Positions 1-64,000 of a stretch of 64,000 nucleotides of DNA are shown here, in pieces. Source of the DNA: an uncultured Verrucomicrobiota bacterium. Lineage in GTDB: Bacteria; Verrucomicrobiota; Kiritimatiellia; CAIQIC01; Lenti-01. The stretch lies in contig CALMNW010000014.1 of NCBI GenBank assembly GCA_937872095.1, positions 112,799 to 176,798 on the forward strand. Reading direction: 5' to 3'. The notes under the pieces were generated by a model. It saw only the letters and a list, made by a program, of their open reading frames with translations. It made no database searches and was not told the origin of the DNA. Made by a program: the position numbers and the translations under genes. Position 1 is the first letter of the stretch; every line of letters starts with the position of its first letter.

Positions 1-865
1 AATCCAGACCGTCCGCATTCACGAATTTCGGATCCGCATAGGTATTGCCGAACCAATTCGTGCTGCTGTTTTGCAGGTCGGCCAAGGCCTCGATGTCGGC
101 CGCCACGTTCAGCGTGAAGAATATGTTGCGGGAACCCGAATCAGGCAACCGCCCGGTCAGCAACGCCAGTTTGCCGATCGCGATGTTGCCCACGAATCCG
201 GTGACGCTGCCCGCGAGCCCCAGCCCATACGCCGTACCGATGGCGGATTGCGCCACGCAATTCTCGATGTAGTTCCCTCTGGGACTCGTATCCATGGCAA
301 ACGCCGACAGCGAGCTGGAAATGGCCACGCACCGCCGAAACGCGTTGCTGTTGGCGCCCACGCCCACGATGCGGATGGATTGCGAACTGTTCGAAATAGC
401 GTGAACGCCTTCCACTTCGCAGTAGGCCGCCTTGTTGATTTCCAAGCCGTAATTGCCCCCAATCATCCGGATGTCTTTAATGCGCAGGTAATTTCCGCGA
501 ACCGTGAAGAGCGCTCCGCCGCCCGAGAAGATCGTCCCGCCGTAGGCGAGATTGGTGCTGCCCTGGAAGGTGATGAGGTTTCCGGCCACGCCATTGATCG
601 TGTTGCTGATGACGACCGGCGCATTGGTACCCGTATCGATGTAGACGATATCCCCGGGCAGCATCGTGTTCGTCAACACGCTGGCCAACGTCAGCTTGGG
701 CAGATTCGTCGCCAAACCGGAATTGGCGTCGTTTCCCCCGGCAGACGTATAGACGTCTCCCAGCGTATTCGTGTCGTTGACATAGTAGATGGTCGCGAAA
801 CTCGGCCACGCGCCCCCCAGCGCAAGACACATTGCGACACCCAGAATCCAAATCCGCGATTTCAT
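1..865 (-). CDS. Secreted right-handed beta-helix repeat protein, C-terminus outside window (partial)
   Basis: ATG at 865-863 opens a minus-strand frame that stays open to position 1; checked by hand translation at both ends. N-terminus MKSRIWILGVAMCLALGGAWP is a signal peptide. Body shows N/G-rich parallel beta-helix-like repeats (IDTGTNAPVVISNTINGVAGNLITFQG..., RIKDIRMIGGNYGLEIN...). Absent from the ORF track because it runs off the window edge; the listed ORFs 71..925(+) and 477..986(-) are other frames. Confidence 0.55.
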   Translation of the reverse strand, partial: MKSRIWILGVAMCLALGGAWPSFATIYYVNDTNTLGDVYTSAGGNDANSGLATNLPKLTLASVLTNTMLPGDIVYIDTGTNAPVVISNTINGVAGNLITFQGSTNLAYGGTIFSGGGALFTVRGNYLRIKDIRMIGGNYGLEINKAAYCEVEGVHAISNSSQSIRIVGVGANSNAFRRCVAISSSLSAFAMDTSPRGNYIENCVAQSAIGTAYGLGLAGSVTGFVGNIAIGKLALLTGRLPDSGSRNIFFTLNVAADIEALADLQNSSTNWFGNTYADPKFVNADGLD

Positions 866-1317
866 ATCGTCCATCCTCGCACGGGAAGCCTTGCGAAAAC
901 CGGTTTTTCGCACACGCCGCCTTAATTAGAATATAATACGGACGCCCTCCTCTTGGCAAGTACTCTGGGGGGCTTTTTCGGGACAAAAAACCCCGTGAAT
1001 TCGGAACTCAAACCGCTGGCTCGGAGGGCCGGCCGGCAACGGCGTGCCGGCCCAGGGCCATTCCTAAAATGCCGCAGTTTATGCGGGATGTCGGAGGTTC
1101 CCAAGACGCGAAAAACTACCGGCAACCCGATCCGGTTTCCCCGCCCACCACCAAGGGGTCCCATAGAACGTTTTCGGATTTTTGTAGTCGCGCCCGCTGG
1201 GCGCGGGGCTGTTCCGGACATGTCCGGCCCCACCGGGGCCGGCTTCCACTGTCGCCAAAGACTACGGAGGACAAGACAGAAAATCGAAATAGGCTCCAAG
1301 CTCCCGAACAAATGCGT

Positions 1318-2454
1318 TTATACGCGCGGGGGCGCCGATGGCTCCTCCCCGCCGCCCCTCAAACGACGGCCAAGGTCATGCATAACGCATTGCCGAACCG
1401 GCCGGTTAACAATTTCTGCCGGAAAATGCCGCCAGAGGATTTTTCTCGCCTGTCGGTAGACGTCCGGCAGTCCGCTCCAGTATGCGTCCACCGCCACCTT
1501 CACGATGACCGCGCGCGCATAGCGGGAATCGGCCGCCAGCAGTGGGTCGATGTCGCCCGCCTCCGGAGCGCCGCTTGAAAAGGCTTGCAGCCGTTCTTGC
1601 GCCGCGCTCCGGATGGCCATCCGCCCATATTCCGTCCCCCAAAAAGAACGCTTCCAGCAGATCCGTTCGGACATCAGCTGGGTCAGAGAGTGTTCGGGAG
1701 CCAATCGAGCCGCCCCGACCGAGCGTTGAATGAACGCGTCGACGTTGTTGTACCCATCCCTCTTCTTGGCCGAATAGTAATGCCAAATCGCGGCATCTTG
1801 CGCCGTTTCGGGCGCATGGACGATTTGCGCATTGTAGCGATGCGGCAGGATCGAACATGTGGCGGGGGCTTCCCAAATCGCCGAGTTCAAGGCCGGCTGG
1901 TCCCGGTAGTCTTGGCGCCGGCGATAGGATTCCAGCCATTTTTCATGCCAGAGCCGATAGAACCGGTGCGCGCCGTCCGATTCGGAAGCGTAGAGCGCGC
2001 CGCCGTTCACGTAGACCGACGGACTGGTGCTCCACCCCATTTGCTTCAGGATGGCCTGGTCGATCCCGCTGATCTGGTGGGCGTACATCCCCCGCGAATG
2101 GTTTGGCGCGCCGCCCACGTCTCCCGGCACGGAAAAAATGGCCGAGAGATCGTCGCGAATGACCGTGTCGCTGTCCAAATACAGATACGGCCCGTCGATC
2201 CGCGAGCGCAAACTGGTCTTGATGAATCGGTTGCGGAAAACGGGAGATTCCGACGGCGTCTCGACAACCAACCAATCGTCGACCTCGCCGAGTAGCGGAT
2301 CCTGCCCCTGCCGTAGCGCCTTGTCCGTCTCCGCATCGCACGCCACCACCGTCTGGACCCCCGGATTCGTTTGCCGCAACGACGCCACCGAAATCCGCGT
2401 CATGGCGGTGTAGATGTCCCGACCGGACGAAGTGACGACGTAAACGGTTTTCAT
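1318..2454 (-). CDS. Putative glycosyltransferase (GT-A-like, DxD-type motif YLDSD)
   Basis: 378-aa ORF, MKTVYVVTSSGRDIYTAMTRIS N-terminus typical of nucleotide-diphospho-sugar transferases; YLDSDTVI DxD-like motif. Family not resolved by eye. Confidence 0.55.
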   Translation of the reverse strand: MKTVYVVTSSGRDIYTAMTRISVASLRQTNPGVQTVVACDAETDKALRQGQDPLLGEVDDWLVVETPSESPVFRNRFIKTSLRSRIDGPYLYLDSDTVIRDDLSAIFSVPGDVGGAPNHSRGMYAHQISGIDQAILKQMGWSTSPSVYVNGGALYASESDGAHRFYRLWHEKWLESYRRRQDYRDQPALNSAIWEAPATCSILPHRYNAQIVHAPETAQDAAIWHYYSAKKRDGYNNVDAFIQRSVGAARLAPEHSLTQLMSERICWKRSFWGTEYGRMAIRSAAQERLQAFSSGAPEAGDIDPLLAADSRYARAVIVKVAVDAYWSGLPDVYRQARKILWRHFPAEIVNRPVRQCVMHDLGRRLRGGGEEPSAPPRV

Positions 2455-2494
2455 TGGCCGGCGGGGCAGCGCGTTGCGTGCGTTTCTGACGGGA

Positions 2495-3154
2495 TCATCG
2501 TTCCGGTTTCTTTTGGAAAAGAAGATTGAAATACAGGCCCGCCCAGCGCGGCAACCCGTGCGGGAAACATCTGAATCGCCGAAGGATAAATTGGTTGTGC
2601 GCCGCCCGCACTACCTGCCGATACGTGGTCACATGGTGTTCATTGATCCCGTGGTAGCCGATCAGATCGAACAGCGGAACCATCAAGCGATCGACCCGGG
2701 GCATGCCGATCAGCAACTGGCCGTCCGGCTGCAGCAGGCGCGCGCAGGCCGCCAAAGCCGTCGACGGATCCGCCACATGTTCGAAGATGGAGAAGGCGAC
2801 GATCAGGTCGAAGCGCTCCTCGCCGGCGCTGAACGAAGCGATATCCCCCTTGTGCAACTCGGCTTCGATGCCGAGGCCCCGCAAGATCTTCCCGGTTGCC
2901 TGCGGGTCGGAAGCAAGATCAACGCCGGCCACGTGCGGCGCCAGCGTGACGAGGGTGGGCATCAACAACCCGCTGCCATAGCCAATTTCAAGGATTCGCG
3001 CATACGGAGGGCGCAGCAGGGAAAGCCCGGATTCGATCCGGCGGCGATATAGCGCGCCAACAACCGGACGGTAGTAGAAATGAAGCGGATCGTCGTAGAC
3101 GTCGTTGGGCTGGAGAACTCCCTCCGGCGGCAAAAGCAGTTTCAAACGCGCCAT
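2495..3154 (-). CDS. Class I SAM-dependent methyltransferase
   Basis: GxGxG motif ILEIGYGSGLL followed by acidic D (VDLASD) and a FSIFEHV motif. ORF-track start 3313 trimmed to internal ATG at 3154 (MARLKLLLPP), which places about 56 aa before motif I and leaves a 22-nt gap to the upstream stop at 3177. Confidence 0.75.
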   Translation of the reverse strand: MARLKLLLPPEGVLQPNDVYDDPLHFYYRPVVGALYRRRIESGLSLLRPPYARILEIGYGSGLLMPTLVTLAPHVAGVDLASDPQATGKILRGLGIEAELHKGDIASFSAGEERFDLIVAFSIFEHVADPSTALAACARLLQPDGQLLIGMPRVDRLMVPLFDLIGYHGINEHHVTTYRQVVRAAHNQFILRRFRCFPHGLPRWAGLYFNLLFQKKPER

Positions 3155-3176
3155 TTGGATTTCCCTTTCACCGCCG

Positions 3177-5132
3177 TCACTGCTTTTTCCGTCCTCGCCC
3201 ATCGGCGGCATACGCGACCACTTGCGCCCGATAGACCAGCCGCGAGCCGGCCACCGGAGCCATGCGGCAATAGGCGATTCCGTCGCGAAGCATTGGATCC
3301 TCGAAAATGACATACGGAAAGAACCGTGCCCCCTCTTGCAGGCTCACCACGCCGCTGGCCAGCCACTCGCCGGGCTGAATCCCGCGAATCGCGGGATCTT
3401 CGACCGGACAACTCCCCCCGGTCTGCCGCTGGAAGTCGGCCCAGCGGATTTGGGGAATGCGGGTGGCGGCATCGTCGGAAACCACGTGCAGGATCGAACC
3501 CTTGTGAATGCGCACGGGCACGGTTTCGGGAGGGACATCCGCCCCCGCCGGGTCCGGTCTCCGAAATGCGCGATGCGTCTTGCCGACCGCCGGCATGCAG
3601 AGCATCAAGGCCAGCAAGACGACCGGCACGACATAGGCTTCACGATAGCGCGAAGCGCTCGGCGCGACGGGCGGCGCATCGCATCGCCGCAACCGCTCGA
3701 GACACCCTTTCATGCCGATGGCCAACACCCCGCCGGTCATGGCAACGGTCGCGGCAAACACTCGATAGCCGACGTCCACCAGAAACGGCAGGGAAAGAAC
3801 AATGCCGCCCAGCGCGGCCCCGAGAGCCACCAAGAGCCTGCGCCGGCCTTCATCTTTTTCATACGCCAGCATGACGAAAAAGTAGATGAACGGCATCAGG
3901 AAAACCGTCAGTTCAACCGGAAAAGGGTACCAAGGATAGAGGCGGGCAAAAGGATGGATCAGGATGTCGCGATACCCCTCGGCCAGAGAGACAAATAGCG
4001 CAAACGGTTTCTCCCGGAGTTCCTGGCGCACAAGCCCATAGATCATCCGGGATCGCTGCGAATCCGAGAGTTCCATGAGTTCCGGATGCTCGGTCTTGAC
4101 ATAATCCCAGCCCTTGTTGCCCTTGATGATTCCATAGAGCGTATACGAGAAATTGCCGCCCAGAACGCCGCCCGTCGGCGGACCGGCCAGTCGCAACTCC
4201 GCCATATTCAGCAGAAACGGAAGGGCGATCGCCCCGACGCAAAGCGCGACCATCGGGATGCTGTATGTACGGGGCGCAGCAAAAATCCGGCCGGCGGCGA
4301 GGGCCAGCGCCGGCAGCACGAACAGGGCGCCGGCCCGGAGGGTAAACGCCACGCCCAGCAGGCCAAGCCCCAGCGCAAATGCCCCCTTGCGGCGAGTAAA
4401 CGCGCCTTGCGCCAAAAGCAGAAACCCAAAATTGCCGAAACACAGTCCCGGAATTTCGGTCATCGTGGTAGGCGCGAACGGCAGGATGAAATACACCTGC
4501 AGCAACAACGCCAGAAGCGCAGCCACGATGCCAAAGTGGTTGAAGATCCAGCGGCAAAACAGATAGATCGACAGAATCAGGATCGCGACGTTCACCACGA
4601 TGACGGCCATCAGGTTCTGACCGGTCGCCAATAGCAGCAAGGCGTAGTAGTTGGCCACCATGGGCTTTCGGGCCGACCATTCATCCAAAAATCCATGTTC
4701 CAACAGATTCCTCGCCCCCTGGAGATACCCATACGCATCGCTTTGCGGGACGAATCCGGCAATCGAAAAACCGCCGGAGATTCCGCCACTCCAGATCTTG
4801 TACAGTTTGGCCCCCAATAGCATGGCCGTCAGGATCAAGAGCAGCCAGCCGACAACCGGGCTCCGATTGAGCATCTGCTTGCGCGAAACCAGTTCATAGA
4901 TGCCCAGGGCAACCAGCACAAGCGGAAAGGGCAACTGGAGGGATGAGCCTGCGGCGCTCGATGCGGCGGCCCACAGATACAGGGCCAACGCCACGCCGAA
5001 CCCGCCCCCCATGGCAACGGTGGCCCATCCGTCCGTTTCGAGGCGGGTCCTCGCCGTGCGCAGAAAGTCCATCATGGGCCGCGACAATCCGCACAAGACC
5101 AAGCCGGCAAGTTTTTCGGCAAGATCGCCCAA
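3177..5132 (-). CDS. Polytopic integral membrane protein, probable GT-C-type glycosyltransferase or polymerase-like protein
   Basis: 651 aa with more than 10 hydrophobic helices and a soluble C-terminal domain of about 150 aa. Lies in the glycan locus. Family not assigned. Confidence 0.65.
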   Translation of the reverse strand: MGDLAEKLAGLVLCGLSRPMMDFLRTARTRLETDGWATVAMGGGFGVALALYLWAAASSAAGSSLQLPFPLVLVALGIYELVSRKQMLNRSPVVGWLLLILTAMLLGAKLYKIWSGGISGGFSIAGFVPQSDAYGYLQGARNLLEHGFLDEWSARKPMVANYYALLLLATGQNLMAVIVVNVAILILSIYLFCRWIFNHFGIVAALLALLLQVYFILPFAPTTMTEIPGLCFGNFGFLLLAQGAFTRRKGAFALGLGLLGVAFTLRAGALFVLPALALAAGRIFAAPRTYSIPMVALCVGAIALPFLLNMAELRLAGPPTGGVLGGNFSYTLYGIIKGNKGWDYVKTEHPELMELSDSQRSRMIYGLVRQELREKPFALFVSLAEGYRDILIHPFARLYPWYPFPVELTVFLMPFIYFFVMLAYEKDEGRRRLLVALGAALGGIVLSLPFLVDVGYRVFAATVAMTGGVLAIGMKGCLERLRRCDAPPVAPSASRYREAYVVPVVLLALMLCMPAVGKTHRAFRRPDPAGADVPPETVPVRIHKGSILHVVSDDAATRIPQIRWADFQRQTGGSCPVEDPAIRGIQPGEWLASGVVSLQEGARFFPYVIFEDPMLRDGIAYCRMAPVAGSRLVYRAQVVAYAADGRGRKKQ

Positions 5133-5228
5133 TATGCATTTCTTCCGACAGAAGCCATTTTGAGCAGAATAATCCGTCGCCCAGATCCCGTCAAAAGAAA
5201 ACCATCCCGCCGGCCGGTTGCACGAATT

Positions 5229-6059
5229 TTACCCTCGCGCGGATGCCTTCCCCGCGATCGTTTCCGGGCGGGGGACATTTCGAACCAACGTGATCAGCGC
5301 AAACATGGCGGACCGTTTTCCAACCGGTCCGAGCGCCCGTTCCAGCACGCGACAAGGACGATAGGCCCATCCAGGGGCCAGCGACCGCAGCGACACGCCC
5401 CCCGACAGCAGATAGGCAAAGGGCATGAGCGGTTCGATCCGGGTCGGCGACCATTCGGGAAATTGCCGCTCAAACTTGGATCGGTCCCGGACAAACAGAA
5501 TCCACGGCAACGCGCCATTGGCCCCCGACAAGGGACCCTGATCCGGGAAACCCCATTGTTCCGCCTCCGGCCGAAACGGCTCGGAATGAAAATGCCCATA
5601 CACGAACCGAGACCACGGCGTCACCCATGGCTCGATCATTACGATTGCGCCGCCCGGGCGAACCACGCGGGCGGCTTCGGTGAAAAACCGTTCGGGCGTG
5701 CCGATGTGATGCAACACGTCGGTCATGACGATGGCCCGGAGCGAGCCGTCCGCGAAGGGCAATATCCCGGTCGCAGGCAAAACCCGATCCACCCCGGCGA
5801 CGGGCAGGACGTCGGTAGTAACCAAGCCGGGAATCCACTCCTTCATGAACCCCGCTCCGGAACCCAATTCGACCACGGGATCCGCTCCACTCGGCAAGTG
5901 GCGGCGGATCAGCCCATACCACTCCTCGTAGAGCTGGAACAGAAAGCGTTTGTTCCGGATGATGGCGCGGCGCCGTTCGGTCGTCTGCGGATCGTCCACG
6001 TCCATTCCGCGAGTCGCGGGATGCAGCAGCCAGCCGGAGATGCGAGCAGCCGCGCTCAT
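5229..6059 (-). CDS. Class I SAM-dependent methyltransferase
   Basis: Motif I VVELGSGAGF, post-II DGSLRAIVMTDVLHHI (Methyltransf_11-like). ORF-track start 6356 trimmed to ATG at 6059 (MSAAARISGW); the upstream 100 aa are Gly/Arg-rich low-complexity. Confidence 0.75.
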   Translation of the reverse strand: MSAAARISGWLLHPATRGMDVDDPQTTERRRAIIRNKRFLFQLYEEWYGLIRRHLPSGADPVVELGSGAGFMKEWIPGLVTTDVLPVAGVDRVLPATGILPFADGSLRAIVMTDVLHHIGTPERFFTEAARVVRPGGAIVMIEPWVTPWSRFVYGHFHSEPFRPEAEQWGFPDQGPLSGANGALPWILFVRDRSKFERQFPEWSPTRIEPLMPFAYLLSGGVSLRSLAPGWAYRPCRVLERALGPVGKRSAMFALITLVRNVPRPETIAGKASARG

Positions 6060-6467
6060 GCAAGCGAACTCCTCCGAGCAAGGCAGCTGGCCGACATGGA
6101 CGGCACCCTGCGGCACCGCCGTTGAGAATCGAATAGACTCATGTGCACACAGGTCAGCATGCCGAAACATCCCGGAATTATCAAGCGGCGCATCTGCGTT
6201 TCGCCGAGATATTCGACCATTGCGGCCCCTGTCGGCCGGGAAAATGCCCGCAGGGGCTTTGCCGTCCCCGCCGCCGCAAATTCCGCAACCCGGCCGGACG
6301 ATCCATGGTCGGCCCAGCACCCGTACCCTCTCCGGCCCGACTGGCGCAAGCGACACTCGACAAACAGGTTTTATGGGGTCATATTGGACGCCTTGTAAGC
6401 CTTGTAAACAAACCAGGACGGCCCCAAAGCTCTGTCACGCCAACGCCCACGACCCGGAACCCCACCA

Positions 6468-7940
6468 ATGAAGGAAGTCGCCATGCAGGACGAAGTCATT
6501 CCAGGGCCGTTGCCCGCCGCGCTCACCGAGCGGAAATCGTTTGTCGAACGAATCTACCAAGAGCAGTTGCCGACTCGCGAGCGGGCCGTAAACCGGGCCC
6601 GTTATTATTATTTCAATCTCAAGCGCCTGCTGAAGTTCATCGTCGAACCGGGACGGCGCGTGCTGCAGATCCATTGCGACATCGGCCATCTGCTGGATGC
6701 GGTGGCCCCCGCGCGCGGCCTCGGCATTCACCCCAGTGCCGGCCATTTGGAAATCGCCCGCAAGAATTATCCCGATCTGGAATTCAGGCAGATGGATGCC
6801 CACGACTTCGCCTGCGACGAGAAATTCGACTACGTCATGCTGTGCAACGCCATCGGAGACATCGTCGACGTCGAAGCCACCCTGCTGCGTTGCCAGAAAG
6901 TCATGGCCCCTGAATCGCGGCTGGTCTTGGTCTGGACCAACTACCTGTGGCAACCCGTCTTCAAACTGGCTGAACGAATCGGGCTCAAGAGCCGGCAACC
7001 CACGTTGAACTGGTTTAGCCCGTCCGACGTGGAAAATCTGCTCTCCCTCACCGGATTCGAACCCGTCAAAGAAAATCAAGCTCTGTTGCTGCCGGTCTAC
7101 GTTCCCTTCGTTTCCTGGTTCCTCAACTCGGTTCTGGCCCGCATCCCGCCGTTCCACCGGCTCTGCTACGTGAAAAGCCTGGTGGCCCGACCGGTGAAAA
7201 CCCCGAGAACCTTGGCGCAACCTCGAGTATCGGTCATCGTCCCATGCAAAAACGAAGTCGACAACATCCAAGCGGCGGTAGAACGGATCCCGGCGCTGGG
7301 CAGCCATACCGAAATTGTTTTCTGCGACGACAAATCGACCGATGGCACGGCTGAAAAAGTCCGCGAAATGCAACGATTGCATCCGGAAAAAGACATCAAG
7401 CTGGTTGAGGGCCCAGGCGTCTGCAAAAGCCTCAACGTGTGGGCCGGCTTCGACGCGGCACAGGGCGACGTCTTGATGATTCTGGATGCCGACCTGACTA
7501 CCTTGCCGGAGGAACTCCCCTATTTTTATGCGGCCATCGCGGAGGGACGGGGAGAATTCATCAACGGCTCTCGAATGGTTTATCCAATGGCGGAGGATGC
7601 CATGAAGCCCCTGAACGTGCTGGGCAACAAACTGTTCAGCCTGGCCTTCTCCTATTTGCTGGGCCAGCGCATCAAGGACACGCTCTGCGGCACCAAGGTT
7701 CTGTGGAAGAAAGATTACGAGCGCATGAAGGCCTTGCGCGGCACCTGGGGGGTCATGGATCGCTGGGGAGACTACGAACTGATCTTCGGCGCCGCGAAGT
7801 TGAACTTGAAAATCGTCGATCTCCCGGTGCACTACGTGGAACGGATCCACGGCGAGACCAAGATGACCAAGCGCTTCAAAAACGCCGCCGTCATGGCCCG
7901 CATGTGCTTGGCCGCACTGGTCCGACTGCGTTTCGCCTAG
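6468..7940 (+). CDS. Bifunctional fusion: N-terminal class I SAM methyltransferase domain plus C-terminal GT2 polyprenyl-phosphate-type glycosyltransferase
   Basis: N-terminal half carries RVLQIHCDIGHLLD (motif I-like) and LCNAIGDIVDVE. C-terminal half is canonical GT2 (VSVIVPCKNEVDNI, FCDDKSTDGT, ILDADL, C-terminal ETKMTKRFKNAAVMARMCL as in DPM1/ArnC/GtrB-like enzymes). Confidence 0.85.
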   Translation: MKEVAMQDEVIPGPLPAALTERKSFVERIYQEQLPTRERAVNRARYYYFNLKRLLKFIVEPGRRVLQIHCDIGHLLDAVAPARGLGIHPSAGHLEIARKNYPDLEFRQMDAHDFACDEKFDYVMLCNAIGDIVDVEATLLRCQKVMAPESRLVLVWTNYLWQPVFKLAERIGLKSRQPTLNWFSPSDVENLLSLTGFEPVKENQALLLPVYVPFVSWFLNSVLARIPPFHRLCYVKSLVARPVKTPRTLAQPRVSVIVPCKNEVDNIQAAVERIPALGSHTEIVFCDDKSTDGTAEKVREMQRLHPEKDIKLVEGPGVCKSLNVWAGFDAAQGDVLMILDADLTTLPEELPYFYAAIAEGRGEFINGSRMVYPMAEDAMKPLNVLGNKLFSLAFSYLLGQRIKDTLCGTKVLWKKDYERMKALRGTWGVMDRWGDYELIFGAAKLNLKIVDLPVHYVERIHGETKMTKRFKNAAVMARMCLAALVRLRFA

Positions 7941-8021
7941 CTTGGATGATCCAGACAAGGCGGCCTCGCGCGCATGAGACCGCCGCGAACGCCGGCTCAA
8001 CAAACGGCGACGGCGCGTGTT

Positions 8022-9473
8022 TTATGTCCGTCGAGAACCGCCAAATCCACTCCGGATTCCGTGGATGACCGGCCACGCCAGGCTGCGTACGCGATCGCGC
8101 CAATAATGGCCAGGCCGGCATGGCAGGAGGCCGAAGCGCTGCCGCGCGAGATCGAATTGCGCCAGGACCACGACGTTGCGGATGGCGCCGGTCGCCTTCG
8201 CCCCCCGGTAGCTCTTCCAATGGCGATAAAGCCGATTCCATGCGGGGGCGAAGAGAAAGCCCAGCTTGTACAATTCGCCGTTGAAGGCATGCGCCTCCAG
8301 GCGTTCGGCCAACTCGTTCCGGCACCAGCGCTCGTAATCGTGGTAGTCCGTCAGCAGTTCGGGATCCGTTTCTTTCGTCGTCCCATCGGGCGCCACTCCG
8401 GTGCGCGCCCAGGGCAGGCTGTACAACCGGGCGTCCAGCTGCTTGAACGCCTGCGCATAGATCGCGCCGTCGCGCATGAACGGGCACAAGCCCCACATGA
8501 ACCCGACGACCGGATCGCTGGTGAACGCTTGATGGAACCCCGTGAACACCCGGATCCGGTCCATGGCGTGGCCGATCCATCGCCGCATGTAGTTTTCCTG
8601 CTGGTGATGCTCCCATTTGATGCAATCCGGACCGTCCGCGACCAAGGCCCAGGACGAAGCGATGTCTTCCCGCGCTTGGCGGAAGCACTCCTCTTCGAGA
8701 AACGGGTGGATCAATTGCGCGTTGTTCTGCAGACGAGGGCCCTGCAGGTTCAGCAGGTGGACCCCGCTGAATTCCGCCCGGCCGATGCTGTCCCCATAGC
8801 TCGCGGCAATGACCAGATCGTCTTTCGCGGCATGTTCGAACCAGTTCATCGCGTGCAGATGGGTGCCCGCGATCTCCGCCCCGCCCCAGGTCGCCATGCA
8901 TTCGACGTTTTTCCAGGTCCAATCGGCGCCATAGGGAACGTGGACGAAGTCCCAGCCGAATCCTTCCGCGAGCCGGCGCGCATACTGGACGTCCCGGCTC
9001 TTTTCGAAGCCCCAGGAGACCACCACGATTTCGGCGCGGATCTGCTGCCGCGCCCGATGCAGCACCCCCGCGACCATGCGGCTGTCGTAGCCGCCGGTCA
9101 GCAGCAGGTATACTTTTTTGCGGGAACCGATGGCCTCGAGGAGTTCCGCCTCCAGCAGGCGGCACAGTTCCCGGGCGGCCTCGGCGGGATCCATGTGCGC
9201 GAGTCCGTGCGGAATCGGCGGCAGGCGCGCAATCGTCCCGTCCTCCATCAGTTCCGCGCGCCACGGCATTTTTTTGACGGAGGGGACCAGCGTCCGCATG
9301 CCGCACATGTGATGGAAATTGAAGATTTCCAGGATGCCGACCGGATCCACGATCCGCTCGGCCGGCGGCACGGCCAGAATCGCTTCTTCGGCCGTCAAAT
9401 AGACCCGCTGGGGTTGCGCGTTCCCGATGAAATAGGGAGAGACGTTCCCGAAATTCGCCGTCCTGCAAATCAT
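8022..9473 (-). CDS. Asparagine synthetase-like amidotransferase, PP-loop ATP pyrophosphatase domain only (WbpS/AsnB-like)
   Basis: PP-loop YLLLTGGYDSRMVAGV (SGGxDS-type) about 120 aa from the N-terminus. No class-II glutaminase (N-terminal Cys) domain is present. Overlapped by long spurious ORFs 7974..9944(+) and 7891..9468(-). Confidence 0.8.
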   Translation of the reverse strand: MICRTANFGNVSPYFIGNAQPQRVYLTAEEAILAVPPAERIVDPVGILEIFNFHHMCGMRTLVPSVKKMPWRAELMEDGTIARLPPIPHGLAHMDPAEAARELCRLLEAELLEAIGSRKKVYLLLTGGYDSRMVAGVLHRARQQIRAEIVVVSWGFEKSRDVQYARRLAEGFGWDFVHVPYGADWTWKNVECMATWGGAEIAGTHLHAMNWFEHAAKDDLVIAASYGDSIGRAEFSGVHLLNLQGPRLQNNAQLIHPFLEEECFRQAREDIASSWALVADGPDCIKWEHHQQENYMRRWIGHAMDRIRVFTGFHQAFTSDPVVGFMWGLCPFMRDGAIYAQAFKQLDARLYSLPWARTGVAPDGTTKETDPELLTDYHDYERWCRNELAERLEAHAFNGELYKLGFLFAPAWNRLYRHWKSYRGAKATGAIRNVVVLAQFDLARQRFGLLPCRPGHYWRDRVRSLAWPVIHGIRSGFGGSRRT

Positions 9474-9522
9474 GCTGGGCTCCGCCTCGTCTTTGCCGCG
9501 CTGGAAGGGCCGGCAGCCATGT

Positions 9523-10287
9523 TCAGGCGAAACTCCGGCCCAACGTCCGCCGCAAGATTTTTCCGACCCGCCGCTTCCAGCGCAGCCACCACGGCGACGG
9601 CACGAGAACCGTCAATTCGCCGCGCCGGAGCACGGTGTACTGGGGATAGCGCTCCTGCAACAACCACCAGACCTGGGCGTTGTCCTCGACGAAACAAACG
9701 CAGCGTTTGGCGAGGAACGGCTGGATGCTCGCGAAAGACCGCAGGATGGACGCTTCGGAATGCAACCCGTCGTCGACGTAGACGTCGATCCGGTCCCCGC
9801 CCAGCAGACGCCGCAGCTTCTCCGTTTCGTCGATCAGCTGGTCGTACTCGTGCAGTTCGGGGTCGCCTCCGGGAAAGGCCCCGCGCGCTTTCAGTGCCGG
9901 CAGATTTTCCCGGACGTGGGACAAATCGATGTCCAGCCCGATGACCCGGCCGCCGGGAAACAGCTCCGACCACAGGGCGAGTCCCGTGCCCCGCAAGATC
10001 CCCGCTTCGACCAAGACGATTCTCCGCCCCGAACGAACGAACGGAGCCAAGTGCTCCGCGTAGCTGGGAGCGTATCCATGCACGGACATCCGATCCCCGC
10101 CGATCATGCCCCCCCGTTCCAGTTCTTCCGGCGAGCGCGGATCCAGCGGACTCACCGTTTTGCGGGGAATCCCCTTGTGAAACCCGCCATAATGGTCTTC
10201 CGTTCGAACGAGCCACTCGCCCAGTTCGCGGCAAGAAGCCGCCGGTTCGACGCTTGTCGTATCGTCACTCATTTCTTGTCCATGCAT
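9523..10287 (-). CDS. Class I SAM-dependent methyltransferase (CmcI/TylF-like fold)
   Basis: RIVLVEAGILRGTGL (motif I), GLDIDLSH, YVDDGLHSE. ORF-track start at 10299 is a TTG; the first ATG is at 10287. The stop of the upstream gene (10300-10302) abuts it. Confidence 0.75.
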   Translation of the reverse strand: MHGQEMSDDTTSVEPAASCRELGEWLVRTEDHYGGFHKGIPRKTVSPLDPRSPEELERGGMIGGDRMSVHGYAPSYAEHLAPFVRSGRRIVLVEAGILRGTGLALWSELFPGGRVIGLDIDLSHVRENLPALKARGAFPGGDPELHEYDQLIDETEKLRRLLGGDRIDVYVDDGLHSEASILRSFASIQPFLAKRCVCFVEDNAQVWWLLQERYPQYTVLRRGELTVLVPSPWWLRWKRRVGKILRRTLGRSFA

Positions 10288-10299
10288 TTGCCCAACCAA

Positions 10300-11073
10300 T
10301 CAGGCTTTTATGGTCAATCGCGCACTGATATCGACGATGGCCCAAAACGGTTTACGCCCAGTGAAGTATTCATCGACCGCTTTTTTGCATCCCTTCCAAT
10401 AACCAAGGTCATCGATAATACATATGCCGCCAGAAGAAAGCTTAGGCCAAAACGTTTGCAATTCCTTCTTGGTGGAACTGTACCAATCCGTATCCAATCG
10501 CAAAACGGCCAAGGATTCGATGCTGTCGGTGACCGCGGAGCGGCCCGGCACCAGGGTATCCTCAACCGGACCTTTGACGAACTGAACGGATGAAGACATG
10601 AGGCCGGCTTGATCGAAATTCGCCCGCACCTCTTCGAGAGAAGCATAGCACCAGGCGTTGTGATCTTCGCGGCGGTCCGCTTCAAATCGCCCTTTCGCAT
10701 GGAACCCATCTTCAAAGCGAAGGTCGGAATCGTCCGGTTCCGTCATGCCGGCAAAAGTGTCATACAAGATGACCTTGCGCCCGGGATCGCACGCTTTGAA
10801 GACATAGGCGGCCAACAGGGCATGTCCCCCGCGCCACACGCCGCATTCCACAAAATCCCCGGGTATGCCCTGCTCAACGGCATATCGACAGGCCAGAATC
10901 GTCGTGTACAAGTTTTCGACTCCGCACATGGTCAGTCGATTGCCGCGCACATATTTGACCATTTCCGCGTCCTGCTCGCTGAATTCGGCGGGTTTGAAAA
11001 AGGGCTTGGGAGCCGGACTGGGCGGCGGGCATGCGAACATGCGTTTCAACCGTCCCTTCATTCGATTCAACAT
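10300..11073 (-). CDS. TylF/MycF-family (macrocin-type) sugar O-methyltransferase
   Basis: Family signatures VECGVWRGG and LRLDTDWYSSTK; ATG at 11073 with an RBS-like spacer after the wzt stop. Confidence 0.85.
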   Translation of the reverse strand: MLNRMKGRLKRMFACPPPSPAPKPFFKPAEFSEQDAEMVKYVRGNRLTMCGVENLYTTILACRYAVEQGIPGDFVECGVWRGGHALLAAYVFKACDPGRKVILYDTFAGMTEPDDSDLRFEDGFHAKGRFEADRREDHNAWCYASLEEVRANFDQAGLMSSSVQFVKGPVEDTLVPGRSAVTDSIESLAVLRLDTDWYSSTKKELQTFWPKLSSGGICIIDDLGYWKGCKKAVDEYFTGRKPFWAIVDISARLTIKA

Positions 11074-11082
11074 GATCAGCTC

Positions 11083-12348
11083 CTAGTCGGCATGAAGGGT
11101 GGACTTGACCGACAGGTGCACGCTGCCGGTCGAATTTTCCGGAGGAGCAACCTTGAGTTTGATCCTGCGTTTCCAGTCGTACAACTCGGTGAAATCCGGA
11201 TTCCAAAAAATCACGCTGAATAAAATCGTCGGGTACGTGAAGGGCATGGCGGCGACATCCAGAAAAACAGTGCCCCGGCTGCCCTTTTTGCCGCAGACGC
11301 GGAGCTGTTCGTCCCCGCGATGTTGATGGAGTATCCCGCTCCGGTCGCTAACGGTCAATTCCAGGAAGGAATCCAAATCCTCGTCGGTCCCCTTGACATA
11401 GCCTACCGCCACCCGCAAGGAATCGCCCGTGCGGATCGTGTCGCACTTTTTCCCTTCGTCGTTGATGAAATCCACGGATACGATTTGAATGCGACCGGAA
11501 CCCGCGATTTCCCCTTCCACGCCCTGTTCCCGGTCGGGCAATCGGGCCGACGTTTCGATCGCCATGTCGTTTCCATATCGCGTCACGACCGCATCCGTCT
11601 TTCCGTCGAACAGGATTTGACCGCGATTTAAATACAAGGCTCGATCGCAATAGCGGGAGATATTGAGCATGTTGTGGGAAACCATGATGAAGGCCGTCCC
11701 CTTGGCGCGCAAAGTGCCGAGGCGATTCAGGCACTTCGCCTGAAAATTCATGTCCCCCACGGCCAACACTTCGTCCAGCAGCATGATGTCGGGACTCAAC
11801 GAGGATGCCACGGAGAACCCCAACCGCACGGCCATGCCGGAACTGTAGTTCTGCACGGGGGTGTCCATGAACTCGCCGATCTCGGCAAAATCGATGATCT
11901 CGTCCATCTTGGCGTCGATTTCCCGCTTGGAGAGGCCCAAAACCGAGGCGTTGACGTAGATGTTCTCCCGCCCGGTCAGGATGGGATTGAAGCCCGCGCC
12001 GAGGGCGATGAGCGCCCCGACCCGCCCCCGCATCTCGATCCGGCCCGAGTCGGGCTTGATCAGGCCGTTGAGCATCTTGAGGAGCGTGGTCTTGCCCGCC
12101 CCGTTCCGGCCGATCAGCCCGACGCTTTCCCCGCGTTTTAGTTCGAAGCTGACATCCTTGACCGCCCAGAATTCCTTGGGCCGAAGCCCGCCATGCCCCC
12201 CGTGTCGCCGCCCGAGCAATTCGTTGCCGATGTCTTTCAACCCGTAGAAAAGCGACTTCTTCAGGCTAAGACAGAACTTTTTCGAAACGCCTTCGACCCG
12301 GACCAGGACGTCGGAATCGGAATTCGAATTGTTTTCCGAGCTCTTCAT
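11083..12348 (-). CDS. wzt: Polysaccharide ABC transporter ATP-binding protein Wzt (TagH-like) with C-terminal substrate-binding extension
   Basis: Walker A GRNGAGKTT, ABC signature YSSGMAVRLGF, Walker B MLLDEVLAVGD, H-loop SHN. About 160 aa after the NBD look like a jelly-roll carbohydrate-binding domain, as in Wzt proteins that recognise capped O-polysaccharide termini. Confidence 0.9.
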   Translation of the reverse strand: MKSSENNSNSDSDVLVRVEGVSKKFCLSLKKSLFYGLKDIGNELLGRRHGGHGGLRPKEFWAVKDVSFELKRGESVGLIGRNGAGKTTLLKMLNGLIKPDSGRIEMRGRVGALIALGAGFNPILTGRENIYVNASVLGLSKREIDAKMDEIIDFAEIGEFMDTPVQNYSSGMAVRLGFSVASSLSPDIMLLDEVLAVGDMNFQAKCLNRLGTLRAKGTAFIMVSHNMLNISRYCDRALYLNRGQILFDGKTDAVVTRYGNDMAIETSARLPDREQGVEGEIAGSGRIQIVSVDFINDEGKKCDTIRTGDSLRVAVGYVKGTDEDLDSFLELTVSDRSGILHQHRGDEQLRVCGKKGSRGTVFLDVAAMPFTYPTILFSVIFWNPDFTELYDWKRRIKLKVAPPENSTGSVHLSVKSTLHAD

Positions 12349-12429
12349 ATTTCGGTCAGAATGATCAAGATCGGCTGGATTTACAAGATTGAACCGCCGG
12401 GCGCGCGCCGGGCGAAATCGTTCGCTTCG

Positions 12430-13275
12430 TCACGCCGACATCCGCTCGATCAAAATCGGCATGGACAGCCGGTAGCCGACCCAGGAAACGAACAGCAGTC
12501 CAAGCGCGGCCAGATTGACGCCGATGAACGTGGCCACGAATTCCGGCGATTGCCCCGTCAGCCAAGCCCGGGCGTTGAGAATCAGCGGAGTGACGGGATT
12601 CAGGACGAAGATCTTGGCCACCAGCCCGCCCCCTTGCGGCATCGGAAACACGACGGGGGTCACGTACATCAGGAACTGCATCACCATCGGCAAGGCACGC
12701 CCCACGTCGCTGTAGAGCATGCCCATCGGAGTGATGAACAGCCCGATGGCGGTTCCCGTCAGGATGATGGCAAACACGCCGACCGGGAACATGAGCAACC
12801 CCCAGCCGGGATTCACTTTGAAAAACGGCAACACGCACAACAGCAGCGCGATCTTGATCGAGGCGTTGAACAGCGTCCGGTAGATGCCTGCCAGCAACAG
12901 CGCCTCCCGCGGAAAATTCAATTTGGCCAGCATGCCGCGGGCCGCATTCGTCTGCCCCATCGGCGCGTTGATCGAATCCATGAAAATGGCCCAAAGCATC
13001 GTTCCGGCAAAGACATAGACCGGATACGGGATGGGCGTCTCCTGGATGGCCACGATGCCGGAACCATTCAGGAACAACCACACCATCGTGTTGGCCAACG
13101 GCAAAATCAGCGCCCACAGGATGCCGAGGAAGGATTGGCGGTATTGCGCGCTGACGTCGCGCACCGTCAGGCGCCAAGCCAATTCGCGCCCGGCCCACAG
13201 ATCCTTCGCCATGGCTTTCGCCATGACGAACGGATTCGCCAGCGACGAGTCGGGAGTGTAGATGGTCGTTTTCAT
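12430..13275 (-). CDS. wzm: ABC-2 type polysaccharide exporter permease Wzm
   Basis: 281 aa with 6 TM helices, ABC-2 family layout, immediately upstream of and co-directional with wzt. Confidence 0.9.
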   Translation of the reverse strand: MKTTIYTPDSSLANPFVMAKAMAKDLWAGRELAWRLTVRDVSAQYRQSFLGILWALILPLANTMVWLFLNGSGIVAIQETPIPYPVYVFAGTMLWAIFMDSINAPMGQTNAARGMLAKLNFPREALLLAGIYRTLFNASIKIALLLCVLPFFKVNPGWGLLMFPVGVFAIILTGTAIGLFITPMGMLYSDVGRALPMVMQFLMYVTPVVFPMPQGGGLVAKIFVLNPVTPLILNARAWLTGQSPEFVATFIGVNLAALGLLFVSWVGYRLSMPILIERMSA

Positions 13276-13403
13276 GGATGGGTCCAGTTCCTATACCCCA
13301 TGCCGTCTTTCAGTCCAAGGTTTTTCGGCCCAACGACTCCAAGCAAACCCCTTTCCCGCGCCCGACTCGAATCCGCGCGGTCATTGCGCTCGATGCCCGC
13401 GGC

Positions 13404-14546
13404 CTACTTTTTCCATCTGGCTTCGAACCGACCCGTCCAGGCATCCCCTGCGGCTTGCAGCAAGGCCGCGTTCACCCCCCAAAACGCTCCCAGCAACCCC
13501 AACAGACGCGAAGAAATCCGCTTTCCACCCCAAAAGGCCATGAAACTGACGAAAATTGCGCCCAAAGCCCCTAAAAACGACATCTGGAGCCACTTTGGGC
13601 CATCCCAAGCCAGCCAACCCATTGAAAAATAGGCCAAAACAACGAAAAATGGGGTCAAAAGCCTTAAAAACTTGTGCGAAACCCATTGAAACCAGATCGG
13701 ATTGGCTAAAATGGAGTAAATTTGGGGCTCCAAGTGTCCCATTTGCCAAATTCCGGCCAACGTTCGGCGTTTTCTGAGCCCTTCTTGGCCAAAATGGGCC
13801 GTCGGAAGGTCGAAAACGCGCGCGGAAGGCTCGAAAAGGCAGCGAAACCCCTTCAAAACGGCTCTCATGGGGATCAACACGTCGTCCACCAGCGTATTTT
13901 CCGGAATGGGACCCGCCAGCTCGCTCCGAATGGCATAGAACGCCCCGGTGGCGCCGGGAACCGCCCAGTGGCGGCTCTCGCAGAGCCGGATGAATTTCTC
14001 GTATCCCCAATAGGATTCCGCCCCTTTTTGCGCGCCGCCGTCTGCCGACTCGTACACGAGCGCCCCCGAGACCGCACCGACCCGCTCATCCGCGAAATTT
14101 TCCAGAAGCCGGGAAATCGCGCCGGCCTCCACCCGCTGCCGGGCATCCATCAGGACGAAAACGGGTTGGTCGGCTTTCGCCATCAGGTCGTTCAGCACCG
14201 CGGCCTTGCCGCGCTGGCGCTCGAGTTCGAGGAGCTGGACGAGCGCGCCATTTTCCGCCCGATCCAAAACGCCGCGGACCTGCGCCGACGTTCCATCCGT
14301 GCAGCCGTCGAGTCCGATCCAGATTTCGCGAATGGGTTCGGTCTGCGCCAGATCCAGCAGGTTTTCCACTTTGCGCGGCAAGGTCTCCGCTTCGTCGTGC
14401 GCGGCGATCAGCACCGCCGCCCCGCCCGCGAAGGGCCCCTTCTTCACGGGCCGGCCTCGGATCCGCGACAGCAGCCAGATCAACGCCGGATAACCCGCGT
14501 AGACGTAGCCCAACAAGAGGACCCCTATGGCGAAAACCCATCGCAT
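13404..14546 (-). CDS. GT2 family glycosyltransferase with C-terminal transmembrane helices
   Basis: GT-A GT2 core (AAVLIAAHDEAETL, LDGCTDGT, LMDARQ DxD-like, QGLRKRRTLAGIWQ QxxRW-like) followed by 3-4 TM helices. Confidence 0.85.
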   Translation of the reverse strand: MRWVFAIGVLLLGYVYAGYPALIWLLSRIRGRPVKKGPFAGGAAVLIAAHDEAETLPRKVENLLDLAQTEPIREIWIGLDGCTDGTSAQVRGVLDRAENGALVQLLELERQRGKAAVLNDLMAKADQPVFVLMDARQRVEAGAISRLLENFADERVGAVSGALVYESADGGAQKGAESYWGYEKFIRLCESRHWAVPGATGAFYAIRSELAGPIPENTLVDDVLIPMRAVLKGFRCLFEPSARVFDLPTAHFGQEGLRKRRTLAGIWQMGHLEPQIYSILANPIWFQWVSHKFLRLLTPFFVVLAYFSMGWLAWDGPKWLQMSFLGALGAIFVSFMAFWGGKRISSRLLGLLGAFWGVNAALLQAAGDAWTGRFEARWKK

Positions 14547-14608
14547 GGCACTTCAGTACCTGAATTTTCCGGACGATTCAATCCGGCGGTTCGGCCGCGC
14601 GGATCCGG

Positions 14609-15571
14609 TTACGGCTTCGGACCGGCGGATTCGTCCGCCGGAGCGGCCGGCTCGACGACCTCCGCGATCGCCTCGGGACTTTGGTTGATTTCCGTATAGA
14701 TGCGCCAGACGTATTCGCCCAGCACGCCCATCATGATGAACCCGCACCCCTGGAAAAACCCCACCAGCGACACGATCGTGGCGTAGCCCGGCACGGGAAT
14801 GATGCCCAACGCCTTGGCCACGAAAATGAACGCCACGTACAGAAAACAGACGAACGCCAGCCCGAAGCCCAACAGGGTCATCAGCCGCATCGGCTTGACC
14901 GAAAACCCCACGGTCGAATCGATGAAATAATTCACCTTCTTCCGGAACGTCCATTTCGATTTGCCGTAGGGCCGGTTTTCCCGGTGGTAGGACAAGAGCG
15001 TGGCCGGCACGCCCAGCGACCAGGCAAACAAGGACAGATTCTTGTTGTGCCCGCAGCGGAGCATGTGCGGCAGGAACAGGCGGTCCATGATCGCCATGTC
15101 GAACCCGCCGATCGGAAAATCCTTCATGACCAGCGCCCGGACGAGCCGATAGTTGAGCCAGGCGAAAAACTTGGTCAACGGCGGGTCCTCCCGCGAAGCC
15201 CGGGTCCGCACCACGAAGCGGCTGCCCGCCAGCCAGGCAGCCACCATTTCCGGCAGCAGTCCGGGCGGATCCTGCAGGTCCGCCGCCAAGAAGGTGAAGC
15301 AATCCCCCTTCACGTGGGCGAAGCCCGTCTTGATGGCCGCCATCGATCCGCGGTTGGCCAAATGGTTGACGACCACCGTTCCGGGCCGGCGGCGCTGGAT
15401 TTCCCGCAGACGGTCGAGGGAGGCGTCGCCGGACGCGTCGTTCACGAAGATGAGCTGCAGGTCCACTCCCCGCTCCGCCAATTCCTTTTCCACCCGGTCC
15501 AATTCGTCCGCCAGGGGAATGAGCGAGTCCTGGTTGTAGTAGACCGGCACGACGATGGAGAGCGTGGGCAT
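14609..15571 (-). CDS. GT2 polyprenyl-phosphate glycosyltransferase (ArnC/GtrB/DPM-synthase-like) with two C-terminal TM helices
   Basis: LSIVVPVYYNQDSL, FVNDASGD, LAADLQDPP, KSKWTFRKKVNYFIDSTVGFSVKPMRLMTLLGF; ATG at 15571. Confidence 0.88.
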   Translation of the reverse strand: MPTLSIVVPVYYNQDSLIPLADELDRVEKELAERGVDLQLIFVNDASGDASLDRLREIQRRRPGTVVVNHLANRGSMAAIKTGFAHVKGDCFTFLAADLQDPPGLLPEMVAAWLAGSRFVVRTRASREDPPLTKFFAWLNYRLVRALVMKDFPIGGFDMAIMDRLFLPHMLRCGHNKNLSLFAWSLGVPATLLSYHRENRPYGKSKWTFRKKVNYFIDSTVGFSVKPMRLMTLLGFGLAFVCFLYVAFIFVAKALGIIPVPGYATIVSLVGFFQGCGFIMMGVLGEYVWRIYTEINQSPEAIAEVVEPAAPADESAGPKP

Positions 15572-15574
15572 CGT

Positions 15575-16681
15575 TTATCCTCGGGTTGAGATGACGGCTT
15601 GCACGGCGGCGGCGACGGCTTCCGGCGCGGCGAGATGGGGCCCGATCGGCAGGCTGAGTTCTTCCGCCGCGATTCGTTCCGCCACGGGAAAGTCGCCCGC
15701 CTGGCGCCCCTGGTGCGCATAGGCCCCCGACAGATGGGGCGGAATCGGATAATGGATCTGGGTGTGAATGCCGTTGGCTTCCAACCGGGCCTGCAGGCCG
15801 TCGCGATCTTTCGCCAACAGAGGAAAGAGATGCCAGATCGGTTCCGCGTCTTTCGCCACGGCGGGCAACTGGATGCCCTCCAGACCCCGCAACCGTTCGC
15901 GATAGGCTGCCGCGATCTGGACCCGCCGCCGGTTCCATTCGTCCAGATGCTTGAGCTTCACCGACAGAAAAGCGGCCTGCAGGGGATCCAGGCGCGAATT
16001 CAAGCCCAACACCTCGTGCTGGTACTTGCGATCCGACCCGTAGTTGCGCAGGCGGCGCAAACGCGCGGCCAGGGCTTCGTCGCCGGTCGTCACCGCGCCG
16101 CCGTCGCCGAAGGCCCCCAGATTTTTGCCGGGATAGAAACTGAAGCCCGCCAAATCTCCCCAGGTTCCGGTGCGGCGCCCCCGGTAGCGGGCGCCGTGGG
16201 CCTGCGCGGCGTCTTCCACGACGACGAGACGATGGCGGCGCGCCACCGCGAGGATGGCGTCCATGTCCGCCGGTTGCCCGTAGAGATGCACCGGCATAAT
16301 CGCTTTGGTCCGGGGCGTGAGGGCCGCCTCGATCCGCGCGGCATCCAGATTGTAGGTGTCCGCCCGGACGTCCACGGGCACGGGCACGGCCCCCGCGTGG
16401 CTGACGGCCAGCCACGTGGCGATGAACGTCATCGCCGGAACGATCACTTCGTCGCCCGGTCCGATGCCCGCCGCCAGCAGCGCCAACGTCAGCGCATCCA
16501 GGCCGTTGGCGACGCACACGCAATGCCGTACGCCGCAATACGCCGCGAATTCCGCCTCGAAGCGCTCGACCTCTTCGCCCAAAATATACCACCCGCTGGC
16601 CATCACCCGCCGATAGGCCGCGTCGAGGTCCTCCTGCAGTTCGGTATAGGCCGGGAGCAATTCCAGAAAGGGAACGTTCAC
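15575..16681 (-). CDS. DegT/DnrJ/EryC1/StrS-family PLP-dependent sugar aminotransferase (FdtB/QdtB-like)
   Basis: N-terminus VNVPFLEL..., [34 protein letters not shown] (PLP-Lys region). The ORF-track N-terminal extension is Arg-rich. True start is GTG at 16681, overlapping the upstream stop as GTGA. Confidence 0.88.
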
Positions 16682-17103
16682 GCCTGGGCCTTCCGGGTTG
16701 CCGCGATGAAATCGTCGTAGCGGCGGTAATAATCCGCTTCGTCGAAATATTCCGAAGCCAGCACGAGACAGACCGAGCCGGACGAGAAGTTGTCGATGGT
16801 CCGCCAAATCATCGGGCAGAGATAAAGCCCGTGGTAGGACCGATTGAGGTGATAGGTCTTCTTCTCGAACCCATCGTCCAAATGGATGTCGAAACTGCCC
16901 GACATGGCCACCACGAGCTGGTGCAGCTGCTTGTGCGCATGCCCCGCCCGCTCGGCGCCGCCGGGCACGTCGTAGAGATAGTAGACCCGCTTGATGTCGA
17001 ACGGCAAATGGCGGCCGCCCTCGATGAAAGTCAAATTGCCGCGCGGTTCGCGGACGATCGGCAGATCGACGATGCGCACGTTCTGCATTGGATTCGAGCT
17101 CAT
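16678..17103 (-). CDS. Cupin-type dTDP/NDP-4-keto-6-deoxyhexose 3,4-ketoisomerase (FdtA/QdtA/WxcM C-terminal-domain-like)
   Basis: [19 protein letters not shown]..., [18 protein letters not shown]. The 389-aa track ORF is about 250 aa of Arg-rich wrong-frame read-through plus this 141-aa domain starting at ATG 17103, which has a GGAAAGGGAAGGG RBS-like stretch upstream. Confidence 0.75.
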
Positions 17104-17126
17104 TCCAAACCCTTCCCTTTCCGGCG

Positions 17127-17771
17127 TCAGGAATATGGCCGATCCGTCAGCCGGGGCTCCCGCACGCATTCCAGTTCCGAAACGTGGCCGGACACGCGGG
17201 CGGGGTTGCCCACGACCACCGCTCCGGGCGGCACGTCCCGCGTGACGACGCTGCCCGCCCCGACCAGCGCCCCTGCGCCGATGGTCACGAGCGGCAATAT
17301 CGTGGCGTTGACCCCGATCTGCGCCCCCTTTTTGATTGTCGGCCCCTTCATGCACTCCCGGGAATGGGCGCAGCCCGGATGGAGATCGTTGGCGATCATG
17401 ACGCCCGGCGCCAGAAACACGTCGTCCTCCAAGATCGTGAATTGGGCCACGTAGACGTTGTGGTGGATCTTGACCCGGTGGCCGATCGTGCAGCCGTAGT
17501 CGACCGCGGAATTCGACCACAGCGAAAAATCGTCTCCGATGGCGTTTTCTTCCCGGATGATGGCGTTGTGGCCGACGTTGAGGCGCGCGCCGATCTGGGA
17601 TCCGGCATAGATCACCGAACCCGACCGGACGACGGCTCCGGGTCCGATCCGCAAGTTCAATCGGGCGATGCGGCGCTCGGGCAGGCAACCGATCCGCGCC
17701 GAATCGGCGCAGTCGATGTCGCTCGCGATCTGGAGCAGGTCGCCGTCGACGATCCCTGTTCTGTCCTTCAC
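17127..17771 (-). CDS. Left-handed beta-helix (hexapeptide-repeat) sugar N-acetyltransferase (FdtC/WbpD/PglD-like)
   Basis: Hexapeptide repeats ([22 protein letters not shown]..., [63 protein letters not shown]). Start uncertain: GTG at 17771 with a GAGGAAA RBS-like stretch chosen; the track start 18200 adds an implausible Arg/Pro-rich 140 aa. Confidence 0.7.
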
Positions 17772-17948
17772 CCTGATTTCCTCGTTTCTTCGCGGAACCC
17801 TGCCGGCGGCGGCGAAAAACGGCCCGCCGCGGCGGCCGAACCGCCATTTCGATCTCGGAAAGTATGCAAGAGGGAGCAACGCCCTGTCAATCAAGGACCG
17901 ATTGCGGGCACGGAACGGATTTGCCTTTATGTGGCGCGGCGTTTTTGA

Positions 17949-18965
17949 TTGATTGAGCCGGAGATGCACCGCTCCCCGTCTATCCTCACCAATCTGGCCT
18001 TCCAGCAGAGCCGAATCTGGCAAGAAGCGGTCGCCACCATCTGCCGGCCCGGCGAATCGCCGGATCGTCTGGGCGCTTTGCGGCAGGGAATCCGGCTCCT
18101 GCTCCGGCGGCGGCGTTTCGACGTGGTCGTGACGATGGGCCCGCGCCCTTCCCTGGCGTATGGCCTGCTCTGCGGACTTCTCCGCCGGCCCGCCCGGCAC
18201 GTCATGACCGAGGTGTTTCTGGACGAAGCCCGTCCCGCTTGCCCGTCTTGGCGCCTCAAAACGGCCTTGTTCCGCTGGGTGGCCCAGCGCGCGCTGGGCA
18301 TCTTGACGAACAGCACGGCCGAGGTGGGGCTCATCGCCGAGCGGTTCGGGATCCCCGCGGCCAACCTGCGTTTCGTTCCGATGTATACCACGCTCCCCCA
18401 GCCCGGCAGGCGGGAACCAAACGACGGCAGCGTCGTTTCCATCGGACGCACGCGGCGCGATCTGGACGTTTTGGTCGCGGCGGCGCGGCGGATTTCCGCC
18501 CGCGTCGTCGTGGTGGCCGGCCGGCGGGAAACTTTACCCGCCGATTTGCCGCCCAACGTGGAGGTGTTCCGCGAAATCCCGCTCGCCCAAACCCATGAAC
18601 TGCTGGCCCAGGCGGCCGTGGCCGTGGCGCCTTTGCTGCCGGCGGAAAGATCCACCGGCCAAGTCTTCATCTTCGAGGCCATCGCCATGGGCAAACCCGT
18701 GGTCGCGACCCGGAGCATCGGTACCGTCGACTACATCCGCGACGGCGAGAACGGCGTGCTGGTCGAACCGGGCGACGCCGCCGCCCTGGCCGATGCCGTC
18801 GAACGGCTGCTCCGCGATCCCGCCCTGGCCCGGCGCCTGGCGACGAACGCGCTGGACGAATGCCTGTCTTCCTGGCTGCCGGACCATCATGCCCAGCGAA
18901 TGCTCACGGCCATCGGCGAGCTGTGGTCGGCCAGCCGCGCGGCAAGGAATTCACCGGCGCCATGA
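17949..18965 (+). CDS. GT4 family (GT-B fold) glycosyltransferase
   Basis: C-terminal GT-B signature FIFEAIAMGKPVVATRSIGTVDYIRDGENGVLVEPGDAAALADAVERLL (EX7E). Exact start (17949 vs ATG 17964) uncertain. Confidence 0.8.
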   Translation: MIEPEMHRSPSILTNLAFQQSRIWQEAVATICRPGESPDRLGALRQGIRLLLRRRRFDVVVTMGPRPSLAYGLLCGLLRRPARHVMTEVFLDEARPACPSWRLKTALFRWVAQRALGILTNSTAEVGLIAERFGIPAANLRFVPMYTTLPQPGRREPNDGSVVSIGRTRRDLDVLVAAARRISARVVVVAGRRETLPADLPPNVEVFREIPLAQTHELLAQAAVAVAPLLPAERSTGQVFIFEAIAMGKPVVATRSIGTVDYIRDGENGVLVEPGDAAALADAVERLLRDPALARRLATNALDECLSSWLPDHHAQRMLTAIGELWSASRAARNSPAP

Positions 18966-20944
18966 CGACGGCCGCCTCAACCGTAAAGCGACTGGCCGGC
19001 TGGATCCAGACCTGCGGCGTCTTTTTCATGGCCGCGGGCCTGCTGCTGGCATGGAGCGCCGCCGGCTTCGTTTTTCTCCGCGGCTGGTCCCATTTTTCCC
19101 CGTGGGTCTTCGCCGGCTTTTTCGCCTATGCGCCCGTCGCCGGCTTCGCCGTCTTCGCCTTGCGCTGGATCGACTGGAAGGGCGGCACCAAGCTCTTTTT
19201 GCCGATCTTGCTGGGCGCATCTCTCGCCATCCAGATCGGCGTCGTCGTTTCGACGAATCCCGACTGGACCGGCAGCATCGATGCCGGACTCTTCCGGCAT
19301 TTTCTGGATCGCCTCGCCGAAAAAGGCTATGCGCCCGAAACCCTCCAGAAGCTCAGCCGGTTTTACGATTATCCGCTGTGGACGCGACGCGCGGCCCCGC
19401 TGCATTTGGTCCTGCGGATCTGGAGCGGCCCCCATTTCGTCCGCGCCATGCAGGCGACTCAGGCTCTGCTGCTGACGCTGTCGCTGGCCTTGACCTGGCG
19501 CTTGGCGTTCCTGTTGTTCGGGCGCCGGGTCGCCTTCTGGGCAAGTTCCCTGCAGTTCGTCATGCCGTACCAATGGATGGCCTGCCTGGACATGAACCAC
19601 CACGTCACCGGCGTTTTCTATTATCTCTGCGCCTTGTGGATCTTGGCGGAATGGTTCCGCCCCCGCCCCCCCGCCGGGTGGCGGACCTGGGGCTTGGCCC
19701 TCGGCGCAGGCCTTTTGCTGCCGCTGATGGGCTTGGGCGGCTACATGGACAAAATCTACGCCGTCTCCGTTTTCTTGACCTTGGCGTTCCTCCGCATCGG
19801 CGGAAAACTGAATGCCCGGCAAACGCTCCGCGCGACCATCGGCCTGCTGGTGTGGCCCGTGTTGGCCGGCGCCATCCTCTTGGCGCCCTTGGCCCGGCGC
19901 ATCGACGAAAGCAACATGCACCGGCTCGCTTCGCCCTTGGGCTACGTCGGCAGCGGCTGGGCGCCGGAAAGCGGCGGGGAATATTCCGGCACCTGCGTCC
20001 AGCTCGACGTCCTGACCCCGCTCGAAAACAAGAATTCCGCGCTCGGTTCCCTGCTGGCCTCGCACGCCGCGTACCGTCCCGAGGCCATCGCGTTCCGCCT
20101 GTTGCCCGCCAAAATCGTCAAATTCTTCCTCTTGGGATACGCGTCCGGCTCCGAAGAACTGCTGGCCCAGAACGACGCCCGCGCGGCGGCGGATCTGGCC
20201 AAGGGCGCCCGCACCGCTTTTTTGCTCGGCGCGCTGCCCCTCATGGCGTGGGGCGCGATGCTGCTGTTGCCCCTGCTGGGAGGGCTGAAACGGTTTTACT
20301 TCATCCTGCCCTGCGTGCTCTTCAGCGGCGGCATCGTCGCGCTGTGGGAAATCTCCCCGCGCTACTCCGGATACGTCCAGCCCTTCCTGTTCATGCTAGC
20401 CGCCCTGCCCCTGGCGTGGACGTCCCGGCGGCAACGCCTGCTGCGGGCGGCGAGACGGCCCGCCCTCGCGGCGTTTATCACGTGCTTCGCGGCGTTCGCC
20501 CTCGCGGTCGGAGGCCTCTACGGGGCGCGGCCATGGCTCCGGCGGCAGGCGTTCGAGGACGTGCGGAAATGGACCGTTGCAAACGGACGGGAAAAAGCCG
20601 TTTCTCCAGCGCGGGCGCCGCTCGAACTCCTCCTGCTTCCCGACGGCGAGAGCGGAAACCCGATTTGGGGACCGGTCCAATTCCCTCCGGCCCCCGACCG
20701 GCCGGGACAAATGCGTTTCTATGCGCTGGCGGACGACGATTCGCCCCGGCCTCCTCCGGGCGCTCGGTTGGTGACGGACTACGCAACGGCCGACGGACGA
20801 CTCGTCCAGACGAATTCTTTCCCCGGGTTCGTGCAATTCGACTACCCCCCCGGCCTGGCGGGATCCTTGACGTGGCGAACCATTCCCCCGCTGCCGACCC
20901 CGCTCCGGATCGGCTACGTTTCTTTTGCGGACGGAAAGCGCTGA
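18962..20944 (+). CDS. Polytopic integral membrane protein (GT-C-like glycosyltransferase or polymerase candidate)
   Basis: About 660 aa with many TM helices and a soluble C-terminal domain. ORF-track start 18860 trimmed to ATG 18962 ([14 protein letters not shown]), which overlaps the upstream stop as ATGA. Confidence 0.7.
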
Positions 20945-21053
20945 GTTCCTTTCTCGTTTTCTGCTATTGCCCGTCTGGCGGCCTTTGGATAGAGTGACCC
21001 CCTTTGAACGACGTGGCGGAACGCCCGCCGAAGACCGCAGAGGAGAGCGCCAG

Positions 21054-21926
21054 ATGGAACAGATCAAACTCGGCCTGCCGAAGGGCAGCTTGCAGGACAG
21101 CACGTTCGCGTTGATGAGGAAAGCCGGCTGGAATTTCAAGGTCGGCTCCCGGTCCTACGTGCCCACGGTGGACGACCCCGCCATCGCCGCGCGCCTCATC
21201 CGTCCCCAGGAAATCGCCCGCTACGTCGAGCTCGGCCTGCTCGATGCCGGCCTCACCGGCTACGACTGGATCTACGAAAACGGCGCCGACGTCGTCGAAG
21301 TCGCCGAACTGTGCTACTCCAAGGCCACGAGCAATCCCGTCCGCTGGGTGGTCGCCGTCCCCAACGATTCCCCCATCCAGAGCGCGCAGGACCTCCAAGG
21401 CAAGCGCATCGCCACCGAAGCCGTCGGCCTCACCAAACGCTATCTCGCCGACCACGGCGTCACCGCCGAGATCGAATTCTCCTGGGGCGCCACGGAAGTC
21501 AAGGCCCCCGAGCTCGTCGACGCCATCGTCGAACTCACGGAAACCGGCTCCTCCCTGCGCGCCAACCAGCTGCGCATCGTGGACACGGTCCTGACCTCCA
21601 CCACCCGCCTCATCGCCAACAAGGATGCGTGGGCGAACCAGGAAAAGCGGGCCAAAATCGAGCAAATGGCCATGCTGCTCATCGGCGCGCTCAACGCCGA
21701 AAACAAGGTGCTGATCAAGATGAACGCCAAGAAGGGCGACGTCGCCTCCATCTGCGGCGTGCTGCCGGCCCTGCACGCCCCCACCGTCAATCCGCTCGGC
21801 GATCCGAGCTGGGTCGCCATCGAAACCGTCGTGGACGAATCCATCGTCCGCGAGATCATTCCGCAGCTCAAGGCCGCCGGCGCCTCCGGCATTATTGAAC
21901 TTGCATTGAACAAAGTAGTGCCGTAA
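21054..21926 (+). CDS. hisG: ATP phosphoribosyltransferase (long form)
   Basis: [15 protein letters not shown]..., [14 protein letters not shown]..., C-terminal regulatory domain present. Track start 20925 trimmed to ATG 21054. Confidence 0.92.
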
Positions 21927-21962
21927 AACCGTCCGGCATCGTTATATCAGGAGGATGAAAGC

Positions 21963-22052
21963 ATGGGTTCCGTCAAAAAGAAACGCCGCTTGAAGATGGC
22001 CAAGCACAAACGCCGTAAACGTCTGCGCGCCGACCGTCACAAGAAGAAATAG
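21963..22052 (+). CDS. Small basic ribosomal protein bS22-like (29 aa)
   Basis: ATG preceded by AGGAGG at -8. Encodes MGSVKKKRRLKMAKHKRRKRLRADRHKKK, closely resembling mycobacterial bS22 ([23 protein letters not shown]...). Hand-translated codon by codon, TAG at 22050-22052. Below the ORF-track length cutoff. Confidence 0.7.
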   Translation: MGSVKKKRRLKMAKHKRRKRLRADRHKKK

Positions 22053-22082
22053 GGGGAGCGCCCCGACAACGGGCACGCCATC

Positions 22083-24008
22083 ATGCGCGGCTTTGGCCAA
22101 TGGCGGTTTTTGCTCGGCCTCGCTCTCTTCGGCGTCGCGGCCGGATGCCGCTCGCTGCCTAGCCCTTCGTCCTTGCTGGACGGAGGGCTCGTTTCGTCTC
22201 CCGATTCGCTCCCGCCGGACCAGGCCCAGGCCGCGCAGGCCCACGCCCTCTATTCGATCGGCATCCACCACGAACTCGCCGACGAATACGCCTTGGCGTA
22301 CGACGCCTATCGGAAAGCCGCCGCGCTCGATTCCGGCAACGAACGGCTCGTGCTGCGCATGGCGTCCACCCTCGTGCTCCAGCGCAAGACCGAAGAAGCC
22401 CTGCGGACCGTCGAGGAATTCCTCCAGCGCCATCCGGATTCCGAAAGCGCGCTGCTGTGGCTCGCCACCTTCTACGGCAGCACGGGCGACCGGGACCGCG
22501 TCGTCGAGCTCTTCCGCCAAATGACGCGCCGGTTCCCGGCCAAGCCTCTCGGCTGGCTGCAGCTGGCCTCCGCCACGGCCCGCGCCGGCGACACCAACGC
22601 CGTCGAGAAAATCCTCCAGGAAGGCCTGGCCAAGGCCAAGCCGCCCACCGCCCTTCGGCAGGAACTCGTCCGCATCCAGCTCGCGCGCCTGCAGGCGGCC
22701 ACGGATCCCGGCGCGCAACAGGAAGCCCGCCGCCAGGCCATCGCCCTCTTGCGGCAAGTGGCCGAGGAAATTCCCGGCGATACCGACACGCTCTATGCCT
22801 TGGGCGACTTGCTCGCGAACGACGGCCAGCTCGAAGAAGCCATCCGCACCTACGAGAAGATCGCGCGGATCCAGCCCGGCGAGCAGCAGGTCAAATCGCG
22901 CCTCGCCAAGACGTTCCTGGCCATGGACGACCAGCCCAAGGCCATCGCCGTCCTCGAAACCCTGGCCCAAAAACAAAAAGACGACGTCGACGTCCACTAT
23001 TACCTCGCCGAACTCTATCTGCAGGCCGGCGATTTCACCAACGCCCTCGCCCACTTCCGCATCGCGGCCGACGCCTCTCCCGGCGACCCCGCCCCGTGGA
23101 TCAAGCTCGCCGCCCTCCAGAGCGAAACGAACGAAGACCAGGCCGTCGCCACGCTGACCGAAGCGCTCGAGAACATGCCCGCCAACCCCAAGATCCTCGA
23201 GGTCTTCGCTCTCGTCCGCATGCAGCAGAAGCGGTTCAGCGAAGCCGCCGCCCTTTTGCAGCAGGTCTACGACGCCACGATCGCGAAGGATCCCGAGGCC
23301 CTTCCCTCCCACCTCTTCTACTACAACTACGCCGTCGCCTGCACCCATCTGCGCCGCACCAAGGACGCGGCCCGCTGGCTCCACGGCGCCGTCGAGCAGG
23401 AACCCGCCCTCCTGGACCTCTACATGCAGCGCATCCTGACCGGCACCAAAACCCTCCAGAAAAGCGCCGTCGCCGTGCTCCGCGCCCTTGCGGACATCCC
23501 CAGCACCGAATCCGCCGCCATCCGCGCCCACCTGGCCAATCTGTATCTCGCGCAGGACAAGCCCGCTTCCGCCGTCCGGGAATTCGAGGCCGCCGCAGCC
23601 ATCGTCGCGAACGAACCTTTGCAGGCCGCCGTGCTCAGTCCCCGCTTCTATTTTTGGTTCGGCGTCGCTCTCGACCAAACCAAGCACACGGAACGCGCCA
23701 TCGAGATGTTCGAGACCTGCCTCGCGAACGATCCGGAATTCGCCGACGCCCTCAACTACCTCGCCTATCTTTGGGCCGTGCGCGGCGAACGCCTCGACGA
23801 AGCCCTGCGCCACGCCCAGACCGCCCTCTCCCTCGATCCCCAGAACTCCGCTTATCTCGACACCCTCGGCTGGATCTACTACCAGCAGGGCCGCTACGAA
23901 GAAGCGCTCTCGTTCCTCCGGCAGGCCGACGCTCTCCGTCCCAACGATCCCGAAATCCTCGACCACATCGAGAAGACGGTGGAAAAACTCGGGACCGCGG
24001 CCCCCTGA
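22083..24008 (+). CDS. TPR-repeat lipoprotein
   Basis: Signal peptide plus lipobox (LFGVAAGC). About 14 TPR-like repeats (AxxxYxxG periodicity, many Ala/Leu/Glu). The 734-aa antisense ORF 21942..24146 is an artefact. Confidence 0.85.
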   Translation: MRGFGQWRFLLGLALFGVAAGCRSLPSPSSLLDGGLVSSPDSLPPDQAQAAQAHALYSIGIHHELADEYALAYDAYRKAAALDSGNERLVLRMASTLVLQRKTEEALRTVEEFLQRHPDSESALLWLATFYGSTGDRDRVVELFRQMTRRFPAKPLGWLQLASATARAGDTNAVEKILQEGLAKAKPPTALRQELVRIQLARLQAATDPGAQQEARRQAIALLRQVAEEIPGDTDTLYALGDLLANDGQLEEAIRTYEKIARIQPGEQQVKSRLAKTFLAMDDQPKAIAVLETLAQKQKDDVDVHYYLAELYLQAGDFTNALAHFRIAADASPGDPAPWIKLAALQSETNEDQAVATLTEALENMPANPKILEVFALVRMQQKRFSEAAALLQQVYDATIAKDPEALPSHLFYYNYAVACTHLRRTKDAARWLHGAVEQEPALLDLYMQRILTGTKTLQKSAVAVLRALADIPSTESAAIRAHLANLYLAQDKPASAVREFEAAAAIVANEPLQAAVLSPRFYFWFGVALDQTKHTERAIEMFETCLANDPEFADALNYLAYLWAVRGERLDEALRHAQTALSLDPQNSAYLDTLGWIYYQQGRYEEALSFLRQADALRPNDPEILDHIEKTVEKLGTAAP

Positions 24009-24039
24009 ACCGTCGCTCGTGAACTTCCCGGCTGTCCAC

Positions 24040-24085
24040 TTGATGATTGGATGTTGAATATTGGACATTGGATATTGAGATTTTC
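24040..24085 (+). promoter_or_regulatory. AT-rich putative promoter with triple ATTGGA direct repeats upstream of the NTase-kinase gene
   Basis: GATTGGATGTTGAATATTGGACATTGGATATTGAGATTTT is strongly AT-rich against a 65% GC background, about 45-90 nt upstream of the ATG at 24130. Confidence 0.35.
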
Positions 24086-24129
24086 GCCCCGCCTTGCCAC
24101 CACGGCCCCCGCCCGCTAATCTCTCCTCC

Positions 24130-25845
24130 ATGCGCGCGCCCCGCAAAGCCTACATTCTCGCCGCCGGTCTCGGCACGCGCCTGCGTCCCCTCACGCTCGA
24201 AACCCCCAAGCCCATGCTCCCTCTCTGGGACCGGCCCATGCTCGCCCGCAGCCTGGAAATGCTCGCGGCCTGGGGCGTCCGCGACGTCCTGATCAATCTC
24301 CACCACGCTCCCGGCCCCATCCTGCGCTATCTCGCCGGCCAGCCGTTTCCGCAACTGCGCATTTCCGCCGTGTTCGAACCCGTCATTCTCGGCACCGGCG
24401 GCGCCCTGCGCAACGCACGGTGGTTCGTCGACCAACCGTTCTGGCTCCTCAACGCCGACGTCGCCGCCGATCTCGATCCCGCGCCGCTGCTCCGCGCCTG
24501 GCGCGAACGGAAACCCCTCGCCGCCTGCTGGCTCACCGAAGACGCCGGCCCCAAAACCGTGCGCTGCGAACAAGGCGTCATCCGGAATTTCCACGACCCG
24601 CGCCAAGGCCACGCCACCTTTTGCGGGCTGCAACTGCTCGACAAGCGCATCCTGCCGTTCATCGCCCCGGACGGTTTCGACACGATCATCGCCGCCTACC
24701 GCCGCGCGCAAAAACGGGGCCACCGCATCGCCGGCGTCTTCGTCCCCGGCTCGTTCTGGGCGGACATCGGCACCCCCGCCCAATACGTCCAGGCCCACCG
24801 CGACGTCGCCGCGCGCGTCGGCCGCGCCGGACAGAACTTCGTCCTGCCGGCGGCCGCCGTTCTCGCTCCGCGCGAACGCACGTTGCTGCGCGCGGCGGAA
24901 TCCCTGCCGGTCGAAGTTCTGCCGCCCCGCGGTTCGAGCCGCGAGTTCTTCCACCTGCACGGCGAACCCGGTCCGTCGGCAATTGTTTGCAAACAATTGC
25001 AATCGGGCGGCGTCCTCATCCGCTGGTCGCCCGAGCGGCCCGACAACCGGCTCTATGCCCGCCACACGCGGTTTCTGGCCTCCCTCGGCATTCCCGTCCC
25101 CCGCCTGCTGCTCGATGCCCCGCGCGATCATTTCCTCGCCATCGAAGATCTCGGCCCCAAAACTCTCGAAACCCGCCTGCCGCGCCTGAGGGTCGCCGGC
25201 ACCCGCCGGATCTATCGCCGTTTGCTCGATGTCCTCCTGCGGATGCACCGCCACGGCCTCCCCGCCGCGCGCAAGGCCCGCCTGCCCCTCATGCCCGGCT
25301 TCGACGCCAAGCTCTACGCCTGGGAACACGCCTATTTCATCGACCACGTCCTGCGCGAACGCCTGCGCCTTCCGGACAAGCAGATCGCGGCCGTCGCCGC
25401 CGAACTGCGCTCCGTCGCGCGCCTGCTCGCCGCTTCCCCGCAGGCCTTGATCCATCGCGACCTGCAATCGAGCAACGTCCTGTTTCGCGGTTCGCAACCC
25501 GTATGGATCGATTACCAGGGCATGCGCCGCGGCCCGGCCGCCTACGACCTGGCCAGTCTGCTCTGCGATCCCTACGCCGATCTCCCCGCCCCCCTTCAGC
25601 AAAGCCTCCTGCGCCAGTATGCCCGCCGCCACCCTCAAGGCGCGGCCATCGCGGCGGCATTTCCCGCCGCCGCCATCCAACGCTTGTGCCAAGCCCTCGG
25701 CGCCTACGCCGTGCTCTCGCAAAAACCCGGCATGGCGCATTTCGCGCGGCATATCCCCGTCGCCGCCCGCCAGTTGCTCCGCGCCCTCCGCGCGCACCCC
25801 CTGCCCGCGCTCGCCGCCGCCGCCCGCCGGCTCGCGCGCGGCTGA
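24130..25845 (+). CDS. Bifunctional sugar-1-phosphate nucleotidyltransferase / APH-fold kinase (MurU-AmgK-like or LicC-LicA-like fusion)
   Basis: N-terminus KAYILAAGLGTRLRPLT (NTase G-loop) and GTGGAL. C-terminal half has the APH/choline-kinase fold with catalytic HRDLQSSNVLF and IDYQGM (DxxG-like). Track start 24094 trimmed to ATG 24130. Confidence 0.8.
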   Translation: MRAPRKAYILAAGLGTRLRPLTLETPKPMLPLWDRPMLARSLEMLAAWGVRDVLINLHHAPGPILRYLAGQPFPQLRISAVFEPVILGTGGALRNARWFVDQPFWLLNADVAADLDPAPLLRAWRERKPLAACWLTEDAGPKTVRCEQGVIRNFHDPRQGHATFCGLQLLDKRILPFIAPDGFDTIIAAYRRAQKRGHRIAGVFVPGSFWADIGTPAQYVQAHRDVAARVGRAGQNFVLPAAAVLAPRERTLLRAAESLPVEVLPPRGSSREFFHLHGEPGPSAIVCKQLQSGGVLIRWSPERPDNRLYARHTRFLASLGIPVPRLLLDAPRDHFLAIEDLGPKTLETRLPRLRVAGTRRIYRRLLDVLLRMHRHGLPAARKARLPLMPGFDAKLYAWEHAYFIDHVLRERLRLPDKQIAAVAAELRSVARLLAASPQALIHRDLQSSNVLFRGSQPVWIDYQGMRRGPAAYDLASLLCDPYADLPAPLQQSLLRQYARRHPQGAAIAAAFPAAAIQRLCQALGAYAVLSQKPGMAHFARHIPVAARQLLRALRAHPLPALAAAARRLARG

Positions 25846-25846
25846 C

Positions 25847-26317
25847 CTAGACCTGCGCGAACAGCACGACGTCGTTCCGGCCGTACTTCTGCGCGCATTT
25901 CGGACAGGTCGTGTAGAAGAACAGAAACCGCCGGACGGTCTTTCCCCGGTTCGCCACCCGGCGCTTCAGATCCGCGATCCACTTCGGGATGTCGCGATAC
26001 GACCCTTCGTAGGCCTGCGCCAGAAACGTCCCCGCGATCGTCGCCATGGTCAGGCCGGGCACGTCTTTGGCCACCTCCAGATACAGATCCGATCCCCAGA
26101 GCGAATTCTCATCCGACAGCACGAGCATGTTCGGCGATTCCGCGCCGGCCGCCCGGATCGCCGCCATGTTGCGAACCATCACCGCGCCGAAGTTCAGCGG
26201 AATGCGCAGGAAGCTGCGCACGCGGTCCTTCGCGAATTTCTTCCCGTCGAGCGTGATCCACCGTTCCTGCCACGGGGCCGGATCGAACTTCGGACAGCAT
26301 TCTTTTTCGTCGTTCAT
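25847..26317 (-). CDS. Hypothetical protein with paired Cys motifs (CCPKF ... TCPKC)
   Basis: 156-aa ORF with an ATG start, no competing frame with any motif, and a compact fit between neighbours. No family recognised. Confidence 0.5.
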   Translation of the reverse strand: MNDEKECCPKFDPAPWQERWITLDGKKFAKDRVRSFLRIPLNFGAVMVRNMAAIRAAGAESPNMLVLSDENSLWGSDLYLEVAKDVPGLTMATIAGTFLAQAYEGSYRDIPKWIADLKRRVANRGKTVRRFLFFYTTCPKCAQKYGRNDVVLFAQV

Positions 26318-26329
26318 GGTCCGCTCCCG

Positions 26330-26740
26330 CTAGATTTTCCGGTACGTCGTCGGCTGGAAGTTGTCCGCCATCGTCCAGGTCGCGGCCGCGCAGTCCGCCA
26401 CGCGGAACACGTGCAGCAGGCCGTAGCCGTGTTGCGCGACCCACGGCTGCATGAACGGGCGCGCCGCCACGATCTCTTTCTTCAGGTCCAAATCGTCCAC
26501 GACCTGCACCGTGCCCGACACCCGGATCTGCAAATCGGGACTGTTGAAGCACGCCTCCGCCGGCGCGCCGTTCTGCACCTGCTTGGCCAGCGCCTTGCCG
26601 GTGCCCGTATGGAACAGCAGTCCCTGCTCGTCGGCCCGGTACATCATCATGCCGCGGACTCGCGGCTTGCCGTCTTCCAGCGTCGCCAAATGGCACAGGG
26701 GGTGTTCGTTGAGAAAGGTCCGGATCTCGGCGTTCGTCAT
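26330..26740 (-). CDS. Pyridoxamine 5'-phosphate oxidase-like FMN-binding split-barrel protein
   Basis: MTNAEIRTFLNEHPLCHLATLEDGKPRVRGMMMY... resembles the PNPOx-like/general-stress-protein-26 family. Track start 26938 trimmed to ATG 26740, which has a GGAG RBS; the upstream 66 aa read through the repeat array. Confidence 0.65.
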   Translation of the reverse strand: MTNAEIRTFLNEHPLCHLATLEDGKPRVRGMMMYRADEQGLLFHTGTGKALAKQVQNGAPAEACFNSPDLQIRVSGTVQVVDDLDLKKEIVAARPFMQPWVAQHGYGLLHVFRVADCAAATWTMADNFQPTTYRKI

Positions 26741-26844
26741 GGAAATCTCCTTGGTTGCGGATCGAATCCTACGCCCGCCCCTTTCGCCCCGCCAAGCCTT
26801 TCTTCGCCCCCCCGCCGGGAATCGCAGTTCATGTCCGACGTCCC

Positions 26845-26950
26845 GGTTTTCCACGCTACGTAAAAACTTTTGGGGATTTTTCCACGCTACGTAAAAACTT
26901 CGATGGATTTTTCCACAGTGTGGAAAAATATTTTCCACGGCGTGGAAAAA
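26845..26950. repeat. Intergenic array of four TTTTCCAC(G/A) direct repeats at 31/31/22-bp spacing; two are perfect palindromes TTTTCCAC-N3-GTGGAAAA
   Basis: Two 23-bp units TTTTCCACGCTACGTAAAAACTT at 26847-26869 and 26878-26900 (31-bp period), then TTTTTCCACAGTGTGGAAAAA (about 26907-26927) and TTTTCCACGGCGTGGAAAAA (about 26931-26950). Lies 107-210 nt upstream of the PNPOx-like gene start and just past the recD2 stop. Confidence 0.7.
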
Positions 26951-26980
26951 CCGCAGGCCGCGATTCCCCGCCTCGGGGAC

Positions 26981-29215
26981 TCAGGCCGTTCCGAACGCCT
27001 CGCGCAACCGCTTGCGCAGCGTCGTGTTGCGGCGGCCGGCTTCGGCGTTGCGCACCGCGAGTCCCACGGCCTTTTCCGTGCCGACGAGCACCACCAGCTT
27101 CTTGCCGCGCGTGATCCCCGTGTAGAGCAGGTTGCGCTGCAGCATGACGTAGTGCTGCGTGTGCAGCGGCAGCACCACGCACGGATATTCGCTGCCCTGG
27201 CTCTTGTGCACCGTCACCGCGTAGGCCGGCGTCAGCTCGTCCAGTTCCTGGAAATCGTAGGCCACCTTGCGGTCGTCGAAGCGCACGACGAGTTCCTGCT
27301 CGTCCAGGTCCACCTTCACGACCAGGCCGATGTCGCCGTTGAAGACGTCCTTGTCGTAGTCGTTCTCCGTCTGCATGACGCGGTCGCCTTCGCGGAACTT
27401 CCACCCGAAGCGCTCGACGTCGGTCCCGCGCGGATTAAGCGCGGCCTGCATCGCCGCGTTCAGGTTGCGCGCGCCCAGCTCGCCCTTTTGCATCGGCGTC
27501 AAGATCTGCACGTCGTTCATCGGGTCGAACCGAAACCGCCGCGGAATGGCCTCGCACACCAGCTTGCGGATCAGCTCCACGCCGCGCTCCGGCGTTTCCG
27601 CCTTCACGAAGAAGAAATCCCCGCCGCCGGCCATGCTGTCGTCCTTGTCCGGCAGTTCGGGCATCTGGCCCGAATTGACCCGGTGCGCGTTGCGAACGAT
27701 CCGGCTGCCCGCGTCCTGGCGGAAGATTTCCGTCAGGCGGTAGACCGGCAGCGTGCCGGATTCGATGATGTCGCGCAAAACGCAGCCGGGGCCCACGGAC
27801 GGCAGCTGGTCGACGTCGCCCACCAGCACCAGCAGCCCGTTCCGCGGTACCGCGCGGAAAAGATGCACGGCGAGCTGGACGTCGATCATGCTCGTTTCGT
27901 CCACGATCAGCGCATCGGTTTCGAGCGGGTTGCGCACGTCGTGGCGGAACTTGCCGGTACCCGGCTCGAAGGCCAGCATCCGGTGGATGGTCTTGGCTTC
28001 CATCCCGGACAGCTCCGCCAGGCGCTTGGCCGCGCGGCCCGTCGGCGCGCACAGCATCAGGCGCAGCTTTTTCGCCGCGAGGACTTTCACCAACGAGCGC
28101 ACGAGCGTGGTCTTGCCCACCCCCGGCCCGCCCGTGATCACCAGCACCTTGTGGCGGAACGCCCCGAAAAAGGCCTGCTTCTGCCCCTCGGCCAGCGTCA
28201 TGCCAAGCTGCTTCTGCACCCACTCCGCGGCCGCCGGCAAATCGATTTTCGGGCACGGATGCGCCCCCTGGGCGATCTCCGCCAGGCGCCCCGCCACCTC
28301 GCGCTCGTCGCGATCCAGCACGGCCAGATACACCCACGGCTCGTTGTCCTCGCCGCTGCCGACGGTCAGCGCGCCGTTCTCTATTTCGGTCCGCAGCGCT
28401 TCTTCCATCGTCCCGAGCGGAATGCCCAGCATCTCCGCGGACTTGGCCAGCAGATCGTCGCGCGGATAGGCGCAGTGCCCCTGGTTCGACAGCTCCAGCA
28501 GGACGTAGGTCAGCCCCGCCCGCGCCCGCAGCACGGATTCCTTCTCGATCCCGAGCTTTTCCGCGATCTGGTCGGCGATCTTGAATCCGATGCCGTGGAT
28601 GTCGCGCGCGAGGCAGTACGGATCCAGGCGCACCTTGGCGATGGCCTGGTCGCCGTAGACCTTGTAGATGCGGAACGCGCGGCCCGTGCTCACGCCGTTC
28701 GCGAACAAAAAGCTCATGATCTCGCGGATGGTCTTCTGCGCCTTCCACGATTCCTTGATCTGCTGGCGGCGCAGCTTCCCGATGCCGTCCACCCGTTCCA
28801 GTTCCGCCGAGCGGTTTTCGATGACGTCCAGCACGCCCAGGCCGAACGCGTCCACCAGCTTCTTCGCGTAGACCGGCCCGATGCCCTTGATGAGCCCCGA
28901 ACCGAGGAATTTTTCGATGCCTTCGAGGGAATCGGGCACGACGGCCTCGAGGTGTTCGGCCAGGAACTGCCGGCCGTGCTTGCGGTCGATGTTCCACTTG
29001 CCCCGGGCCTTGATCCATTCCCCCACGTTGATCCGCGGCACTTTGCCGACCACGGCGACGGTCTCGCGGAAACCCCGCGCCTTCACCTTCAGGACGCAGA
29101 ACCCCGTTTCCTCGCTGTGGAACGTGATCAGCTCGACCAGCCCCTCGAGCGCTTCTTCTTTCGCCGGATCTGGAACCGACGTCCTGCGCGCGCCCTGTTC
29201 CCCGCTTCCGCGCAT
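26981..29215 (-). CDS. recD2: RecD2-type ATP-dependent DNA helicase (RecD/TraA family)
   Basis: Walker A ITGGPGVGKTT, motif II LIVDETSMID, Ia CAPTGRAAKRL, C-terminal VTVHKSQGSEYPCVVL and LLYTGITRGKK. N-terminal region like RecD2 of Deinococcus-type enzymes. Confidence 0.92.
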   Translation of the reverse strand: MRGSGEQGARRTSVPDPAKEEALEGLVELITFHSEETGFCVLKVKARGFRETVAVVGKVPRINVGEWIKARGKWNIDRKHGRQFLAEHLEAVVPDSLEGIEKFLGSGLIKGIGPVYAKKLVDAFGLGVLDVIENRSAELERVDGIGKLRRQQIKESWKAQKTIREIMSFLFANGVSTGRAFRIYKVYGDQAIAKVRLDPYCLARDIHGIGFKIADQIAEKLGIEKESVLRARAGLTYVLLELSNQGHCAYPRDDLLAKSAEMLGIPLGTMEEALRTEIENGALTVGSGEDNEPWVYLAVLDRDEREVAGRLAEIAQGAHPCPKIDLPAAAEWVQKQLGMTLAEGQKQAFFGAFRHKVLVITGGPGVGKTTLVRSLVKVLAAKKLRLMLCAPTGRAAKRLAELSGMEAKTIHRMLAFEPGTGKFRHDVRNPLETDALIVDETSMIDVQLAVHLFRAVPRNGLLVLVGDVDQLPSVGPGCVLRDIIESGTLPVYRLTEIFRQDAGSRIVRNAHRVNSGQMPELPDKDDSMAGGGDFFFVKAETPERGVELIRKLVCEAIPRRFRFDPMNDVQILTPMQKGELGARNLNAAMQAALNPRGTDVERFGWKFREGDRVMQTENDYDKDVFNGDIGLVVKVDLDEQELVVRFDDRKVAYDFQELDELTPAYAVTVHKSQGSEYPCVVLPLHTQHYVMLQRNLLYTGITRGKKLVVLVGTEKAVGLAVRNAEAGRRNTTLRKRLREAFGTA

Positions 29216-29228
29216 GGCGCCCCGGAAC

Positions 29229-30437
29229 CTAGCCCACCTTGATCTGGGCGAAGCCGCGCTTGCCGCTGCGGATGACGACGCCGTCCCGCGGTTCGATCTC
29301 CAGGCGGAAATCGGCCACCTTGTCGTCGCCGATCTTCACGGCGCCGGCCTGCACCAGGCGGCGGGCTTCGCTCGTGCTCGGCGCCAGCCCGGCCTTGACC
29401 ATCAGGTTCAGGATGCCGATCTTTTCCGCGGGCACAACCACTTCGGGAATGTCCGCCGGCAGCTGGTTCTGCGAAAACACGCGCGCGAATTCCGCGCTGG
29501 CCTCGGCGCCGGCGGCGTCTCCGTGGAACTTCGCCACGATGCGCCGGCCGAGTTCGTCCTTCACGTCGCGCGGATGCCGCGCGCCCGAAGCCACCGCCGC
29601 CTTCAGGACCGCGATCTCTTCTTCCGGCAGGCACAGCACGAGCGAGAAATAGCGCCACATCAGGTCGTCGCTCACGCTCATCGTCTTGCCGAAGGTATCC
29701 TTCGGCGTGTCGTTGACGGCGATGTAGTTGCCGAGGCTCTTGCTCATCTTGTTGACGCCGTCGAGGCCTTCCAGCAGCGGCATCGTCAGTACGATCTGCG
29801 GCTCCTGGCCGTGGACCTTCTGGATCTCGCGGCCGAGCAGCAGGTTGAAGAGCTGGTCGGTGCCGCCGATCTCGACGTCCGCCCGCACCATCACGGAATC
29901 GTACGCCTGCACCAGCGGATACAGGAATTCCACCAGCGAGATCGGCTGGTTCGCCGCGTAGCGCTTGGAGAAATCGTCGCGCGCCAGCAGCTGCGCCACC
30001 GTCACGTGCGCGCTCAGCCGGATCACCTTGTCGAACGTCATCGGCCCGAACCATTCGGAGTTGAAGTGCACTTCGGTGCGCGCCGGGTCCAGGATCTTGA
30101 ACATCTGGTCCTGATAGCTCTTGGCGTTCTCCAGCACCTGCTCGCGGGAAAGCTGGGGACGCGTCGCGGACTTGCCCGACGGATCGCCGATCATGCCCGT
30201 GAAGTCGCCGATGATGAAGACCACCGTATGGCCGCAGTCCTGGAAATCGCGAAGCTTGTTCAGCGCCACGCAATGGCCCAGGTGCAGATCCGGCGCCGAC
30301 GGATCCGCACCCATCTTGATGCGCAACGGCTTGTTCTCCGCGATGGACTTCGCCAAGCGGGTTTTCAGTTCTTCCGCGCTGTGGAGATCCACCCGGCGCG
30401 CGGTGATTTTCGCGAATTGCTGTTCGAGCGTCATCAT
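29229..30437 (-). CDS. tyrS: Tyrosine--tRNA ligase
   Basis: HIGH motif (PDLHLGHCV), KMSKS, C-terminal S4-like domain. Confidence 0.95.
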   Translation of the reverse strand: MMTLEQQFAKITARRVDLHSAEELKTRLAKSIAENKPLRIKMGADPSAPDLHLGHCVALNKLRDFQDCGHTVVFIIGDFTGMIGDPSGKSATRPQLSREQVLENAKSYQDQMFKILDPARTEVHFNSEWFGPMTFDKVIRLSAHVTVAQLLARDDFSKRYAANQPISLVEFLYPLVQAYDSVMVRADVEIGGTDQLFNLLLGREIQKVHGQEPQIVLTMPLLEGLDGVNKMSKSLGNYIAVNDTPKDTFGKTMSVSDDLMWRYFSLVLCLPEEEIAVLKAAVASGARHPRDVKDELGRRIVAKFHGDAAGAEASAEFARVFSQNQLPADIPEVVVPAEKIGILNLMVKAGLAPSTSEARRLVQAGAVKIGDDKVADFRLEIEPRDGVVIRSGKRGFAQIKVG

Positions 30438-30444
30438 GGGGCGG

Positions 30445-31461
30445 CTACTCGACTTCCACGTTCCAGCCGTGCGCGTCCGGCAGCTCGCCGTACTGGATGC
30501 CCTGCACCGCGCTGTACAGCTTCTGCAGCACCGGGCCGCAGCCGGTTTCGGGACCGGTCTTGTAGACCTTCCCCGCCCGTTCGATCTGGCACACCGGCGT
30601 CACCACCACGGCGGTGCCGCACGCGGCCACTTCGGCAAAGTTCGTCACTTCGTCGAACGCCACGGGCCGCACCTCCACCGGGATGCCGGCGTCCTTGGCC
30701 AGCTGCTGCAGCGTCAGGTTCGTGATGCTGGGCAGGATGGACGGGGACTTCGTCGTCACGTAGGTGCCGTCTTTGGTGATCGCCAGGAAGTTGCTCGTCG
30801 CAAACTCGTCGATCCACTTGTGCTCCTTGGCGTCGAGATAGAGCTCCACGGGGTAGCCCATCTTCTTCGCCAACTGATGCGGATAGAGTCCGGCGACGTA
30901 GTTGCCGCCGATCTTGATGTTCCCGGTGCCCTGGGGCGCCGCGCGGTCGTACTCGTCGAACACGACGGCTTTCACCGCCTGCAGGCCGCCCTTGTAGTAG
31001 GCGCCCACGGGCGTCACCAGCACCAGGAACGTGTATTCGTCCGCCGGGGCCACGCCGATCTGTTCGCCGCTGCCGAACAGCAGCGGCCGCACGTACATCG
31101 AGCCACCCGTTCCGTAGGGCGGCACGAACTCGAGATTGGCCTTCACCACGCGCTTGCACGCGTCCACGAACATCTCCGTCGGCACTTCGGCCATGCAAGT
31201 CCGCCGCGCCGTGGCTTGCATCCGCTTCGCGTTTTCTTCCGGCCGAAACAGGCTCACCTGGCCGTCCTTGCGCCGGAAGGCCTTGAGCCCCTCGAACGCC
31301 GCCTGGCCGTAGTGCAGCGCCGTCGCGGCGATATGGATCGGCATATAGGGCGACGTCACCAGTTCGCCGCCGTCCCATTTGCCGTCTTTCCACACGTAGC
31401 GCACGTGGCAGTTCGTGTCCATGTACGCAAAACCCAGGCTCTTCCAGTCGATGTTCTTCAT
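30445..31461 (-). CDS. ilvE: Branched-chain amino acid aminotransferase
   Basis: Fold-type IV PLP signatures (EGLKAFR, GTGGSMYVRP, VTPVCQIERAGKVY). Confidence 0.93.
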   Translation of the reverse strand: MKNIDWKSLGFAYMDTNCHVRYVWKDGKWDGGELVTSPYMPIHIAATALHYGQAAFEGLKAFRRKDGQVSLFRPEENAKRMQATARRTCMAEVPTEMFVDACKRVVKANLEFVPPYGTGGSMYVRPLLFGSGEQIGVAPADEYTFLVLVTPVGAYYKGGLQAVKAVVFDEYDRAAPQGTGNIKIGGNYVAGLYPHQLAKKMGYPVELYLDAKEHKWIDEFATSNFLAITKDGTYVTTKSPSILPSITNLTLQQLAKDAGIPVEVRPVAFDEVTNFAEVAACGTAVVVTPVCQIERAGKVYKTGPETGCGPVLQKLYSAVQGIQYGELPDAHGWNVEVE

Positions 31462-31474
31462 GTCCGTATTCCTC

Positions 31475-32638
31475 TCAAAATCCTCTCAGGCTCCGCGCCG
31501 TCGCGGGGCTCGTCAGCAAATCCTGCGCCACGCGGCGCGCGATCGCCTCGATCTCGTCGTCCGACAAGATGCCGGCCGCGGCGGCCGCCGACGCCGGGGC
31601 CGCCGACACGCCGCTGGGCTTGACGTTGGCGGGCACGCCCATGGCCGCCGCCTGGCACATCGTCACCGCCGCCACGCCGACGATGTCGTCGGCGCTGCAG
31701 CCGCGCGACAGGTCGTTCAGCGGCTTGGCCAAACCCTGCAGGATCGGGCCCAGCGCGATCGCGCCTCCCAGCCGTTCTACCAGCTTCACCGAAATGTTGC
31801 CGGCCTGCAGGTCGGGGAACACCAGGATGTTGGCCGCGCCCTTCAACGGACTGTCCGGCGCCTTCTGCGCCGCCACGTGCGGCACGATCGCCGCATCCGT
31901 CTGCAATTCGCCGTCCACCACCATCTCGGGGTCGAACTTCGCGGCCAGCCCTTTCGCGATCTGGGTGGCCTTGGCCACCTTGTCCACCAGCTCGTGCTTG
32001 GCGCTGCCGCGCGTCGAAAAGCTCAGCATCGCGACCCGCGGCGGCGTGCCGATCAGCGCCCGGTGCGTCTGGGCCGTCGACATCGCGATTTCCGCGAGCT
32101 GTTCCGCCGTCGGATTCGGGTTCACGCCGCAATCCGCGAACAGCATCGTGTTCTCGCCCGCGATCGTCGGCGCCTTCAGCCGCAACAAAAAGCAGCTGCT
32201 GGCGGTCTGGATGCCCGGCGCCGTGCCCACGCAGTGGAACGCCGCCCGCAGCATGTCCGGCGTCGAAGCGATGCTGCCGGCCACCATGCCCGAGGCATAG
32301 CCCGTCTCGATCATGATGGCGCCGACGTACAGGCGGCTCTTCATGGCTTGGCGAGCCTGTTCCTCGGTCATGCCCTTGGCGGCCCGCTTGCGATGGTAGG
32401 CCGCCACCAGCTCGTCGAAACAAGGCGGAGCCGTCGGATCGATGACCTCGAAGCCGGACGACGTCACGCCCGCGGCCGCGCAAGCCTGCTGCGCTTCGGC
32501 CGGCGTGGCCAGCACGGACACGCGCGCGAACCCGCGGCGCGCGATTTCCGCCGCCGCCTTCATCACGCGCGGGTCCTGGCCTTCCGGCAACACCACGCTG
32601 CCGCCGTATCTTTTGGCACGCTGGATCAACAATTCCAT
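31475..32638 (-). CDS. pta: Phosphate acetyltransferase / phosphotransacylase family protein with C-terminal Ala-rich extension
   Basis: PTA_PTB domain ([43 protein letters not shown]) plus about 60 aa of extra C-terminal sequence. Confidence 0.82.
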
Positions 32639-32711
32639 AAAGGCGGCATGCTAATCTTCCCTCCGCGCCCCGTCCAGCAAAACCAGCCAATCCCCCCGTC
32701 CCGCCAGCGGG

Positions 32712-33866
32712 TTACTTCAATTCGTCCAGCAGCGCCAGCAAGGCGTTCCGGCTGGCGGCGGCACCGTAGCGCTCTACGCACCGCGCGCGCGCCCGCTCGC
32801 CCATCTCGCGCGCGGCCGGCGGATCGGTAAAAATCGCCTCCAACGCCTGCGCCACGGCGTCCGGACGCCCCGGCGCAACCAGATGGCCGCAATCCGCCAG
32901 CACTTCCGGCAGATCGGACACGGCGCTGGCTACGATCGGCTTGCCCATCGCCATGGCTTCGAACACCTTGCACGGCATCTGACTGCGCGCCATCACGCCG
33001 TCGGTCAGCGGCACGATCAGCGCGTCGCCCAAGCCCAAATAGAGCGGCATGTCGCGATGGATCCGCTGCGTGCTCGCGGCATCCGTCGCCGGGCACCGGA
33101 TGAATCGGCCGTACTCGGGATGATGCATCAGTTCGCGCACATAGTCGTCCTGCGGGCCGAGAATCAGAATCCGCGCCGCCACTCCTTCCAGACGCGCCAG
33201 GGCCGCGGCATACGCTTCGAGCCCTTTGTGCGGCCGCGCCACGCCGCCGAACACCAACAGCTTTTCATCCTGCAAGCCCAATTCATGCTTCAGCGCCGCG
33301 ACCGCCGCCGGATCCTGCGGCCGGAACCGGTCCGTATCCACGCCCACATGGAATATCCGGCAACCGAACTTGCGTTCGAGGAAACGCGTGGTACCCAGCC
33401 GCACGTCGCACTTCGGCAAGAGCCGCTCCACCCGCGGCACGTAGACGTCGTCGCCGGGATGCATCCAGTCCCGGCTCCAATGCCCCAGCCGTTCGCCGAA
33501 GCTCCACGAGGCGGACGTCGCGCCGTCCCATTCGTCCAGATACGCCACCACGCGGCAGCCCCGCTCCCGCTTGGCGCGCAGCGCCGCCGGCAAGGTGGTG
33601 CCGAACGCCTTCATCGAGATGACGACGTCGCCCCGGATCGCGCGAGACAACTTGCGGACTTCGCGGAAATACTCCGGAAAGCGATAGATCTTCGGACAGT
33701 CCACGGCGCGATAGGCGAATTCGCCGGAATACATCGCGTTGGCCCCGCCCCACAGGCGCGGACCGACGATTTCGACTTCGTGTTCGCCGACGATGTACTT
33801 CGCGAAGCGCGCGGCGATGCCGACGATGGGCCAGCCCAGATCCGGCACGAGAAACGTCACCTTCAC
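32712..33866 (-). CDS. GT4 family (GT-B) glycosyltransferase
   Basis: C-terminal KVFEAMAMGKPIVASAVSDLPEVLADCGHLV (EX7E). The 789-aa track ORF is about 405 aa of Arg/Gly-rich wrong-frame sequence plus this domain; the true start GTG 33866 (VKVTFLVPDLGW) overlaps the upstream stop as GTGA. Confidence 0.8.
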   Translation of the reverse strand: MKVTFLVPDLGWPIVGIAARFAKYIVGEHEVEIVGPRLWGGANAMYSGEFAYRAVDCPKIYRFPEYFREVRKLSRAIRGDVVISMKAFGTTLPAALRAKRERGCRVVAYLDEWDGATSASWSFGERLGHWSRDWMHPGDDVYVPRVERLLPKCDVRLGTTRFLERKFGCRIFHVGVDTDRFRPQDPAAVAALKHELGLQDEKLLVFGGVARPHKGLEAYAAALARLEGVAARILILGPQDDYVRELMHHPEYGRFIRCPATDAASTQRIHRDMPLYLGLGDALIVPLTDGVMARSQMPCKVFEAMAMGKPIVASAVSDLPEVLADCGHLVAPGRPDAVAQALEAIFTDPPAAREMGERARARCVERYGAAASRNALLALLDELK

Positions 33867-35143
33867 GACGGCTTCTCCCGCAGGGCCTGCGCCAGCGCCC
33901 GACCGCCCGCGAAGGCGCGATCGGACCAGATGTATTCCCAAGAACCAAACAAGCCGGTCGTCTCGATGCCGCGGCCGCGCAGCCAATCGCGCACGTGCCG
34001 AACCGCCGCCGCGCGGTCCAGATCGGAGACCACGTAGGAGCGCGAATAGTGCCGGATTTCCGCGGCTATCACCGCGGACGCCGGGAATTTCAGCAGCCGG
34101 CCCAGATCGGCCATGGCTTTCTCCAGCAGCGCCTCCTCGTTTGGCCGTGCCGACTGCGGCAGGAAGACTTCGGCCTGGATGGGTGTCCGGCCAATGCACT
34201 CGCCCGACAACGAAAACGGGAACGAGACGCGCGATATTTCGATGTCCGGATCGTAGACGTAGAACCAGTTCGCCGGGCTCAGGGTTTCGCGCTCCACGAC
34301 GAGGTTCACGCAGTACTGCCGCAAAGCGCGCAGTTTCGCCGCCGCCGCGCGCACGTCGGCCGTGGCGTCGGGAATCATCTCGGCCAGTTCCGGCAGCGGG
34401 ATCGTCGAAACAAGCGCGTCGTAGCCTTCTTCCGTCCCGTCCGCGAACGTCACGGTCCGTTGGGCGGCATCCACCCGCGCGGCCCGCTTGTTCAGGCGCA
34501 CGTCCACGCCGTCGGCCAGATGCGCCAGCATCGCGAAGAATCCGCCGCGGCGCGGATAGCGGAACGTGCGGAACACCGCCTGTTTTTCCTCCACGGCCCC
34601 CTGGGCGCCGGCGACGATGTTCGCCACCTGCGACGGCAACAGGCGTCCGCCCAGCCAATCGGTCGCCAGTTCGGCCATCGGCACGTGCCAATATTTCGCC
34701 GTGTAGAGGCGATAGAAGTTTTCGAGCAGGAAATCGCCGTACTGGAACCGGCACCATTCCTCGTAGTTTTTCGGCTCGCGCCCGCGGTATTTCTCCTGCG
34801 CCGCGAGGAAATCCGCCAGCGCGGCCTCGCGGTCGGCTTTCGGCAGATCGAACAGATGGTTCTGAACGGGATAGGCGAACCAGCGGCCCGCCTTGTGGTT
34901 CAGCACGGTGCTTTTCGTCATCTCGTGCAGCGGCGCCGCCGCGGTCACGAGTTTCAGCCAGGTTTCGTCCTGCGAATGGCAAATGTGCGCGCCGCGGTCG
35001 AACCAGGCTCCGCCGAATTCGTGCGACCGCGCATGCCCGCCGGGCTCGCCGTCGGCCTCGAACACCCGGCAGCCCGGCCAATGCCGCGCAAAACCCAGTC
35101 CGGCCAGCCCCGCCCCCAATACGACCACGTGGCGCTCGCTCAT
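33863..35143 (-). CDS. FAD/NAD(P)-binding oxidoreductase (amine-oxidase / UDP-galactopyranose-mutase-like superfamily)
   Basis: Rossmann dinucleotide motif VVVLGAGLAGLGFA about 10 aa from the start, then FEADGEPGGHARS. Track start trimmed to ATG 35143 (MSERHVVVLG), AGGAGA RBS; ATGA overlap with the SDR gene stop. Confidence 0.7.
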   Translation of the reverse strand: MSERHVVVLGAGLAGLGFARHWPGCRVFEADGEPGGHARSHEFGGAWFDRGAHICHSQDETWLKLVTAAAPLHEMTKSTVLNHKAGRWFAYPVQNHLFDLPKADREAALADFLAAQEKYRGREPKNYEEWCRFQYGDFLLENFYRLYTAKYWHVPMAELATDWLGGRLLPSQVANIVAGAQGAVEEKQAVFRTFRYPRRGGFFAMLAHLADGVDVRLNKRAARVDAAQRTVTFADGTEEGYDALVSTIPLPELAEMIPDATADVRAAAAKLRALRQYCVNLVVERETLSPANWFYVYDPDIEISRVSFPFSLSGECIGRTPIQAEVFLPQSARPNEEALLEKAMADLGRLLKFPASAVIAAEIRHYSRSYVVSDLDRAAAVRHVRDWLRGRGIETTGLFGSWEYIWSDRAFAGGRALAQALREKPS

Positions 35144-36045
35144 GGAACCGTCTCCTGGCACAACGCGTCGATGCCCTGCTCCCACGAGATCCGCGCGCGC
35201 CAGCCGAATCGATCGGCGGCCGCCGAGGAATCGGCGTACTGCTCTTGCGGTTCGTCCGGGCGCATGGGCCGCGCCCCGAACCGGAACAATTCTTGGGCGT
35301 TCGTCTGGACGGCCATGCGCTCCAAGACGTCGCGCAGCCGCACCGGTTCGCCCCGGCCCAGATTGCAGACGGAAAAAGCCGGCTTCACGTCCGGCAAGCC
35401 CAGCGCGGCCGCCGCAATGCCCGCCGCCACGTCGTCCACGTGGACGAAATCGCGGAATTGAAGACCCTCGGAAAAATCGCCCGGCGTCCGCTCCCGCGCG
35501 CAGCGCAGCGCGTACGGAATCGCCATGTTGCCCCCCTGCCCCGGGCCATAGACGACGAACGGCCGCAACCAAACGGCCTGCCGCCCCGCGCCGCGCGCCC
35601 AGACTTCCAGCGCCCGGCCCGCCGCATGCTTGGCCTGTCCGTAAGCGGACAATTTCACGCCCGGCGCCATGTCCTCGCGCAACCGGCCTTCAAGCTCTCC
35701 GTACTCCTCGGCGCTGCCCAGCCCCACGACGCCCGTCAGTCCTCTCTGCCCCAGCAGCCGCGCAAACGTCCGCAAGGACTCCTGCTGAGCGTCCGCATTG
35801 CCCCGGTCGAGGCTCCAGGCCAAATGGACCAAAAGCCAATCCCCGGCGAAAGCCGGCATTTCGCGGTCCAGATCCACTTGACGATATGCGACGCCGGACG
35901 GCCAGCCGCCCGGATCCGGAACGCGATCGAGCGCGAGCGTTTTCACCCCCGCTTGCGCCAGCCGCGCCACCACCCGCCGCCCGATAAAGCCCGCGGCCCC
36001 GGTCACCGCCACGATCCGCGGAAAGCTGGACAACGTTTCCGTCAT
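35140..36045 (-). CDS. NAD-dependent nucleotide-sugar epimerase/reductase (extended SDR)
   Basis: IVAVTGAAGFIGRRV (GxxGxxG), catalytic YGQAK (YxxxK). Track start trimmed to ATG 36045 (MTETLSSFPRIVAV); ATGA overlap with the upstream stop. Confidence 0.8.
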   Translation of the reverse strand: MTETLSSFPRIVAVTGAAGFIGRRVVARLAQAGVKTLALDRVPDPGGWPSGVAYRQVDLDREMPAFAGDWLLVHLAWSLDRGNADAQQESLRTFARLLGQRGLTGVVGLGSAEEYGELEGRLREDMAPGVKLSAYGQAKHAAGRALEVWARGAGRQAVWLRPFVVYGPGQGGNMAIPYALRCARERTPGDFSEGLQFRDFVHVDDVAAGIAAAALGLPDVKPAFSVCNLGRGEPVRLRDVLERMAVQTNAQELFRFGARPMRPDEPQEQYADSSAAADRFGWRARISWEQGIDALCQETVP

Positions 36046-37811
36046 GGGTTGATTTCCGCCGACCAGATCCGCTGGTCTGAAAATTCGGCGTCCAGAGACA
36101 GGTCGTTCGTCGTTTGTATCCCGAGACGGCCCAGATGAATCCACATGGCTTCCGCAAACCGCGGGTTGGGATTCGAGGTTTCCAGAACGAAGATGCGCCG
36201 AGGACCCTGGCCCCGCCAACTCCAATTCAAATCATCGGCTCCGCAGCGATGCGCGTAATACTGGTGGACGATCTGGGCATTGTCCAAGAGGATTTCATCG
36301 CGGGGCGAAGCGTGATCGGCCAAATATCGCGCGACTTGCGGAGTGTCGGGAAAGCTGTATCCGCCCGTGGAATCCATCGTCTGGCGGGGATTGGCGCGCA
36401 CCAGGTTGCAAGCTCCGGCGCCGACCAAGATCCATGCCGCCAGCCAGACAAGCGGACGGGCTCGCCGCGGCCCCGTTGCGCGGACAACCGCGTGGGCGAA
36501 CCCCGCGGAGATCGCGCCGCAGAGAACGATCGACAAATACATCCACATCGGAGTCACCCCCCACAGCGGATATCTCCGGTTCAGCATCAAGGAAACGAGG
36601 CAAATGCCCGCCAGCAATATGGGCAAGGGCACTTTTGTATTTTCGATTTTTTTCCAGAAAGCAAGATAGTACCCGGCCGACAGCGCCAGCACCGCGACCG
36701 CGGCGCCTGGCAAGTAGAGCGAATTATAGCGTCCGTAGGCCCAGAGCTGCTCGGGGAGTTCCCGAATAAACGACGCCCACGCCAAGGGCCGCACCCATTC
36801 GTTGGCCAGCAGCCATTTCGGTCCCAAGATCAACAGCATCGGGGCGTAACCGATCGCGGCAATTCCAAATCCGGCGAGCACGGACCCGATGAAAAGATAC
36901 AGATGAACTGGATTCAGCCGTCCGTGTCGGTGAAGCGCGCAGGCGTAGAAGGACGCCCAAACCAGTCCGGAAGCGACGAAAAGAACGGCCACCGGCACCG
37001 CCACGAGCCCCAGGCCGATGGCCCCTGCATTCGCGATGGCCGCCAGCCCAGATCCCCGGCGCAACAGGAAATAGGTGGATAGCTGAGACGTCAGGCCGCA
37101 ACAGGCGACCATGGTGTAGCCGCGAGCATTCGTGGACATGTCCACGAACGGCAGGCTGACGCACAGCCACGCCAACGCAAGGATCGCCGCCTCGCGGGAA
37201 TACGTCAGGCGCGCATAGACGTAGGTCAACGGCAAACACAACAGCCCAGCCAACAGGGCCGGCAAGCGAACCACCCATTCCCGATCGCCGCCCAACAACA
37301 TGCTGATCCGCACGAGCAACGTGTTCAGAAGGTGGTTGTTGGGCATGGTATAGTTGGCGAGACCGATGTACCAAGGCGAACTGGCATACAACGTGACGGT
37401 CGTGGCCTCGTCAAACCTCATCGGCTGGTTGACGTACCAAAGGCGCAGGCCGACGCCGATCGACAGCAAAACGACGATCCCCGCATATTCGAGCGGCGTG
37501 GTTTGGCACAGTTTGGCTTGCAGGCCGTTGGCGACGTCGCTCCATTCATGGCGGATCCGCCGATAGAACCAAAGCATCCACCGGTGCAGGCCGCGCCCCC
37601 AGCATGCGACTCCGAGCAAGATGGCGCTCAGCGATCCGCCCACGACGATCAAGACCTTGCGAAAAACGGGGACGAACGAATCGCTGATCGCCCCCCGCGG
37701 AGAAAGGGCGCCGCCGATCACCTGCACCCAGCGGTCCGGAAATGCCGCGACGCCGAAACCCGCGCCGGCGAGCAACAGGAACGCCAACGCAATTTTCAGG
37801 GCATTTCGCAT
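36042..37811 (-). CDS. GT-C fold membrane glycosyltransferase (ArnT/PMT_2-like)
   Basis: More than 10 TM helices; conserved first-loop acidic motif NQPMRFDEATTV (DE motif of ArnT/PMT families). Track start trimmed to ATG 37811 (MRNALKIALAFLLLAG). Confidence 0.7.
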   Translation of the reverse strand: MRNALKIALAFLLLAGAGFGVAAFPDRWVQVIGGALSPRGAISDSFVPVFRKVLIVVGGSLSAILLGVACWGRGLHRWMLWFYRRIRHEWSDVANGLQAKLCQTTPLEYAGIVVLLSIGVGLRLWYVNQPMRFDEATTVTLYASSPWYIGLANYTMPNNHLLNTLLVRISMLLGGDREWVVRLPALLAGLLCLPLTYVYARLTYSREAAILALAWLCVSLPFVDMSTNARGYTMVACCGLTSQLSTYFLLRRGSGLAAIANAGAIGLGLVAVPVAVLFVASGLVWASFYACALHRHGRLNPVHLYLFIGSVLAGFGIAAIGYAPMLLILGPKWLLANEWVRPLAWASFIRELPEQLWAYGRYNSLYLPGAAVAVLALSAGYYLAFWKKIENTKVPLPILLAGICLVSLMLNRRYPLWGVTPMWMYLSIVLCGAISAGFAHAVVRATGPRRARPLVWLAAWILVGAGACNLVRANPRQTMDSTGGYSFPDTPQVARYLADHASPRDEILLDNAQIVHQYYAHRCGADDLNWSWRGQGPRRIFVLETSNPNPRFAEAMWIHLGRLGIQTTNDLSLDAEFSDQRIWSAEINP

Positions 37812-37917
37812 CGGCCGCCCTTTGTCACGTCGGATCGGTCTCGGAGGTCTGGCCAAATTGGTCGGTCCGCAAGCAAGGTGGCCACTCAAAAGCAGGTGGA
37901 TTCCGCGGAAAACGACG

Positions 37918-38700
37918 TCATCCCGCCCAAGGGGCCTGGCCCGATTCGTAGATTTTCTCGAGGTTTTCGCGGTCGCGCAGGGTGTCCATGCAACCCCAGA
38001 AACCCTCGTGGCGGAAGGCGAACAACTGGCCGTCCGCCGCGAGCTGCGTCAGCGGCCGGGATTCCAAGCTCAGGTTTTCGTCCGCCGGCAAGCGCGCGAT
38101 GAAATCCTTTTGGAAGAAGAAGAACCCGCCGTTGATGTAGTCGTTGTGGAGTTTTTCCTTCTCGCGGAAGGCGACGACCTGACCATCCGGCCCCAGTTCC
38201 ATCATGCCGAACCGGGACGGCGGATGGACCGCGGTCATGGTGCCGATCTTGCCGTGCGCGCGGTGGAAGGCCAGTTCCGCGTCCAAATCGACGTCGCTCA
38301 AGCCGTCCCCGTAGGTCAGGCCGAACGTCGGCGCGTCGACGTATTTCGCCGCGCGCAGGATGCGGGTGGCGGTCAGGCTGTGTTCGCCGGTTTCCGCCAG
38401 CACGATGTCCCATTCGCCGGCCGGGCCGGTTTCGTATTCCACCTTGCCGCCGGCATGTAGACGAACGGACGACGTGCGCTCGCGCACGTTCAGGAAGTAC
38501 TCCTTGATGATTTCGCCCTTGTAGCCGAGGCAGACGATGAACTTCCGGAACCCGAAGCGACTGTAATATTGCATCAGGTGCAGGAGGATCGGCTTGCCGC
38601 CGATGGCGACCATCGGCTTCGGGACCTCGCGGGTTTCCTCCATGAGGCGCGTGCCGCGGCCGCCGGCCAGGATCATGATCGGAACGTCTTTGTTCTGCAT
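37918..38700 (-). CDS. rfbF: Glucose-1-phosphate cytidylyltransferase
   Basis: PIMILAGGRGTRL plus C-terminal GFWGCMDTLRDRENLEKIYESGQAPW characteristic of RfbF. Track start trimmed to ATG 38700 (MQNKDVP) with an AGGAGA RBS. Confidence 0.9.
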   Translation of the reverse strand: MQNKDVPIMILAGGRGTRLMEETREVPKPMVAIGGKPILLHLMQYYSRFGFRKFIVCLGYKGEIIKEYFLNVRERTSSVRLHAGGKVEYETGPAGEWDIVLAETGEHSLTATRILRAAKYVDAPTFGLTYGDGLSDVDLDAELAFHRAHGKIGTMTAVHPPSRFGMMELGPDGQVVAFREKEKLHNDYINGGFFFFQKDFIARLPADENLSLESRPLTQLAADGQLFAFRHEGFWGCMDTLRDRENLEKIYESGQAPWAG

Positions 38701-38713
38701 GGTCGGATCTCCT

Positions 38714-39805
38714 TCAGATTCCCGTTTCGTACGCCTCGATTTCGGCGTCCAGGAAGCGCCGCACGGCCTCGGCCTCCTTCGCCTCCAGCATCGCCCGATA
38801 CCCCTCGGCGGTGCGCCGCACGGCCGTTTCGAAACCCCACTTCGGCCGCCACCCGAGGCGCGCGGCGGCCTTGTCGATGGCCAATTGAAGCAGATGCGCC
38901 TCGTGGGGATTCGCGGGATTGGGTTCGGCCTCCCAGGCCGCGCCGGCGCCCCACGCTCGGCAGAAGAGATCCGCCAGATCGCCCACGGTGCGCGCGTCGG
39001 CGGAAGCGGGTCCGAAGTTCCAGCTCTCCGCGACGGCCCCACCCTGCTCCAGCAGGGCCTGGCCCAGCCGCAGATAACCGCCCAGCGGTTCCAGCACGTG
39101 CTGCCACGGACGAACCGCGCGGGGATTGCGCACGGACAACTTCTTCCCCGCGCGAAAAGCCCGCACGGCGTCCGGCACGATGCGATCCGCCGCCCAATCG
39201 CCCGGACCGATCACGTTGCCCGCGCGCGCGGTGGCCAAATGGATTTTCCCGCCGGCCGCGAAAAACGCGGCGCGGTAGGACGCCGCGACGAGTTCCTCGC
39301 AGCCTTTCGAGGCGCTATAGGGATCGTGGCCGCCCATGGGGTCCTCCTCCCGATAAGCGTAGTCCTCTTCGCGGTTTTCGTAGCATTTGTCGCTGGTCAC
39401 CACGACGACGGCACAAGGCTGGCCGGCCCGACGCACGGCATCGAGCACGTTCGCCGCCCCGCGCACGTTCACGTCGAAGGTCTCGACGGGATCCACATAG
39501 GATCGGCGCACCAGGGCCTGCGCCGCCAGATGGAAGACGACTTGCGGCGCGAAATCGCGCGCCAGGGTCGCCATCCGTTCCGCATCCCGGATCTCCACCG
39601 TCTCGTGGCGGAAAAGCTGTTCCAGTTTGGCGCGGACAAAAGGCCCCTCCTCGCTTTCCGGCTCCAACCCGATGCCGAGCACGTCTGCGCCCAACCGGCG
39701 CAGCCAGAACGCCAGCCACGACCCCTTGAACCCCGTGTCGCCCGTCAGCCAAACCCGTTTGCCGCGAAAGGCGGCGCCGAAATTGAGTTGGTGCTCTTCT
39801 CTCAT
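38714..39805 (-). CDS. rfbG: CDP-glucose 4,6-dehydratase
   Basis: FRGKRVWLTGDTGFKGSWLAFWL N-terminus and YSASK catalytic motif, matching RfbG/DdhB. Confidence 0.9.
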   Translation of the reverse strand: MREEHQLNFGAAFRGKRVWLTGDTGFKGSWLAFWLRRLGADVLGIGLEPESEEGPFVRAKLEQLFRHETVEIRDAERMATLARDFAPQVVFHLAAQALVRRSYVDPVETFDVNVRGAANVLDAVRRAGQPCAVVVVTSDKCYENREEDYAYREEDPMGGHDPYSASKGCEELVAASYRAAFFAAGGKIHLATARAGNVIGPGDWAADRIVPDAVRAFRAGKKLSVRNPRAVRPWQHVLEPLGGYLRLGQALLEQGGAVAESWNFGPASADARTVGDLADLFCRAWGAGAAWEAEPNPANPHEAHLLQLAIDKAAARLGWRPKWGFETAVRRTAEGYRAMLEAKEAEAVRRFLDAEIEAYETGI

Positions 39806-39837
39806 CGTGCTAGCATCATACCGTAATTTTTCGGATT

Positions 39838-40782
39838 ATGAAGAAAATCCTGATGATCTTGACCAGCCATCGGCTGGACTGCTTCAAACTGTGCATGGAC
39901 ATGCTGATCCATGGAGGCTCCATCCGGCGTTTCGATCGGGTGGTTCTGCTGTTGAACGGCGTGAAGGGCCGGCATCTTCGCTACGTTCGGCGGCTCATGG
40001 CCGCTCATCCCGACCTTCCCTGGGACGCGATTTCCGGCCCCCGGGGCCGCGGCTGGCTCATTTCCAACCTCCAAAACGATTGCGTCCGGCGCTATCCCGA
40101 TTCCCTCTATTTCAAGATCGATGAAGACACGTTTGTTTCCGCCGATTGGGATCGGATCCTGGCAGAAGCGTACGACGCGCACCGCGATCGGCCCGACCTC
40201 TCCCTGGTCACGGCCACCATTCCCAACAACGGCCTGGGGTGCTGGCAACTGCTGAATCTGTTTCCCGAAATCCGCGCCGCTTTTCATAAGCTCCCCCTCG
40301 CCGCCCCGCACACGTCCGCCGCCGACGGGCCGGTCTGGTACTATCCCCATCTCGCCGAATGGATGATCCGGCAATTCCTGAATCTGGACGACGCCAACCG
40401 CCGGGTCCGCAACCAGACCGGCGAGAAATGGGTTCCCTACCACGCCCGCTTCAGCATCAACTGCATTTGTTACGATTACCGCCATTGGCAGGAAATCGGC
40501 GGCGTGCAGGAGCAGGACGAGGTGGGCTGGGGCAAATGGATCGCCGAAAACCGAAAGTTGGTCGTCCTCGCCACGCATGCGGTGGTCCACCACTACACGT
40601 TTTTCAACCAACAGGATTGGCTGGACCGTTCCCCCCTGCTGGAAGACATCCGCGCCGCCAACGTTCCGACCACGGCATGGGAGCGCTCGTCCATGGGCCG
40701 CGCCCTGCCCCGCGCCAATCGCATCCTCCGCCAACTCCCCTCCGTTATCCGGCGCCGCCTGGCCCATGCGCCGCCCGGCTAG
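39838..40782 (+). CDS. Hypothetical protein, possible glycosyltransferase-like
   Basis: 314-aa ORF starting MKKILMILTSHRLDC; divergent from rfbG with only 32 bp between starts. No family assigned. Confidence 0.5.
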   Translation: MKKILMILTSHRLDCFKLCMDMLIHGGSIRRFDRVVLLLNGVKGRHLRYVRRLMAAHPDLPWDAISGPRGRGWLISNLQNDCVRRYPDSLYFKIDEDTFVSADWDRILAEAYDAHRDRPDLSLVTATIPNNGLGCWQLLNLFPEIRAAFHKLPLAAPHTSAADGPVWYYPHLAEWMIRQFLNLDDANRRVRNQTGEKWVPYHARFSINCICYDYRHWQEIGGVQEQDEVGWGKWIAENRKLVVLATHAVVHHYTFFNQQDWLDRSPLLEDIRAANVPTTAWERSSMGRALPRANRILRQLPSVIRRRLAHAPPG

Positions 40783-40793
40783 ACCCGCCGGGG

Positions 40794-41720
40794 TCACCCC
40801 CGCTCGAGCAAATGGGCATCGATCCAATTTAGGATCTCGGGGTTCGTCGTCTCGTCGAACTTCCGCGCCATGAGATATTCGGTCTCTTGCAGCACGTTCC
40901 GATCATCCATCGTCAGCACCGCGGGCCGAATCGGCTTGGTCCAGTCGCAATATTGCAGGTGGGTGCCGGTCACTTTGGAACGCCAGGTGCTTGACGATCC
41001 AATGATGGACTGCACGAAATACTCGTCCAGAACGAACGTGTATTTATGGTGCCGAAAAACCTCCGGATGTTGCCGGTGGAACCGCAACACGTATTCCGCC
41101 GCCTGCGGCGTCATGCTCCAGAACGCATGCCCGAAATAATCGGTTATGCAAGACGGCCCTTTGCGCGGCAACGGGAATTTCCATTTCAAGATCGCGTTCA
41201 ACGCCCTGGATTTCAACGTGTTCCCCGAATCGTCGCCGGGATATTCGCGCCAGCCTTTGTCGAAGGGCAGCCACCGCGGGGTGTGCCAGTGGTATTTATC
41301 GATCCGGAACCGGCCGCCATCGGGCCAGGACGCGACGGGAGGAGGGATGCATTCCATCACGCACCGGTCGCCCAGGGCCTCGAAATACGCGACGATCTGC
41401 CGGACGGGCTTGATGGGATAGCACTGTCCGCTGATTTGATAGATGTGGTCCGGCACTTCGTCCATCTGCAGGGCGAATTCCAAGGCGCTCAAGCTGGAAA
41501 GCACGAGGCCGGGACCGCACCAGGTGCCGTCCTGCCGCGGGACGATCCAATAGTAGGGAACGTCCGAAGGCAATTTGGCCAGTTCGCGCTTGAAGGCACG
41601 GAAATCGGAGTTTCGATCGATGGTCAGCAAAAAGCAGCTTTCCTTCGTCGCCAGCCGCGACATCAACCGCCGCACCTGGGCCGGATTCTTATGCGCCTTC
41701 AACAGATAGGCCAGTTTCAT
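40794..41720 (-). CDS. GT14-family (core-2/I-branching-type) beta-1,6-N-acetylglucosaminyltransferase-like protein
   Basis: MKLAYLLKAHKNPAQVRRLMSRL N-terminus and overall Branch-domain layout typical of bacterial GT14 members. Confidence 0.7.
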   Translation of the reverse strand: MKLAYLLKAHKNPAQVRRLMSRLATKESCFLLTIDRNSDFRAFKRELAKLPSDVPYYWIVPRQDGTWCGPGLVLSSLSALEFALQMDEVPDHIYQISGQCYPIKPVRQIVAYFEALGDRCVMECIPPPVASWPDGGRFRIDKYHWHTPRWLPFDKGWREYPGDDSGNTLKSRALNAILKWKFPLPRKGPSCITDYFGHAFWSMTPQAAEYVLRFHRQHPEVFRHHKYTFVLDEYFVQSIIGSSSTWRSKVTGTHLQYCDWTKPIRPAVLTMDDRNVLQETEYLMARKFDETTNPEILNWIDAHLLERG

Positions 41721-41747
41721 TTGTCTCCGCAGCGATCCGGCATCGGT

Positions 41748-42893
41748 TTAGCCGCAAACAACATCCTGTTTCAGCACTTCGAATTTCTCCAGCGCCGTGC
41801 TGACGGTGTTTTCCATGTCGAGATAGGCGTAGGCGCCGAGGCGGCCGCCGAAAACCACGTGGGGGACCTGTTCGGATTCGGCCTTGTACTTCGCCCGGAT
41901 GGCCAAGTCCGCGTCGTTGCGCACCGGATAATACACGTCGTCGCCGGGACGGGGCGCATAGGAGTATTCCCGGAAGACCACGGTCCGTTCGAACGTCCGC
42001 TCGGGCGTGAAATGCTTGAATTCGTGCGTCCGCGTGTACGGCACGTCCCCGTCGCACTCGTTCATCACGGACGTGCCCTGGAAATCCGCCACGCCCGGCA
42101 GCAATTTTTCGAACCGGACCGAACGCCAGCCCAAGCGACCGTGCCGATAGTCGAAAAACTGGTCGATCGGCCCCGAGTAAACCAGTAAGTCGTGGGCCGG
42201 CAGCGCGCCCCGAACGTCGAAATAGTCCGTGTTCAGGCGGATTTCGATATTGGGATGCCGCAGCATGTTCCAAAACAAGGCGCCGTAGCCAGCGACGGGA
42301 ATGCCTTGCCAGCGATCGTTGTAATAGCCCACGCCGTAGGTGTAGCGCACCGGCAGCCGAGTGATGATGTAGGCGGGGAGTTCCGTCGCCTTCACGCCCC
42401 AGTGCTTTTCCGTGTATTCCTTTACAAACGCCTCGTAGAGCGGACGTCCGACCAAAGAAAGGGCCTTTTCCTCGAGATTGCGGGGCTTGTCGATCCCCTC
42501 TTTCGCGACTTCCGCCGCGACCCAGACTTGCGCCTCGGCCGGCGACAACCGGCGGCCCAGAAGCAGGTTGATGGCGGCCAAGCCGAACGGCAGAGGATAG
42601 ACCTTGCCCTTGCGCGTGGCCCAAACCGTATGCCGATAATCGTTGAACGACGTGAATCGGTTCAGGTATTTCCAGCCTTGTTCGTGCGAAGTGTGGAAGA
42701 TATGCGGACCGTAGGTGTGCACTTCCACGCCGGTGTCGGGATCCGGGCAGGACCAACAGTTTCCGCCCACGTGGCTTCGTTTTTCCAGCAGCAAGACTCG
42801 CCAACCCAACTCGTTGGCAAATCGCTCCGCCATCACCGAGCCATAAAAGCCGGCCCCCACGATGACCACGGTCTTGGTTCCCTTGTTTTCCAT
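41748..42893 (-). CDS. glf: UDP-galactopyranose mutase
   Basis: VVIVGAGFYGSVMA FAD motif, YGPHIFHT, GRLGAYAYLDMENTV. Start at ATG 42893 (MENKGTK). Confidence 0.93.
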   Translation of the reverse strand: MENKGTKTVVIVGAGFYGSVMAERFANELGWRVLLLEKRSHVGGNCWSCPDPDTGVEVHTYGPHIFHTSHEQGWKYLNRFTSFNDYRHTVWATRKGKVYPLPFGLAAINLLLGRRLSPAEAQVWVAAEVAKEGIDKPRNLEEKALSLVGRPLYEAFVKEYTEKHWGVKATELPAYIITRLPVRYTYGVGYYNDRWQGIPVAGYGALFWNMLRHPNIEIRLNTDYFDVRGALPAHDLLVYSGPIDQFFDYRHGRLGWRSVRFEKLLPGVADFQGTSVMNECDGDVPYTRTHEFKHFTPERTFERTVVFREYSYAPRPGDDVYYPVRNDADLAIRAKYKAESEQVPHVVFGGRLGAYAYLDMENTVSTALEKFEVLKQDVVCG

Positions 42894-43033
42894 GTGAAAT
42901 TCCAAATTGCTTGCCCATCATAGACGAAATAGACCTCCATGCAAGCCCGGGAGCGGCCCTTAGATCGCCTGGCGGCAGCCGGTTTTCCCCGCTTGCCGGG
43001 GGCGCAGGGCTTCGCTACTCTGGGCAGGCAAGC

Positions 43034-45055
43034 ATGAGTGCCGCTTCCATCCGAATCCAGCGCTTCGCCGTATGTTGGGCGCTGATGGGCCTCGGGGCGC
43101 CGGCCTTGCTGCGCGCCCAAGCCCCGACTCCGGGATCGAACGAGGCGGCGCCGATGGGCGCCACGGTCCAGGGTCAAGGCGCGGCGCGCCACGTGGTTTT
43201 TCGCACCTGGGCTCCGAACGCTTCCCGAGTGGCCGTGAGCGGCGATTTCAACGGCTGGAAAGAAGAGCCCATGCAGAAAGAGGCAAGTCGCCCCGGCCAT
43301 TGGGTGCTCGACAGCCGCCAGGCCCGTCCGGGCGACGCCTATCAGTTCGCGATCGACGGGTTGCGACGGCGCGATCCGCGCGCGCGCGCCGTGGACATGG
43401 GCGCCAACAAATCCTTTATTCTGGATCCTCGGACCTATGCGTGGGGTCCGGCGGACGGCTGGAAGATGCCGGCGAAGGAAGACCTGGTGATGTACGAAAT
43501 GCATCTGGGCACCTTTGCAAGCGGCATTCCGGGCAACGGGCCGCTGTTCGAGCGGGCGACCAAGCGCCTGCCCTATTTGAAGGCGCTCGGCATCAACTGC
43601 ATCCAGCTCATGCCCGTAAACGAGTTTCCCGGGGAACGATCATGGGGCTACAATCCCGGCGATCTTTTCGCCGTCGAATCTTCCTATGGCGGCGGCGACG
43701 CCTTCCGGTATTTCATCCGCGCCTGCCACACCAACGGCATCGCCGTGGTGCTGGACATCGTCCACAACCACTATGGACCGAGCGACATCGCCGTCTGGCA
43801 GTACGACCAGCGCCTGCCGGAAACCGATGGCGGCATCTATTTCTATCCCGACGAAGACCGCCGCCTCACCGAATGGGGCCCCCGGCCCGATTACGGCAAA
43901 CCGGAAGTCCGGGCGTTCATCGTGGATGCCGTCAAAACGTTCCTGACGGAATACCGGCTGGACGGGTTCCGGTGGGATTCCGTCCACAATATCCGCTACT
44001 ACCTCAACGGCGAGCGCTCCAATCCCGACGGCGACCGCACGCTGGCCGAAGCCAACGACTGGATGCGCAAGAATCGGCCCGACGCGCTGCGCATCGCCGA
44101 AGACCATGCGTTCGACGGCGGCGGAGTCGGATTCGACGCGCAGTGGAATTCCGCTTTCCAGGCGACGCTGTCCGCCTTGGTCCGCGGCGGCGACGCCCAG
44201 CGGAATCTGGAGCTGTTCGCGGCCGAACTGGAGCATCTCGACGGCATGAATTGGGTGAACTTCGCCGAATGCCACGATTCCGCCGGCGATCTCAACCAGC
44301 ACCACCGCCTGCCCGCCTATATCGACCCTGCCACGCCCGACAGCCTGAGGGCCCGGGCGTTGGCGCTGCTGGCCAACGGCATTGCCCTGACCGTTCCGGG
44401 CTATCCCATGATGCTGCAGGGATTCGAAATGCACGAAGTGGAAGATTTCAGCGACAACCGGCCGTTGCCTTGGGCCCGTGCGCAAAGCACCCACTCGGGG
44501 CTGGTGCGCGCCAACGCCGAACTGATCCGCCTGCGCCGCGATATGAAAGGAACCACGCCGGGATTGAAGGGCCCCGAGCTGGACGTGCTCCATTGCGACA
44601 ACGACGCCCAAGTCATCGCCTACAGCCGCCAGCAGGCCGGAGCGCCTCGAGACCGCGCCACGATGGTGGTGATCAATCTGTCCGGCGCGCCCCTGAAGCA
44701 ATATGGCGTACGTTTTCCGGCTTCCGGCGCGTGGTACTGCCACTACAATTCCGGGTCGGCGGCCTATGCGAAGGATTTCGACAACGTCGGGCCCAAGCCC
44801 GGCGTCGGGTTCGTCTTGCCGCCGGGGCAAACCACCCTGCCGCTCGACGTCAGCCGCTATTCGATGCTGGTTTTCTCCAAAACGGCGCCGCCTCAGGTCA
44901 CCTCCCTGACCAAGGCGGCCCCCGCCAAAGAAATTCCCGCGACCGCCAAGACCGAGATTTCCCCGTCTATCCGCAAAATCGAGGATTACGTCGAGGAAGT
45001 TCTGGAGCCCTTCCCCTATCTGCCCGTCCCGTTGCCGGCCGAGTGGAAGCCCTGA
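43034..45055 (+). CDS. Secreted GH13 alpha-amylase-family enzyme with N-terminal CBM48 (TreZ/branching-enzyme-like)
   Basis: Signal peptide (MSAASIRIQRFAVCWALMGLGAPALLRAQA). CBM48 (VFRTWAPNASRVAVSGDFNGW). GH13 regions I DIVHNHYGP, II GFRWDSV, III IAEDHAF, IV FAECHDS. Track start trimmed to ATG 43034. Confidence 0.88.
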   Translation: MSAASIRIQRFAVCWALMGLGAPALLRAQAPTPGSNEAAPMGATVQGQGAARHVVFRTWAPNASRVAVSGDFNGWKEEPMQKEASRPGHWVLDSRQARPGDAYQFAIDGLRRRDPRARAVDMGANKSFILDPRTYAWGPADGWKMPAKEDLVMYEMHLGTFASGIPGNGPLFERATKRLPYLKALGINCIQLMPVNEFPGERSWGYNPGDLFAVESSYGGGDAFRYFIRACHTNGIAVVLDIVHNHYGPSDIAVWQYDQRLPETDGGIYFYPDEDRRLTEWGPRPDYGKPEVRAFIVDAVKTFLTEYRLDGFRWDSVHNIRYYLNGERSNPDGDRTLAEANDWMRKNRPDALRIAEDHAFDGGGVGFDAQWNSAFQATLSALVRGGDAQRNLELFAAELEHLDGMNWVNFAECHDSAGDLNQHHRLPAYIDPATPDSLRARALALLANGIALTVPGYPMMLQGFEMHEVEDFSDNRPLPWARAQSTHSGLVRANAELIRLRRDMKGTTPGLKGPELDVLHCDNDAQVIAYSRQQAGAPRDRATMVVINLSGAPLKQYGVRFPASGAWYCHYNSGSAAYAKDFDNVGPKPGVGFVLPPGQTTLPLDVSRYSMLVFSKTAPPQVTSLTKAAPAKEIPATAKTEISPSIRKIEDYVEEVLEPFPYLPVPLPAEWKP

Positions 45056-45114
45056 CCGGGAATTCAAGCGATATTTCCTTTGCAAAAACGGTTTACGCCC
45101 AGTAAGCTGGAGAC

Positions 45115-48100
45115 ATGAAAATCCGCCGCGCATTGCCCCTGCTTTCCTTGTGTTTGCTCTTGGCCGATTCGGCGGGCGCGCAATCCGCGCGCAGCGGCGT
45201 GGGTGCCGTTCCGTATGCCGATGCCGGCGGCACGGGTGTGACGTTCCGTACTTGGGCGCCCAATGCATCCGCCGTCGCCGTTCGGGGCGCTTTCAACGGC
45301 TGGGGCACCACCGCGCTCGTTAAGGACATGCCAAGCGGAAGCTGGAATGGATACTGGTCGACAGACGTCTCCGGCGCCCGGTCGGGACAGGAATACAAAT
45401 TCACGTTGAACGGCACCTATAAAAAAGATCCGCGCGGGCAGCGCGTCGTCAATTCCGTCGGCAATTCCATCGTCTACGACCACGGCGCGTTCGACTGGGG
45501 CAGTTCCACCAACTTCAGCGCCATCTGGCGAAACGATCTGGTCATCTATGAAATGCATGCCGGCTCCTACAACGCGGAAGATTGGCTGCCCTCCACGTTC
45601 GACGAATGCATCGACAAGATCGCCTATCTGAAGGCGCTCGGCATTTCCGCCGTCGAACTCATGCCCGTCAACGAATTCCCCGGCGACCGCTCGTGGGGCT
45701 ACAATCCGAGCGATCTTTTCGCCATCGAGTCGTCCCACGGCGGCCCCGACGCCCTCAAACGGTTCGTCAAAGCGTGCCACGAGAACGGCATCGCCGTCAT
45801 CGTGGACGTCGTCCACAACCACTATGGTCCCTCCGATCTCGGCGACGGCATGTGGCAATACGACGGCTGGTCCAGCGGCGGCTACGGCGGCATCTATTTC
45901 TACAACGACTGGAAAGCGTCCACCGATTGGGGCTCGACCCGTCCCGACTACGGCCGCAGCGAGGTCAAGGATTTCATCCAGGCGCAAATCCAGATGTTCG
46001 TCGAGGACTACCACGTCGACGGCTTCCGCTGGGATTCCGTCTACAACATCCGCAACTGCAGCGGCACGTGGAATCCAGATGGCAGCGCCATGTTGGCGCA
46101 GGTCAACAATTGGTTGATCGCCAACCACCCCGACGTGTTCCGCATCGCGGAAGACCATGCCTTCGACACCGACGTCGGCTTCGAAGCCCAGTGGGACCAC
46201 GACTTCCTGAGCAACGTCCGCTATCTCGCCACGGCCGGCAGCGATTCCGACCGCAACATGAACACGCTCGCCTACTTCCTCGGCAGCGGCGGATTCGACC
46301 GCGTGGTCTATGTCGAAAGCCACGACAGCTGCGGAGATCTCAACAGCAAGCATCGCCTGCCCTACGACGTCGATTCCGGAAGCCCGGAAGGGTATTGGGC
46401 CAAAAAACGCTCTCTGCTGGTCAACGCCATCGCGCTGGTTTCCTCCGGCATTCCCATGATCTTCGAGGGATCCGAAATGCACGAGTGGTACACCTTCTCG
46501 AACAACCAGGCCCTGCGCTGGTCCCAGACCAACGCGAACGCCGGCATCGTGAACGCCTACGCCGATCTGATCCATCTGCGCCGGAACGCCTATGGCAATA
46601 CCGCGGCCCTCAAAGATCCCTACAACGTCGACGTCCACCACGTGAACAACACCGCCAAGGTCGTCGGCATGAAGAGAGGCAACCTGCTGTTCGCCATCAA
46701 CTGTTCGGCCACCGTCCGCAACGGGTATTCGATGGCCTTCCCCTCTTCCGGTACCTGGTACTGTCTCTACAATTCGGACCGGCAAGCCTACGACTCCGCG
46801 TTTGGCGACGTCGGACCGGCCGTCGGCGGAACCGTCGTAGCGGACGGCAGCGCCAACGCCTCCCTCGATCTCGGCGCCTATTCCCTGCAAATCTACGCCC
46901 AGACGCCGATCCCCGAAGAATCCGCCGCCACCTTCGATCCGGCGATTCCGTCCAACTGCGCGTCCATCGTCGCCATCACCTATTCGCCCGGCGACGGTCC
47001 CCTCCAGGGCGCCACGAATCTCGATGCCTATATCGGCCGCAACAATTGGCTGAATCCAACCAACGTCCCGATGACGGCCAACGGCAGCGACTGGACGCTG
47101 GACTACGCGATTCCCGACGACACCTGGGAAATCAACCTTTCCTTCACCGACGGCGCCGCCACCAACGCCCTCTGGGACAACAACGGCGGCGACAACTGGA
47201 CGGTGGCCGTCTTGAACTGCGGCGACCTCCCCGCCGACGTCGAACTGAGTCCCGCCGTTCCGCAGGGCTGCATTCCCGTGAAGATTTCCTACGAAATCAA
47301 CGGGGGCCCCCTCACCAACGGGGCCCCTCCTGTCTACGCTTATGTCGGCCGCAACGGCTGGCAAAATGCCCAACATATCGCCTTGACGAACGAATTCGAC
47401 GACACCTGGAGCGGATGGTATTCCATTCCCGACGACACCTGGGAAATCGACTATGTCTTCCATAACGCCTCCGACATCTGGGACAACAACGACTCGGAAG
47501 ACTGGCACGCCATCGTCAGCGCCTGCATCAACACCGAGCAACCCCAACTCGCCATCACCAACCCCATTCCCATCACCAACGTGGCCAACGAGATCGAAAG
47601 CCTGGCGCTGCAAGGAACCGCCAATCTCCTGACTGGGCATCTGCGCTGGACCAATACGCTCTCCGGGACCTCCGGCGCGATCGATTACGCCACCAACTGG
47701 AATGTCGCCTCCGTGCCATTGGCCGAAGGCGTGAACTTAATCCGCGTTTCCGGAACCAATTCCGCCGTCAATCCCAACGATGGCGCCGCCGATTCCCCGG
47801 CAAATCCCACCTATTCGGCTTCCCTGAGCTGGTTCGACGGCCAAAACGGCGGCAACCAGTTCAAAGCCTGGAGCATCAGCAGCGGAGCCACCGCGTCCCT
47901 GGCCGTTTCCAATCCCTATTGCAGCTTCGCTTCGAACGCCTACGCCTGGGCCCTGCAAGCCAGCGGCGGAGGATTCATCCAGGCCGTCCGCCCCTTCGCC
48001 GCCTCCCTGCAACCGGGCGACCAGGTTTCTGTCGTCTTCGAAACCGGCGGCATCGACAGTCCTGGTTCGGTCGGCGTCGCGTTCCACAACCGCTTCGAAC

Positions 48101-48687
48101 AACGTCTCGCGGAATTCTATTTCCAAGGGGGCTCGACCAACTACGTCGTCAACGACTTCTCCGAGCGCAATACCGGCATCCCGTGGAACTCCGAAGAGCC
48201 CCGCACCTGCACGTTCGAGTTGCTCGACGCCCTGACCTACCGCTTGACCGTCAACGGGCAGGCATTCGAAGGCACGTTTGCCGATGCCTCGGAGTATGCC
48301 GTTTCCTACGTCCGTTTCTGGAATTGGAACGCCGGCAGCGGGGATGACCACAAGGTTTTCATCGGCGATCTTTCCGTCGGCGGAGATCCCCTGCCCGTCC
48401 TGACCTACTCTTCCGAAATCGCCGTCAGCCGCGCGGCATCCCCCTTGCGCACCGTCCAATCGCTCCTCTCCACCGATGACGGGTTCGTGGCCACGGTAAA
48501 CAGCGTCGCGGGCCTCGCCGACAACGTCTGGAGCGCCAGTGTCCTGACCAACGGCGGCTGGAACTGGGCGCCGCTCCCCACCAACGAGTATGCCATCGTG
48601 CCTTCCAACAACACGGTTTCCATCATCTTGGCGCCCACGAACTTGCTGACGGTCATTTCCATCGGCAAGCCCGGCGGCGGCAATTGA
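45115..48687 (+). CDS. Secreted multidomain GH13 enzyme: CBM48 + GH13 catalytic domain + two CBM25/26-like starch-binding modules + about 400-aa uncharacterised C-terminal region
   Basis: Signal peptide MKIRRALPLLSLCLLLADSAGAQSA. Paralog of the preceding gene (LMPVNEFPGDRSWGYNPSDLFAIESS, VVHNHYGP, GFRWDSV, IAEDHAF, YVESHDS). Tandem modules with the WDNNGGDNW / WDNNDSEDW signature at about 47000-47240 and 47310-47530. Confidence 0.88.
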   Translation: MKIRRALPLLSLCLLLADSAGAQSARSGVGAVPYADAGGTGVTFRTWAPNASAVAVRGAFNGWGTTALVKDMPSGSWNGYWSTDVSGARSGQEYKFTLNGTYKKDPRGQRVVNSVGNSIVYDHGAFDWGSSTNFSAIWRNDLVIYEMHAGSYNAEDWLPSTFDECIDKIAYLKALGISAVELMPVNEFPGDRSWGYNPSDLFAIESSHGGPDALKRFVKACHENGIAVIVDVVHNHYGPSDLGDGMWQYDGWSSGGYGGIYFYNDWKASTDWGSTRPDYGRSEVKDFIQAQIQMFVEDYHVDGFRWDSVYNIRNCSGTWNPDGSAMLAQVNNWLIANHPDVFRIAEDHAFDTDVGFEAQWDHDFLSNVRYLATAGSDSDRNMNTLAYFLGSGGFDRVVYVESHDSCGDLNSKHRLPYDVDSGSPEGYWAKKRSLLVNAIALVSSGIPMIFEGSEMHEWYTFSNNQALRWSQTNANAGIVNAYADLIHLRRNAYGNTAALKDPYNVDVHHVNNTAKVVGMKRGNLLFAINCSATVRNGYSMAFPSSGTWYCLYNSDRQAYDSAFGDVGPAVGGTVVADGSANASLDLGAYSLQIYAQTPIPEESAATFDPAIPSNCASIVAITYSPGDGPLQGATNLDAYIGRNNWLNPTNVPMTANGSDWTLDYAIPDDTWEINLSFTDGAATNALWDNNGGDNWTVAVLNCGDLPADVELSPAVPQGCIPVKISYEINGGPLTNGAPPVYAYVGRNGWQNAQHIALTNEFDDTWSGWYSIPDDTWEIDYVFHNASDIWDNNDSEDWHAIVSACINTEQPQLAITNPIPITNVANEIESLALQGTANLLTGHLRWTNTLSGTSGAIDYATNWNVASVPLAEGVNLIRVSGTNSAVNPNDGAADSPANPTYSASLSWFDGQNGGNQFKAWSISSGATASLAVSNPYCSFASNAYAWALQASGGGFIQAVRPFAASLQPGDQVSVVFETGGIDSPGSVGVAFHNRFEQRLAEFYFQGGSTNYVVNDFSERNTGIPWNSEEPRTCTFELLDALTYRLTVNGQAFEGTFADASEYAVSYVRFWNWNAGSGDDHKVFIGDLSVGGDPLPVLTYSSEIAVSRAASPLRTVQSLLSTDDGFVATVNSVAGLADNVWSASVLTNGGWNWAPLPTNEYAIVPSNNTVSIILAPTNLLTVISIGKPGGGN

Positions 48688-48774
48688 CCCCCCTCTCCCG
48701 CCGAACGAATCGTTGCCCAAAATCGATATCGACAGCGCAAGGCCGCTAGGGTAGAAACGGGGACGATTCTCGCT

Positions 48775-48849
<75 letters not shown>

Positions 48850-48862
48850 TTTTCGCCATCGA

Positions 48863-49663
48863 ATGAATTGCATCATTTGGAATTCCGTCGTCGCCCTGTC
48901 TTTGGCCTGCTTCTTCCTGCCTCCTTCCCGCGCACAAGCGGTCTCCACCAATCTCACCTTCGCCGATGGCCAAATCGCCTGCGAATTGTCCTCGCAACGC
49001 GAAACCATTCCGGACCTGGTGCTCGCCACGTTGCCTGTCGCGATGGACGCCGCGCGGAAGGCCATTGGAACCCCGAACGAACCGGTGCGTCTTTCGATCC
49101 GCCTTCTGGAACCCCCGCCTTTCTACAAACGCCTCAAAACCATGTTCCAAGTCGAGGCGTATGCCGTTCAGGAGAACGATGAAATCCGACTGCATGCGGG
49201 CCATGATCCCCTGAAACTCGCCTTTCGCCTCGGCCACGAGCTTTCCCATTGGCTGGTCTACAAGCGGTATTCCGTTCGGCCGCCGCTCTGGTTGGACGAA
49301 GGTCTCGCCCAGATGGTCGCCGGCAGCGCCGCCGAAGCCTGCGCCCGCACCCACAAACAAGATCTCGAACGTCCGCGACCGCCCAAGCTCGATGAACACA
49401 TGTACAGTCTCGGCGAATTGATTGCCTTGCGGACCTATCCCAGGTCCGCAGCCTGTTCCGCCGCCTTCTACTGGCAAGCCGAAGCGCTCGTCGGCGCCAT
49501 CCACAAACGGCTGGGTCCCGCCGAGTTCGCCGTTTATCTTGGCCTGCTTTGCGCAGCCGACGCGCCGGCATGGGACATTCCCCTGCGCGAACGCTGGTAC
49601 TTCTCCGATTGGGACCTGAATTGGCTCGCGGAGCAAATCCGCCCCGGGCCAAACGGGAAATAA
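48863..49663 (+). CDS. Secreted hypothetical protein with HExxH zinc-metallopeptidase-like motif
   Basis: Signal peptide MNCIIWNSVVALSLACFFLPPSRAQA, then GHELSHW. The track ORF starts at 48797 inside the tRNA; trimmed to ATG 48863. Confidence 0.6.
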   Translation: MNCIIWNSVVALSLACFFLPPSRAQAVSTNLTFADGQIACELSSQRETIPDLVLATLPVAMDAARKAIGTPNEPVRLSIRLLEPPPFYKRLKTMFQVEAYAVQENDEIRLHAGHDPLKLAFRLGHELSHWLVYKRYSVRPPLWLDEGLAQMVAGSAAEACARTHKQDLERPRPPKLDEHMYSLGELIALRTYPRSAACSAAFYWQAEALVGAIHKRLGPAEFAVYLGLLCAADAPAWDIPLRERWYFSDWDLNWLAEQIRPGPNGK

Positions 49664-49679
49664 CGCCTCTCGCCTCCGC

Positions 49680-50960
49680 ATGACACCGATGCACTCCACC
49701 CAATCCGACGATCCCGAACGAGCCTGGCTGGTTGCCGCCACCCTTGGAGACGCGCCCCGGGCCGAGATCGAAGATTCCCTTCGCGAACTGCGCGCCTTGG
49801 CCGGCACCGCCCGCGCGGAGGTCGTCGGCGAAACGTTGTGCCGGTTGCGTGCCCTTCAGCCCGCGACCTACATCGGCCGGGGCAAGGCCCAGCAAATCGC
49901 CGCGGATCTTCAAGCCGCCGGAGCCAATCTCGTTATTTTCGACGACGATCTCACTCCCGCCCAAGGGCGATCCCTCGAAGAAATCTTCGGCATGCGCGTG
50001 GTGGACCGGACCCAGCTCATTCTCGACATCTTCGCCCAGCGCGCCCTGACGCTGGAAGGCCGCCTCCAGATCGAGCTGGCCCAACTCCATTACCTGATTC
50101 CCCGCCTGCGGGGGCTCTGGACGCATTTGGAGCGCCAAAAAGGCGGCATTGGACTTAAAGGCCCTGGCGAGAAGCAGTTGGAACTGGACCGCCGCCGCAT
50201 CGAGCAGCGCATCGGCCGCATCCGCGACCAGTTGCAGCTCGTGCGCCAGCGCCGGGCGGAGTTGCGCCGCGGGCGACGCCGGCATGGCTGGGCTTTGCTC
50301 ACGCTGGTCGGGTATACCAACGCCGGCAAATCGACGCTCTTGAATCGCCTGACAAATGCCGGCGTGCTGGCCGACGACCAGTTGTTCGCCACGCTCGATC
50401 CCACCACCCGCCAGATCCAATTGCCCAACCATCAATTGTGTTTGCTGACCGACACGGTGGGCTTTATCCGCAAGCTGCCCCACCACCTCGTGGAATCGTT
50501 CAAAGCCACCTTGGAAGAAGTAAACGAGGCCGACCTGCTCTTGCACGTCATCGACGCCTCCCAGCCGCGGGTAGACGAACAAATCGACGCCGTGGAGGCC
50601 GTCCTGCGCGAACTGGGGGCCCAGAACAAGCCCGTTTTGGCCGTATTCAACAAAACCGATCTGGACAAAGGACGCAACCAAGCCATACGGCTTGCCGACC
50701 GTTTCCGCCATTCGACGGCCATATCCGCCGCCACGGGCGAAGGAACCACCGCCCTTTGCCAGACCATCGCCGACCTGCTGCGCGACCGCGTCGCGCATCT
50801 GCATCTGAAGATCCCGGCCGGAGAGGGCAAAACCATCGCCGCCCTCCACGCCAACGGCAAGGTGCTGGCCCAGAAAGTGCGCGGGAAGCACCTGCATATC
50901 GAAGCCATCGTTTCGGCCTCCCATGCAGCCACGCTCGATCCCCGATGGATCGAGCGGTGA
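49680..50960 (+). CDS. hflX: GTPase HflX
   Basis: HflX N-terminal domain, G1 GYTNAGKST, G3 DTVGF, G4 NKTD. Confidence 0.92.
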   Translation: MTPMHSTQSDDPERAWLVAATLGDAPRAEIEDSLRELRALAGTARAEVVGETLCRLRALQPATYIGRGKAQQIAADLQAAGANLVIFDDDLTPAQGRSLEEIFGMRVVDRTQLILDIFAQRALTLEGRLQIELAQLHYLIPRLRGLWTHLERQKGGIGLKGPGEKQLELDRRRIEQRIGRIRDQLQLVRQRRAELRRGRRRHGWALLTLVGYTNAGKSTLLNRLTNAGVLADDQLFATLDPTTRQIQLPNHQLCLLTDTVGFIRKLPHHLVESFKATLEEVNEADLLLHVIDASQPRVDEQIDAVEAVLRELGAQNKPVLAVFNKTDLDKGRNQAIRLADRFRHSTAISAATGEGTTALCQTIADLLRDRVAHLHLKIPAGEGKTIAALHANGKVLAQKVRGKHLHIEAIVSASHAATLDPRWIER

Positions 50961-51100
50961 TTCCGGCTCCAGCCCGCCCCCCAAACCGGCCACGCACACC
51001 AGCCGCGGCCATACTCTTCTTGCTCGCCGGGAGCAGGTCTGGACATCCGGTCACCCGGCGTCCATCGCCGACGCCGCCGCGGGCGGAGAATGAATCGGGC

Positions 51101-54100
51101 CTAGTTGGTGCTTTGGGCCCCGGCCAAGACGGTTCCGCCGGTCAGATAGTTCACGGTCAAACCGGTTCCGTTGTATTCATAGATCTTCACGGCGTACCAT
51201 AATCCCGGATTGAGCCCCTGCAACAGGAAGGCACTGCCGGTTCCGTCGTAACAGATCTTGTTCCCGTCGCCCTTATCCAAGGCTTGCATGAAGTCCACGT
51301 TCACGCCTTCAGGCGCCACTCCATCCAAAGGCGTCCAAGTGGTCGTCGTTCCTTGTCGGACGACGACGATGCGCCGGGCGCCGTTGCCAGACGTCCAACT
51401 CATCCCGATTTGGGTGGCGCTGACGTTGGTAAAGATCAAGGAGTTCGCGTTCGCCGTCGGCTCATCCGCAAGATCGGGCAACGTCGGCGTGCCGGTCCAC
51501 CCCATCCACCGGGTCGGGAGCTGCGGATAGAAGTCGGTCGGGTAGTAATACCACGTCCAGCTGTTGCCCAGTCCGCCGTTCTTCGACACGATGACGATCA
51601 CGTCGTTGGGCTTGAAGTAGCCGCCGGGGACCAATCCGTTGTTGCTCACAAAGCGCCAAACGCTGTTGGTGTCGCAGTAGATGGTACTGCCTCTCAATAC
51701 GGATTTCGTCGTGGTGTCCAGCGTGTAGATTTCGTCGCTCTGGCCCCGGAGGCCCTTCGTGAATCCGCTGGAAACCAGGCGCATCTGGCTGGGATGGGCG
51801 GCCACGGGCAGACGCAGCGACACCACGTTGTACACCGGCGCGATCGGATCGTAGCGGTTACCGCAATGGATCACTTCGCTGAATCCGGCCGCGTTGGTCG
51901 GGACCTGCGCGATGGCCGACCAGATCATGGCCGGAACGCTGCTGGTCTTGGTGTAGTCCGTCCAGGCATTGGTGTTCACGTAGCCTTCCGGCAAGGGATC
52001 CGGCAGCGTGATCGAGAATCCGCGGCTGAAGAAGTCGTTGGACATCAGCATCGTGGTGACGTCGGTGCTGTCGTTCTCGCGGATCCATTGGCCGCTTTGG
52101 GTAAGGTAGAAGGCCTCGGCCAGCGGCGCGTTGGTTCCCCACGAGAAGAACTCGACCTTGGTGCCATCCAGCGCGCTGGCTCCGCCGGGGAAGCTTTCCA
52201 CGCCGCCGAACACGCCTTCGAACGTGTTGGTATACGGCACGCCGTGGAGCGAGACGAAGTTCTGGCCGGCCGACAACACGATGTTGTGGATGGCGTAGAC
52301 TTCCTCGCTGGCCAGCGGCCGTTGCGGGAGGACGACTGTTTCGTTGCTGATCACGGCTTCCCGGAAGGTCTTCCAGCGATCCTTGTAGGAGGCCCGGTAG
52401 AACCGGATGTCGCCGCGATCGCGGGCTTGGCCGCCGTCGTCCACGAACCAGTTGGAGCGGACGGTGCCGACCAGCTGCCACGTGTTGTTGGTGCTTTCCC
52501 GGAACGTGCTCGCATCCCAGTAGATCAGGTCGTAGTCCTTCGTGACGTTCGTATACACGCCATTGGTCTGGAAACCGGCCGCAAGCCAAGCCAGTCCGGC
52601 GGCGGTATCCACGTTGGTCCGGGTCAAAGAACCGGCCGACGGGAAAGCCGCCAGCGCATCGCTCTTCGGCAACGTCCAGCCGCGGGTCAGCGCGAACTTG
52701 ATGGTGTTGTTCGTCGCCCAGCTCGAGATGTTCGCCGGACCTTCGTTGCCGGCCCGGTCCACGCCCACGATCACGACGGCGTAGTCCTGATCGAAGTCGA
52801 GGTCGTACAGGCGGATCTTGTTTTGGGGCAGGTTGGTCAGCGCCAGATAGTTCGTGCCGGTGGCCGAGGGGTCGGAGATCGGCGTGTTCCAGGTCGCGCT
52901 GGGCCAGGTCCGGTAGGTTCCGGTGGCGATGAAGTTCGTATAGATGAACCCCGTGTCGGTGCTGCTCGGGTTGTCGTCCGAAGGCACGTCCATTGAATTG
53001 AATACGCCGTAGTAGATCTTGTAGGAACGCCACGGCGACAGGATGTCCCGCGGGACGGGTTCCGTCAGGCCCCACGACGGGTAGTTGGAATGGGTGGTGA
53101 GATCGGGGCCTACGTTGGCGGTATACCACTGCACGTCGAACTGCGTGGTGGGATCGTCCACCAGCTCGGTGGAAGCGCCCGTGGCATAGCCGATCGTGGC
53201 CACCGGCGTCGGCGGCGTCACGTCGTATGCGGTGTAGAATTCGACGGGGTCGCCGCCCATCCGGTCGTTGGCGCGGTTGTTGTCCGCGTCCACCGCGAAC
53301 AAGTAGCTGGGATTGGAGATGCCCTGATTGGCCGCCGTGGCGGTGAATCGCATCGACGGCAGGTTGGTTCCGATGTCCACGGACAGGCGGATGTCGTCCC
53401 AGTAGGTCGTATTGCCGCCGCCGTCGATCAGGGAGATCTTCAGCACTTCGGTTTCGTTGTCGCCGACCGCCACGGCGGGCGCGATCGAGAATGCCGTCCA
53501 CTCGTTTGTTTCAGGCAAGCTCAAGTTCTCCGTATCCGTCGGCGTGACCAGGTTGGTGGCCGCGAACGCCTCGATCCGGAAGGTGGCGCCGGCGACCGTA
53601 TCGCACCGGTACCAGCCGCTCACTCCCACGACCGGCGGGTTGGACGCGAGATTGCGGAACTCGATGAACTGGGACGCCGAGCCGCCATTGGCGGTCTTCA
53701 GGCAGTTGGTCCCTTCATACGGCTCGTTCGTATCGCCATATCGGCCCTGGAAATGGAAGAAGCTGTCGCCGTTGGTCGTCCAGCCGACGTCCCGCATTTC
53801 GAAGCCGTAGTTGGCCAGGGCGCCATTGGTGGCGGCCACGGCATACGGCATGCCGTAGGCGGCGCGGTTGCTGGGCGCCATCGAAGCGACGTCGTTCGTC
53901 GTCACGCGGTATTCGCCGATGCCGGTGAGGATGCGCTGCTTGGCGGTATAGTTCGTGCCCGGATCCTGATCCACGGCCACCGAATCGAAGGTGACGATGA
54001 ACTCGGGCTGGTTGGTCCACGGGGCGGTTTCGCGGGTCACCGAACCGACCGGCATGCCATTGACGCGAACGACGCCCACGGTGCTGGGCACGCCGAGGTC

Positions 54101-57100
54101 GTTGTCGACGATGTACAGCGCCAGATCGCCGGTCATCTGCAAGTCGTCGTAGGTGCGGTCGTCGTCGTAATCCCACACGCTGGAACTGCCGAGGTATTCG
54201 CCCAGCATCAGATTCGTGTAGGTCGGCCGCGGCAGGTCGGCCGTGAACGATCCGCCCAGCTCGTCCAGCACCTCGCCATCGACGAAGTTGGAAGCGAAGT
54301 TGAAGACCTGGTTGGTGACGAACACCCCGCCATCCGGCGCGTTCATCGAGAAGCGCGGGTGTTTGGTTGCGTCGGCGTTGTTGGTGGAACAAATGCCGCT
54401 GTCGCTGTCCCAGGTGTGGCCTTGCAGCGCGTACGTCCCGCTGGCGAACTCTTCGTCCGACACTTCGGTGACGCCGTTCGTATCGGAAACCACCTGGCGG
54501 AAGGTCAGGTTGTGGAGCGACCAATAGGTCCCGATTCCCGTGTTGTTGGTGGCGTTGTAGTAGCCGTGGATGCGGAATTGGGTGGTCTGGTCTGCCGGCA
54601 GAACGAACACGTTGGTCGGATAGTTCTGGGAGAAGGAGTACCACGTGTTCGTGACGATCGGACCGTTCGTGCTGCCCGAGAAGGTGTACGGGCCCTGCTG
54701 CCGGACCTGCACGTTGTCCACGAACTGGCGGATATAGAAGTACGTGGGAGCGTTGGTCGAGTTGAACCGCGATTGGAACGTGATGTTGGTCACGGCCATA
54801 TCGGCCTCCGGCACCATGCTGGCGGCCCAGTACTTGGTGTTGTAGTGCCAGGCGTTGGCGCGGATCGCGTAGGTTCCGCCGGTGGGACCGACTTCGAACA
54901 GATACGGGACCTTGTCCTCGCCGTTGAGCGTGCCGGTCTTCAGCACGTCGACTTCGACGCTGGAATCGGTCTTGGTCGCGATGGTTCCGTTGGTCTTGGT
55001 GAGGAAGAGCCACTGGGCGAGAATGCCCGAACGCGGCTGCATCGACGTCAAGGTCAGTTTCGGCCGGATCGTATCGTCGTCCAGCACGCGCATGCGGCCG
55101 AGGCTGCCGTTGAACCACAGGATGTCGCCGGCCCGGTCGAGGTCGGCGTCCGGAACGTCGATCGTCAGCGGAATGCCGGCGCCGGCGGCCGATTCCAGGA
55201 CCAGATCGGTGATGTCGGCCTTCGAGAACGCACCGGTAGCCGAACCGACGTTCCACCAGAGGGTCGATTCCTCGGACTTGCCGTCGTCCACCAGATTGGC
55301 TTTTCCGGCGTCGACCGTGCCGGTCATGCTGCCCATCCGCATGACGGCCTGGGCATCTTGGATGCCGCTGCCGGGGTCGTACACGTTGCCTTGGACCTGG
55401 ATCTGGTAGCCCGATTCCGCGATCTGCGCGTCCGTCATTTGCAATTCGTCGGGTACGCCGATCAATTGGATGTTGTCCATGCGGAAGGCGCCGTCGTTGC
55501 CGCCGTAGCCGGGACCGAGGACGAACTTCAGATAGACCTTGGCGGAACCTTTCGGAACCACGCCCGACAGATCGATATAGCGCAGCCGCCAATCGGTGGC
55601 ATCCGTCATGGTCCACGGCGGCCAGAGGGCATTGGTCTGGAAGGAGCCGTCGAGACCCGTCAACGACCACTGCACGGAAACGTTGGTGAAGCTGTGCGAT
55701 CCGCCCCGCTCCGCCCAGGACAGGGTGATGTCTTCGGCGGAAACCAGCGGCAGCTCGAACTGGACGTACGGCACGTTCGCCGTGCTGAAGCCCCAGGAAC
55801 CGATGGCTGCCATGTACAGTTCGCCCCGCACGGCCTGATCGAATCCGTCGAACATTTCGTTGACGGTCGTGCCGCCGGTGCCGACGTTGATCAGTTCATT
55901 CAGGTACAACGGCGTCCAGGTGATATAGGCGTTGGTCAGCAGGCTGCCCCACCAAGGAATCCGGGCGCCCTCGACGGTGCTGTTGGTGAAGCTCCAGGCC
56001 GTGAGCACCACGTCGCGGAGACCGTTGGTCAAGGCCATGTCCACATACGGATCCGTTCCGACCTTGACCGCCGTATTGGTGCCGGCCACCGGCGGATCCT
56101 CGTCGTCGTCGTACACGTTGAAGACGATGAAGCCGCCCAGACCGACGATGCGGTCGTAGGCGCCCGCCGTCGCGATGAAGTTCGTGAAGCCCACCAGGTA
56201 GTCGCTTTCCCAGACGCGATAGTCCCATTGGTTGGTGTTGACGTGTTCCGGGTAATACCAGGGCACTTCGGCATCTTCCGTGCGCTGCATGATGTAGCGG
56301 GCCGCCAGTTCCTCGCTCGGTCCGATGCCGCAGATGTCGATCCATTCGTTCGTGTTCGACATGCGGAACAAGCCCACCGGATCGTCGCCGCTGACCTGCA
56401 GCACGTCGTTGGTGCTCAGGATGTAGGACCTTCCTTCGGCCGTCAAGGCATCGACCATCTCTTGACGGGCCGAACTGTTTTCCGTCCCCGTCGTGCCTAG
56501 GAGTCCGCCGTTGACGATGGCCAAGGTCGTGCCGTGGTCCAGCCAGTAGGTCGTGTCGGACAGCCGGAAGATATGGGCCCATTTGACGTACTTGTCGGCC
56601 GGGGTCGTCTGGCTGGCGAGATAGTACTGGCTCAGGTCGATCGCGGCGCCGGTGCCGTTGTAGATTTCCACGTACTTGTCGTAGTTGTTGCCTTCGCCGA
56701 ATTCGCCGAAGAACAGATCGTCGGCTCCGCCCTGGTCGGACAAGACGATGGTGTTCGTTTCCTTCAGGCTGGTGGAGGTGATCCAGACGCGGGAGGTGTA
56801 GGTCGCCAGATCCACTTCGTTCGTCGGCAAGCGGTCGACGATGATGTTGGTGAAGAGCTGCCAGCCGCTGGAATAGGTGGTGTTGGACAGCACGATCTGG
56901 TTCGTCGGGTTGTAGAGATAAACGTTGGGATCCTGCAGGTCCAGCAGGTTGAACTCCGCTTCCGAGATCCGGGTGCGGTGGTAGACCTTGAAGGCGACCG
57001 GATAATTCGTGTCGGGCTGGGCCAACTGGCCGTCGGACACCCAGTTGGTGTTGTTGTCCAGATAGTAGTCGTACACCCGCGGATAGGTGAAGTTCAGCAC

Positions 57101-60100
57101 CTCGTCCCACGTGCCGCCCACGCGGATTTCGTCGAAATACACGTGGTCGAGCGACGATCCGCCCTCGGCGGCAATGCCCGCGGCGAGACGGATGCCGGTG
57201 ATGCTGGAAACGCTGATGGCGTCGTTGCTGTAGTAGGCGATCGGAGGCGCATCGGCGTAGTTTTCCGGAATGCCGTAGCCCTGGTCGCGGTGGAACGCCC
57301 ACATCCGGACCGTATGGTTCGCGGAATCCAGTTCGCCCACCATCATGTAATCCGCGAAGTGGTTCGCCTCGAGCGTATAGGTGTTGCCGGGCGGATTGGT
57401 CGTGGTGATCGTGGACGCCGTGTCCACTTCGTAGATGCCCGCGAGGTTGCCCGAACCCGCCGGTTTGCCGAAGAAGACCTCCTCGTTGGTCGCGCCGGTG
57501 CCGCTCATGAGCGAGACGCCGACGAACTTGTTCGCGCCGTCGAAGTCCGCCGTCTTGTAGTTCATCATGAAGGCCACGAACGTGCGGCCGCTGCGCGGCA
57601 CCGACAGGACGCGATGGATCTGGCCGGTCACCGGCACGTTGGAATTGTAGATCCACTGCAGCTTGTTGGCGTACGGCGTCGGGTAGCCGATGGTCCCGCT
57701 CAACAGGTTCGTGTCGTCCACGTTCAAGAAGACGCGGTCGTCGCCCTGCCAGGCGCCGCTCCAGCCCTGGCCGGTGGCCAGACCGTCCTGATTGAGCAGC
57801 GTGACGTTGTTGGTGTAGGCGAACTGGTCGCAGATTTCGCCGCGCTCATACATCGGCGTCGTGACCGGGTTGGTTGCCGGCGACGCATAGGCGGCGGAAT
57901 AGGTCGTGCCGGCCCGGCCGAACAGGCGGAAGTAGTTGGCCGAATTGGGCGGCACCACGAGTTCGAGGTGGCTGTCCGCACCGATGCTCCCCAGATAGGC
58001 CACCGTGGCGTTGCCATAGACGTCGTTGACCGCGAGGCTGGTCCCCTTCGCGATGCTGTTGCTGGCGATGGCGCCGTTGGTGGACCACAGCAGCGCCACG
58101 GCGGCCGCATCGTTCAGATCCCAATTGAGCACGACCATTTCGGGACCGTCGGCCGCCGCCGTGAAGTTGGTCGGACACGCCACGTAGGCCGCGATGCCGA
58201 ACGAATACTGGTTCGTGGTCTGCGTCCAATCGCCGGGACGATCCGTATCGTAATCCGTGCTGACGATCTGGAAGATGAACTGCTGATCGACCGAGTTCAG
58301 CAAGTTGCCGTCGACGGTGGCGGTCAGCGCGGCGAACTCGTTGCTGATCCCTTCCCCATCCACGTCGGGGGTCATCGTCATCGAGCCGGTGGCGATCACG
58401 GTGCCGTTGCTGATGAGCGACCACACGTTGCTGGACGCATAGACGCCGCTCGGGATATCGGCCACCAGGCCGGTCACGATCAGGCCGCCCGGCAGGAAGT
58501 CGTTGGTCGCGAAATTCATGCCGTCCACGTTGAACCCGCTGTGTTCGGGCCCCTCGTCGTCTTCGTCGATCACCGTGAAGTTGAGCAGCGAATTCGTCGC
58601 CGTTCCCAGGGTCAGGATCTTGACGTTGTCGATCGTCATGCGCTTGTTGCTGCTCGACTTGTTGGTGATGCCGATCACCACGTCGTTGCTGAACGTCAGG
58701 CCGGAGATCGCATAGGTGTAGATGGTGACGGTATCCGGCGGCATGGCGGTCACGGTGCCGACGACGGTGCCGTTGACCAGCACGTCGTAGTCGAAAGCGC
58801 CGGATTCGGAGAAGGGACGCTTGTAGTCGAAGGTGATCGACGTGCAGCCGTTGGTAAGCTGAGGCGAAACCAGATAGCCCAGCGGACCGACGGTGGGCGC
58901 CTTGCCGGTCAACGGCTGGTCCCAGCGGGTGGCCTTGAACAACCACTCGCCGAGATCGGCGTTGTCGACGGGCCACGTTCCCGCGCTGGGCAAGTAGGAC
59001 GAGCTGTTGCTGACCACGTTGTTGAAGGTTTCCACAAGTTCCTGGACGCCGCCGCCGAGCGTCCGGTAGTTGACGTCGTCGACCATCTGGATGCCGTTGG
59101 AACTGATGGAGGTGACGCGAGCGGTATAGACGCCCAGCGTGGCGGGATAGAACGGAGGCGGCACGCCGACGAAGATGGTGCAGACGTTCCCCTCGTTCGT
59201 CACGGCGACCGTGGCGGAGAGCGGCACGTTTTCGACCGCGAGCGTGCCGTCCGGATAGAGCAGGTCGAAGCTGGCGCCGTCGGGCCGCATGCCGGTGTAC
59301 TGGTAGATGGTGAAGCTGGCCGACAGCTCGCCGTGGGCCGCCGCGTGGTCGGTCACCTCGTTGGGCACCGCGAGGGTGTCTTCGATGGAGTAGTCGATGA
59401 TTTCCGGCGGCGTGGTTTCGGGGTCGTAGCAACTGCCGAGCAGCTGGACCGTCGCGTCCGGATCGTTGACGGAATCGTTGTGGATCGTCATCGTCCAGTC
59501 GAAATAGCCGCCGCCGGCCGGCGTGAAGTACACCGTGATGTTGAGCGATTCGCCCGCCGGGATCGACACCTGGTCGACGTCCGACTCGAAGAGGGCGTAG
59601 CCCGTTCCGGTGAATTCGATGTCGTCGATGTACAGCGCCATGTTGCCGCTGTTAGTCACCGTGACCGTCATGTTCGAGGTCATCCCCACCCCGACCTGGC
59701 CGAAGTCCAGCGTGTCCGGATCCACCTGGAGGTACGGCGCCAAGATGCGGAAGTAATACTGGTTCGACGCCACCAAGGTGTCGCCGACGTACTCCGGATC
59801 GAGGTCGGAGCCGACGAGGGCCAGCACGTAGTTGCCGCCCGGCAGCGACGCGCGCGCCACGGAGGTGGAGAGCGACAGGGCCGCGGACATGCCGTCGCCG
59901 TTGACGTTGGTGCCCGCCGGCAGATAGCCGGAAGCGATCACCGTGGTGCCGGTGCGGAGGACGTAGCGGTTGCTGGCAACGACGAGGCCGCTGTCGTAGT
60001 CCTGGATGTCCCAGACGATGGGCAAACCGTCCGCCGGCACGTCCGCGAGGAGGATGTCCGGCCCGGGCGAACCGCTCGAAGGTTCGACGCCGCCGACGTA

Positions 60101-63100
60101 GACGTTGACGATTTCGGGGCCTTCCACGTCGTCGTCGTCCACGGTGAAGTGCATCAGCTTGCCGAGCGAGCCTTCCATCTCGTGGAACCCGAGGTCATCG
60201 ATCGTGTCGATGGCGTAGGTGGCCCATTCCAGATCGTTGTAGACCGAAGCCGCGTTGGTCACCGAGATCAGGCGACGGCGGGTGGTGTCCTGATAGTAGT
60301 TGCCGCCGCTGGGACTGGCGCCGAAGGCGTCCACGGGAACTTCTTCGCCGATGCCCTTCATCAGGAAGATGGAATCGTCGCCGTTGAAGGAGCAGATGTT
60401 GTCGTTGGTCCAGTCCGCCACGGCCAGGATGCCGGCGGCCGCGCCGGAATTCGCGATCACGAAGGTGTCGCCCGGATTCAGGATCCGATCAGGCAGTTCT
60501 TCGTAATCCCCCCATGCGGTCGTGTTGTCCCGTTGGAGGCGGAAACCGTAGTTGGAGATCACCACCGGCACGCCGGTGCCGTTGAAGATTTCAACGGCCT
60601 TGTTGTTGCTGCTGCCCTCGACGTATTCGGTGATGATCAGGTCGTCGGCGACCGTCACGCCGTCGGCGGTATAGAGCGTCTGGGTGGCGCCGATCAGGTT
60701 GGAGGCCATCAGCGTCACCTGGAGCTGGTAGTTGGTGGACGGCGTGGCCGGCCAGTAGCCCGGATGGGCGGCGTCGGACAGCGTATAGGACAGGCCGTCG
60801 GACGACGTCCAGGTGTCGAAGGCCTCGTTCGTCAGGATGACGTCGCCATCGTCGTTGACGAGGTTGTAGGACGCGCTGAGGAGGCCGCGCACGTGGAAGA
60901 CCTCGGCGGAGACGGCGAACACGCCGGAGGTGATCATGGCGTCGTTCACCCACCGGTTCTGGCCGACGAAGTAGTTGGAGACCATCGGCCAGTTGGTGGA
61001 CACGGTCGGGATGCCGGTGCCGATGATCTGGATCGGGTACGGATTCACGCCCGAGTTGTTCGACACCACCAAGGTGGCGGTATAGTTGCTGGTTCCGGAA
61101 TTCGTCGGCCAGAACGTGACGGTGAAGCTGTTGCTTTCCAGATACGTGAGGATGTCGTCGAAGCGGTTCGTGCTGATCGTGAAGTAGCCCGCGTCGGTTC
61201 CGGAGATCGTGATGGACGGGTCGTTGGTCACGTACAGCGGGACGTTGTCGCCGCCGCTGTTGGCGATCCAGACCGTCAGGTTGCTGGAGAGCGTGGATTC
61301 CACGTCGCCGAAGTCCACCAGCGACGGCCACGGGATCAGGCCGGGCTGGCCGATCAGTTCGGGCCAGATGGACGACACGCGGATTTCGTCCCAGATCGCG
61401 CCGCCGAGCCAGCCGGAATCGCTGCCGCCCTTGAGTTCGATGGACGTGAACTGCGAAATGGCGCCCAGACCCGACCATTCCGCATCCCAAGTCGCGGGTT
61501 CCAGGTACGGGATGTTTTCGCCGCGGTAGAAGCACTTGGCGTAGGCGGTGTCGACGTCGAAGTCGTACTTGATCACCATCCAGTACCAGTTGTTGGTGTC
61601 GGCATTCCATTCGTTCATGGCATAGGTGCTGAGGGCGTTCGCGCCGCCGCGGCGGATGCTGAACAGATTGCTCGCGCCGTACACCTTGCCGAATTCCAGT
61701 TGGGTGTTGTCGCCGTCCATCAGGCCGATGGTCATGTACTTGTTGGCGCTATCCACGTCGCCGTACCGGTAAGCCACGATGGCGCCCACGAAGATCGTGC
61801 CGCTGTTGGTGGCGGTGATCGTGCGGCGCGCGGTGTTGTTGCCCGTGCCGTTGGCTTCCAGCACGGCGCGGTTGCCGACGACGGTCGGGTAGTTCGACTG
61901 GGTGACGCGGAACATGGGCTGGCCGGTCACGCCGTTGGTCTGCACGGTCCAGCCGTGGCCCGCCCCGGCGGTCGTCAGGCTCCAGCCGGCGGTCCACTGG
62001 TGGCCACCGGTCTTGTTGGAGAAGCTGCCGACGTTCAGGTCCACGTTCGTGTAGGAGAAGGTTTCCGAATACACGTTCGAGGGATACGGCATGGTGATCA
62101 ACGGGCTGCCGGGGATCAGGCCGTCCGAGTAGTACGGATACGGCAAGCCCAAGCCGTCGCCCTGGATGCTGTAGATCCGGTAGTGGTTGGTGGCGTTCGA
62201 CGGCACCACGTGTTCGCGGAAGCCGGCGGCGGGGCCCTTGTAGACGACCGTCGCGGTGTCGATGGCGTCGCCCTGCGCGTAATTGGTGCTGGGCCACGGG
62301 AACTGGGTGACCTGGGCGACCGTCGAATGGAGCACGAGGATGGGATCGCCGTTCGGGTTGCCCGCGACCGTGGACCGGGTCATTTCGCGACCGTCCAGCG
62401 CCAGAACCGCGGACGTCACGTTGCTGACGGGGGTCCGGAAGCCGACGGCCGGAGCGCTCCACACGCCGGTGCTTTCGCTGGTGTCGTTGGTGCCCACGAT
62501 CCAATAGTAGTAGGGCCAGCCCGGAACGGCGGTCGTGTCGTCGAAGGTCACGACGTCGGCGGAAACGGTGCCGACGCAATCGGCCGTGTTGGTGTCGTAG
62601 GACAGGCTGCGCCAGACGCCGTAGGCGGTCTCGCCGACGATGTCGTCCCAGGTCACGACGACCTTGTTCGTATAGGTGCCTTCGGTGGCCGCCACGTTCG
62701 TCACCGTGGCCAGCCGGCGATAGCCCGTGTCGTTGGTGCCCACGGCGCTGGAGCCGGCCCGGTTCGTCGCCGTCACCCAGTAGTAATAGAGCTGGCCGGG
62801 AACGGCCGTCGTGTCGTTCCAGTTCGTCGTGCTCATCCCGTTCGTATGGATGGCGCCGGCGTTCGTCGCGCTGGCGATGTCGTCCGAGGTCCAGCGCCAG
62901 ATCAGGTAGCCGGTTTCCGTCGACATGTCGCTCCAGTCCAGCGCCACGTGGTTGGTGCTGGTGCCGTCGGACGCCTGCAGATCCAGCTCCGGCGGCGGCG
63001 ACGGCGGGGTCACCGTCGTGATCACCGGCTCGGTGTCCGAATTCGCGCTGACGCAGCCGCCGTCGCTTTCCGCGCGCACGCGGTAGTAGTAGGTCGCGTC

Positions 63101-64000
63101 TTCGACCAGGCCCGTCACGATCTGGCTGGTGGCGGGACTCGCCACGTACAGGTCCTCGTACCCGTCCACGTAGCTCGAACCGATGGTCGCGCCCATCACC
63201 TTGACGTCGTCGATGACCCAGACTTCGGACGACGCGTTGTTGGTCGTGACGATCTTGAGGGCCAGCGAGGAAGCCGTGTCGGGGATGGAGATGCGCGCGG
63301 TGGCGTAGTTGTTCTCGTTGGAGCCGGACTGCGGCGCCGACACGCTGACGGGCGTGCCCGCGACGGTTTCCACGACGCCCGTGGCGGTGAAGCCCCAGCG
63401 CGCGTTGGCGGTGGCGGCGCCGGTGATTTCGACGTCCGGAACGACGGCGAAGGCCGCGCCGTTCACCGCCACGTAGATCTCCACCTTGTCGGTCAATTCC
63501 GCGCCGTTGGTGTTGTTGGTCGCGATGCTGGCCACGTGCACTTCCACGGTGCGGGACATGTAGCCCTCGAGGGACGAAGCGGCGAGCTGCAGCGTGCCGG
63601 CGCCGTTGCGGCGCTGCCACGAATAGCTGCCCGTCCGGATGCGGCCGGCCGTCGGATTGTCGGTCAGCGGATTCTCGTTCGAAACGTAGGCGTTGCCCAA
63701 GGTGATGGTCCAGTTGTCGCCCACGCCGCCTTCGAAGCCCTGGCCCAGGAACGTTTCCTGCGCGCCGGCGGAGCCGCCCGTGAAGTACGGGTTCATGCTG
63801 ACGTCGAGCCGGTAGCCGTTCGCGCCCTCCGAAGCCTCCCACCAGGCCACGAAGCTGTTGGTCGTGATGTTTTCGGCCGGCAGCACCTGCGGCGGCGGCG
63901 GCGGCGAGGTCGTGTCGTCGTCCGCCAAGCCGTCCGAGTAGCGGCCGTCGTAGTACGAGAACATCATGTAGTAGTAGTGCGTGCAGCTGACCAGACCCGT
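51101..64000 (-). CDS. Giant repeat-rich extracellular/surface protein (FN3, lamin-tail (LTD), ASH/choice-of-anchor-D Ig-like and ConA/LamG-like modules); N-terminus beyond window
   Basis: 4,288-aa ORF from the first Met at 63967. The frame remains open through position 64000 (hand-checked), so the protein is longer and its signal peptide unseen. FN3 signatures (YYYRVRA, YYYWVTATN, YYYWIVGTN); two LTD modules (LIITEYVEGSSNNKAVEIFNGTG about 60.4-60.65 kb; LFFGEFGEGNNYDKYVEIYNGTG about 56.5-56.7 kb); ASH-like FGQVGVGMTSNMTVTVTNSGNMALYI about 59.5-59.7 kb. S/T/N-rich throughout. The antisense 1,136-aa ORF 53090..56500 has no motifs. Confidence 0.85.
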   Translation of the reverse strand, partial: TGLVSCTHYYYMMFSYYDGRYSDGLADDDTTSPPPPPQVLPAENITTNSFVAWWEASEGANGYRLDVSMNPYFTGGSAGAQETFLGQGFEGGVGDNWTITLGNAYVSNENPLTDNPTAGRIRTGSYSWQRRNGAGTLQLAASSLEGYMSRTVEVHVASIATNNTNGAELTDKVEIYVAVNGAAFAVVPDVEITGAATANARWGFTATGVVETVAGTPVSVSAPQSGSNENNYATARISIPDTASSLALKIVTTNNASSEVWVIDDVKVMGATIGSSYVDGYEDLYVASPATSQIVTGLVEDATYYYRVRAESDGGCVSANSDTEPVITTVTPPSPPPELDLQASDGTSTNHVALDWSDMSTETGYLIWRWTSDDIASATNAGAIHTNGMSTTNWNDTTAVPGQLYYYWVTATNRAGSSAVGTNDTGYRRLATVTNVAATEGTYTNKVVVTWDDIVGETAYGVWRSLSYDTNTADCVGTVSADVVTFDDTTAVPGWPYYYWIVGTNDTSESTGVWSAPAVGFRTPVSNVTSAVLALDGREMTRSTVAGNPNGDPILVLHSTVAQVTQFPWPSTNYAQGDAIDTATVVYKGPAAGFREHVVPSNATNHYRIYSIQGDGLGLPYPYYSDGLIPGSPLITMPYPSNVYSETFSYTNVDLNVGSFSNKTGGHQWTAGWSLTTAGAGHGWTVQTNGVTGQPMFRVTQSNYPTVVGNRAVLEANGTGNNTARRTITATNSGTIFVGAIVAYRYGDVDSANKYMTIGLMDGDNTQLEFGKVYGASNLFSIRRGGANALSTYAMNEWNADTNNWYWMVIKYDFDVDTAYAKCFYRGENIPYLEPATWDAEWSGLGAISQFTSIELKGGSDSGWLGGAIWDEIRVSSIWPELIGQPGLIPWPSLVDFGDVESTLSSNLTVWIANSGGDNVPLYVTNDPSITISGTDAGYFTISTNRFDDILTYLESNSFTVTFWPTNSGTSNYTATLVVSNNSGVNPYPIQIIGTGIPTVSTNWPMVSNYFVGQNRWVNDAMITSGVFAVSAEVFHVRGLLSASYNLVNDDGDVILTNEAFDTWTSSDGLSYTLSDAAHPGYWPATPSTNYQLQVTLMASNLIGATQTLYTADGVTVADDLIITEYVEGSSNNKAVEIFNGTGVPVVISNYGFRLQRDNTTAWGDYEELPDRILNPGDTFVIANSGAAAGILAVADWTNDNICSFNGDDSIFLMKGIGEEVPVDAFGASPSGGNYYQDTTRRRLISVTNAASVYNDLEWATYAIDTIDDLGFHEMEGSLGKLMHFTVDDDDVEGPEIVNVYVGGVEPSSGSPGPDILLADVPADGLPIVWDIQDYDSGLVVASNRYVLRTGTTVIASGYLPAGTNVNGDGMSAALSLSTSVARASLPGGNYVLALVGSDLDPEYVGDTLVASNQYYFRILAPYLQVDPDTLDFGQVGVGMTSNMTVTVTNSGNMALYIDDIEFTGTGYALFESDVDQVSIPAGESLNITVYFTPAGGGYFDWTMTIHNDSVNDPDATVQLLGSCYDPETTPPEIIDYSIEDTLAVPNEVTDHAAAHGELSASFTIYQYTGMRPDGASFDLLYPDGTLAVENVPLSATVAVTNEGNVCTIFVGVPPPFYPATLGVYTARVTSISSNGIQMVDDVNYRTLGGGVQELVETFNNVVSNSSSYLPSAGTWPVDNADLGEWLFKATRWDQPLTGKAPTVGPLGYLVSPQLTNGCTSITFDYKRPFSESGAFDYDVLVNGTVVGTVTAMPPDTVTIYTYAISGLTFSNDVVIGITNKSSSNKRMTIDNVKILTLGTATNSLLNFTVIDEDDEGPEHSGFNVDGMNFATNDFLPGGLIVTGLVADIPSGVYASSNVWSLISNGTVIATGSMTMTPDVDGEGISNEFAALTATVDGNLLNSVDQQFIFQIVSTDYDTDRPGDWTQTTNQYSFGIAAYVACPTNFTAAADGPEMVVLNWDLNDAAAVALLWSTNGAIASNSIAKGTSLAVNDVYGNATVAYLGSIGADSHLELVVPPNSANYFRLFGRAGTTYSAAYASPATNPVTTPMYERGEICDQFAYTNNVTLLNQDGLATGQGWSGAWQGDDRVFLNVDDTNLLSGTIGYPTPYANKLQWIYNSNVPVTGQIHRVLSVPRSGRTFVAFMMNYKTADFDGANKFVGVSLMSGTGATNEEVFFGKPAGSGNLAGIYEVDTASTITTTNPPGNTYTLEANHFADYMMVGELDSANHTVRMWAFHRDQGYGIPENYADAPPIAYYSNDAISVSSITGIRLAAGIAAEGGSSLDHVYFDEIRVGGTWDEVLNFTYPRVYDYYLDNNTNWVSDGQLAQPDTNYPVAFKVYHRTRISEAEFNLLDLQDPNVYLYNPTNQIVLSNTTYSSGWQLFTNIIVDRLPTNEVDLATYTSRVWITSTSLKETNTIVLSDQGGADDLFFGEFGEGNNYDKYVEIYNGTGAAIDLSQYYLASQTTPADKYVKWAHIFRLSDTTYWLDHGTTLAIVNGGLLGTTGTENSSARQEMVDALTAEGRSYILSTNDVLQVSGDDPVGLFRMSNTNEWIDICGIGPSEELAARYIMQRTEDAEVPWYYPEHVNTNQWDYRVWESDYLVGFTNFIATAGAYDRIVGLGGFIVFNVYDDDEDPPVAGTNTAVKVGTDPYVDMALTNGLRDVVLTAWSFTNSTVEGARIPWWGSLLTNAYITWTPLYLNELINVGTGGTTVNEMFDGFDQAVRGELYMAAIGSWGFSTANVPYVQFELPLVSAEDITLSWAERGGSHSFTNVSVQWSLTGLDGSFQTNALWPPWTMTDATDWRLRYIDLSGVVPKGSAKVYLKFVLGPGYGGNDGAFRMDNIQLIGVPDELQMTDAQIAESGYQIQVQGNVYDPGSGIQDAQAVMRMGSMTGTVDAGKANLVDDGKSEESTLWWNVGSATGAFSKADITDLVLESAAGAGIPLTIDVPDADLDRAGDILWFNGSLGRMRVLDDDTIRPKLTLTSMQPRSGILAQWLFLTKTNGTIATKTDSSVEVDVLKTGTLNGEDKVPYLFEVGPTGGTYAIRANAWHYNTKYWAASMVPEADMAVTNITFQSRFNSTNAPTYFYIRQFVDNVQVRQQGPYTFSGSTNGPIVTNTWYSFSQNYPTNVFVLPADQTTQFRIHGYYNATNNTGIGTYWSLHNLTFRQVVSDTNGVTEVSDEEFASGTYALQGHTWDSDSGICSTNNADATKHPRFSMNAPDGGVFVTNQVFNFASNFVDGEVLDELGGSFTADLPRPTYTNLMLGEYLGSSSVWDYDDDRTYDDLQMTGDLALYIVDNDLGVPSTVGVVRVNGMPVGSVTRETAPWTNQPEFIVTFDSVAVDQDPGTNYTAKQRILTGIGEYRVTTNDVASMAPSNRAAYGMPYAVAATNGALANYGFEMRDVGWTTNGDSFFHFQGRYGDTNEPYEGTNCLKTANGGSASQFIEFRNLASNPPVVGVSGWYRCDTVAGATFRIEAFAATNLVTPTDTENLSLPETNEWTAFSIAPAVAVGDNETEVLKISLIDGGGNTTYWDDIRLSVDIGTNLPSMRFTATAANQGISNPSYLFAVDADNNRANDRMGGDPVEFYTAYDVTPPTPVATIGYATGASTELVDDPTTQFDVQWYTANVGPDLTTHSNYPSWGLTEPVPRDILSPWRSYKIYYGVFNSMDVPSDDNPSSTDTGFIYTNFIATGTYRTWPSATWNTPISDPSATGTNYLALTNLPQNKIRLYDLDFDQDYAVVIVGVDRAGNEGPANISSWATNNTIKFALTRGWTLPKSDALAAFPSAGSLTRTNVDTAAGLAWLAAGFQTNGVYTNVTKDYDLIYWDASTFRESTNNTWQLVGTVRSNWFVDDGGQARDRGDIRFYRASYKDRWKTFREAVISNETVVLPQRPLASEEVYAIHNIVLSAGQNFVSLHGVPYTNTFEGVFGGVESFPGGASALDGTKVEFFSWGTNAPLAEAFYLTQSGQWIRENDSTDVTTMLMSNDFFSRGFSITLPDPLPEGYVNTNAWTDYTKTSSVPAMIWSAIAQVPTNAAGFSEVIHCGNRYDPIAPVYNVVSLRLPVAAHPSQMRLVSSGFTKGLRGQSDEIYTLDTTTKSVLRGSTIYCDTNSVWRFVSNNGLVPGGYFKPNDVIVIVSKNGGLGNSWTWYYYPTDFYPQLPTRWMGWTGTPTLPDLADEPTANANSLIFTNVSATQIGMSWTSGNGARRIVVVRQGTTTTWTPLDGVAPEGVNVDFMQALDKGDGNKICYDGTGSAFLLQGLNPGLWYAVKIYEYNGTGLTVNYLTGGTVLAGAQSTN

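Follow-up and report, generated by a model that had tools for sequence, protein, structure and literature searches.

The minus strand between positions 51101 and 64000 of the analysed DNA (64,000 nucleotides in all, hereafter the window) encodes the C-terminal part of a giant protein that consists almost wholly of beta-sandwich modules: FN3 domains, choice-of-anchor-D Ig domains, two lamin tail domains (LTDs) and jelly-rolls of carbohydrate-binding module (CBM) fold. Judging from domain content, predicted structure and full-length relatives, it is probably, though by no means certainly, a very large, Sec-exported, acidic, fibrillar glycan-binding adhesin of a Kiritimatiellia bacterium (PVC superphylum). 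It also bears a conserved C-terminal module, which we call CTD. This module is previously undescribed in databases, and the giant protein is otherwise a fairly ordinary kind of surface protein.

The protein bears on how polysaccharide-degrading cells hold particles and on how PVC bacteria export or retain proteins of at least 1 megadalton. The gene gives an uninterrupted copy of a family whose members are broken up into numerous 'hypothetical proteins' in most assemblies, and a conserved core of ~2,360 aa is now defined for study. No report of a giant protein or an adhesin from Kiritimatiellota emerged from a literature search.

An intact gene that continues past the window edge

51101..64000, minus strand: 3' portion of the giant gene, 4,299 codons and a TAG stop, with the 5' end off the window

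A single open frame runs from the window edge (position 64000) to the TAG stop at 51103–51101, with no in-frame stop among its 4,299 sense codons. From the base composition, a stop-free run of this length has a chance probability of about 1e-50. GC3 is 0.89 in this frame, versus 0.43–0.56 in the overlapping frames, and the encoded fragment has a mass of 465 kDa and a pI of 4.2. The ATG at 63967, which serves as the start in the list of open reading frames, is internal and the gene runs past the edge, because homology to relatives begins at residue 2. The frame is genuine and intact and extends upstream of the window, in agreement with the preliminary description of a gene of more than 4.3k aa that crosses the edge. 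Plus-strand ORFs over the gene, which reach 2,500 codons, were rejected as shadows; their ends match the only three TTA, CTA and TCA codons of the gene.

Several relatives bear on the reading that the frame is an artefact, that is, a misassembled chimera, a set of genes fused through sequencing error, or a decaying pseudogene. The homologous region is broken over many frames in L001, L002, L004, L005, L006, L033 and L034, as such a reading would have it. However, the window frame is unbroken across 12.9 kb with the high GC3 confined to it, and intact frames of 11–23 kb, colinear or related, occur in seven other, independent assemblies (6,595 codons in L003, 7,593 in L008, 7,657 in L009, 4,196 in L007, 4,950 in L011, 3,841 in L018 and 4,153 in L021). 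The broken relatives switch frame repeatedly yet stay colinear, and the contig name of L001 gives a coverage of 3.2; we attribute the frame breaks in all broken relatives to assembly error. Conservation is even over the full length (55–70%). Repeats that might hint at assembly collapse, a concern raised earlier, were looked for, and long near-identical DNA repeats are absent from the gene: the longest repeat (D3, 79 nt, 80% identity) joins LTD 1 and LTD 2. The probability of an artefact is, in our view, negligible.

Relatives and probable full length

The giant gene is colinear with L003, L001, L002, L006, L007, L008 and L009 at identities of 55–72%, and aa 2–3835 of the window protein are colinear with L003 at 58%. 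A composite of L003 aa 1–2777 and the window protein is in turn colinear with L008 (70.5% identity), L007 (72%) and L009 (55%). Upstream of the point that corresponds to the window edge, colinear relatives extend by no fewer than 2,777 aa in L003 and 7,000 aa in L008, the latter having at least 4,240 extra residues upstream of the composite; in L002, ~2,500 aa of this upstream region are missing. Given these upstream extensions, the full protein probably has ~11,000 aa, a length that, like the signal peptide of the window gene, is taken from relatives with only 55–72% identity. The earlier figure of more than 4.3k aa calls for correction, as the upstream extent in L003 and L008 indicates a much larger protein.

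In the relatives, the part lying upstream of the window contains PATR repeats and FN3 arrays. The N-terminal part of L013 is 69–89% identical to L008 and starts with ...AWIVAGTFCLMASLAQA|ANI, a Sec signal peptide, while L012 is a complete member of 5,880 aa that begins with a signal peptide and ends in the CTD. A simple heuristic marks the N-terminus as signal-peptide-like in 21 of 37 proteins that reach 3,000 aa, nearly all of them CTD matches.

Domain architecture of the window protein

62996..63895, minus strand: aa 36–335, probable FN3-like module with an inserted beta domain of ~190 aa and short Pro-rich linkers on both sides
62426..62995, minus strand: aa 336–525, two tandem FN3 domains (Pfam fn3 at aa 336–418, 30.2 bits on a segment)
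60965..61348, minus strand: aa 885–1012, choice-of-anchor-D-type Ig domain, copy 1 (self-similar to aa 1425–1539)
60323..60649, minus strand: aa 1118–1226, LTD 1 (Pfam PF00932, 47.5 bits versus a cut-off of 34.3)
59432..59749, minus strand: aa 1418–1523, choice-of-anchor-D / HYDIN-ASH Ig domain, copy 2 (PF22544, 50.3 bits; PF15780, 30.3 bits)
56324..56719, minus strand: aa 2428–2559, LTD 2 (PF00932, 35.8 bits versus 34.3; self-similar to LTD 1)
53231..56143, minus strand: aa 2620–3590, string of modelled beta-sandwich and jelly-roll domains that have no Pfam match
51161..51442, minus strand: aa 4187–4280, terminal extra FN3 domain after the CTD (Pfam fn3, 22.2 bits, below the cut-off of 25)

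The domain split within aa 36–335 is moderately certain as read from the sequence: aa 1–64 are self-similar to aa 296–366, and aa 286–313 give weak PhoD_N / Pur_ac_phosph_N matches. The second tandem FN3 (aa 435–525) follows from the self-similarity of aa 340–429 to aa 435–523. On the whole protein, PF00932 scores 73.1 bits (gathering score 34.3) and the choice-of-anchor D model NF012200 of NCBIfam scores 70.7 bits over two stretches (cut-off 45). The FN3, ASH/choice-of-anchor-D and paired LTD modules named in the preliminary description are thus all borne out. The S/T/N-rich linkers that it proposed stand less well: the whole protein is T/S/N-rich throughout, but it contains just a few short Pro/Ser/Thr linkers. 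A 'V-x-D-D-D-x-x-x-P' motif marks five domain starts, three of which (aa 2629, 2972 and 3297) lie in the modelled string, as does a small alpha/beta domain at ~aa 2852–2951 of the structure model.

The long run of Ig/FN3-like domains is that of a fibrillar-adhesin stalk, which in such adhesins bears the binding domains. Besides the named domains, the protein has an extracellular type of composition (acidic, 1.5% Lys and 17 Cys in 4,299 residues). The adhesin-like role suggested earlier is the most likely one. Like the extracellular nuclease ExeM (PMC6085458), the window protein has two bona fide LTDs; unlike ExeM, it has no nuclease domain, and the NCBIfam ExeM model matches the LTD region only. 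A role in directing proteins to membranes has been suggested for bacterial LTDs (cited in PMC6085458).

A conserved core with CBM-like jelly-rolls

51500..58588, minus strand: aa 1805–4167, conserved family core of ~2,360 aa (blastp of the composite)
53366..53848, minus strand: aa 3385–3545, likeliest CBM4/16/22-like jelly-roll, starting ...ALANYGFE

The core is colinear with P0117, P0122, P0141, P0129, P0136 and P0179 at 33–49% identity over ~2,400–2,800 alignment columns (blastp). The giants that share it have 3,300–7,300 aa, bear signal peptides and differ in their N-terminal parts. Taxon-labelled members of the core family come only from Kiritimatiellia-type MAGs. The assignment of the window to Kiritimatiellia follows the labels of the matches and the hflX synteny.

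Compared with solved CBMs, the predicted structure has a CBM4/16/22/61-type jelly-roll fold. The best structural matches are to CBM-type folds, at 16–23% identity and with a model pLDDT of 67 (medium confidence). The jelly-roll at model residues 789–923 is all-beta with a pLDDT of ~75–85, and the CBM matches align ~130 residues. We infer that the match belongs to the module at aa 3385–3545 in particular, which contains an NYGFE motif at aa 3397. By sequence the protein falls outside the CAZy and Pfam CBM families: no Pfam CBM model matches it, its relative P0101 gives only a faint CBM_4_9 match, and neither the whole protein nor a family profile matched any PDB sequence. The ConA/LamG-like jelly-rolls described earlier are present as jelly-rolls, but their predicted fold resembles carbohydrate-binding modules, not LamG. 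The stretches least conserved among relatives are aa 3001–3200 and aa 3401–3500, with identity falling to 44% in the latter, which overlaps the jelly-roll at aa 3385–3545.

A lineage-restricted C-terminal module

51503..52723, minus strand: aa 3760–4166, conserved C-terminal module (CTD)

The local CTD HMM covers its full profile on the window protein (aa 3760–4166, 360.8 bits, E 8e-109). The module opens with an FN3-like subdomain (..YDLIYWDA..RFYRASYKDRW), after which come two beta subdomains with the signatures ..PGQNFV.. and ..HPSQM..FKPNDVIVIV..W.W..LPTRWMG. Across the family, in which the module spans ~350–400 aa, the pattern is ..RFYR..DRW, ..PGQNW/FV.., ..HPSQM..SGF..PxD.IVI..W.W..P(T)xxM.., with ends of the form ...PPTxxMTP or ...LPTRWMG. 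The CTD has no match in Pfam, NCBIfam or PDB and is carried by 137 proteins among 1.84 billion representatives. All taxon-labelled matches are from Kiritimatiellia MAGs or from MAGs labelled Spartobacteria, and a MAG can hold several copies, fused to varied N-terminal parts (LTD, SdrD_B, CLIPPER, PATR, FN3). Some proteins consist of a signal peptide and the CTD alone. Where strong matches cover the end of the module, 49 of 50 stop at most 13 residues from the protein C-terminus. In the window protein the CTD is not terminal, as 133 residues including an FN3 domain follow it. Among proteins with inspected C-termini, this extension and its FN3 are shared only with P0088, P0089 and P0102, and the terminal FN3 shares 52–60% identity with FN3 modules that lie inside relatives.

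The window protein ends ...VLAGAQSTN before the stop codon. Motif searches and NCBIfam/Pfam scans of the C-terminus found no LPxTG, PEP motif, hydrophobic stretch of at least 14 residues or NCBIfam sorting-signal match, and the T9SS domain (TIGR04183 / PF18962) gave no match at E up to 0.1 for the whole protein or up to 1 for the last 519 aa. This upholds the earlier statement that LPXTG, PEP-CTERM and T9SS CTD signals are lacking. The C-terminus is, however, not featureless, as a conserved module of ~400 aa precedes the terminal FN3. The LPTRWMG end was considered as an IPTL-CTERM and rejected: the likeness to IPTLxxWG is superficial, and what follows is a stop codon or FN3, not a helix. An autotransporter beta-barrel was matched neither in Pfam nor in NCBIfam, and the CTD model matches no barrel or outer-membrane protein of the PDB. 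Among the cell-surface anchors sought in the window protein (LPXTG, PEP-CTERM, T9SS CTD, beta-barrel, transmembrane stretch), none was found.

By analogy, the CTD could be a Kiritimatiellia-specific sorting or anchoring domain of surface proteins, a counterpart of the T9SS CTD or PEP-CTERM on dozens of secreted proteins per lineage, giants of ~11,000 aa among them. We hold this to be a tentative and rather unlikely reading. Like those signals, the CTD lies at the C-termini of many differing secreted proteins, several per genome, within one lineage. Unlike them, it has ~350–400 aa and three subdomains (versus ~80 aa for the T9SS CTD and ~25 aa for PEP-CTERM), has no transmembrane helix or T9SS-model match, and is followed by FN3 here. 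As proteins of signal peptide plus CTD alone exist and the CTD is not terminal in the window protein, an autonomous binding module fits as well as a sorting signal or better. The role of the CTD as an anchor of the giant protein is a conjecture. If the CTD were a sorting domain, it would point to a novel outer-membrane export or attachment pathway in the phylum; if it is merely another binding domain, the protein is an ordinary giant adhesin. A compact, lineage-restricted CTD that has no database entry offers an evident starting point from which to trace how such proteins are exported or anchored.

The PATR repeats that relatives carry upstream of the window recall PATR proteins and type V autotransporters, and a small CTD protein (P0231) combines a signal peptide, a region weakly matching an autotransporter peptidase passenger (NCBIfam EprS, E 2e-6) and the CTD. 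Unlike type V autotransporters, the window protein has no C-terminal beta-barrel translocator, and the model of the CTD is not a barrel.

Proposed function and alternatives

As an adhesin, the protein would begin with a cleavable Sec signal peptide, as its full-length relatives do. The long upstream chain of FN3, PATR and Ig domains seen in relatives would form a stalk that may reach several hundred nanometres and would hold out the CBM-like and LTD modules towards polysaccharide particles or other surfaces. Ligand specificity may be set by the modules that vary most (aa 3001–3200 and 3401–3500), and the aspartate motifs may make the chain more rigid by binding calcium, as cadherin linkers do. 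In the weakest step of this scheme, the CTD would supply an envelope attachment or export function.

The CBM-type folds, being the best structural matches, also suit a carbohydrate-processing scaffold or mega-enzyme, in which, much as in a cellulosomal scaffoldin, they would serve polysaccharide breakdown by targeting a hidden catalytic domain or by docking enzymes. A preprint (bioRxiv 10.1101/2023.06.09.544357) describes cultivated representatives of the group as breaking down complex marine polysaccharides, and about half of the protein, including the small alpha/beta domain, has no domain assignment. Against this, Pfam and NCBIfam scans of the whole protein and of 520-aa segments gave no glycoside hydrolase, lyase, sulfatase, peptidase or dockerin/cohesin match, no catalytic motif was found in the window protein (HExxH and GDSL are absent), and beta-sandwich makes up nearly all of what was modelled. 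We consider such a scaffold or enzyme quite improbable. A device for cell-to-cell contact or predation, rather than a substrate adhesin, has been proposed for the giants of Omnitrophota and other PVC bacteria. A survey of Omnitrophota, Verrucomicrobiota and Planctomycetota reported giants of 10,000 aa or more as frequent in PVC phyla and tied them to attachment to other cells (10.1101/2023.11.21.568195); Kiritimatiellia are not named in its text. The window protein shares with those giants the superphylum, the probable size class of 10,000 aa and above, a true length that fragmented metagenome assemblies conceal and a proposed role in adhesion, and it diverges fast (54% identity between L033 and the window, versus 86% for the adjoining hflX). 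However, the peptidase, dockerin and cell-wall-degrading domains of those giants were not found in it, and the pilus, type II secretion and pilZ genes reported beside them are absent from the window. This makes a contact or predation device an unlikely reading.

[quoted passage not shown] They too are enormous, acidic chains of Ig-like beta-sandwich domains with Asp-rich domain-start motifs and no enzymatic domains, and they carry lectin- or CBM-like modules towards the C-terminal half, as the window protein does by predicted fold. Were it such an adhesin, it would be exported by type I secretion, its C-terminus passing first through a channel of the TolC type, and a retention module at the N-terminus would hold it. 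This reading is close to refuted, and we regard it as extremely improbable. The window protein has no GGxGxD nonapeptide and no recognised anchor; its C-terminus is FN3 or CTD instead of RTX repeats with a secretion signal; its full-length relatives begin with classical Sec signal peptides; and no secretion genes, including those for ABC, MFP and TolC components, occur within the 51 kb that lie 3' of the gene. Its modules are also heterogeneous, unlike the ~100 identical repeats of MpIBP, and its conserved C-terminal module is not found in such adhesins.

Gene neighbourhood

49680..50960, plus strand: hflX GTPase gene (Pfam GTP-bdg_N, GTP-bdg_M, MMR_HSR1), convergent with the giant gene

The immediate neighbours of the giant gene are hflX and glycogen-branching enzymes, whereas the glycan genes lie 8–50 kb away and are interspersed with housekeeping genes. 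The preliminary description had suggested a glycosylated surface-layer protein. As an S-layer or envelope-coat protein modified by the nearby glycan genes, the giant would fit the many glycosyltransferase and sugar-nucleotide genes in the window, including a PMT_2-family membrane protein (36042–38048), and its own richness in Thr and Ser. Two relatives (L010 and L013) carry, just upstream of the giant-gene start, a gene whose product is a TPR-containing polytopic membrane protein that seemed to resemble a TMTC/DUF1736-type glycosyltransferase. However, only the TPR part of that protein was matched in Pfam, NCBIfam and PDB, with no glycosyltransferase model among the matches. N-x-S/T sequons are not enriched in the window protein (55 observed versus 51 +/- 6 in shuffles), only 2 D/E-x-N-x-S/T sites occur in it, and hflX, two glycogen-branching enzymes and other housekeeping genes separate the glycan genes from the giant gene. 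To our knowledge, lattice-forming S-layer proteins are not built as a chain of ~11,000 aa with ~100 different modules. The distance of the glycan genes and the sequon counts speak against the suggestion, which we judge very improbable, and an adhesin remains the preferred reading.

The intergenic stretch towards hflX showed no terminator-like hairpin. A minus-strand ORF at 50432–51046, just past the stop of the giant gene, was treated as spurious because it has no family match and is antisense to hflX. The order of the giant-gene 3' end, hflX and an ORF of ~290 aa is shared with L033.

A single giant open reading frame

The giant gene is real, and its product is all-beta, modular and without catalytic signatures. 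From position 64000 to a TAG stop at 51103-51101, one frame of the minus strand stays open for 4,299 sense codons. Calculated from the base composition of the window, a stop-free run of this length has a chance of about 1e-50, and third-position G+C (GC3) is 0.89, compared with 0.43-0.56 in the overlapping frames. The ORF tool listed an ATG at 63967, yet the frame is open up to the window edge. As there is no closing stop at the edge and relatives align from residue 2, the gene runs on past the window, as the preliminary description had proposed. The same description had called for a check for identical repeats or assembly collapse. This check gave no sign of collapse: the gene contained no long near-identical DNA repeats, the best being 79 nt at 80% identity, linking the two lamin tail domains (LTDs).

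Because of the extreme GC3 bias, long shadow frames lie opposite the giant gene:

51203-52996, plus strand, antisense ORF
52997-56500, plus strand, antisense ORF
56501-64000, plus strand, antisense ORF of at least 2,500 codons

We rejected these three as genes, as their limits are exactly the giant gene's sole TTA (51200), TCA (52994) and CTA (56498) codons and their GC3 is 0.52-0.56.

Relatives extend the protein upstream

Next to the window protein, whose residues (aa) are counted from the window edge, we considered loci of relatives from other assemblies and metagenomes (L numbers). L003 is one unbroken frame over its entire 19,786 nt (6,595 codons, both ends open), and window aa 2-3835 are colinear with its aa 2778-6595 at 58% identity. 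In L003, the protein thus reaches at least 2,777 residues further upstream than the window edge. L003 aa 1-2777 and the window protein were joined into a composite reference of 7,076 aa, and metagenomes were scanned for more loci with the L001 and L002 sequence just upstream of the composite's start as seeds. The scan yielded L008 (7,593 codons) and L009 (7,657 codons), each with both ends open, and L007 (4,196 codons). The composite's first 3,355-3,406 residues are colinear with all three (70.5% for L008, 55% for L009 and 72% for L007). As L008 has 4,240 more residues upstream of the composite's start, this orthologue would measure at least about 11,300 aa (4,240 + 7,076). L013, which comes from the same sample and shares 69-89% identity with the N-terminal part of L008, shows the start with a classical Sec signal peptide (...HKGLAWIVAGTFCLMASLAQA/ANIISQ). 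The upstream parts in relatives consist of FN3 arrays, PKD-like domains and autotransporter-associated beta-strand repeats (PATR), and a like architecture may be predicted for the window's own gene.

In seven other relatives, the region is split over many frames with colinearity kept. We attribute these frame breaks to assembly errors; the stated coverage of one of the seven, L001, is only 3.2. Compared with L003, L002 (GCA_030153565.1; 5716-9678) is without about 2,500 aa, skipping from composite residue 473 to 3042, and the gap takes in the PATR region and the part matching roughly the first 265 window residues. The gap reflects either a true difference in length or a collapse between similar FN3 modules; length may differ between strains.

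Domain architecture and predicted folds

Alongside LTDs and choice-of-anchor-D domains, the window protein has CBM-like folds and a C-terminal module restricted to one lineage. Pfam and NCBIfam confirmed the FN3, two LTD and ASH-type Ig modules that the preliminary description had named from the sequence (all on the minus strand):

aa 336-525, FN3 domains
aa 885-1012 and 1418-1523, two choice-of-anchor-D / HYDIN-ASH Ig domains
aa 1118-1226, first LTD
aa 2428-2559, second LTD
aa 4187-4280 (window 51161-51442), terminal FN3

Self-comparison revealed that a super-module of FN3-like, jelly-roll, Ig and LTD domains was duplicated within the protein long ago (aa 498-1187 and aa 1909-2500), and that there are two further, smaller duplicated units. 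Five domain starts carry a V-x-D-D-D-x-x-x-P motif which, by analogy, resembles the calcium-binding linkers of cadherins. The fragment in the window has a mass of 465 kDa, a pI of 4.2, 1.5% Lys and 17 Cys. A motif scan of it found no hydrophobic stretch, RTX, LPxTG, PEP, HExxH or GDSL, bearing out the earlier reading that LPXTG and PEP-CTERM signals are absent.

About half of the window protein, chiefly aa 2560-4186, was without a Pfam or NCBIfam match even when split into segments of 520 aa and searched with E values of up to 1, and a PDB sequence search gave no match to this half either. An AlphaFold model of aa 2620-3590, built on a 21-sequence alignment, is a string of beta-sandwiches with one small alpha/beta domain (pLDDT 67). 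The latter, of mixed alpha/beta type, lies among the sandwiches at aa 2852-2951 (window about 55148-55447; pLDDT about 80). Fold matches of the model were CBM4, CBM22, hyaluronan- and alginate-binding modules and MAM domains. Of all modules, the one at aa 3385-3545 is the likeliest origin of these matches; it opens with ...ALANYGFE, as is typical for members of the CBM4/9/22 group. The window protein is evenly similar to relatives over its length (55-70% identity), except for two stretches of about 45%, aa 3001-3200 and aa 3401-3500, both jelly-roll modules, as would be expected for diversifying ligand-binding sites.

A conserved C-terminal module

What is new in this family is an undescribed conserved C-terminal module (CTD) of about 400 aa (aa 3760-4166), which has three parts:

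part 1, FN3-like subdomain, YDLIY.DA...RFYR..DRW
part 2, second beta subdomain, EVYA..L.PGQNWV.L.G.P
part 3, third beta subdomain, YNLVSL.LP..HPSQM..SGF..SD...WY.T.D.WRF...PDD.IVI

A search with aa 3890-4170 against 1.84 billion representative proteins returned only 137 matches; 57 had E values of 1e-30 or lower. All but one of the 50 strong matches that cover the query end finish at most 13 residues from the protein C-terminus. Homologues of the final 1,200 aa mostly stop at ...FKPNDVIVIVSxNG..W.W.Y.P..FY.LPTRWMG plus one residue; the window protein and three homologues (P0088, P0089 and P0102) have an extra FN3 after this point. The terminal FN3 has counterparts, at 52-60% identity, among the internal FN3 modules of the N-terminal region in relatives (L008 3116-3487 and 7544-7924; L009 2465-2830; L013 5006-5377) and in the PATR giant gene that lies next door in L006 (23431-23796), which suggests that FN3 modules may be shuffled within and between giant genes.

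The shortest CTD-bearing proteins have about 250 aa, the longest 7,684 aa. The small ones consist of a signal peptide and the CTD, with extra N-terminal regions in P0231 and P0245, and nearly all those inspected end in ...W.W..P..Y.PPTxxM(T/N)P. A profile search found 83 CTD proteins, in which the CTD is joined to varied N-terminal parts (LTD, SdrD_B, CLIPPER, FN3); all labelled ones come from Kiritimatiellia-type MAGs, with several per MAG. A complete member of 5,880 aa, starting with a signal peptide and ending in a CTD, is encoded by L012. As aa 1805-4167 (the last roughly 2,360 aa) are colinear with other signal-peptide-bearing members of 3,300-7,300 aa, the family's whole conserved core lies inside the window. 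As far as labels go, this core is confined to Kiritimatiellia. Close homologues with a taxon label are all from Kiritimatiellia/Kiritimatiellae MAGs, bar two labelled Spartobacteria, and the GTDB species representatives include a single relative, 'Kiritimatiellia bacterium isolate BF2_42'.

Tandem arrangements are frequent among giant or CTD-bearing genes:

L012 2-652 and 848-18490, two CTD genes, the first ending in a CTD too
L006 10001-15199 and 17086-25199, a giant with a CTD, then a giant with PATR
L032 8001-10949 and 11421-18949, a CTD protein of 982 aa, then an SdrD_B- and CLIPPER-containing protein of at least 2,929 aa

Proposed role

The giant protein is, on balance, probably an adhesin. 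It would be exported through Sec, as in relatives, and its FN3, PATR and Ig modules would form a long stalk, stiffened by calcium, that holds out glycan-binding modules to particles of polysaccharide or to other surfaces. Attachment or outer-membrane passage would be provided by the CTD or by an unseen partner. We consider it rather unlikely that the CTD acts in sorting or anchoring; the existence of proteins made of the CTD alone and the FN3 that follows the CTD in the window protein would agree equally well with a role as an autonomous binding module. It has been suggested that bacterial LTDs direct proteins to membranes (PMC6085458).

By their defining features, none of the known anchored or exported classes fits the family: RTX/T1SS adhesins, autotransporters, T9SS cargo, and PEP-CTERM and LPXTG substrates. 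Giant adhesin-like proteins are well known. As proteins of at least 10,000 aa have also been reported to be frequent in PVC phyla (10.1101/2023.11.21.568195), the class is not new.

Genomic neighbourhood

The following genes lie on the 3' side of the giant gene:

49680-50960, plus strand, hflX, convergent with the giant gene
48797-49663, plus strand, 288-aa ORF without Pfam match, kept beside hflX in L033 (61% identity)
42866-45055 and 45115-48687, plus strand, two adjacent GH13 / CBM48 branching-enzyme-like genes
40794-41747 and 41748-42917, minus strand, Core-2/I-branching (GT14 'Branch') protein next to UDP-galactopyranose mutase
36042-38048, minus strand, PMT_2-family membrane glycosyltransferase, near the preceding pair

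The product of the branching-enzyme-like gene at 45115-48687 measures 1,190 aa; it is extended at the C-terminus by a long segment that weakly matches CBM53 (starch-binding). The GT14 'Branch', mutase and PMT_2 genes hint at a galactofuranose-containing glycan. Beyond hflX, the window also encodes sugar-nucleotide enzymes, a polysaccharide cluster (GT2 glycosyltransferases, methyltransferases and an ABC-2 exporter) and the housekeeping genes tyrS, pta, recD2 and hisG. No secretion-system genes were found within the 64 kb. Sizeable ORFs with coding-like GC3 and no Pfam match are located at 18599-20944 (+), 3177-5228 (-), 1318-2610 (-), 32655-34037 (+), 39814-40782 (+) and 48797-49663 (+).

L033 repeats the order of giant gene 3' end, hflX and roughly 290-aa ORF. 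Between L033 8001-13177 and window 49680-52660, hflX is 86% identical and the C-terminal part of the giant gene only 54%; parts further upstream gave no alignment at E up to 1e-30. The two loci are orthologous, with the giant gene diverging much faster than its housekeeping neighbour hflX.

In L013 (363-2624, plus strand) and L010 (198-2501, plus strand), a same-strand gene lies directly upstream of the giant gene's start. It encodes a polytopic membrane protein of roughly 750 aa with C-terminal TPR repeats, of which Pfam, NCBIfam and PDB searches recognised only the TPR part. At 29% identity, the two proteins have the motif HPLxVESVAWIxERKDxLS in common, which may be TMTC/DUF1736-like (protein O-mannosyltransferase type). 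This membrane/TPR protein could be a conserved partner of the giant protein.
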